Part shown: positions 1-34,939 of the stretch, piece by piece
How the letters are laid out: each line of letters opens with the position of its first letter
How positions within the stretch are numbered: position 1 is the stretch's first letter
Origin: a virus
Taxonomy: Duplodnaviria > Caudoviricetes
Strand: one strand, 5' to 3'
Virus record (IMG/VR): IMGVR_UViG_3300037397_000008
Coordinates: 1 to 34,939 of that record
DNA length: 34,939 nucleotides
Made by a program: the position numbers and the translations under genes
The notes under the pieces: generated by a model
Databases searched by the model: none
What the model was told of the DNA's origin: nothing
Seen by the model: the letters and a program-made list of their open reading frames with translations, nothing else

Positions 1-1418
1 CCAGCCTCGCATATGTCTTCATAGGTTTGTTTTTCGATTATTTCACGAAGGACCCCCGTTTCATCTTCTTTTTTTTGGTAACAAAACACATTGCTTTTTT
101 CAGAATAGAAACGAAGTAAGGAAGCAGCACGCTTATAACCATATTCTGATAAAAAAGATTTTACGCTTTTGGTCGTGGCTTTGAATTTTATTGGTTTTCC
201 GTTTTCTAACGGAACCCATATTTCAGCCGTCTTTATTCCGGTTTTATGTACATCGATATAATCAGTTTTTGTGAAATAAATGGGTTCGCTAACGAGTTTT
301 CCACAGCTGCCACAAAAACGGGTTTTTTTTGAAATCTCTGTTCTGCAGAATTCACAATATTTTTTCGGCTGTGTTAAAACCGTTTGATTAACATGGCAAT
401 GCGGGCATATTTTTTGGTGGGGTTTTATTTCTTCATGACATTTCCAGCAAAACTTTACTCGCTTTTTTTTGATGCCAGTAAACTCACCGAATTTTAATTG
501 TGAAAACGTATAATCCCATATGTTATTGAATGGCTTGTTTGGGGCAATTCGATCACCTCGGCCTTTTATTTGCTCAGAGAGTGTATAGGACGTTGTAGGT
601 CGCAATAATACAATGTTGTTTAATGGTGGATGGTCGAACCCCGTTGTTAGCATTTCGCAATTAATTAAATATTTGCATTTTTGGTTTAGAAACGCTTTTA
701 TTCTTTTGTTTGACTCACTTTTTTCCTTTGAGTGAACAACCTCAGCCTCACCGGGCGGTAAGTACGTTTTTATTTGGTTGCAATGCTCTATGGTTGCTCC
801 AAAAAATAACGCTTGTTCGTTGGAATCGGCGTACTTCATAAAATGGGAAATCGCTCGTTGTGTTGGATTGTCTGGGGAGGTATCCAAATGGCTGCCCTCC
901 TCGGTTACATTAACAAATAATTCCGGCTTAATGGGCATGTATCGCCTCGGGGTTAAATACTTTTTTTTTATTAACTCTTTTCTATCTATTTTATACAGAA
1001 TCCGAGGAAATATATCGGGTACAATGTTGCCGTGGTCCAATCTATATGGGGTTGCGGTTAGTCCAATCGTCCGTTTTGAGTTGTGTATAAGGTCGTCATA
1101 CATGCCACCACCCCATCTTACGAGGTGACATTCATCTATTAACAATAAATCTTGAGAGCCTGCGTTTTTATAAGCAGATTGAATAGTTGACGACTGTTTA
1201 AAATCCCCCATAACACGCTTGTATTGTGACACTAAAACACGGCGGTGCGTTACAAGCCTTATGGATAACTTTGGCTTGTAGTGCTCTATAATGGCTTTCA
1301 ACACCCATGTTTTGCCGCCTCCTTGCGGTATGATAATAACCCCAGTTTCTTCGGACATTATAACAGCATTAACCGCGTCTTGTTGGTAATCACGCAAACC
1401 AATATTATTCTTCATCAT
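1..1418 (-). CDS. SF2 (DExH, RadD/UvsW-like) helicase with C-terminal zinc ribbons, 5' part; continues at 34939..34582
   Basis: Absent from the ORF track because it runs off the edge. Hand translation from ATG 1418 gives LRDYQ (Q motif), PQGGGKT (Walker A), LLIDECH (Walker B), GLTATP, MLTTGFDHP, QIKGRGDR, then CWKC/CPHC/CEFC/CGSC. Confidence 0.92.
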   Translation of the reverse strand, partial: MMKNNIGLRDYQQDAVNAVIMSEETGVIIIPQGGGKTWVLKAIIEHYKPKLSIRLVTHRRVLVSQYKRVMGDFKQSSTIQSAYKNAGSQDLLLIDECHLVRWGGGMYDDLIHNSKRTIGLTATPYRLDHGNIVPDIFPRILYKIDRKELIKKKYLTPRRYMPIKPELFVNVTEEGSHLDTSPDNPTQRAISHFMKYADSNEQALFFGATIEHCNQIKTYLPPGEAEVVHSKEKSESNKRIKAFLNQKCKYLINCEMLTTGFDHPPLNNIVLLRPTTSYTLSEQIKGRGDRIAPNKPFNNIWDYTFSQLKFGEFTGIKKKRVKFCWKCHEEIKPHQKICPHCHVNQTVLTQPKKYCEFCRTEISKKTRFCGSCGKLVSEPIYFTKTDYIDVHKTGIKTAEIWVPLENGKPIKFKATTKSVKSFLSEYGYKRAASLLRFYSEKSNVFCYQKKEDETGVLREIIEKQTYEDICEA

Positions 1419-3687
1419 TTGGCAAATTCTCCAACATATAAAACCTTTTTCCGGTTCGGTAACTAACGCATAAACCGAGCCCCTTCAACATGCGTGAAAA
1501 GGCCACGTTTCCGATATGATCTCCAGTTTCAAACTCGTACGCCGCTCTTAGTTCACTGGGTGACCATTTTATTTTCTTTTTTTGTAATTTGCGTAAAAAT
1601 TGAACAAGTTCTTGCGCATTACAATCCATTTCCGAATACAGTAAAGCACCATCTTTGTTGTATTTTGTAAATTTCCTCGCCTTATAAAGCCGTTTATATC
1701 CTTCTAGCGCCCAATTAAAAATTCCGCTTAATTCCGTTTGTAATTTTTTTTTTAATTGTGTATCTTCGTTCCCACTAAACGTTTTGGTAAATTTAATAAC
1801 CATGATTCTATTTTTTAACGCAATATCAAAGTTTAAATGTTCAGGCGCTTTGTTAAAGGCGATTAAAAATTTTGGAACTTCTTCACACAAATACGAACCA
1901 CCGTATAGTTGTCGCGCAACCATTTTATTTGTTGATGATAGTTTTTTTAACTCGTTTAACAATTGCGTTTGTTTTTCGTTGAAAAACTCATCAACAAAAA
2001 CCACTTTCCTTAAGCTTAATAATTCGTGGCGGCGTTCTGGTTTTAAAATGTCATCGGAGCTGACTTCGTTACCGCCGACCAAACTCAAAAGAACACTCGC
2101 AATAGTTCCCTTCCCAGATCTGCTGGAACCAAAAAACAACATAAGTTTTTCAAGGGAGCGGTCATAGGTTAAGCAATAGCCGAAATACTCTTGTAAAAGG
2201 GTAATTTGTGGCGCTGTTGGACTTCCAAAATAAGACGCTAAACATTCTAGCCAGGTTTTACAACTGGCTTTCGGGTCGTAGTCATACGGTAATAAGGTGG
2301 TTGAAAAAAATTGAGGCGAATGTGGCAAGAAAAGAAAACGGCCGTTTTTAAATAAAAAAACCCCATTTTTTAAAACCATCACATTATTTTTTTTGATTAG
2401 TTCAAAATTTAATTTCATAAAACCCATAGAACACGTAAGCACCTTTTTTGCATAGGTTAACGAATCACCACGGCTATTGTAAAAGGTTTTTACCGCACAA
2501 ATTGCCGACAAATAATAATTATAGTCAATTTCTAAATGTTCTTTCGGCCGTTCATCGTAACAGGCTCCATTATATTCATATATCTGTGAATAAAGTGGAT
2601 GATACAAAATGGCCCTATGGAATAATTTAACCCAATTAACAGCGTCTGCTTGTGGATTCATTGTTAAAAAGCCAATTCTGAACAAATTTGAATGAATCCA
2701 GTGTTTTTTTTCAAAAATCGTGTGATATAGGTGGTCAAGTGTCCAACCTGTAATATGACCCTGCAAAATAGCGGCTGTGATATATAAAACTGTATTTGAT
2801 GAAATCGTTTTAACCGGGTAATTCCCTTTTAATAGTTCGCGCATGATTGGCAGCATGTAATCTGATAATTTGGTTTCACAAGAAGCATGCTTGCAATGTA
2901 TTGTTGCTCTAAATTTCTTTGTGGGGTAATTAAACAAAGACCCACAAGGCTTTTTCGGGTGCCAATCAAACAAACAAACGCCGTTTGTATCCAATGCGCC
3001 CCAGTGAATCCGATCCCTAAAAATGCTATAAAACGCATGCACCGACAGCAAAACATTAACCTTTGTTTTTATGGGTACGGTTTCATAGTTTTTGGGTGCT
3101 GTTAATACGTGGATGTTTCCTATTGTTTTTGTGTCATCTTCAAACTGGTGTTTTACCTCATAAAAACCAGAACGAGCAACAAAATTTAAGGGGCAATCTG
3201 TCGGCCTAACGTGGAAAAATTGAGTTGGTGTCAAGCAACCCCGTTGTAATATGTTCTTTTCAAACAATGATGCAACATCCATAAACATTTCTGACAAAAG
3301 GCCCATGATTAAATCTTTGTAAGCACGTTTTCCGCTGTAAGGTATTGGATGAAGAAATGGTATAATTATACGGTGGTTTCCGCTGTGGGTTTGGTGATAA
3401 AAAAAATCAAATCCGCTTTTAACGTCTGACACATCAAATTTTTTCGCGTCATAATCTAACATTACACCGGTAATCTTATTGGGCTTTGCTTTTCTATTGG
3501 TACGCAACACACAAGACCACAACGGCGAACTATCTTTTTTTGCATTGCTCGAGATGTTGAAAATAGAATTTGACCCCGTATTGTCCAGCTGTATGGTTTT
3601 TTGTTGGAGTGGGGCGCCCAGTTCATCACACCCCTTAGAAAATTTATCCGACAAAAAAACCACGTCTATTGTAGTAGACATCACCAA
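1405..3687 (-). CDS. AEP primase / SF3 (D5/P4-alpha-like) helicase fusion
   Basis: N-terminal MLDYD and THSG..HRIIIP primase motifs; C/H zinc-finger-like segment; GSSRSGKGT Walker A; VVFVDE Walker B. Start is probably ATG 3681 (GGAG 7 nt upstream). Confidence 0.88.
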   Translation of the reverse strand: MVMSTTIDVVFLSDKFSKGCDELGAPLQQKTIQLDNTGSNSIFNISSNAKKDSSPLWSCVLRTNRKAKPNKITGVMLDYDAKKFDVSDVKSGFDFFYHQTHSGNHRIIIPFLHPIPYSGKRAYKDLIMGLLSEMFMDVASLFEKNILQRGCLTPTQFFHVRPTDCPLNFVARSGFYEVKHQFEDDTKTIGNIHVLTAPKNYETVPIKTKVNVLLSVHAFYSIFRDRIHWGALDTNGVCLFDWHPKKPCGSLFNYPTKKFRATIHCKHASCETKLSDYMLPIMRELLKGNYPVKTISSNTVLYITAAILQGHITGWTLDHLYHTIFEKKHWIHSNLFRIGFLTMNPQADAVNWVKLFHRAILYHPLYSQIYEYNGACYDERPKEHLEIDYNYYLSAICAVKTFYNSRGDSLTYAKKVLTCSMGFMKLNFELIKKNNVMVLKNGVFLFKNGRFLFLPHSPQFFSTTLLPYDYDPKASCKTWLECLASYFGSPTAPQITLLQEYFGYCLTYDRSLEKLMLFFGSSRSGKGTIASVLLSLVGGNEVSSDDILKPERRHELLSLRKVVFVDEFFNEKQTQLLNELKKLSSTNKMVARQLYGGSYLCEEVPKFLIAFNKAPEHLNFDIALKNRIMVIKFTKTFSGNEDTQLKKKLQTELSGIFNWALEGYKRLYKARKFTKYNKDGALLYSEMDCNAQELVQFLRKLQKKKIKWSPSELRAAYEFETGDHIGNVAFSRMLKGLGLCVSYRTGKRFYMLENLPNDEE

Positions 3688-3697
3688 TCTCCGCCCT

Positions 3698-4702
3698 TTA
3701 TATCTTTTTTATCTTTTTAAATGAGTATACTTTCGTGGTTTTAGATTCCACGTTTTCATCCATTTCAGTAACAAGACCGCTTTTTATTGCATCTTTGCAC
3801 GCAATAATTTGCTCAGATTTTGGCGCAATGGTGTCATCTTTCCACTTGTAATAGGTTCTTTGGGATACGCTGAACAATTCAGGTTTGTTTGACATCAACT
3901 CTTTTTTAACATTGTCCAACAAGGATGTAACCGGCTTAGCCATGATTTGAATGTTTATTTTTTCGTCATCCGTTAACCCATCTTTATTTTTTACGGCTGC
4001 AAGTTCCATATCTAACAGTGTTTTTTTAAACTTCCAGCAAAAACGCTTTGCAGGACAATAGAAACAATGTGGGCCTGTCTCATGTAATGGCGCGGTCCAC
4101 ATATTCGCTAGAATATTTTCTAAAATCTGGTCAATAGCTTTCAACGGGCTATTATCAATACCGTTGCTTAATTCTATTTTGAACGTTAACCCATTATAAT
4201 TGTTTTCTTGCGCTATGTGGGTGTATATGGTTTTATAGGTTGGGTTATTTTTATGAACCAAATAAGCATATCCGAGTAATTGCAACGAATAAGGCGGAAC
4301 AGGTACGTAGCCAGTTTTTAAATCGACCACATGCGCAACCTTGTTTTTTTTGTCAACAATAACCGCGTCTGGTTTTCCAGATAAAGTCAAACTGGATAAT
4401 TTGCCCTCTATCGTATAATTAATGCGCTCTTCTAGGTGTAATTTTGATGTTTTGCTGCACGTGTCTAAAATTGAAAATATCGTGTTCAAATACGTATGGA
4501 CACTCCCCTCACAAACATCTAATATTTCTCTTTTTGTACGCTTCCCTTTTAAATACTCACAAAGTAGCGCGTGGGCTTCTGTGTGTTTTTTTGTACCCTC
4601 TTCGGCGTATACGTTTGTGGTTTCTATTTCTGGTAACAACATACTGTGGTGACAGTTAGCAACCCGATCGAGCGATGAGCAACGTACTACAACATTTTTC
4701 AT
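3698..4702 (-). CDS. Cas4-like / DUF2800-type PD-(D/E)XK nuclease with probable Fe-S cluster
   Basis: N-terminal SS..R...C, EEGT..H, GKPD...VVDLKTG, QLLGYA, C-terminal CFYCPAKRFC; ACGGAG RBS. Confidence 0.85.
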   Translation of the reverse strand: MKNVVVRCSSLDRVANCHHSMLLPEIETTNVYAEEGTKKHTEAHALLCEYLKGKRTKREILDVCEGSVHTYLNTIFSILDTCSKTSKLHLEERINYTIEGKLSSLTLSGKPDAVIVDKKNKVAHVVDLKTGYVPVPPYSLQLLGYAYLVHKNNPTYKTIYTHIAQENNYNGLTFKIELSNGIDNSPLKAIDQILENILANMWTAPLHETGPHCFYCPAKRFCWKFKKTLLDMELAAVKNKDGLTDDEKINIQIMAKPVTSLLDNVKKELMSNKPELFSVSQRTYYKWKDDTIAPKSEQIIACKDAIKSGLVTEMDENVESKTTKVYSFKKIKKI

Positions 4703-4764
4703 TTTAATTCTCCGTTTTTTGTTTATTTATAGTTTAATAATAAATAAATAGTAGGTACCTTGTC

Positions 4765-4806
4765 TGTAAGTTATTTCCTATTTGTGTTGTAAGATATTTC
4801 CTATTT
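4765..4806. repeat. 19-bp direct repeat x2 (TGTAAG[T/A]TATTTCCTATTT), 23-bp period; possible operator
   Basis: 4765-4783 and 4788-4806, 18/19 identical, upstream of the nuclease gene. Confidence 0.8.
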
Positions 4807-4807
4807 T

Positions 4808-6136
4808 TCACTTTCTATTGTTGAGTTTTGTTTTGTGTAATTGGCCATATGCTTGCAGATAGTCTGATGAACTGCTATCATATGAATTGTTTTCAGACGG
4901 TTGTTTCATCCGGCCCGACTTAATCACCGTAAACGGTGAATAGGGAATAATAGGTAAAAACTTAAAACGGTGCTTGTTAAATCGGTAGGCTCTGCAAATG
5001 TAATTAAAATTGTTGAATTTCACCTTATATAATATCAATGCATTCATGAGAACAAATCGCACTATTAATAAGGCAATAAAAACATGCGTATTATGCGTGT
5101 CAAAAGAAATGATTGAATGATCAAGACAAAAACCACTAACCAAAAACAAACACATTAAAATAAAGAAAATAAAGTGTGCCTTTTGATGGTCGTGGTAGGT
5201 GCAAAAACCCAGTCCTAGTTTCAATAAAAAATAACAAATGCAAAATATTTCAACACACCACATGTAGGACAAAAGTAGAGAATTGAAACAAGAAAAGATT
5301 AAAAAACCAAATACCAGAGTTATAACAAGTTTTTCAAATACGTTTTTTTTGTAGCTTGAGGTCAATGTAACCGGCTTTAAGGCAATAAACAACAACAAAG
5401 CAAGCGATGAAAGACCGCCGAGCAAAAATTGTGGGGAAATACCCATATTAATGCTTGGTGGAGTCGCCCCCTGTAACATATAAAACGCTAAAAGCCCCAG
5501 ATTATACAAAAATATTGGTGGTAGTACTTTTTTAAAATACTTAACTATATCGGTCGAGTACCATCGCTCAAATATTTCTTCCAAAGAAACACCATAGATA
5601 GATTTTGAACTTTCTAAGGTGCTTATTTTTGTTATGGTTTTCCCGTTTTTTATCCTTACGGTTGTATCCTTTTTTAAGGTCACTCCTGTAATTCTATAGG
5701 GCAAGCGTTTCAATGCTTCTATGTTTGTATTGGCTGACGTCATTGCGTGCGCGTCATTGTAATGATAGGACCAATCGATATGGTCTTTTATTGATTTTTT
5801 ATAATAGACGCCTGTGTTGAGGTTTCTGGTTGAAATGCTCATTTCATTGAAAAAAACGTCTTTTTCCGTGATCTGGTTACTCCTGAAAAAATCCTCTAAA
5901 TAAATTGTCAACGCTTCAAAGGTCCAATCTTGCGGAATGGTAACTTTTAATAATTTGAATGATTCCGGGTTAAAAAACACTATTGTAATGTTTGTACCAT
6001 CCCACATGGGTTTAGAATTGATTGATGCGTTTTGTGACTCCGTTTTTTTATTATTTTTGATACTGTTGTCATCTTCCACGATCACAACGTCGGTGCTGGA
6101 TTCGTTTTGGCTGCTTACAGATGGATTTTGTTGCAT
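4808..6136 (-). CDS. Hypothetical multi-pass membrane protein (moron-like)
   Basis: 442-aa ORF with GGAG RBS; soluble N-terminal half, then about 6 hydrophobic segments. Confidence 0.75.
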   Translation of the reverse strand: MQQNPSVSSQNESSTDVVIVEDDNSIKNNKKTESQNASINSKPMWDGTNITIVFFNPESFKLLKVTIPQDWTFEALTIYLEDFFRSNQITEKDVFFNEMSISTRNLNTGVYYKKSIKDHIDWSYHYNDAHAMTSANTNIEALKRLPYRITGVTLKKDTTVRIKNGKTITKISTLESSKSIYGVSLEEIFERWYSTDIVKYFKKVLPPIFLYNLGLLAFYMLQGATPPSINMGISPQFLLGGLSSLALLLFIALKPVTLTSSYKKNVFEKLVITLVFGFLIFSCFNSLLLSYMWCVEIFCICYFLLKLGLGFCTYHDHQKAHFIFFILMCLFLVSGFCLDHSIISFDTHNTHVFIALLIVRFVLMNALILYKVKFNNFNYICRAYRFNKHRFKFLPIIPYSPFTVIKSGRMKQPSENNSYDSSSSDYLQAYGQLHKTKLNNRK

Positions 6137-6164
6137 GTCTTATTTCTCCATAAAAAAAAACAAC

Positions 6165-6192
6165 AGTATAACATAATAAAAAACTGTTTTAA
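6165..6192 (-). promoter_or_regulatory. Putative extended -10 promoter for the membrane-protein gene
   Basis: Minus strand reads TTAAAA-16 nt-TATACT with a TGn extension. Confidence 0.5.
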
Positions 6193-6197
6193 TTTTT

Positions 6198-6680
6198 TTA
6201 CAGTTTTAGTTCGTTTTTTCTGTTTTCAAGTACACAATACAACAACGCTATCGCATCCGCTTCGTTGTTATCTTCTGGCTTATGGCCCCGGGCTTCTACC
6301 GCTGCGATAACAGCCTGCTTTCCCGCATTGCCTTTTCCAGTGATGAACTTCTTGATCGTTCCAACCGGAATGCCTTCATAGGGGATGTTGTGCGATTCAC
6401 ACCAGGCGGTGAGTGACGCCATAAACCCGCCGTAAACGTGTGCGGCGTCCATTCCGATATGTCGCCGCACTTCTTCAAAATAAACTGAGTCTATTTCACC
6501 TAATAAAACTAAGGTTTCATCCAACCACCGCATAAAACGCATAAAACGCATGCCCCCGCCATCAAAACGCCGGTTATTAAAAGACGTAGTGCCGCTCATG
6601 ATTATTTCGTTTTTGTTGATGAGTGCCCACCCTGTAGTGGTTCCCAGATCGAGAGTGAGGATTATAGGTTTTTTATTCAT
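6198..6680 (-). CDS. RuvC-like Holliday junction resolvase (phage WO-type), canonical copy
   Basis: LDLGTTTGWA, GGGMRF, YFEEVRRH, AAHVYGG, TIKK..TGKGNA, NEADA. Start ATG 6680 has an AGGAG RBS, unlike the track start at 6716. Confidence 0.9.
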   Translation of the reverse strand: MNKKPIILTLDLGTTTGWALINKNEIIMSGTTSFNNRRFDGGGMRFMRFMRWLDETLVLLGEIDSVYFEEVRRHIGMDAAHVYGGFMASLTAWCESHNIPYEGIPVGTIKKFITGKGNAGKQAVIAAVEARGHKPEDNNEADAIALLYCVLENRKNELKL

Positions 6681-7147
6681 TTTATAGATCTCCTTTTTTT
6701 CTGTTTTCAAGTACACAATACAACAACGCTATCGCATCAGCTTCACTGTTATCTTCTGGCTTATGGCCACGGTCGGCGACAGCTTCGCGAACTGTCTCTT
6801 TTTTCGAATTGCCTTTGCCAGTGAGGGCCTTCTTAATTGTTACAACCGAAACGCTTTTATAGGGAATTTTGTGCGATTCACACCAGGCGGTGAGTGACGC
6901 CATATAACAGGCGTAAGCGTTTTGGGGTAGCCTTCCCGGACGTCTCCGCACTTCTTCAAAATAAACCAAGTCTATTTCACCTAATAAAACTAAGGTCTCA
7001 TCCAACCACCGCATAAAACGCATAAAACGCCGGTTATTAAAAGACGTCGTTCCGCTCATGATTATTTCGTTTTTGTTGATGATTGCCCACCCTGTAGTGG
7101 TTCCCAGATCGAGAGTGAGGATTATAGGTTTTTTATTCATTTTATAG
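6215..7147. repeat. Tandem gene duplication (about 460-480 bp units) of the ruvC-like gene
   Basis: Long near-identical nucleotide blocks shared by about 6215-6687 and 6696-7147. Confidence 0.93.
6682..7140 (-). CDS. RuvC-like resolvase, diverged tandem copy
   Basis: Same motifs as the adjacent copy, with a 7-aa deletion and two replaced blocks; ACGGAG RBS. Confidence 0.88.
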   Translation of the reverse strand: MNKKPIILTLDLGTTTGWAIINKNEIIMSGTTSFNNRRFMRFMRWLDETLVLLGEIDLVYFEEVRRRPGRLPQNAYACYMASLTAWCESHKIPYKSVSVVTIKKALTGKGNSKKETVREAVADRGHKPEDNSEADAIALLYCVLENRKKGDL

Positions 7148-7168
7148 TTCTCCGTTTTTTTGTTGTTG

Positions 7169-8110
7169 TTAATTAATGCGTGGTAAATCGTTCAAGCCTG
7201 GTGACGTTGACCACTGTAACATAATATGATTGTCTTTAAAAACAAACGCGTAGATTGTCAAAGGCACCAATGAAAAGGCGTCAGCCTGCCCCAGAAAATC
7301 CTCTATAGCGTAACAATTAAAATGTGCGATAGACTCAATGTCACCGACCGCACCGGTTAAAGACCGCGACCGTTCCAATGCGTTTACATATTCAGAATTT
7401 AGAAAAACAGCGTCATGCATAAAAACAAAGAAACGCTTGTGCTCTGGTCCGCTTATACTTTTTTTATTAATGTGATCTAAAAATAAAGTGAACGACTCTT
7501 TTTGTTTTTTGTCGTTTGCAACACCTTTTAGCCATGTATTAAAGGTTTGTTGTTTTATATCATAGTCACCTTGTTTTTTGTTCTCCGTTGTCTCTAGTGT
7601 CTCTATTAATGGATATACGTTTTGCATGTTCCACTGTATTTTGTTGTTTGTATTGTTTAACGTGGTTGTTATAGGGATTTCCATTAGGTTTATATAATGG
7701 TCTTGTTTTATTGACGCGCTAAACATCTCAACCGGTGATTTTTTCCAAGCTACACGGATTATTTTGGGGTTTGTTTTTAAATCTTTGTTCCACTGTAAAA
7801 AATGATGCAATTCGCATACCGGTTTTTTGTTGTTTATTCTATGGTCTGTTACTGGTTTTCCTTCTGTCCTTGTTAAGGTATTTCCTAGCAATTCATCTGC
7901 CGAAGGATTACCAGAAGATTGATAACATAAGTTATACGCTTTTGATACGTTTAAAACTGCTTGTATAGGCCATTCTTGTTTTGTCTCTAGATGTATATAT
8001 AATTTATGGGTTGCCGTTAAATAATGGGTTAGTATCCTTTTTGGGTCCGGTGTTTTTAAGTCTGTTGTACTTACTCGGTATTTTGTCCAGTTGTTTGTTA
8101 ATTTGTACAT
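7169..8110 (-). CDS. Hypothetical protein (early region)
   Basis: Long ORF; probable start ATG 8110 with TGGAG RBS (track start 8194); no recognised motif. Confidence 0.7.
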   Translation of the reverse strand: MYKLTNNWTKYRVSTTDLKTPDPKRILTHYLTATHKLYIHLETKQEWPIQAVLNVSKAYNLCYQSSGNPSADELLGNTLTRTEGKPVTDHRINNKKPVCELHHFLQWNKDLKTNPKIIRVAWKKSPVEMFSASIKQDHYINLMEIPITTTLNNTNNKIQWNMQNVYPLIETLETTENKKQGDYDIKQQTFNTWLKGVANDKKQKESFTLFLDHINKKSISGPEHKRFFVFMHDAVFLNSEYVNALERSRSLTGAVGDIESIAHFNCYAIEDFLGQADAFSLVPLTIYAFVFKDNHIMLQWSTSPGLNDLPRIN

Positions 8111-8166
8111 TGTTATTTTTCTCCATTTTTTTGTTATTTTTTTTTGGTTGTTACGTTTGTTTTTAT

Positions 8167-8697
8167 CTACATACTGGTGGGTATTTGTGCACATTGTATA
8201 CCAGCATAATATGTGTGTGTTTGTATGGGGTTGTTCGTTTCGTCTTGTTCGTAGAAAAGAACCATACGAAAAAGCTCCGGATTCTTTGCTTTTGTTTCAT
8301 ACCATTTCAAAAAATAATGTACTTCTCCGGTCGGATTGGTTTTTTTTATGGTACTCATGTCGCTTATGAATCCAAATTCAAATTCTTTACTTTTCAGTTT
8401 TTTTATATTATCACTCTGATCTATGTGCATTTTGTGCAATCCATACAGCCGCACACAACCAGGTTCAATAGGAGCCAACTTTTTACCAACTATCTTTGCA
8501 CCCAAATCATAGCCGGACACAAGAAACGGGCGCACTATTTTTGTAATGTGCTCTATATTTCTTTTTTTGGTTGTGAAAGTGTATTTATCCCAACGCGGTA
8601 GGTCTATTTCTTCCTCAAGATCGTCCTGTGTTCTTATAATTATTTCTTTTGGTATCATGGTTTTTTTCACTCCGTAATGTTGTTTGTTATTGTCCAC
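8167..8697 (-). CDS. Hypothetical protein (early region)
   Basis: ORF co-oriented with the operon; alternative start ATG 8658 preceded by ACGGAG. Confidence 0.7.
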   Translation of the reverse strand: MDNNKQHYGVKKTMIPKEIIIRTQDDLEEEIDLPRWDKYTFTTKKRNIEHITKIVRPFLVSGYDLGAKIVGKKLAPIEPGCVRLYGLHKMHIDQSDNIKKLKSKEFEFGFISDMSTIKKTNPTGEVHYFLKWYETKAKNPELFRMVLFYEQDETNNPIQTHTYYAGIQCAQIPTSM

Positions 8698-9409
8698 CTG
8701 ACGTGGACATTGCGTTTACAATCGTGTCGATTTTTAATCTTATGTTTTTCCGTTCCCCCCGTTTTAGTTGCTCCGGAAAAACAGGCTTGTAGATGTCTTC
8801 CAGCTCGCTTTCTGTAAAGGTCAAAAAGTGGACCATGTTGCTATATGGGTTTTTATTTCGTATAATGTCATAACATTCAACAAGCAATTGCTTGTTTCCT
8901 TTTATGCAGTCCCGCAAAGTGTGAATTATCTTTACCGGCCTTTCTACTAACAATCTGCTAAATAAATCCGAAACAATATGTTCACCAATTGGATTGTTGT
9001 CTATAACGTTTTTATAGATACCCGATTTATCAAAAACAATGGAATAATATTTTATTCCGTTAGAATTGTTCAACATGTTTATTAAAAATTCACCTTCTAG
9101 CACCTCTAATATGTTATTGACCTCATCGCCTTTAACTGCTGCATTGCATGCGTCTACAATCACCTTGCTTTTTGTTTTTGTTTTTTGTTTTGGTTTGGAA
9201 TTGTTTATGATCTTGTGCTTTAAATTAGTTACAACATCAAAGTTATAAAGTGCATCTAAATATATAAAAATAGGATGATTGGTTAAAAAGTTATAACCAT
9301 GTTTTTCTTGTAAATTGCTTAAAATGCAATAAGTCGTGTCCAGCCGAAAAGTTAGCCTAACTTTTTTTGTTTGTTTCAAGTTTAAAATTGAATCCGTTTT
9401 GTAGCGCAT
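8687..9409 (-). CDS. Hypothetical protein, first gene of the leftward operon; possible ribbon-helix-helix-like N-terminus
   Basis: Strong ACGGAGG RBS; KKVRLTFRLD resembles an RHH beta-ribbon (weak evidence). Confidence 0.7.
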   Translation of the reverse strand: MRYKTDSILNLKQTKKVRLTFRLDTTYCILSNLQEKHGYNFLTNHPIFIYLDALYNFDVVTNLKHKIINNSKPKQKTKTKSKVIVDACNAAVKGDEVNNILEVLEGEFLINMLNNSNGIKYYSIVFDKSGIYKNVIDNNPIGEHIVSDLFSRLLVERPVKIIHTLRDCIKGNKQLLVECYDIIRNKNPYSNMVHFLTFTESELEDIYKPVFPEQLKRGERKNIRLKIDTIVNAMSTSGGQ

Positions 9410-9445
9410 TTTTTTAACCTCCGTTTCCTTTTGTGTTATGTGTTT

Positions 9446-9474
9446 ATTTTGGTTTATTTTGCTTTTTGTGTCAA
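9446..9474 (-). promoter_or_regulatory. Putative leftward (early) promoter
   Basis: Minus strand TTGACA (9474-9469), 17 nt, CAAAAT; perfect -35 but weak -10. Confidence 0.45.
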
Positions 9475-9550
9475 TTTTTTACATGTAAGACATTTCCGCT
9501 TTCGTTTGTGAGTCGTTTTTTTTGTGTGTTTTTGATCTGTTTTCAATGTG

Positions 9551-9823
9551 TTTGATTAGTTTTTACAGGTGTTGAGTTGAGGCCATTTAGGTGGCGTGTT
9601 GAGGCCATTTAGGTGCTGTGTTGAAGGCCTTAGGTGTTGTGTTGTTTTTTATGGTTTAAAATTAATCAGGCCTGTTTTTTTATGGGTATACGCCACCTAA
9701 AAATAGTAACACAACACCTAAAACGGCTTTACTCAACACCTATTTTCGCTTAACTCAACACCTGTTTTTCCATTAACTCAACACCTAAACGCTTGTACTC
9801 AACACCTGTCAAAATGAATCAAA
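9551..9823. repeat. Convergent iteron-like array (4 x AGGTGTTGAGT-like, then 6 x inverted ACTCAACACCT-like); candidate replication origin
   Basis: AGGTG at 9567, 9589, 9611, 9632; CACCT at 9694, 9715, 9737, 9759, 9782, 9803; period 21-23 bp; AT-rich centre; outer 27-bp inverted repeat (24/27). Confidence 0.9.
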
Positions 9824-9923
9824 AGTTGCAAGTGTTTGATTTTCTATTGTTTTCCTTGTTTTCTTCTTTTCTTTTAAAGGAAAAAAAAGGAAAAAAAAGA
9901 AATAAAAAAAATAGGAATGGGGT

Positions 9924-9961
9924 GAAATGTGTGATAGTTGAGGGAAATGTGTGATAGTTGA
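9924..9961. repeat. Perfect 18-bp direct repeat GAAATGTGTGATAGTTGA x2
   Basis: 9924-9941 and 9944-9961. Confidence 0.9.
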
Positions 9962-10167
9962 TGAAAAATAGGGGTATAAATAAAAGAACTTTTACACAGT
10001 TTTTACGCGCCAGCCAATAAAACACGTATAATTATTGATTTATCAATGAGTTAACCTTGTTTTTGATTAGTTTTGACAGGTGTTGCGTTGTTTTGCACAA
10101 ACTGAGAAACGCAACAAAAAAGTTTATATTGAATTACACTTTACCCCCCCCCAAAAAACGGCAGCAA

Positions 10168-10196
10168 TTGACATAAATGTTTTTTTGTGGTATGTT
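10168..10196 (+). promoter_or_regulatory. Sigma70-type promoter P1
   Basis: TTGACA-17 nt-TATGTT with TGn extension. Confidence 0.75.
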
Positions 10197-10202
10197 GGTT
10201 TT

Positions 10203-10370
10203 GTTGTTGGAAAAACCGTGGTTTGTCACAACGGTGTAAGTCGGTCAGCATTTAAAAACTGCACTGTTGCTTAATCGGACAACCCACGTTAACACGGATT
10301 TGCGTTGGGGGAAGTTTAACGCGATCTCTTCCCCTAATGCACGTTTCAAGATAATAATGTGTTGCCAACT
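10203..10370 (+). ncRNA. Putative structured ncRNA 1
   Basis: Downstream of P1. Stems at 10215-10235, 10241-10278 and a 14-bp stem at 10301-10341 with two G-U pairs; possible closing GUUGG/CCAAC. Confidence 0.5.
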
Positions 10371-10371
10371 G

Positions 10372-10400
10372 TTGACATGCCAAGCAAAAAACACTATACT
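10372..10400 (+). promoter_or_regulatory. Sigma70-type promoter P2
   Basis: TTGACA-17 nt-TATACT, near consensus. Confidence 0.8.
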
Positions 10401-10405
10401 TATTA

Positions 10406-10456
10406 AGTGGCCTTGGGTTCTCCGTTCCCGTATGGCCACTACCCCAACGTTTTTAA
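10406..10456 (+). ncRNA. Putative small hairpin RNA 2 with anti-SD-like loop UUCUCCGUU
   Basis: AGTGGCC/GGCCACT stem starts at the expected +1 of P2; inner GGG/CCC stem closes the TTCTCCGTT loop. Confidence 0.55.
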
Positions 10457-10464
10457 TTTCTCAT

Positions 10465-10494
10465 TTGATTTCAAACAAAAAACCGGGGTACAAT
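10465..10494 (+). promoter_or_regulatory. Sigma70-type promoter P3
   Basis: TTGATT-18 nt-TACAAT. Confidence 0.6.
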
Positions 10495-10499
10495 GAAGA

Positions 10500-10634
10500 C
10501 TCCGGATATTTGACTTACCCTTTCATCTCCGTTCACCTTAGATATCCGGGGGATTGAAATAACGTGCTAAACCGTATAAAGCACGTTAGGGTGGACCCAC
10601 CCCATGATGGAGTGGGTCTTCCGTTTTATGTTTT
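10500..10634 (+). ncRNA. Putative three-hairpin RNA 3 / late leader with UCUCCGUU loop
   Basis: 14-bp stem at 10500-10551 (3 G-U) with a 24-nt pyrimidine-rich loop; perfect 9-bp stem at 10560-10588; GC-rich stem at 10593-10619. Confidence 0.55.
10593..10634 (+). terminator. Possible intrinsic terminator/attenuator before the late operon
   Basis: GACCCACCCCA-TGA-TGGAGTGGGTC followed by an interrupted T tract (TTCCGTTTTATGTTTT). Confidence 0.45.
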
Positions 10635-10653
10635 GGTGTTGCGGTCGTGCCGT

Positions 10654-11154
10654 ATGATAACAAAAAAAACAGTTGCAGAAAAATTACAAGAAAAAGCCAG
10701 CAAACAACTGTTAAAATACCAACGAAAAAAAACAGCAAAAAACTATAACAATTATGTAGAAGCTGCCTATTTTCTTGCACAGCATTTATTGCTTGAAAAA
10801 GCGAGCAACGGAAACACGCTTGCAATTCTTGAATTTTCAAAACAACAAAAAGCGTTACCATTGGACAATATGGATGAATGGCCACAGCTGCAAAACTTAA
10901 CAGCTGACGATGTGACCATTTTAAAAGAGCGTATCAAAGCAACAAAGAAAAACAAATTTAAGCGCCCGTTAACAACGCAATACCTTGCAGAATTATTTGA
11001 CGCGGGTGATATCACGGTGGCAGAATACGAGCAGTTTTTGCAATTGTTACGTGTGAAATCATTAATTGAAACAAACGACCAACTAGCACAAGAAATAAAA
11101 GTTAATCTATTACAAACGGTTGACAACGTACTAAACATAAAAAACAACGCATAG
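10654..11154 (+). CDS. Putative terminase small subunit
   Basis: Helical, basic ORF directly before TerL; assigned by position only. ATG 10654 preferred because the track start at 10564 lies within RNA hairpins. Confidence 0.55.
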   Translation: MITKKTVAEKLQEKASKQLLKYQRKKTAKNYNNYVEAAYFLAQHLLLEKASNGNTLAILEFSKQQKALPLDNMDEWPQLQNLTADDVTILKERIKATKKNKFKRPLTTQYLAELFDAGDITVAEYEQFLQLLRVKSLIETNDQLAQEIKVNLLQTVDNVLNIKNNA

Positions 11155-11161
11155 GTGGTTT

Positions 11162-12415
11162 GTGTTTGAGTTGACATATAAACAATTAACAGCATTAAAC
11201 TTGTTAACCCCAGACATCTATTACTTTTTAATGTATGGTGGTTCTCGGTCTGGTAAAACGTCTTTAGGGGTTTACCTTTGTTTGCACACTGCGTTACGGT
11301 TTCCAGGTTCACAAATATTAATCTGCAAGCATTTTTTAAGCGATTTAAGAAAATCAATTGTTCATCAAACCATCCCGCAAATCGGTGCGTTGTTGTCACC
11401 TGATTTTCCACGGTATTTTGAGGAAAATTTTAACAACAAAGATTATTACATACAATTTTCAAATAAAAGTGTGATATGGTTTGAAGGGTTATCAAACGAC
11501 AAACAAAGCGAAAAAATTTTAGGACGCGAATATAATTTGATATTTCTTTCTGAGTGTACGCAAGTGGAATTTTCAGTGTATAGTAAATTGCTAAGCCGTT
11601 TAGCAAAAAACATAAAACATTATGTAAACCGTGTCTTACTAGATTGCAATCCAACTAGCAAAAAGTCATGGGTTTATTGTTTATTCGTTGAGCACAAAGA
11701 CCCAACAACAAACACACCAGTTACGAACCCACAAAATTATTCACACATTGTTATGAATCCAACAGACAACCCACATATTCCACATCAATACCTAAACATT
11801 TTGAAACACACCTCAAGCAACGAATTAAAGCGGTTCTATTGTGGTGAGTGGGCGGACGATTTAGAAGGCGCACTGTGGAAACACAAATGGATAAATGATC
11901 ACAGGCGCGAAAATATAAACCTGCAACAATTCGATGCGTGTGTTCTAGGCGTTGACCCAGCGGTAAGCACATCAGCAAACAGTGATGAAACGGGTTTAAT
12001 AGTTGCAGGGCGCATAAAAAACGAGTATTATATTATTGCCGATTTAAGTGGTGTTTATACGCCGTTAGAATGGGCGAAAAAAATAGCCTATGCATATGAA
12101 AAATATTCATGTGATTATGTGATTGTAGAAGTGAATCAAGGCGGCGATTTGGTTAAAGCAAACATAAAAAACGTTTGTCCGTCTGTATTTGTAAAGTCGG
12201 TACATGCAAAGCGTGGTAAAATCTTACGAGCAGAACCAATAGCGGCATTGTATGAAAGTGGGCTTGTTCATCATGTTAATTATCACAAAGAACTAGAATA
12301 CCAATTAATTGCATGGGACCCAGGTAAAACTACATTTTCACCGGATCGAGTTGATGCGCTAGTGTATGCATTAACCGAATTATCAAAACCAAAACACACA
12401 CCAGCGGTTTATTAA
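11162..12415 (+). CDS. terL: Terminase large subunit
   Basis: YGGSRSGKT, LIFLSE, DCNP, nuclease motifs GVDPA and DRVDA. Confidence 0.95.
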   Translation: MFELTYKQLTALNLLTPDIYYFLMYGGSRSGKTSLGVYLCLHTALRFPGSQILICKHFLSDLRKSIVHQTIPQIGALLSPDFPRYFEENFNNKDYYIQFSNKSVIWFEGLSNDKQSEKILGREYNLIFLSECTQVEFSVYSKLLSRLAKNIKHYVNRVLLDCNPTSKKSWVYCLFVEHKDPTTNTPVTNPQNYSHIVMNPTDNPHIPHQYLNILKHTSSNELKRFYCGEWADDLEGALWKHKWINDHRRENINLQQFDACVLGVDPAVSTSANSDETGLIVAGRIKNEYYIIADLSGVYTPLEWAKKIAYAYEKYSCDYVIVEVNQGGDLVKANIKNVCPSVFVKSVHAKRGKILRAEPIAALYESGLVHHVNYHKELEYQLIAWDPGKTTFSPDRVDALVYALTELSKPKHTPAVY

Positions 12416-12416
12416 C

Positions 12417-13712
12417 ATGGCAACGCTTGAAAACAAATCAAAATTTGACATGGTGAAAAATTGGTTTAAACGCCCAATAAAAAACACATATGTTCCGAAT
12501 TATCCAAATTTGCCAGTTATGGCCAATCTTGCACAACAACAATACAATTATAAAACTCTGACAATTTACGATTACATCCGTTTTTATAATGATGTTGCAC
12601 CATTGTCGCATTGCATAGATTTAATTGCTACCAAGTTCGGTGAAATTGAAATAAAACTTTATGACACAAAGAAAAAAGAATTTATACAATCGCACCCGGC
12701 GCTAGATTTGTTTTATAAGCCAATGATACCAACACAACCCGATTATATGACGCTAGCAATGCAAGAACTGAGTTTTTTAGAAATCACGGGGAGTTGTTTT
12801 TGGTTGCTTGAGTTGTCTGCTTCTGGTAAACCGTTGGGGATAACTGTCGTTAACCCCCTTTTTATAACGTTTATTGTCGGCGAACATGCAATAACAAGTT
12901 TTACCTATACACAACCACACAAAAAAATACTCACGTTTAAATTGAAAATCATCAATAACAAATACCGCTATTTGAGCGAGGACAACAAGCAAGAATTATT
13001 TTATGCAAAACTATTTAATCCCAATTACGATGCTGAAGAGTGTCTTGGTCAACCGAAATTAAGAAACCTAGCATATCAATTACAACAGTATATTAATCTT
13101 TGTATGTTGAATATTTCACAACTTGAAAATGGTGGTCGTCCTTCTGGCTGTGTGTCAACGAAAGACCAGCATAACTATAGCGTTGAACAGTTGCGCGAGT
13201 TACAACAAGAAGTAAATCAAACGGTTAGAGGCAGCAACAACGCAGGCCGTATTTTAGTGCTTGACAATTTAGAATGGAAAAGCTTTTCATTTTCAAACAA
13301 AGATTGTGAATACAATGCCGCGCGTCAACAAATAAAAGAAGAGATATACAACCGTTTTAACGTGCCACTTGCGTTGGTAAACTCTAACGCCTTGAGTCTT
13401 GCAAACTTAGAAGTTTCCGCATTACAATTTTACACCATGAGCGTTTTACCAACCACGCAAAAGCTTTACTCCGCCTTGAGTAACAACATATTATATCGGT
13501 ATGCAAATAGTGAAAATCTAATTTACATGTATGACGAGGCGACGATTACCGCGTTACGTATGAAGTTGTTGGAAGAGTTAAAAGAAATGGCGGCCTTTGG
13601 TGTTATGAGTGACAACGAAATCCGTTTGCGAATGAATTTAAACAATGCGGCAGACGCTAACAATGTTTATAAACCAAGCACGATGGTTCCAACCTATTCG
13701 GTTGAAAACTGA
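12417..13712 (+). CDS. Portal protein (HK97 family)
   Basis: ENGGRPSG, GSNNAGRILVL, FNVP, MSDNEIR; position after TerL. Confidence 0.95.
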   Translation: MATLENKSKFDMVKNWFKRPIKNTYVPNYPNLPVMANLAQQQYNYKTLTIYDYIRFYNDVAPLSHCIDLIATKFGEIEIKLYDTKKKEFIQSHPALDLFYKPMIPTQPDYMTLAMQELSFLEITGSCFWLLELSASGKPLGITVVNPLFITFIVGEHAITSFTYTQPHKKILTFKLKIINNKYRYLSEDNKQELFYAKLFNPNYDAEECLGQPKLRNLAYQLQQYINLCMLNISQLENGGRPSGCVSTKDQHNYSVEQLRELQQEVNQTVRGSNNAGRILVLDNLEWKSFSFSNKDCEYNAARQQIKEEIYNRFNVPLALVNSNALSLANLEVSALQFYTMSVLPTTQKLYSALSNNILYRYANSENLIYMYDEATITALRMKLLEELKEMAAFGVMSDNEIRLRMNLNNAADANNVYKPSTMVPTYSVEN

Positions 13713-13723
13713 GGTAAAAAAAA

Positions 13724-14704
13724 ATGAAAAACCACGAAAGAATAACCAAGCGTTTTGAATTGAAATCAATTAAGGATAGTGAAAATGATAACGTAGGACG
13801 CTTTGAAGGATGGGCGTATATTTATGACGAAGTTTCCAGCGGTAATGAAATTGTATTGCGAAATGCATTGACGGAAAGTTTAAATTCCAAAACAAAAAAG
13901 ATTCCCATATTGCGCAGCCATAACATGGAAGAAGTAATTGGCGGCGTAAATGCTTCCGATGTGCAAGACAAAGAGGAAGGTTTATACATGAAAGGTGAGT
14001 TGGATTTGAACGTGCAAGCCGCTCGAGAAACGTATTCACTAATGAAACATGGTTTTTTAAATGGTATTTCATTGGGCGGCTGGTCTTACTATTCTGATGA
14101 ATCAATAAACAACGATGGCGTGACAGAAATAGCAAAAATGCAACTTGAAGAAATCTCTATAGTACCTGTTCCAGCGATAGCCAGCACAAAAATAACCCGC
14201 GTGTACTCTGTTCCACCCTATAAAGATTATGCAATGGTTGAGCGGGATGTAAAATGGGATGCTTCAAAAGCTATACAACAAATTAAAGAAAAAACAAAAT
14301 CGATGGATGGACCAAGTTCAACTTATAAAAATGGTTTTATGTATTTTGATAGTACAAACCCAGATGTGTTTAGCTCCTATAAGCTTCCCTATGTTTACGT
14401 GGTTAACGGCGAATTCAAGGCGGTCCCTAATGCAATCATAGCTATAAACGGCGTTTTGAATGGTGCTATGGGGGGCGTAGACATACCAACAAGCGACAAA
14501 GAAAAAGTACAAGCACAAGTTGATAAATATTATAAAAAAATGGGGATGGATAAAACAGAAAAAAAACAGTCTTTAAATGCAAATAACGTGGATGCGCATG
14601 CGTGGCTTTCTTATACAATGGAAGATTTCACATTGTTGCGAACTGTTGAAAAAAAACTAGACAAATTAACAGAAATGCTATATAATAAAACAATTCCCAC
14701 GTAA
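13724..14704 (+). CDS. Prohead protease (HK97/S78 type) with an extra C-terminal domain
   Basis: FEGWA, ILRSH, GISLG, LEEISIVPVPA; then a WD..YKLP..GAMGGVDIP domain. Confidence 0.92.
   Translation: MKNHERITKRFELKSIKDSENDNVGRFEGWAYIYDEVSSGNEIVLRNALTESLNSKTKKIPILRSHNMEEVIGGVNASDVQDKEEGLYMKGELDLNVQAARETYSLMKHGFLNGISLGGWSYYSDESINNDGVTEIAKMQLEEISIVPVPAIASTKITRVYSVPPYKDYAMVERDVKWDASKAIQQIKEKTKSMDGPSSTYKNGFMYFDSTNPDVFSSYKLPYVYVVNGEFKAVPNAIIAINGVLNGAMGGVDIPTSDKEKVQAQVDKYYKKMGMDKTEKKQSLNANNVDAHAWLSYTMEDFTLLRTVEKKLDKLTEMLYNKTIPT
14658..14686 (+). promoter_or_regulatory. Internal promoter upstream of the major capsid gene
   Basis: TAGACA-17 nt-TATAAT within the 3' end of the protease gene. Confidence 0.65.
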
Positions 14705-14758
14705 AAAATGATTAGCTGACCATTTTAACAAACTAAACTAGATCGCGCGATTAACCCA

Positions 14759-16351
14759 ATGAGCAAAATCATGAGTATAGACAGCGATATTTCGAAAAAG
14801 CTAGACAAGTTTGGTGAAATGGTTACCGCATACCACGACACTACCCACAAAAGTAAAGAAACATTAATAGAGCTAGGCAATAAAACCGGCGAACTGTTGG
14901 AGCAAATCCAACGGTTAAGAGGCGAAAAAGAAGAACTTGAAAAACGGTTTCAATCTCAAGAAAGTTCCTTACGTACGCTAGAACACATGTTTTCAGAAAA
15001 AAGCGACCCTCAAAACAATGAAGAAAAAATATTCAAAGAATACACGAAACGCGCGAATGCTGCGCTACGTTCTCAAAACTTATATCAACAAAGCCGAAAC
15101 GATAAAAAATTTTTAAGCGGAATGTTGAATGAACGATCAGAATTATCACAAGCATTTGTAAAAAAATTCACTAGAAGTGCGCACAATGTGAATCTTGCAA
15201 TGATTGAGGGTTCTGACCCTGCCGGTGGTTACTTCATTTTACCGCAATATTCTAATTGGGTCATAGGGCGCCAGTTTGAAACAACACCAATGCGGCAAAT
15301 TTGTAATGTAACAACAACAACCTCCGATGTTCTTAATACTATTATAGATGATCAATTATTTGCCTCAGGTGGTTGGGTTGGTGAAGTTGACCCAAGAGCC
15401 CCAACCGATACAGCCCAATACGGTTTATTGTCTATCCCGGCTCATGAAGTTTACACCTATCCACGCGCAAGTTTGCGAATGCTCGAGGATGCAAATTTCA
15501 ATTTGTTAGAATTCGTTACCAAAAGAGCCCGTATTTCTTTGGACTTACTCACTAATGCATCCTTTGTTTCTGGTAATGGTATCCAAAAACCTAGAGGAAT
15601 TGTTGACTATCCAGAGTGGCAAGGCACGCCCGTTGTGTTCGGTAATGCGTCCAATTATGAGCGTGGCGCATTGGAAACAATTTATAGTGGGGTTGCTAAT
15701 GGTTTTACTTATGATGGTTTAGTAAACATTCAAAACAGTTTGCTGGAAGACTATCAAGCAAATGCAAAGTGGTTAATGACGCGTCAGGCGTGGGCACTTA
15801 TTTTGTCTTTGACAGATACCAACGGGCGCCCGTTAATCAACTTTTTAAACCCATTAGAAGTTAGACAAAAGCCAACCTTGTTAGGTAAAGAAGTGTGGAT
15901 AGCAGCGCCAAACACGGCCCCCACAAATCCAACAATCCCATACACCGGTGGTGGGTTGCCGTTACCGGTTACAGGAAACAAAGCCCTTGTATATGGTGAC
16001 TTTTTCATAGGTTACACCATTGTAGACCGTGGCGGCGTGTACACAATGACAAACTTCGTTACAGAGCCGCAATATGTGCAGTACTATGTGCGTGAGCGCG
16101 TTGGTGGGGCGTTAACTAGCTATGCATCGTTAAAAGTAATGGTTATTGGTGCAGACCCTGGAAACGCTATTCAACGCAAAAATCAGTTGTTAGAAAATAG
16201 AGCTGATGAAGCTGGTTATAAAAAATTGACATTAAGTTCAACACTCACAGAGGGAGTTGATGAATTGGTAAATAAACAAACAAAAAAAGAGTATGACAAC
16301 TTAGACAAAGAGTTGGACAAGATGAAACACACCATCCAAAAGAAGGTATAA
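14759..16351 (+). CDS. Major capsid protein (HK97 fold) with delta domain and C-terminal extension
   Basis: N-terminal coiled coil, GGYFILP, WVGE, GNGIQKPRGI, YGDF, RERVGG. Confidence 0.96.
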   Translation: MSKIMSIDSDISKKLDKFGEMVTAYHDTTHKSKETLIELGNKTGELLEQIQRLRGEKEELEKRFQSQESSLRTLEHMFSEKSDPQNNEEKIFKEYTKRANAALRSQNLYQQSRNDKKFLSGMLNERSELSQAFVKKFTRSAHNVNLAMIEGSDPAGGYFILPQYSNWVIGRQFETTPMRQICNVTTTTSDVLNTIIDDQLFASGGWVGEVDPRAPTDTAQYGLLSIPAHEVYTYPRASLRMLEDANFNLLEFVTKRARISLDLLTNASFVSGNGIQKPRGIVDYPEWQGTPVVFGNASNYERGALETIYSGVANGFTYDGLVNIQNSLLEDYQANAKWLMTRQAWALILSLTDTNGRPLINFLNPLEVRQKPTLLGKEVWIAAPNTAPTNPTIPYTGGGLPLPVTGNKALVYGDFFIGYTIVDRGGVYTMTNFVTEPQYVQYYVRERVGGALTSYASLKVMVIGADPGNAIQRKNQLLENRADEAGYKKLTLSSTLTEGVDELVNKQTKKEYDNLDKELDKMKHTIQKKV

Positions 16352-16352
16352 T

Positions 16353-16904
16353 ATGGCTATTGTAGACGTTGCCTCAAATTTAAGAATCTACGGAGTAACG
16401 CCAATATTGTTTAATGGTGCGGGGCCGTATTATACAACGGCCCCAATTGATACAAGTGCATTTCAAAAAGCCATGATGATTTTGCCGGTCTTGTTAGATA
16501 CTTCGGCAGTAAGTCCAACCGTTACATTTGATAAATTTTTAACCTCAACGGATAATACAACTTATACCACTCTAAATCCTGATGGGTATATTTTGGGCAA
16601 AGACGCAGGGGCGCCGATACCGGTTGGAACACTAACCGGTGGGTTTCAAAATATAATGCAAACAATTGGGTTTATTGGCGGAAAACTGTATATTGTAGCA
16701 AGCTTTTTTAGTACAGACGCTGTTCAAGGGTCTCATTATATGCTAGTTTTTTGGTGTGGATACACCCGCATATCGCCGAACCAAGGATATCCGCTAGAGC
16801 TTGAAACCACTGTAATAAATCAGTACCGCAATAAATTTAACGAAGAATACGCCAGAAAAAAACATGATGGCCGCAACATAAACACAAAAACAAAAAGGTT
16901 ATAA
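16353..16904 (+). CDS. Putative capsid decoration/cement protein 1
   Basis: Beta-rich protein directly after the MCP; D..SN start and IG..G.K.Y motif. Confidence 0.6.
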   Translation: MAIVDVASNLRIYGVTPILFNGAGPYYTTAPIDTSAFQKAMMILPVLLDTSAVSPTVTFDKFLTSTDNTTYTTLNPDGYILGKDAGAPIPVGTLTGGFQNIMQTIGFIGGKLYIVASFFSTDAVQGSHYMLVFWCGYTRISPNQGYPLELETTVINQYRNKFNEEYARKKHDGRNINTKTKRL

Positions 16905-16905
16905 A

Positions 16906-17370
16906 ATGGTCAATAGTTATGATATAAAATCGAATGTTGAATTATTTTCAATAGGAGAACATGAGTTTTCAAATGGTAATCCGGGTCAAATTCATGTGTT
17001 TAGTGGTATTGAAATCGTTCCTAATATGAGCTACGCATTTCTTGTTTTTCAAACCAACCGTATAACCCCGGCAGGAGGAACAGACTCATGGCCACAAACC
17101 GCATATGGTATTTCTGAAATTTTGCAATCCGATCTCACAACCGGACCGTTTGAACCAATTCCAGCAGGGGCGTATTTCGGAAACCTCGCAACAAATTCCA
17201 ACCTTGTTTATAATTTTAACACCCCGTATCAAATGATCGGCGTATTACCTACTAAACAATTTTTAGAAATTACCATTATAACAAGGACCACTATTCCATT
17301 CAATGGTTATATGTCTACTGGTACGTTGTTCGCTATTCGTGGTCCTCAGATTGTACCAGGTGCATCGTAA
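16906..17370 (+). CDS. Putative capsid decoration/cement protein 2 (paralogue of the previous gene)
   Basis: Motifs collinear with 16353-16904. Confidence 0.55.
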   Translation: MVNSYDIKSNVELFSIGEHEFSNGNPGQIHVFSGIEIVPNMSYAFLVFQTNRITPAGGTDSWPQTAYGISEILQSDLTTGPFEPIPAGAYFGNLATNSNLVYNFNTPYQMIGVLPTKQFLEITIITRTTIPFNGYMSTGTLFAIRGPQIVPGAS

Positions 17371-18072
17371 GTGTCCTTTTTGCTTGGTGGTATAGGTGGT
17401 ACCCTATCACCACCATTGGTTACACCTAACAACATTTATTACCCTTCCGACCGGTACGTGGTGTTGGATGCGTCCGATGTGTTGCCTGTTACATTGTTGG
17501 CGGTAAAAGAGTTTTTGCGTATTCCGGTGGACGTTGTCGATCATGATACATTGTTAACAACCTTGATACAAACCGCCGGTTTATATTTCGAAACATATAC
17601 CGGTTACACATTAATTAACAAAACATATAGACATTTTAAAAACCAATTAGCCAGCGTTTTAGAAATGACAAAAGGTCCATTGGTAAACCTGGTACAATTT
17701 TTATACTATAGTTTGGAAGATCAAGCATTCAATGAAATTGACCCAACAACCTACCAGGTTTTAAATGAAAAAAATTACTGGCGAATTGCCTTTAAACCAT
17801 TTGCAGCAGAAAATTATCAAATAGGCTATAATAACGCACCTTATCAAAATGTTATTGTTGATTTTGTCGCCGGTTTTGGTGAAACGTCTGAGGACATTCC
17901 AATTGACTTACAAACTGCGTTAAAAAATCATGTGTCTTTTTTGTATGAAAACACGGGTGATTGTGATGATGGCAGTTGTAAAGGCAATATAGCGTTGCCA
18001 AAAACAACAAAAATGATCTATGACTTATATAGAGTTTTATCAGTAACGGGTGGTAAATATAGGGGCATTTGA
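17371..18072 (+). CDS. Head-tail connector/adaptor (HK97 gp6-like)
   Basis: PVTL..VKEFLRI, D.LL..LI, AGFG....IP.DL..A, LYEN. Confidence 0.88.
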   Translation: MSFLLGGIGGTLSPPLVTPNNIYYPSDRYVVLDASDVLPVTLLAVKEFLRIPVDVVDHDTLLTTLIQTAGLYFETYTGYTLINKTYRHFKNQLASVLEMTKGPLVNLVQFLYYSLEDQAFNEIDPTTYQVLNEKNYWRIAFKPFAAENYQIGYNNAPYQNVIVDFVAGFGETSEDIPIDLQTALKNHVSFLYENTGDCDDGSCKGNIALPKTTKMIYDLYRVLSVTGGKYRGI

Positions 18073-18506
18073 TGGCTGTTTGTGTAAGAAAAAAACGAAA
18101 AAAGACCTATATTTGCACTGGTAGCTTAGATAAATTGATAGAAATATGCGAACGATCTATTACCCCCCAAGCCGTATTAAACCAATCACAAGAAACCGAT
18201 GAGATTTATACGGTACTGATAAAATTGTGGGCTATGGTTGAAACGCCAAACAGCGAAGTTGTTTTTGAAAATGTAGAAAGCCCAGTGACTACAACCGTTA
18301 CACATGTTTTTTATGTACGCCGTTTTCCAATATCTACAATACGACGAATTACCGCGCAACATTGGATACGTTGGGTATATAAAAATCCAACGTATTATAC
18401 TTGGTACCGCATTTTATCGGTAACAAATTTAGAAGAAAACAACCTATATTTGAAAATAAAAACCACATTTTCAGGCGATACTGATATACCTGCGTCGGAG
18501 GGGTGA
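18069..18506 (+). CDS. Head closure protein (SPP1 gp16-like)
   Basis: GSLDKLIEI, LWAMVE, THVFYVR, YRILSV. Confidence 0.8.
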   Translation: MMAVCVRKKRKKTYICTGSLDKLIEICERSITPQAVLNQSQETDEIYTVLIKLWAMVETPNSEVVFENVESPVTTTVTHVFYVRRFPISTIRRITAQHWIRWVYKNPTYYTWYRILSVTNLEENNLYLKIKTTFSGDTDIPASEG

Positions 18507-18510
18507 TATT

Positions 18511-18954
18511 ATGCAAGTAACCTATGACAAAAATCAATTGAAGAAATTAACCAAGTTGCAAAACTTAAAAACGGTTTATACAAAAGCAATTGATGTAGGT
18601 TTTGTTAACGTGGGAAACCATTTAACTAGAACGGTTCAAAGAGATTTTAGAAAACCCAAATCCGGCCGCATCTATAAAATAAAAGTAAATGGTCAATACA
18701 TTTACCATAGAGCATCTGCACCGGGTGAAGCACCGGCCATTTTAACCGGTGAACTTTCCAAAAGTACAAAAACAAAAAGCTGCGGCCACAATCGTTTAAA
18801 ATTTATGAGTGGTGGAGAAAAAGCGTATTATGCGCCAATACTGGAATACTACAAAAACCGCCCCTATATGGAAAAAACAGTTAAAGAAAACTGGGGTTAT
18901 TTTAACATGTGTTTTATTGCATTATTACGATATGGTTTAGTAGGGCGATTATGA
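18511..18954 (+). CDS. Neck protein (HK97 gp10-like)
   Basis: KSGRIY, HRASAPGEAPA..TGEL, YAPILEY, RPY. Confidence 0.82.
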   Translation: MQVTYDKNQLKKLTKLQNLKTVYTKAIDVGFVNVGNHLTRTVQRDFRKPKSGRIYKIKVNGQYIYHRASAPGEAPAILTGELSKSTKTKSCGHNRLKFMSGGEKAYYAPILEYYKNRPYMEKTVKENWGYFNMCFIALLRYGLVGRL

Positions 18955-20072
18955 GAATCATTCCCATTGTAAACCAGCTTGCTAAATATCTGCCAAGCTA
19001 CACGCAAAAATTTACAACCACTTTCAATATTATTGGTGCAACCCAAGCAAATGGAACAGCAACAATCACAACCCAAGAACCACATAATCTATCTGTTGGG
19101 GCGTATGTAGGTATCAATGGGATTGTGCCATACATACCTATTACAGAGCTCTACCCATTAAATCAATCAACAACTGACATCGAAATAAAAACAACAATAG
19201 ACAATGCTTTAACCTCTCAATTTGATTTTAAGTTAAAACAGCCGTATACAATTACGCCACCAAAGGCCTATCTATATAACAGTGTAACGCCTGCGTTAAA
19301 TGGTGGATTCGATATAATAGGAATTCCAAACAGATACACGGCACAAGTGAGCGGCCCAACAGGGTTAATTTATCCCATCGTTGAGCTTGGATATATTGAA
19401 AAATATGCATATAACACATATAACGGCGTAAAAACCATCACAGCCGTACAAGATTCAACAATGTTTTCCTATACTGTTTCAAATACTGAACCAACATTAA
19501 CCAACAACAGTGGAACTTATTACACAACGCCGCGTATAGCTGGTTGTGTAAATTTGGATAGGGCTATAAAATTATACACTGCACAAAATGACGGCAATTA
19601 TTGGATGTTTGTTAGCCCGGCCGAAAGTCTTGCATCTAAAGACCCATACACCTTAAACGATGGTTTGGCGTCTCTTAATTTGGGCGTTGAATTCCGTCAA
19701 AAATTAATAGATAGCATCAATATTGATGTGTTTATGCCAACCACATCAACGATTAATGCGGCTACTGTAATTGATGACGCTGAAACAATAAAAATTGCAT
19801 TGTTTAAATCATTATTACGTTTTACAGCGGCACAACAATATAATGCACCTAGTATCTTTCAAATGGTTTTCGATTCTTCATTTTTACAAGCGTATGAAAA
19901 AGCGTATTTAATTTATAGATACACGTTTCAAACACGCTATGATGTAACTTATTACGACACGTTTAACGGCAATGAATTTTATCCGTTTAGGGATATTATC
20001 GGGGATACAGAAGTAAGCAACAATCAATATCTATGGAATGTTAATTTAGATCAATCACCCGATGAAACATAA
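18951..20072 (+). CDS. Putative tail terminator/completion protein with FCCH-like inserts
   Basis: Lies between neck and sheath genes; ATGA overlap supports start at 18951; ATITTQEPHNLSVG motif. Confidence 0.65.
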   Translation: MRIIPIVNQLAKYLPSYTQKFTTTFNIIGATQANGTATITTQEPHNLSVGAYVGINGIVPYIPITELYPLNQSTTDIEIKTTIDNALTSQFDFKLKQPYTITPPKAYLYNSVTPALNGGFDIIGIPNRYTAQVSGPTGLIYPIVELGYIEKYAYNTYNGVKTITAVQDSTMFSYTVSNTEPTLTNNSGTYYTTPRIAGCVNLDRAIKLYTAQNDGNYWMFVSPAESLASKDPYTLNDGLASLNLGVEFRQKLIDSINIDVFMPTTSTINAATVIDDAETIKIALFKSLLRFTAAQQYNAPSIFQMVFDSSFLQAYEKAYLIYRYTFQTRYDVTYYDTFNGNEFYPFRDIIGDTEVSNNQYLWNVNLDQSPDET

Positions 20073-20101
20073 TTGTATATAATAAAAAAATATTATATAC
20101 T
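20073..20101 (+). promoter_or_regulatory. Putative promoter upstream of the tail sheath gene
   Basis: TTGTAT-17 nt-TATACT in the intergenic gap. Confidence 0.55.
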
Positions 20102-20126
20102 ATAAAAACAACTAACAAACAGGTTT

Positions 20127-21686
20127 ATGTTCATGAGTACCATTTCTTTTCCTAAAACAAATTTCACACTAACGCTTGATACTCCACCCGTTGTAACAAG
20201 CCCAATAAGAACTTTAATCATAGGGCAATTAAACACGGGGGTAACTCCGACCCAGCCAATCATAAAAAACGTCCAAAGCGGGCAAGAGAATAATTTGTTT
20301 GGCGATAATTCGCAGCTTTCTATTGCGTTAAAAGAATATCGCAGATATGACACTGTAAATGTGGTTGACGCAATGCAGCTTGCAGAAGATGCAAGCGCCG
20401 TGGCTGCACAATTTAGAATTACAACTACTATAGTTCCCTCATTTCAAGGTGGTTCAATCCGGTTTGCTTTTAGGTCGGTCATTTTTGGATTAATTACGTT
20501 AAATGTCAACACCAATGACACCTCTATTACACTGGCGCAACAATTATACAATAAGTTGTTAACATTAAGCCAAACAGTGCCATACACATTTACCTATGTA
20601 AGCACTGACAATTTTATTACGGTCACCGCGTCATCTGGTGGTGGATGGGGAAACAGTTTATATATGGAAACATTAGATACGCTAGAGGGTGTCTTTGTTG
20701 CCATGACAACGGAAGTTGTTGGCGGTGGTGATGCTGTCATCCCTCAATCAAATCTTGATGACATTTCAACAATTAGATATCAAACCATTATCCTTGGATT
20801 ACCTTCGGACACGAACCTTTTAAAGTTGAAATTGTTTATGGATTCCCGCTTTAACACACAAACGGGAGTTGTTGAAGATGGGTTAGTTGTTACTACCCAA
20901 ACAACCACATTAACCAACGCAATTGCTGCCGTGGCACCGATTCCAAGTTTCAGCATGTATTTTTGTGCTAACAAACAAGTAACAGAAAATGTAGCGAATA
21001 CGGATTACGGCATCCCTGGCGCAGTTCGTGACAATGATTTTATTTTAGCATCTTATTTGGGGGCTGAAAGAAACCTGCGTTTAACGCCTAATGTTAGTAT
21101 TCCACAATTGTTGGTTGGTCCATTGCTAGCCTCAAATACGGATGGAGGACCTCGAATAGCTGCGGTACCTTATGCAAATACTCCTATATATACAATAGCC
21201 CCTTGTGAAGTTGGAAAAAACTGGTCATACGATGAACAAAACACGTTAAACAATGCCGGTGTTAGTTTTGTAGGTAATAACATGCAAAACACACAATTAA
21301 TCATGGGGCAATGGGTTACCACGTATTTACCTAGAGTTTTTGTAAATGAAATTGACACTGCCTCAATAATACGTGAGTTTTTTGTTTCGAACAATCAAAA
21401 TCGTTATTTACAAGCGACATTAACAACGGGTGCTAGCAATTCGCCAAGCGTTGTCAATGTCGACATGTTCAACGCGTATCAAATAACGCTATATACACAA
21501 TTAACAAAATCACCTTATTATTTGGTTCCAGCTGGTCGGTCATCTTATCAAGCGTTTTCATCGAACTTAAAAACAAGCATTGACTTAGCCAATGGAATTA
21601 TTGAAACATCTATGTTGGTTCCAATTAATTCACAAGTAAGAGGAATTAACGGCGCTATAAAGATAAGCTTTAGCCTTTCAACATAA
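20127..21686 (+). CDS. Tail sheath protein (Mu gpL-like)
   Basis: LIIGQ, LFG.NSQL, EQNTL..AGVS, VTTY; size and position. Confidence 0.88.
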   Translation: MFMSTISFPKTNFTLTLDTPPVVTSPIRTLIIGQLNTGVTPTQPIIKNVQSGQENNLFGDNSQLSIALKEYRRYDTVNVVDAMQLAEDASAVAAQFRITTTIVPSFQGGSIRFAFRSVIFGLITLNVNTNDTSITLAQQLYNKLLTLSQTVPYTFTYVSTDNFITVTASSGGGWGNSLYMETLDTLEGVFVAMTTEVVGGGDAVIPQSNLDDISTIRYQTIILGLPSDTNLLKLKLFMDSRFNTQTGVVEDGLVVTTQTTTLTNAIAAVAPIPSFSMYFCANKQVTENVANTDYGIPGAVRDNDFILASYLGAERNLRLTPNVSIPQLLVGPLLASNTDGGPRIAAVPYANTPIYTIAPCEVGKNWSYDEQNTLNNAGVSFVGNNMQNTQLIMGQWVTTYLPRVFVNEIDTASIIREFFVSNNQNRYLQATLTTGASNSPSVVNVDMFNAYQITLYTQLTKSPYYLVPAGRSSYQAFSSNLKTSIDLANGIIETSMLVPINSQVRGINGAIKISFSLST

Positions 21687-21709
21687 ACATACAAAGAGAA
21701 TCAAAAACA

Positions 21710-22105
21710 ATGAGTAATGCAATATCAACACCGGCTTTAGTAATTCAGGGTGTACCAATTTTATTTATTCCAAATTCGTTAGCCGTGAAAACTGGAACCG
21801 GTGTATATGATGTAACCACCCGTGTTTTTGGCGCGGAAATCGACACGGTTTTCAGTCAAGACCTAGCCACTGATACGATGAGCGTTGTAACCTTCAACAT
21901 TAATCCGGTTGCTGATATGATCAATTTAATGCTAGATTTTAAAAGTCAAGGTCCTGTGTTAGATTTGGAATACTATGACCCTTTGTCGAACTCTCGCTAT
22001 TCTATATCCCCTTGCGTGTTAACAACTGATTTTGAATTAATGCTTGGTGCTGGAAAAGAAATAACAATCGAGATTAAAGGCGCCCCTGCTGTAGCCGTAA
22101 CATAA
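21710..22105 (+). CDS. Tail tube protein
   Basis: 131-aa beta-rich ORF directly after the sheath gene. Confidence 0.78.
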   Translation: MSNAISTPALVIQGVPILFIPNSLAVKTGTGVYDVTTRVFGAEIDTVFSQDLATDTMSVVTFNINPVADMINLMLDFKSQGPVLDLEYYDPLSNSRYSISPCVLTTDFELMLGAGKEITIEIKGAPAVAVT

Positions 22106-22116
22106 GGAAAAAAAAG

Positions 22117-22608
22117 ATGAATGTAAAAACATACGAATTAAAACATCCGTTTAATGATGAAATAACACGAATCATTTTAAAAGCCCCAACAACGTATCAT
22201 TATCCGCTAGTTTCTAAAATAAAATCGATGTTGTGGTGTGGTTTTAAAAGTCTTAATGAATCCGTAATAGGGGACACTGAAAACAACAAGTCCGCATCTT
22301 ATACCAACGTTCAAGATGTTATTGACGCCACACAAGAAATGGATGAACCGGAAAACGATGACATCTTGAAAAATTGCACTATTAACGAATTGATGGGAAC
22401 GCTTTCCATGGTTCCATCAAAGGATTATAGTTTTTATCCAACTTTGTTAACCACCTTACGCGATTTATTGCTTTCTGATGGCATTTGTACAATTGACGGA
22501 ACACATAAAAAACTATCCGCGGGTTATTTGGACAGATTTGCAATTGATGACTTTGAAGCTATTTGCATGACATATTTGAAAAATTTTTTTTCTGTTTCAC
22601 CTTCGTAG
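22117..22608 (+). CDS. Tail assembly chaperone (gpG-like)
   Basis: YELKHP..I.LKAP; position between tube and tape measure genes. Confidence 0.75.
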   Translation: MNVKTYELKHPFNDEITRIILKAPTTYHYPLVSKIKSMLWCGFKSLNESVIGDTENNKSASYTNVQDVIDATQEMDEPENDDILKNCTINELMGTLSMVPSKDYSFYPTLLTTLRDLLLSDGICTIDGTHKKLSAGYLDRFAIDDFEAICMTYLKNFFSVSPS

Positions 22609-22784
22609 CGCGTTATCCTGAAGATATTGTTTTTTTTGTATTGAAATTTTACAATGGTGCTGTTACTTATTCGGACTGTAAAAACATGGCATTTACAGAA
22701 TTACAAAAATTAATAAATTACGCGAATTCATATTTGGAAGAAGAAAAAAAAATGATGGAGAAAGCAAACAATGGATTACGATAA
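22584..22784 (+). CDS. -1 frameshift extension of the tail chaperone (gpGT-like)
   Basis: Slippery T TTT TTT at 22584-22590 shortly before the stop; -1 frame open to 22784. Confidence 0.75.
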   Translation, partial: FFFCFTFVARYPEDIVFFVLKFYNGAVTYSDCKNMAFTELQKLINYANSYLEEEKKMMEKANNGLR

Positions 22785-24801
22785 TCAGATTGTTTTTACA
22801 TTTACCGCAAAAGATAAATTTTCCAAATCAGCCGATAAAATAGCAAAAACCATAAAAAAATTAACACGGGATTTATCCGATTTATCAAAACAATCAAATA
22901 ATAAAAATTTATTCAAACAACTAGACATACCAAAACAAACCAAAGTTGCCATTGAAAAGCTTGGCGAGCATGCAAAAAAAACAATCAAAACAATAGAAAC
23001 CCTCAAAAAAAAGACGGATAATATATCTAAAACAACGTCAAAATTTAACAAATCTATTCAACAGGTTAATGACAAAACCAGTAAATCAATAGAAAACCTA
23101 CAAAAAAAGACGGAAAACATATCTAAAACAGCGGCAACAGTTAACAAATCTATTCAACATGTTAATGAAAAAACAAGCAAAACAATAGAAACCCTCAAAA
23201 AAAATGCGGTCAACATATCTAAAACAGCGGCAACAGTTAATAAATCTATTCAACATGTTAATGAAAAAACAAGCAAAACAATAGAAACCCTCAAAAAAAA
23301 TACGGGGGACATATCTAAAGCAGTGGCAAAAGCTAACAAATCTATTCAACGTGTTAATGAAAAAACAAGTAAATCAATGGCGGGGATTTCCAAAACATCC
23401 AAAAAAACAGTCGAGTCCATCAATGAGGTTGGAAAACAAACAAAAAAATCAATTGACCCATTAAAAAATGCAGGCAATGGGTTTCAAACACTAGGCAAAC
23501 ACACAAAAGACGCCTCAAGAAATGTTGTAAATTTTAATGAGCGATATACGAACTTAATGCGTTTGATGTCAAAAAAAGGTGGTTGGAGTCCATTAACCCG
23601 ATTAGACACCGGCGATAAAATGGGGATAATGAGCTATATAAGATATATGAATGTGGCCGCGCCTATTTTATTAGCCGCGAGAAAAGCCAACGTATATAGC
23701 GCAGAAAAACAATCATTGTTAACCGAATTACGAGTTATTTTTGCGCGCACAAACAACTTTTCGCAAAACATGGACAAACTGCAAAGCAAAGCACTAAAGT
23801 TTTCACAAACCACACCATTTTCACAAAAAGATTATATAAAAACCGTTACATCATTGGCAACAAAGTTTGGTAATTTAGATGAAGCATTAAAATTCACGCC
23901 GCAGTTAATGAAATTAGGTTTGTTATTTGGACAAACAAAAAACATTTCACAATTTGCCGTTAAAGCCGTTGATACGGCTGCTTTAAAAGGTATGATCTTG
24001 AATCTTCCTTTGTCGGTGGCCCAAAAAAAATCATTTGAGCTTGCTTCCATAGGTGCGACACCATACAAACGGTTCCAGCGTATGATATACTGGACAACTA
24101 AAAACCTTGACATGAATTTATTAATGTCGCAAACAATGAACAGAACCAGCACGCAACTAACCCTATTAGCCAATCATACAAAAGAATTAATTGTCACTAT
24201 TTTTGAAGGGTTTGGGCCACCGTTAAAAGTGTTTGCAGGTGCAATAATAAAAATAGAAGATGCAATTAATAATTTTTTAAAAAAACACAAGGTTTTAACG
24301 TCTGTGATAGCTGGTGGTTTTGCTACTCTTTTAGCTGGCGTTTTTATAAGTATGGGGGCCTCTATTTTATCCGGTGGTGTTGGTTTTTTGAGTGCGTCTT
24401 TAATCAAGGGAATAAGCATGTCATTCCGTTTAATTGGCCCACTATTAACGACTGCATTAGCCGGCGCTTTCGTATATAGCGGTATTAAATTCGAAAAAAC
24501 CATTAAAAACATGGCGGCTAGCACGTTTAAAGGCATGAGTCAAAACGGTTCAAATATCCCTCACCTACCGTTTCCTGGTTTTAATTATTTACTTAACTAC
24601 TTGTCACCATCTGCCACAAATGCAACACAAAGCCCATATCCGATGCAGCATGTACAAATTCAACATAACATCCATGTTGCAAATGAGACTAATACAAAAG
24701 TAACGCATAAAGCGGCTGTTGTTTCTGGAAATTCAACCTATAATATGTCTATGAGTACAGGAAGAAACCAAGGAAGTAACAATTTTGAAATTAGCGAATA
24801 A
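22771..24801 (+). CDS. Tape measure protein
   Basis: TAKDKFS start, helical repeats, TPFS motif, hydrophobic segment; position. Confidence 0.9.
   Translation: MDYDNQIVFTFTAKDKFSKSADKIAKTIKKLTRDLSDLSKQSNNKNLFKQLDIPKQTKVAIEKLGEHAKKTIKTIETLKKKTDNISKTTSKFNKSIQQVNDKTSKSIENLQKKTENISKTAATVNKSIQHVNEKTSKTIETLKKNAVNISKTAATVNKSIQHVNEKTSKTIETLKKNTGDISKAVAKANKSIQRVNEKTSKSMAGISKTSKKTVESINEVGKQTKKSIDPLKNAGNGFQTLGKHTKDASRNVVNFNERYTNLMRLMSKKGGWSPLTRLDTGDKMGIMSYIRYMNVAAPILLAARKANVYSAEKQSLLTELRVIFARTNNFSQNMDKLQSKALKFSQTTPFSQKDYIKTVTSLATKFGNLDEALKFTPQLMKLGLLFGQTKNISQFAVKAVDTAALKGMILNLPLSVAQKKSFELASIGATPYKRFQRMIYWTTKNLDMNLLMSQTMNRTSTQLTLLANHTKELIVTIFEGFGPPLKVFAGAIIKIEDAINNFLKKHKVLTSVIAGGFATLLAGVFISMGASILSGGVGFLSASLIKGISMSFRLIGPLLTTALAGAFVYSGIKFEKTIKNMAASTFKGMSQNGSNIPHLPFPGFNYLLNYLSPSATNATQSPYPMQHVQIQHNIHVANETNTKVTHKAAVVSGNSTYNMSMSTGRNQGSNNFEISE
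22987..23370 (+). repeat. 4 x 96-bp (32-aa) tandem repeat in the tape measure gene
   Basis: Units start at 22987, 23083, 23179 and 23275. Confidence 0.92.
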
Positions 24802-24806
24802 AAAAC

Positions 24807-26051
24807 ATGTATACGGGTAACTTATCGAGATATAAAACGGCTTCGTTTCGAGGAATACCATTTTTATATTCTGATGTTTCTGAAAAGGGGGGTAGAAAAA
24901 GCGCTGTATTTGAATATCCAAACAAAAATACTAGGTACGTTGAGGATTTAGGTTTGTTACAACGTGCCTATAATATGCGGATAACATTAACCAATAAGAA
25001 TGAAGATTATAGCACTGTAAAACGCCGGATTGTTGCCGCCTTAGATACACCGGGCCCCGGCTTTTTAGTTCATCCAATTGATGGTTCTGTTTTGGTTTTT
25101 GCGCAACCGTATGAATTAAAAGAAAGCATAAGCCATGCTGGAACGCTAGAAATTGTTGTTACGTTTTTAGAAGTTGGGGCATCGTCTCCAATCACCGCGC
25201 AAAACTACCCATCTAGCTACATTTTACAAAAGATTTCATCAACTCAAGCCACTATAAACAGTGATTTTTCGGATTTGTGGGGCGCTAGCGTATCATACTA
25301 TGGAAACGCGAGCTATAACGCCGACTTGTTAAATGATGCGTATGATTTCTTTTATATGGCTAAAGACACCATTCCTATTGAAGGGAGTGACTATATAGCC
25401 TATATGCAACAGCTAGACATTTTCAAAATAGATCTATATAGAAATGCATATGCAAAAAATGGCGCACAATTGGCCAATCAAATAACAAACATTTTCAATG
25501 CTGCCTCTGCACTGACAACAACAACAACCTATAATTTACAACTATTTAAATATTATTTGACCTTTACAATTGACCCTATTACATCGAACTCACTTTATTT
25601 TGATGAGCGGTTAAAAAGCAATGTTTCATTAATCCAAACAATGCGAGCTAACGCATTTTTATTATATCTATATTTTGTAACTATAAATAATTATCCGCTA
25701 GAAACGGATATCATCAACGAAATAACGTATATAACCGATATACTAGAAATTATCACGGTCGATAATATGTGGATAAATGTATTACAAGAATCTAATAATA
25801 TTTTATCCCCTGAATTAATTTCCACAATACAAGATTTATTTCAACAAGCAATTACATATTTGTACTCACAAATAAACAGTGCAGCAACAATATTTAATCA
25901 AAACGTTAATAATCAATCTTTATTATCGCTTGTATTCCAGCATTACGGGGATTTAAATTATTATGATACAATCTATAATTTGAATTCATTAGTTAATGCA
26001 AACAACTTAACTGGAGCTTTAAAGCTGTTACAGTATGAAAATTCGAATTAA
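24807..26051 (+). CDS. DNA circularisation protein (Mu gpN-like)
   Basis: ASFRGIPF, GGRK...EYP, VEDLG, PGPGFLVHP. Confidence 0.92.
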   Translation: MYTGNLSRYKTASFRGIPFLYSDVSEKGGRKSAVFEYPNKNTRYVEDLGLLQRAYNMRITLTNKNEDYSTVKRRIVAALDTPGPGFLVHPIDGSVLVFAQPYELKESISHAGTLEIVVTFLEVGASSPITAQNYPSSYILQKISSTQATINSDFSDLWGASVSYYGNASYNADLLNDAYDFFYMAKDTIPIEGSDYIAYMQQLDIFKIDLYRNAYAKNGAQLANQITNIFNAASALTTTTTYNLQLFKYYLTFTIDPITSNSLYFDERLKSNVSLIQTMRANAFLLYLYFVTINNYPLETDIINEITYITDILEIITVDNMWINVLQESNNILSPELISTIQDLFQQAITYLYSQINSAATIFNQNVNNQSLLSLVFQHYGDLNYYDTIYNLNSLVNANNLTGALKLLQYENSN

Positions 26052-27162
26052 TGGTACTGAAATTGGAAATTGGACAACTTTAACGGTTGGCCGTCATTTT
26101 TTAGACCTGTGCGGAACCTTTCAATTTGAAACATCGGCCGATAATACAGGCGTGTATTTGCCGTTAAAAACACAACAAAAATGTGAAATTATTGTCGAAA
26201 ACACTACTTTTTTGACTGGTTACATAGAAAAACTTACTATTTCAGGCAGCAGCCAAAGCACACGATTTATTGTTGAGGGGCGCGATCAAACGTGTGATAT
26301 TGTTGATTCTACCGTTCCTTATGATTTTCTGGAGCAATATAAAAATGTTACGACTGTTAAAGAAGTTGCACAAACGATTGTTAACAAGTTAGGGTTAGAA
26401 AATACCGTAAAAGTATTAACAACCGTGACTCTTCCCGATTTATCCCCTGGAACCTATATAAACTCATTTATAGGCGAACGCGCGTACGATTTATTGCAGC
26501 GATATGCTAAGCTCTCAAACGTTTATACCGTCACCGATGGCCTAGGAAATATTGTTTTTACCCGCGTTGCTTCTAATTTTAATAGTGATCTGATTGATAC
26601 CCCTTTAATAAATTGGTATAATGACCCATCTAACAATGTTTTAAATTTTGAATATTCGTTAGACACAACACAATTATATCACTTATACCGCGCCTATTCT
26701 CAAATAGGTTTAAAATTCGTTTCAGATGCATCACAATTAAACGGTGGTGAAACGGTCGTAGGGAATGCAATTGATGAATCCATCCGACCATCTAGGCAAT
26801 GGGTTTTCATTGATGACATTGCTGTAGACGAGCAAAGCGCTCCTGATCGTGCTATATGGGAAAAAAACTATCGACAAAGCAAATTTGAGGCTTATACGTG
26901 TACGGTACAAGGGCATACTATACCAAACACCTTAAAAATATGGACGCCTAACACGCTAGTCATTGTTTTTGATCGGTCAGCCTCGTTGGCAGGTAAAATA
27001 TTTTTAATTGACAGCGTCAGTTTTAAAGAATCCGTTGATAATGGAAAAACCACGAGATTGCATTGTGTCAACCCATTATCATACACGTTACAATTACAAG
27101 AAAATTATTATAGCAGCAGAGCGAGAACGGGCGGCAATTTTTTCGATGCAAACCAATTATAA
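26035..27162 (+). CDS. Baseplate hub protein (Mu gpP/gp44-like)
   Basis: LTGYIE, GRDQTCDIVDS, TDGLG, RAIWE, WTPN. Confidence 0.9.
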   Translation: MKIRINGTEIGNWTTLTVGRHFLDLCGTFQFETSADNTGVYLPLKTQQKCEIIVENTTFLTGYIEKLTISGSSQSTRFIVEGRDQTCDIVDSTVPYDFLEQYKNVTTVKEVAQTIVNKLGLENTVKVLTTVTLPDLSPGTYINSFIGERAYDLLQRYAKLSNVYTVTDGLGNIVFTRVASNFNSDLIDTPLINWYNDPSNNVLNFEYSLDTTQLYHLYRAYSQIGLKFVSDASQLNGGETVVGNAIDESIRPSRQWVFIDDIAVDEQSAPDRAIWEKNYRQSKFEAYTCTVQGHTIPNTLKIWTPNTLVIVFDRSASLAGKIFLIDSVSFKESVDNGKTTRLHCVNPLSYTLQLQENYYSSRARTGGNFFDANQL

Positions 27163-27176
27163 AGCGTAAAAAAAAC

Positions 27177-27698
27177 ATGTATATGAGAATGCTTACCTTA
27201 TTATTATCAAAGATAAAAAATCAAATCGTGAGAGGAATTATTAAAATTTCCCCTATTACGACAAACGACATTGAAGTAAAAATATTTGGCAGAACCTACA
27301 CGCTTCAACAATATTATCCGTATGGAATGAAAGCGAGGCCACCAATTAACACAAAATGCATTAATTTGTTTGTAGGTGGCGAATCCACAAACGGCATTTC
27401 CCTTCCGTATGTACAACAATTCAACGCTAACACCCCTGCTTTAAATCCTGGCGAAGTGATGTTGTTTAATCCTTTATCTGGTGCGTCCGTCACCTTTTTA
27501 GACGATGGGAGTATTAATTTTGTTGGAAATGTAACGATTAATGGGAATGTGATAGCTACGGGAAATATTAGCGATTTAAACGGCGTTAAAGGTTCTTTAG
27601 ATGACTTACGAACTGAGTATGAAACCCATGTTCATTACACTGATGGCTCTCCCGGTTTTACTGGTTTACCAGAAAACCCACCACAAGAAGAATTATAA
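27177..27698 (+). CDS. Baseplate spike protein (Mu gp45-like)
   Basis: YG...RPP, LNPGEV, C-terminal HxH (THVH). Confidence 0.88.
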   Translation: MYMRMLTLLLSKIKNQIVRGIIKISPITTNDIEVKIFGRTYTLQQYYPYGMKARPPINTKCINLFVGGESTNGISLPYVQQFNANTPALNPGEVMLFNPLSGASVTFLDDGSINFVGNVTINGNVIATGNISDLNGVKGSLDDLRTEYETHVHYTDGSPGFTGLPENPPQEEL

Positions 27699-28163
27699 AT
27701 GCAATATGTTGATTTACTATTAGAAGAGAAGAACAATTATTATGATATCATTGTGACGACCAAGGGCGATTTTGAAACCACTGCTGGATTAGGAACGGCG
27801 ATTCTTGTTAGCTTATATACGGATGGGCGCGCGGATGGTTCGCGAATAGCAATTCCGGATATGCGGCGCGGATGGTGGGGGAATTTGTTTTCCAATGTTG
27901 TTGGTTCGGTTCAAATTGGTTCGTTAATTTGGCTATTAGATCAAACAAGCAACACTCAAGAGGCTTTGAACTTTTTAATTGATCAATGTAATTTGTGTTT
28001 AAATTGGATAATCACCAACAACTATGCATCAACGATAAATATTACGGGTATTTCCACCTTAAATCAGCTTGGCGTGTTAATTAGTTTTTCATATCCAAAC
28101 AATACAATGCGAGAATATATTTTAAATATATGGAATAATACTATTCTAGAGGTAAAGAACTAA
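27699..28163 (+). CDS. Baseplate protein (Mu gp46-like)
   Basis: SLYTD.RA, RGWWG, GSLIWLL. Confidence 0.92.
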   Translation: MQYVDLLLEEKNNYYDIIVTTKGDFETTAGLGTAILVSLYTDGRADGSRIAIPDMRRGWWGNLFSNVVGSVQIGSLIWLLDQTSNTQEALNFLIDQCNLCLNWIITNNYASTINITGISTLNQLGVLISFSYPNNTMREYILNIWNNTILEVKN

Positions 28164-29506
28164 TGCCAAGCGTAAATTTTCCAACATTAGAAACAATACA
28201 ACAACGACTAATACAAGATACAAAAGCCCAATTTTCAGGGGCGGAACAATTCTACCCTGCTTCCTATTTTTTGGCGTTGCTTCAATCTGTTGCCGGCCGT
28301 TTTTATGAAGAAAACAACAAGCTTCAAGAGCTCTATAATTTATTGTTTTTCTATACAACATCTGACGAATTTTTGAATGAGTGGGGCGCTGGTTACGGTT
28401 TGACACGAAAAGCGGCAACTATAGCATCGGGGCAAATTACCATTACGGGCACCATAGGAACATTGTTAAGCGTGGGAACCGTTTTTGTGAGTTCGTCGGG
28501 ATTGTTATATACTTCAAGCACCGAGGGGAATATTGAACAAGTTAACATCCCGGTGACGCTCACAACGTCACCCGTTCCGAATAGTTTAGTTGATTATAAT
28601 GCCGTAGCAACAACGCCATATCCCCATACTTTTGCAACAGGGATGACCGTTTTTATATCAAGCCCACTTGCTATTGAGTACCAAGGCAACCAAACAATAA
28701 CCGTGTTAGATGACCTGACGTTTTCATATGTGATACAATCCAACCCACCACAAAACGTTGATGGTACAGCCGAGGCCGCGCTTGCGAATGTGGCTATTTT
28801 TTCACAAACAACCGGCGAAAATGTAAACCTTGCGTCAGGTGCAGAATTAACGTTACAAATCCCAAACCCGGCGGTTAATGAACCTAGCCGGGTTCAAATA
28901 GGGGGCATAATTGGCGGTGAATCTGAAGAAACAGACACCGCATATAGATCGCGGTTAATCTATCGCATACAAAACCCGGTTGCAAATTATTCAGTAAGCG
29001 CTATTACTACCGCAGCTCTTTCGGTCGCTGGTGTTACCCGTGTAAAAGTTTACCCCGTTACAAATAACAATATTACGCCGGCGCCCGGATATGTGACGTT
29101 GTTTTTTCTAATGGATAACACCCCCGGACCCATAACACAATCACAGATTGACACCGTTTATGAGGCGGTAGCAGGCCCAACAATAAAACCGGCACAAGTT
29201 CCACCTGAAAACATTATTGTTCGGGCTCCCACACTGGTTTTAGTTGATTTTGTCTTTACTTCATTGCTACCATCAACAGCCGGGCTACAAAAAGCCGTTT
29301 CAGACAATCTATTAGATTTTTTTTCCAACAGTGCAGAAATTGGAAAAAGTATTACGCAAGCGGCCTACACCTCGGTTATATATAACACCATTGACCCGAA
29401 CAATGGCCAAGCTGTGACATCGTTTTCATTACAAACCCCAATAACAGATATCACAATTGATTACGACCAAATAGCTACACTTGACAATGTGAGCTTTTTA
29501 GCATGA
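28163..29506 (+). CDS. Baseplate J-like wedge protein (Mu gp47-like) with FCCH-like insert
   Basis: GLTRKAAT.ASG, GGE.EETD..YRSR, VAGVTRV. Confidence 0.92.
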   Translation: MPSVNFPTLETIQQRLIQDTKAQFSGAEQFYPASYFLALLQSVAGRFYEENNKLQELYNLLFFYTTSDEFLNEWGAGYGLTRKAATIASGQITITGTIGTLLSVGTVFVSSSGLLYTSSTEGNIEQVNIPVTLTTSPVPNSLVDYNAVATTPYPHTFATGMTVFISSPLAIEYQGNQTITVLDDLTFSYVIQSNPPQNVDGTAEAALANVAIFSQTTGENVNLASGAELTLQIPNPAVNEPSRVQIGGIIGGESEETDTAYRSRLIYRIQNPVANYSVSAITTAALSVAGVTRVKVYPVTNNNITPAPGYVTLFFLMDNTPGPITQSQIDTVYEAVAGPTIKPAQVPPENIIVRAPTLVLVDFVFTSLLPSTAGLQKAVSDNLLDFFSNSAEIGKSITQAAYTSVIYNTIDPNNGQAVTSFSLQTPITDITIDYDQIATLDNVSFLA

Positions 29507-30234
29507 GCAAATTAAAAAGCACAAACGACTTTTTACCACAATCCGAGGCGCACAATGTAAAATCTTGGGCAGATTTGTTTCCAACAAACAAGAAACTATG
29601 GTCGGCCTATGGGATACCTGGCACAAACGCATATAAATTACTGGCCGTGTTTTCGCAAGAGTTGAGCCGCTTACAATCGATAGAATATGAAATAGCTACA
29701 CAATATATACCGAATTTATCCAACTCTTTTATAACCGAATGGAATCAAATGCTAGGGATACCGGATGATTGCTTTAGTAGTCCACCCGATGATGAAACCC
29801 AGCGGTTATTTATTTATATGAAGTTGTTCGCCTTAAACCTTCAAACAGTTGATGACTATGTAGCACTAGCGGCTTTATTGGGAATTGCAATCCAAGTGTT
29901 TCCGTATACCGACACAGAGCCGTTTGTGTGGACAATTGCATACACTGTTGTTTCACCTAATGTTTTTCCTTATACATTCACTTTTCGTTTTACCATACAA
30001 CAAGAGGCTTTATTTGAATGTTTGGTTAACACCTATAAACCAGCTCACACACTGGTTAATTTTATACCGGGCTTAGGTGTTCCCTATTTAGATAATGCGT
30101 TGATTGATTATGTCGATAATGCGGGAAATGTGTATTTAACTAATCTATTAAACATTATTCCCTATTTAGACAATTCCGCTATAGTATACCTAGATAACCA
30201 GGGGAATTATTATGGTTTTCTCATTGTCAATTAA
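29503..30234 (+). CDS. Baseplate wedge protein (Mu gp48/YmfQ-like)
   Basis: EW..MLGIPD.C, FEC....KPAHT. Confidence 0.88.
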   Translation: MSKLKSTNDFLPQSEAHNVKSWADLFPTNKKLWSAYGIPGTNAYKLLAVFSQELSRLQSIEYEIATQYIPNLSNSFITEWNQMLGIPDDCFSSPPDDETQRLFIYMKLFALNLQTVDDYVALAALLGIAIQVFPYTDTEPFVWTIAYTVVSPNVFPYTFTFRFTIQQEALFECLVNTYKPAHTLVNFIPGLGVPYLDNALIDYVDNAGNVYLTNLLNIIPYLDNSAIVYLDNQGNYYGFLIVN

Positions 30235-30272
30235 GTATACTATCTAAAAACAAATATAAGAGGCTAAGAGCA

Positions 30273-31043
30273 ATGCAAGACCAACCCAATAAAAAACGTA
30301 TGTCAACCGTGGGCGCTACAACGGGAACCGTATTAGGCGAAGTAACTTTATTATTAAACGGTGACCCCAACACACAACAATTCACAATTAATATAGATGG
30401 AAACAATTCCACAATTCCCAACATCGCCGACCCTATAAATGATCAAGACATTGCAAACAAGCTATGGACTGAAACACTTGTGTCAAATGCAACAAGCGGA
30501 ATTAATGTAGACCCATCCAATATAAATACATTGTTATACTCTGCACAATCGGCATTAACGACACAGCCGGCTAGCGCTACTACAACCGATTTAATCAATG
30601 TTATGTTTGGACCAGCGTACACCGGGAATTCAAATTTTACTTTGTCGTTATCAAGTGGAACTGATCCTGAAGCATCTGTATTAACGTTTTTGGTCGCTGG
30701 CACGTATTCGCTTAGCTATTTGTTAAATTTTTCGTCTTCTGTCGTTGGTAACGGTTTGGTTTTTGCGTCTGTGTTTAAAAATGGCGCCCAACTCCCTGCG
30801 TATACACGCGTGAAAATGTTGAACGTTGTGAACACTGTATATCAAAATAGTTTAGTAATTAACGTGCCATTTATTGACGCAACTGTTTCAGACACGTTGG
30901 AGTTAAAATTGGCTTATTATGCTTTTGATGGTACTTTCAACGTTTCGCTAGGCCAAGTTCAGCCGTCAACGTTTAGCGTAAATCTAGCCGATATGCCATG
31001 TGCAACATTGAACATTTTTAGCACAACGTTAACAACAACTTAA
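30273..31043 (+). CDS. Putative tail fibre/adhesion protein
   Basis: I.NIADP...QDIANK fibre motif; beta-rich C-terminus with AGTY (BclA/C1q-like pattern). Confidence 0.6.
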   Translation: MQDQPNKKRMSTVGATTGTVLGEVTLLLNGDPNTQQFTINIDGNNSTIPNIADPINDQDIANKLWTETLVSNATSGINVDPSNINTLLYSAQSALTTQPASATTTDLINVMFGPAYTGNSNFTLSLSSGTDPEASVLTFLVAGTYSLSYLLNFSSSVVGNGLVFASVFKNGAQLPAYTRVKMLNVVNTVYQNSLVINVPFIDATVSDTLELKLAYYAFDGTFNVSLGQVQPSTFSVNLADMPCATLNIFSTTLTTT

Positions 31044-31056
31044 GAGAAAACAACCC

Positions 31057-31947
31057 ATGTTAGAAATACCACCAAAAGTTGACGGCTCGCAATACACAGC
31101 CAACGAATATACAAATGGACTTTCACAAGAAAATCAAAACACGGTGTTAAATAGCGGGCAACTATTAACCGCGAGCAATCAACATCAACAAACGCAAGCA
31201 ATTTCAAGGTTTGGAAGTAGTGCAACACATTATCTATTAAACACAGTAGACTCAACCGCGAACAATTTACGCGTGTTTAATGGGTCAGGGCTTTTAAATA
31301 GCACTATATCAGCGTATTTCAATGGGCTTACGGTTGATGTATTGCTTGTGTTGGATAACAACCCTGCAGCGGTCACATTAAACGTAAATGGGCTTGGTGC
31401 AATCCCTGTTGTAATGCCTGATGGCTCACCAATCAGCACAATTGTTCTTTTTGCCGGTACATATAACCGTTTTGTTTTCTTGGATAGCGTGTTTCAATGG
31501 GTACCATTTAACGCCTATGACAACAATTTTAGACGGGAGATAGCTTCGCAAACCGCAGGGAGCGAAGGGAGCACGTTAATTGGTACTACTGGGCAAACAT
31601 TACAAGAAAAACTAGATAGCATTATTTCACCCGTTGCAGGCGGTAGGACATTAAACCAACGCACCTTTGCACTTGCAAATTCGTTTGGGGTAACCGATAG
31701 CGATTTTGTTACCGTTCAATCTGGCCCGAATCGTTGGCTTAGGTTGACATTGCCAACGGGGCTGGTATCAAAACAAAGTATTATAACGGTAACGCCATAC
31801 ACCTATACGGCGGGAGGGTCAGAATATGATATAACCGCATTAGCACAGCGAACAAATGCGGTCATCCCTGAAGTATATGAAATACGGTTTTGGGAAGGCA
31901 ATGCGGAGAAATTTAATTTGCAACCATTTCAATTTACTATCTATTAA
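31057..31947 (+). CDS. Tail fibre / receptor-binding protein
   Basis: Mu gp49-like N-terminus (QE..N.V..SG..L....Q..QAI), TLNVNGLGA motif, G..LIG...TLQ neck motif. Confidence 0.75.
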   Translation: MLEIPPKVDGSQYTANEYTNGLSQENQNTVLNSGQLLTASNQHQQTQAISRFGSSATHYLLNTVDSTANNLRVFNGSGLLNSTISAYFNGLTVDVLLVLDNNPAAVTLNVNGLGAIPVVMPDGSPISTIVLFAGTYNRFVFLDSVFQWVPFNAYDNNFRREIASQTAGSEGSTLIGTTGQTLQEKLDSIISPVAGGRTLNQRTFALANSFGVTDSDFVTVQSGPNRWLRLTLPTGLVSKQSIITVTPYTYTAGGSEYDITALAQRTNAVIPEVYEIRFWEGNAEKFNLQPFQFTIY

Positions 31948-31956
31948 ACAATGCTG

Positions 31957-33633
31957 TTAAATGGTTTCTGGTTGGATTCCTAGCCGCTTTAATATCTTGT
32001 TGGCTCTCTCTATATAGGCGTGATACTTTATCCGATGGTGCACCTCAGAAAACGTTGTTTGAGTCGTTACCAAACAGAATCGATCATTTTTAAAAACTTC
32101 TGCTTCCCTTGATGGTGTGCGCCTCGTCAAAATAGGGCCTTCGTTAGATAAAAACCCACGTAAAAAGGATTCATCTGTTGCAACCCCGTTCAACAATAAT
32201 GCATTTGTTTTAAAGGGTTGGTTTCGCTTTACCAAAAATAAAAAATCGTATAATTTGGTGCTTTCTTCTAACGTTTCAGCAAACCCCTTATTAAAAAACA
32301 GTTTATTTACAACTAGTTTTTGAATGATTTGAGCGGGTACATTTTTGGAGATTATGGGGCGAGAAAATGAACCGGTGCGCTTAATTCTCCCATCTTCATA
32401 AATTCCAACCAAACTATTAACGCTTTCAATAGCCAGCTTTGTAAAAGTTTTTCTTTTTAATTCGAACCCTGTCCGGTGCATCCATTCGCTTATTATGTCT
32501 TCCGAAATTGGTTCAGATGTGATAATTTCATCGGTGTTGACATATATAATTGAGGTGTTTGAGCATTTTTCCATTAAATCAATCAAATAAAATTGACCAA
32601 GCAGACACATAGACACACCCACGGAGGGATTATATAAATGAGCTCCAGAATATTTATCTCGTAATTTTCCGGTTATAATATTGGCCAACAATTTAAATGA
32701 TTTTTCCGAATCATCCCCATTTTTTTGTGCTGCTTTCCGTCTGTCTAGTATCGATTTTAACACGCTTCTATAGGTTTTGGATCCTAGTTTGTTTTGTACA
32801 ATAATATTCGGATAATACGCGTTAACATCGTACGAATAGACATTTTTATATAAACCTTTTACAGCGGCATGTAAGCCACCATATCCCAGCTTAACATCAA
32901 ACAAGGGGAAAGCTAGCTCAACATTAACCTCACCATCTAACATGTGTTCTAGCACAATGCGCGCGCCTGCGGTAATTTCTAGCTTATGATCCCCAAAAGA
33001 TATTTTGGTTTCTGGTTTCTCTATGATTGGCAATGCATTGTATAAAATTTGTTCGGGAACGTCTCCAACATACACGCTATTTTCACAGTCAAACAAGCCT
33101 TTTAAATTATAATACGATTGTATAGTGGGCGATAATGTCTCCCATAATTTTTTAATCACTTTATGCTTGTAATTAAGATTGTGTTTTATGAGTGATAAAC
33201 ACTCTTCTTTTGTAATGGGTTTGTCGTATGTTTTTGGTATGGGGTCAATGTTTTCAAATTCTAACCGGTGTGCTAATTCATCCAATGAAACCCGCTCACG
33301 ACCGTGTAAAAAATCCATCAAATCGATAATATCATCTGTTGTTTGCACTAACCGGTTTGGGCCGGTAATTATGCCTTGTGAAACCCTATATGCATGCTCA
33401 ACGGATTGATGTTTAACACAATCTAAAAGCAAATGGTGTGCATAATGTCGATTATTAAAACCAACCCAACAGATATTTTGTGAATATTTGGCTGTTAACT
33501 TCGTATAAACGTCTGCTATTCTTTTCGGACCTACCGCAACAATGTTTTTCCCGTTTTGAGTGGATAACACCAAAATAACAACGTTTGGTCTGCAATCTAT
33601 CGTGTAAAAAACGACAGGCTTTTTTTTATTCAT
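31957..33633 (-). CDS. Family B DNA polymerase with degenerate 3'-5' exonuclease motifs
   Basis: GYGGLH, motif A YDVNAYYP, motif B KLLAN..TG, motif C NTD. Confidence 0.88.
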   Translation of the reverse strand: MNKKKPVVFYTIDCRPNVVILVLSTQNGKNIVAVGPKRIADVYTKLTAKYSQNICWVGFNNRHYAHHLLLDCVKHQSVEHAYRVSQGIITGPNRLVQTTDDIIDLMDFLHGRERVSLDELAHRLEFENIDPIPKTYDKPITKEECLSLIKHNLNYKHKVIKKLWETLSPTIQSYYNLKGLFDCENSVYVGDVPEQILYNALPIIEKPETKISFGDHKLEITAGARIVLEHMLDGEVNVELAFPLFDVKLGYGGLHAAVKGLYKNVYSYDVNAYYPNIIVQNKLGSKTYRSVLKSILDRRKAAQKNGDDSEKSFKLLANIITGKLRDKYSGAHLYNPSVGVSMCLLGQFYLIDLMEKCSNTSIIYVNTDEIITSEPISEDIISEWMHRTGFELKRKTFTKLAIESVNSLVGIYEDGRIKRTGSFSRPIISKNVPAQIIQKLVVNKLFFNKGFAETLEESTKLYDFLFLVKRNQPFKTNALLLNGVATDESFLRGFLSNEGPILTRRTPSREAEVFKNDRFCLVTTQTTFSEVHHRIKYHAYIERANKILKRLGIQPETI

Positions 33634-33651
33634 TTTATATGTCTCCGATCG

Positions 33652-33691
33652 AACGCAAGCAGGGCGCCATTGCTGGCACCCTGATCACATT
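33652..33691 (-). promoter_or_regulatory. GNRA-capped RNA hairpin just upstream of the polymerase RBS
   Basis: Minus strand AAUGUGA-U-CAGGGUGCCA-GCAA-UGGCGCCCUG-C-UUGCGUU; G-U pairs form only on this strand. Confidence 0.7.
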
Positions 33692-33721
33692 GGTTGTTGT
33701 GGGTTTTTTGGTGTTTTTGAA

Positions 33722-34522
33722 TTATAAAAAATCATCTAGATCGTTTAAACCATCATCATTTATGTCACTTAGATCATCATTCAAATCAGGCGCGTTCTTT
33801 TCTTTGCTTGTTTCCGTGGTTCCGATGTCGTCTAAGCCGTCTAAGTCGTCTAAGCCGTCTAAGTCGTCAAGACCTTCATTTTTTCCTGCTTTGTTTTTGG
33901 TTTGCTCGTCCTGGTTTTTTGATTGTTCTTTCCATTGCGTTCCGTATTTTTCGCGTAGACTTTTGAGCGCGTCAAATGTTTGGCTTCTGTCTGGTTCACT
34001 ATACAAAGTAACTTTTTTCTTTAAGACTTGCACCATAACATCACAAGATAAAAGAATTAAATCGGGCCTATGCGCAACCGGTGGACTAATCACAATCAAG
34101 CGCCCTTCTATGTAAACAAGGTCACCTGCATTAAAATCAGATAATGGAATATCTTCTTCCATAATATTTTTAACCACGGCATAGTTACCATCTATACAGG
34201 TGAAAGGGGTTCTGTAGGTGTACGGTTGCAATTTTTCTTTCATGTTTGTATACATGTTTACCGTTGTTGTATTTCCTTCATTTTTTGCGGTTTTTATTAA
34301 CCGATCAAGTGTTGTGATGTAACACTTTGGTTTCTTTGGTGCATTAGCAAAACCCTCGTTAAACAATTTATACTTTGGCGCGACATCCTTCAAATAAGTT
34401 TCTTGTGTAAAATATATTTTACCTTTTAACAGTGGTGTTTTGTTTGTTGAAGTAAGTGACAATTCAGGGTAGGTTAATATACCAGTCATAGCCACCCGGT
34501 TATAAGTCTGTTTACTATTCAT
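33722..34522 (-). CDS. Single-stranded DNA-binding protein (gp2.5/DUF2815-like)
   Basis: GILTYPEL start motif; long acidic tail ending DDFL; adjacent to the polymerase gene. Confidence 0.68.
   Translation of the reverse strand: MNSKQTYNRVAMTGILTYPELSLTSTNKTPLLKGKIYFTQETYLKDVAPKYKLFNEGFANAPKKPKCYITTLDRLIKTAKNEGNTTTVNMYTNMKEKLQPYTYRTPFTCIDGNYAVVKNIMEEDIPLSDFNAGDLVYIEGRLIVISPPVAHRPDLILLSCDVMVQVLKKKVTLYSEPDRSQTFDALKSLREKYGTQWKEQSKNQDEQTKNKAGKNEGLDDLDGLDDLDGLDDIGTTETSKEKNAPDLNDDLSDINDDGLNDLDDFL
33827..33871. repeat. 5 x 9-bp tandem repeat encoding (LDD/LDG)n in the SSB tail
   Basis: gtcgtctaa gccgtctaa gtcgtctaa gccgtctaa gtcgtcaag. Confidence 0.9.
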
Positions 34523-34581
34523 ATTTTCAGTCTCCTGTTGTTATTGTTGTTATTATTTTTATAGTTTACTTGTTAGTTTGT

Positions 34582-34939
34582 CTATTTCGTGTAAGTTTTT
34601 TCTGATTCTACATGTAAGACATTGTTGTTTCTTTTTATTTTTGTGTAATAATAAACCTGTGTTCCGCTCGTATAATAGCGATTTGCGTTTATTTTTTTTT
34701 TATAACCGTATTTTGCTATTATTTTTTTTATGGTTGACGCTGGCAGTTTGAATTTAATCTTTTTGTTTTTGCCTATTGTAATTACCAGCGTTCTAAGCTG
34801 GTTGATTTTTGGTCGGACCTCTATATAGTTTACCGGAATAGCATAGAGTTTGCTATTAAATGGCATTGCACAGGAAAAGCATACGTTAAGCGCTGTATCG
34901 GTTGAATGCGGTTGTTTTGTATTACAATTGGTGCAGGTG
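34582..34939 (-). CDS. 3' part of the SF2 helicase spanning the circular junction
   Basis: Frame open to the window edge; junction codon GG|C gives ...ICEAG-TCTNC...CFSCAMPF...; about 591 aa in total. Confidence 0.85.
   Translation of the reverse strand, partial: TCTNCNTKQPHSTDTALNVCFSCAMPFNSKLYAIPVNYIEVRPKINQLRTLVITIGKNKKIKFKLPASTIKKIIAKYGYKKKINANRYYTSGTQVYYYTKIKRNNNVLHVESEKTYTK

Follow-up and report, generated by a model that had tools for sequence, protein, structure and literature searches.

The window analysed here is a linear stretch of 34,939 nucleotides, i.e., the whole IMG/VR record of an uncultured phage from a salt-marsh metagenome. CheckV estimates the completeness of the record at 46%, and the helicase gene is open at its left end. 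Two gene arms diverge from the non-coding interval 9410-10653. The plus strand carries the terminase, portal, protease, major capsid and tail sheath genes (10654-31947), and the minus strand carries the genes for helicase, primase, exonuclease, two RuvC-like proteins and DNA polymerase. Within this interval lie a predicted promoter of the early genes (9474), a pair of inverted repeat arrays (9565-9807) and a compact cassette of about 430 nt, which is predicted to be sigma70-driven. Contigs of a DNA run that may be the source of the record match 7752-17442 with 0 differences, which argues against a misassembly of this part, though the contigs are not independent of the record; none of the contigs of that run extends the right end. 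The features of the divergence region are as follows.

9446-9474, minus strand: predicted early promoter of the replication arm, TTGACA-17-CAAAAT, from the promoter pattern
9565-9807, no strand: two inverted arrays of repeats with a 22-nt period (AGGTGTTG / CAACACCT), from a repeat search, outside the cassette
10168-10196, plus strand: P1, sigma70-like, TTGACA-17-TATGTT, 10/12 matches, TG present
10203-10347, plus strand: RNA1 region, predicted fold with a branched stem (10218-10288) and a long hairpin (10296-10347), no anti-RBS seed
10372-10400, plus strand: P2, TTGACA-17-TATACT, 11/12 matches, best promoter match of the window
10407-10439, plus strand: hairpin 2, beginning at the predicted +1 of P2, with the 9-nt loop UUCUCCGUU at 10418-10426 (seed 1)
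10465-10494, plus strand: P3, TTGATT-18-TACAAT, 9/12 matches, doubtful
10500-10551, plus strand: hairpin 3, 14-bp stem and 24-nt C/U-rich loop (10514-10537), with AUCUCCGUU at 10525-10533 (seed 2)
10560-10588, listed on the plus strand, strand ambiguous: hairpin 4, perfect 9-bp stem and 11-nt loop, no seed
10590-10634, plus strand: hairpin 5, terminator-like, its U tail interrupted, the sole such site called in the cassette (10601-10616)
10654-11154, plus strand: putative small terminase gene (terS), first late gene, starting at ATG 10654 and not at GTG 10564, no GGAG

The start of terS at ATG 10654 is backed by an alignment with two relatives, and the extension to 10564 has a codon score of -0.19 vs +0.20 for the gene itself. 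The name is putative and rests on the position ahead of terL. For the arrays at 9565-9807, we infer a replication origin or a packaging site. Further repeats lie at 10061-10088, and a 20-mer occurs in two head-to-tail copies (95% identical) at 9924-9963, between the arrays and P1, as a possible protein-binding site. A D5-type primase-helicase and repeat arrays are both present in the window, a likeness to P4 alpha and its iterons.

A sequence-only reading of the DNA had placed three sigma70-like promoters at 10168, 10372 and 10465, each driving its own hairpin RNA. The promoter-like sites are located exactly there. P2 is the sole site among the four 11/12 sites of the window that has a perfect -35 hexamer; 17 sites reach 10/12, and 102 reach 9/12, the class of P3. 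Around the locus, 21 promoter-like sites were counted vs 16.7 +/- 5.8 in shuffled sequences. The strength of P3 is at background level and thus doubtful. The spacer of the early promoter resembles that of P2, with a 23-nt inverted match to 10372-10394 (74%). Hairpin 5 is likely a leaky common 3' end, as far as the terminator prediction goes. As this is the one terminator-like site called, a set of nested RNAs that all end near 10626 is more plausible than three units. Three discrete RNAs from three tandem promoters are therefore an over-reading: P3 is at background level, RNA1 has no seed and the cassette has one terminator. The stretch 10203-10634 is non-coding; the ORFs that cross the cassette have codon scores typical of shadow ORFs (-0.02 to -0.11) and no family match. 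A 96-codon ORF (10267-10557) was rejected as a gene on account of its codon score and the lack of a family match.

Five local structures of -17 to -27 kcal/mol are predicted within 10200-10640, and their sum is the highest among 77 plus-strand bins, which were aligned to the cassette. In a scan of 120-nt tiles with 12 shuffles per tile, which is noisy and cuts hairpins, the tiles over 10201-10560 are unremarkable (z -1.1 to +0.4), and only the tile at 10561 is singled out. In agreement with the earlier claim, a stem-loop starts within a few bases of each predicted +1. Its assignment of the structures to the plus strand, based on G-U pairs, holds for RNA1 (folding z -3.5 vs -1.1 on the minus strand), RNA2 (-3.4 vs -1.4) and RNA3 (-1.5 vs +0.9). 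The last two hairpins (10556-10640) show no such preference, their folding being equally good on the minus strand (z -6.0 vs -3.8).

The word UCUCCGUU is common to the loops of hairpins 2 and 3, whose stems are unrelated. This had been seen before with other loop borders; the loop of RNA2 has 9 nt, its leading G being part of the stem, and that of RNA3 has 24 nt. In all transcript contexts tried, the word has an unpaired probability of 0.54-1.0 per base, and opening a seed costs 0.3-0.4 kcal/mol. In transcripts reaching as far as 10850, the seeds remain single-stranded and have nothing in cis to pair with. RNA1 had been counted among the anti-RBS RNAs and drops out, its longest complement to any early start being 5-6 nt. 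In its long hairpin (10296-10347), the loop AACGC could pair with the 5' arm of the same hairpin (GCGUU), which makes an alternative fold possible. We also rejected the idea that the loops are decayed gene starts: no ATG stands behind them at Shine-Dalgarno (SD) spacing on the minus strand.

Candidate targets of the loops were listed from every minus-strand GGAG in the early arms.

3682-3697, minus strand: predicted target, RBS of the primase-helicase gene (ATG 3681), best partner of the 24-nt loop, duplex of -17 to -19 kcal/mol
4708-4716, minus strand: predicted target, RBS of exonuclease gene 4702, 9-nt complement
7146-7156, minus strand: predicted target at the RuvC-like gene 7140, whose RBS complements hairpin 2 over 10 nt
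9419-9425, minus strand: predicted target at the RBS of gene 9409, the first of the early genes, 7-nt complement
33642-33647, minus strand: predicted target, RBS of DNA polymerase gene 33633, CGGAGA
1418, 6136, 6680, 8110, 8658 and 34522, minus strand: other GGAG starts in the early arm

The perfect complements reported earlier were recovered at 7140 (10 nt), 4702 (9 nt) and 9409 (7 nt), as was CGGAG at the primase, polymerase and 8658 starts. Ranked by mean pairing to 11 early starts, the two loops take ranks 1 and 2 among the 22 CUCC sites on transcribed strands. They keep these ranks without the two exact-match genes, and take ranks 2 and 3 without all four ACGGAG starts. Among 24,128 9-mers scored on both strands, only antisense copies of early-arm sequence equal the loops. 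With a threshold of -10.0 kcal/mol, fixed after the scores were seen, two words at or below it were seen once when the cassette was dinucleotide-shuffled 20,000 times, and twice in as many shuffles of the whole non-coding stretch. Under permutation, the RNA2 loop ranks 1 of 504 and the RNA3 word 4 of 2,520. The mean duplex energy of the RNA2 loop is -10.0 kcal/mol with early starts vs -4.2 with late ones. By shuffles and by genome-wide rank, the pairing of the loops to early RBSs is thus beyond chance, as the earlier reading had supposed. Several of the loop-start duplexes have just 5-6 bp, and the helicase start site takes 6.0 kcal/mol to open vs -8.6 gained. The early starts are not independent; those of 4702 and 7140 resemble duplicates of a single start module.

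The same words could be read at the level of DNA, with AACGGAG as an asymmetric operator to which a protein of the phage binds, both at the early starts and a short way past P2 and P3, and with hairpins that have nothing to do with it. This would explain why all copies of CTCCGTT (7 on the plus strand, 0 on the minus strand) lie in one absolute orientation, and one of several family-less early-arm ORFs could encode a DNA-binding protein. However, the word sits at exact SD spacing, 7-11 nt before the ATG, in the early genes, it degenerates to a core of 4-6 nt, and both copies in the cassette lie in loops, so that we consider an operator very improbable.

CsrA recognises the consensus ANGGA in loops. 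Hairpins transcribed from the minus strand might hence act as CsrA/RsmA decoys that free ACGGA early starts from a host repressor. The reverse complements of the loops do contain ACGGA, and ANGGA is found in 7 of the 11 early starts. On the minus strand, however, hairpin 3 is absent (z +0.86) and hairpin 2 is weaker. The nearest upstream minus-strand promoter is a 9/12 site inside terS (10769), and P2 points in the opposite direction. We give such decoys hardly any credence.

The early and late genes differ in their SD sequences. GGAG precedes 11 of 12 early starts, 7-11 nt ahead of the ATG, vs 2 of 23 late starts (p = 2e-6), the early exception being gene 34866; the late starts mostly show AGGT, GAGG or no clear SD. 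This split is new beyond the sequence-only reading. The base before GGAG in the 11 early starts is C in six, U in three and A in two cases. It is C or U with which a G of the loop pairs, and the usual anti-SD favours A at this place. In an unsupervised count, C precedes GGAG in 7 of 13 starts of the window. The corresponding figures are 8 of 105 for a set of 36 low-GC phage loci (p = 1e-4) and 18 of 89 for 24 MAG loci, which are mostly proteobacterial and share the RuvC-like gene (p = 0.015). Compared with G001, one of two syntenic relatives (see below), the count is 7 of 13 vs 1 of 22 (p = 0.002), and against the early genes of G001 alone it is 6 of 11 vs 1 of 10 (p = 0.06). Without gene 7140, the C excess has p = 0.005. 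In the comparison loci, A dominates (59 of 105 in the phage loci, 40 of 89 in the MAG loci). This fit of loops to starts within one genome may serve as the nearest available stand-in for covariation, weakened by the apparent duplication of the start module and by the possibility that a host anti-SD with G opposite the Y accounts for the C/U bias without any RNA.

The loops might also be aimed mainly at the host, as anti-SD weapons on mRNAs with GGAG(A), from which the late genes escaped by dropping GGAG; an effect on early genes would then be a side effect or a second use. UCUCC would pair with any GGAGA site, and CGGAG starts are not confined to the window (the 18 of 89 in the MAG loci). On the late coding strand of the window, GGAG occurs 22 times against an expectation of 29.6; in G001, it occurs 111 times against 64.6. 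Loop-borne anti-SD motifs of NfeR1 and AbcR1/2 have very large target sets according to the accessible part of bioRxiv 10.1101/2025.11.14.688489. Against this explanation, the flanks of the motif (CGUU) fit the AACGGAG of the phage and not the AGGAG that dominates the comparison loci. We hold a mainly host-directed role to be unlikely.

Relatives of the phage are distant. The closest proteins have 44-59% identity for the terminase, with P0002 as the closest (59%), and about 45% for the capsid. The comparison at the DNA level covers two syntenic relatives, G001 (31 kb) and L251, with 44-45% terminase identity. G001 has an inverted repeat array, followed by a promoter with the two hexamers of P2 directly before terS; L251 has a tandem array and then terS. 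Neither has a cassette, and none of the top 48 anti-early words of G001 falls into its pre-terS interval. In G001, GGAG precedes 10 of 11 early starts; therefore, the GGAG core is an ordinary strong SD. It also precedes 12 of 27 late starts there vs 2 of 23 in the window (p = 0.01). In L251, 0 of 8 late starts have GGAG; as no cassette precedes terS, the avoidance in late genes may reflect host or lineage. At the sequence level, G001 thus supports a loss of GGAG in the late arm of the window, and L251 does not. Repeat arrays lie ahead of terS in all three phages, inverted in the window and in G001 (L082 ~495-850) and tandem in L251 (1-330). Their unit sequences are unrelated, and they are likely origin iterons or packaging sites.

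Homologues of the cassette were not found by pattern scans of viral sequences. A 15-mer of hairpin 2 recurs 30 times in viral sequences; the flanks there are unrelated, with 8-28 of 75 positions identical. With blastn, the region 10100-10700 gave only a 35-nt match within the start of terS in four phage records, and nothing in plasmids. Rfam gave no match above noise, neither for the window nor for 10150-10700. A strong promoter followed by TCTCCGTT occurs in 79 viral loci, in 11 of which the octamer is exposed in a loop. In these 11 loci, 0 of 40 detected starts were of the ACGGAG type vs 44 of 908 in controls; therefore, the exact word is not a widespread device. In the unrelated phage locus L362 (~6570-6710, minus strand), a 21-bp hairpin begins at the +1 of a strong promoter situated between divergent arms, and its C/U loop of 29 nt holds several CUCC words. 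This architecture is like that of hairpin 3, but the early starts are AAAGGA and do not match. On the protein side, terminase-alignment scans had distant phages among the matches listed, direct scans of viral contigs with the terminase and gene 9409 found no relative, and capsid alignment found no prophage in genome contigs. For gene 9409, a comparison with 186 candidates of about its length yielded no homologue, and neither this gene nor gene 34866 has a usable Atlas match.

P2 looks like the positional equivalent of the late promoter of G001, and therefore a cis role of the hairpins is possible. The cassette could be a structured leader of the late operon, e.g., an attenuator, an antitermination scaffold or an RNA-stability element, in which the loop matches are incidental. 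Hexamers and position make P2 the counterpart of a promoter that directly drives terS in G001, and the terminator-like hairpin stands just before terS. In addition, RNA1 and hairpin 4 are seedless, the loops are kept in neither G001 nor L251, and promoter-proximal C/U loops without matching starts exist elsewhere, L362 being an example. Such a leader leaves unexplained that the best anti-early word occurs twice (1 of 20,000 shuffles; ranks 1 and 2 of 22), that C or U is preferred before GGAG, and that the seeds have no cis partner. We judge a purely cis-acting leader to be a real but minor possibility. It is compatible with the anti-RBS reading if the leader does both, and the anti-RBS, cis-leader and host-directed readings can overlap.

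Several known systems share single traits with the cassette. The accounts given here follow the accessible parts of the cited sources. The c4 RNA of P1/P7 is a processed 77-nt RNA with three stems and two different loops (a', b') that belongs to an immunity system, and its loop pairing partly covers ribosome-binding sites (PMC5320573). A hairpin loop pairing with the mRNA of the phage itself, including its RBS, is present here as predicted complementarity. Unlike in c4, a single seed recurs in two hairpins and would address as many as 11 starts in the replication arm, and the Rfam C4 model has no match up to E 5 in the window and up to E 10 in 10150-10700. The NfeR1/cuckoo RNAs of Alphaproteobacteria carry redundant anti-SD motifs in several hairpin loops and silence many targets at the RBS (bioRxiv 10.1101/2025.11.14.688489). 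Redundant loop-borne seeds are found here as well, with the same octamer on two unrelated stems. The motif of these bacterial, host-directed RNAs is CCUCCUCCC, which is not in the loops, and Rfam gives no match; the phage-encoded word is UCUCCGUU, matched to the phage's own early starts.

P4 CI RNA pairs with the flanking seqA and seqC on its own transcript, which leads to termination (PMC4825925). The purpose would be alike, i.e., an RNA-based restraint of the phage's own replication genes. The geometry differs, as the RNA here comes from the opposite strand and its targets are ribosome-binding sites; flanking targets on the same transcript were not found, the seeds being unpaired to 10850 and their complements lying on the opposite strand. 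StxS is a short RNA from the terminated late promoter pR', depends on Q antitermination and targets rpoS and stx1 (PMC7547250). The layout of StxS and lambda 6S is recognisable by pattern, with P2 (11/12) and the terminator-like site 10601-10616 before terS. A short terminated RNA between late promoter and late genes with a role in trans is what we propose here, too; the predicted targets, unlike those of StxS, are early genes. No Q-type antiterminator family was found among the ORFs scanned in this 46% complete record. In view of the missing Rfam match, the other motif and the other geometry, the cassette belongs to none of c4, NfeR1, StxS and P4 CI.

On the target side, the closest published picture is the SAS motif of Cluster K mycobacteriophages, a private RBS word of 13 bp that is partly unexplained by 16S and occurs in 11-19 copies at non-structural genes only. 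Four genomes have one reversed copy off the gene starts, to which no RNA is assigned in the accessible part of the paper; whether RNA or protein binds is left open there (PMC3203893). Here, too, a private start word occupies the RBS position, mostly of replication genes (11 of 12 vs 2 of 23, with the C excess). Unlike SAS, it is a degenerate word of 5-9 nt whose two reversed copies lie in loops downstream of a promoter, and the early starts differ from the 13-bp Cluster K consensus as given in the accessible text (PMC3203893). Phage RNAs that control genes of their own phage act on one gene or operon, as far as the sources could be accessed (PMC12197685; PMC5320573; PMC4825925). The accessible part of the 2025 review among them (PMC12197685) holds no phage RNA that silences its own early genes through a shared RBS, and no paper on this was found in the open-access part of the literature.

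Implementing all facts, we regard it as somewhat probable that the cassette encodes a self-targeting anti-RBS RNA within a late leader, which would block the starts of the replication arm as a group. The DNA itself shows the word in two copies, the early starts complementary to it and the difference between early and late genes; the hairpins, their plus strand, P2 (probably also P1) and the terminator at 10590-10634 are predictions. Host sigma70 polymerase would fire P2 from the start of infection, alongside the early promoter at 9474, which resembles it. The result would be an accumulation of a stable ~220-nt RNA that reaches from 10407 to about 10626 and contains both loops, or of pieces processed from it. 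Its UCUCCGUU loops would pair with the A-Y-GGAG-A RBSs of the replication-arm genes and likely block their translation as a group, and loop-RBS pairing over 6-10 bp would outcompete the 4-6 bp of the 30S pairing. The structural genes would likely escape, since 21 of 23 lack GGAG and use a GGAG-free part of the SD. The outcome would be a delayed brake on the replication genes, either as early shut-off in a lytic cycle or as restraint or immunity in a carrier state.

Of the multi-target anti-SD cassette proposed in the sequence-only reading, the complementarity beyond chance stands and fits the early/late split, and the three sRNAs from three promoters do not. The phage had also been described as having no obvious repressor. 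A family search recognised none among the scanned ORFs, five early-arm ORFs having no family match. The absence of a repressor cannot be claimed, because the record is incomplete (46%, with the helicase gene cut). A wider interpretation, which we put forward tentatively, is that the phage has split its SDs into two address classes, early YGGAGA and late GGAG-free AGGU/GAGG. A doubled anti-YGGAG loop from the late leader would then act as a protein-free phase switch or immunity, maybe also damping host mRNAs with GGAG. Judged from its sequence, the feature is real and statistically unusual, but it is a singleton. If the reading is true, one seed silencing a whole replication arm via a shared RBS word would be a new, repressor-free way of phage timing. 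The question on SAS motifs that is left open in the accessible part of PMC3203893 would then have a testable answer as well.

Some further observations concern the remaining parts of the window and its relative. The RuvC-like paralogues lie in tandem (6198-7140) and have near-identical starts. The downstream copy has 64-74% identity to genes mostly in Alphaproteobacteria, far above the other proteins of the window vs their relatives. This suggests a recent acquisition of the copy and, with respect to the host, can be taken as a hint only. Gene 22771, a tail gene of 676 aa and one of the two late genes with a GGAG start, has imperfect tandem repeats of the KTSKTIETLKKN type in its N-terminal part (22950-23400). 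The tile with the lowest folding z-score of the window (21721-21840, z -9.1) lies inside the gene after the tail sheath gene and, with only 12 shuffles, may be noise. At the left end of G001 lies a gene for a repeat protein (L082 1-293); G001 also has a duplicated primase C-terminal gene (L220 12993-13853 and 16266-17339), and its early arm shows repeated gene-start modules (AAAC-AGGAGAAACTA).
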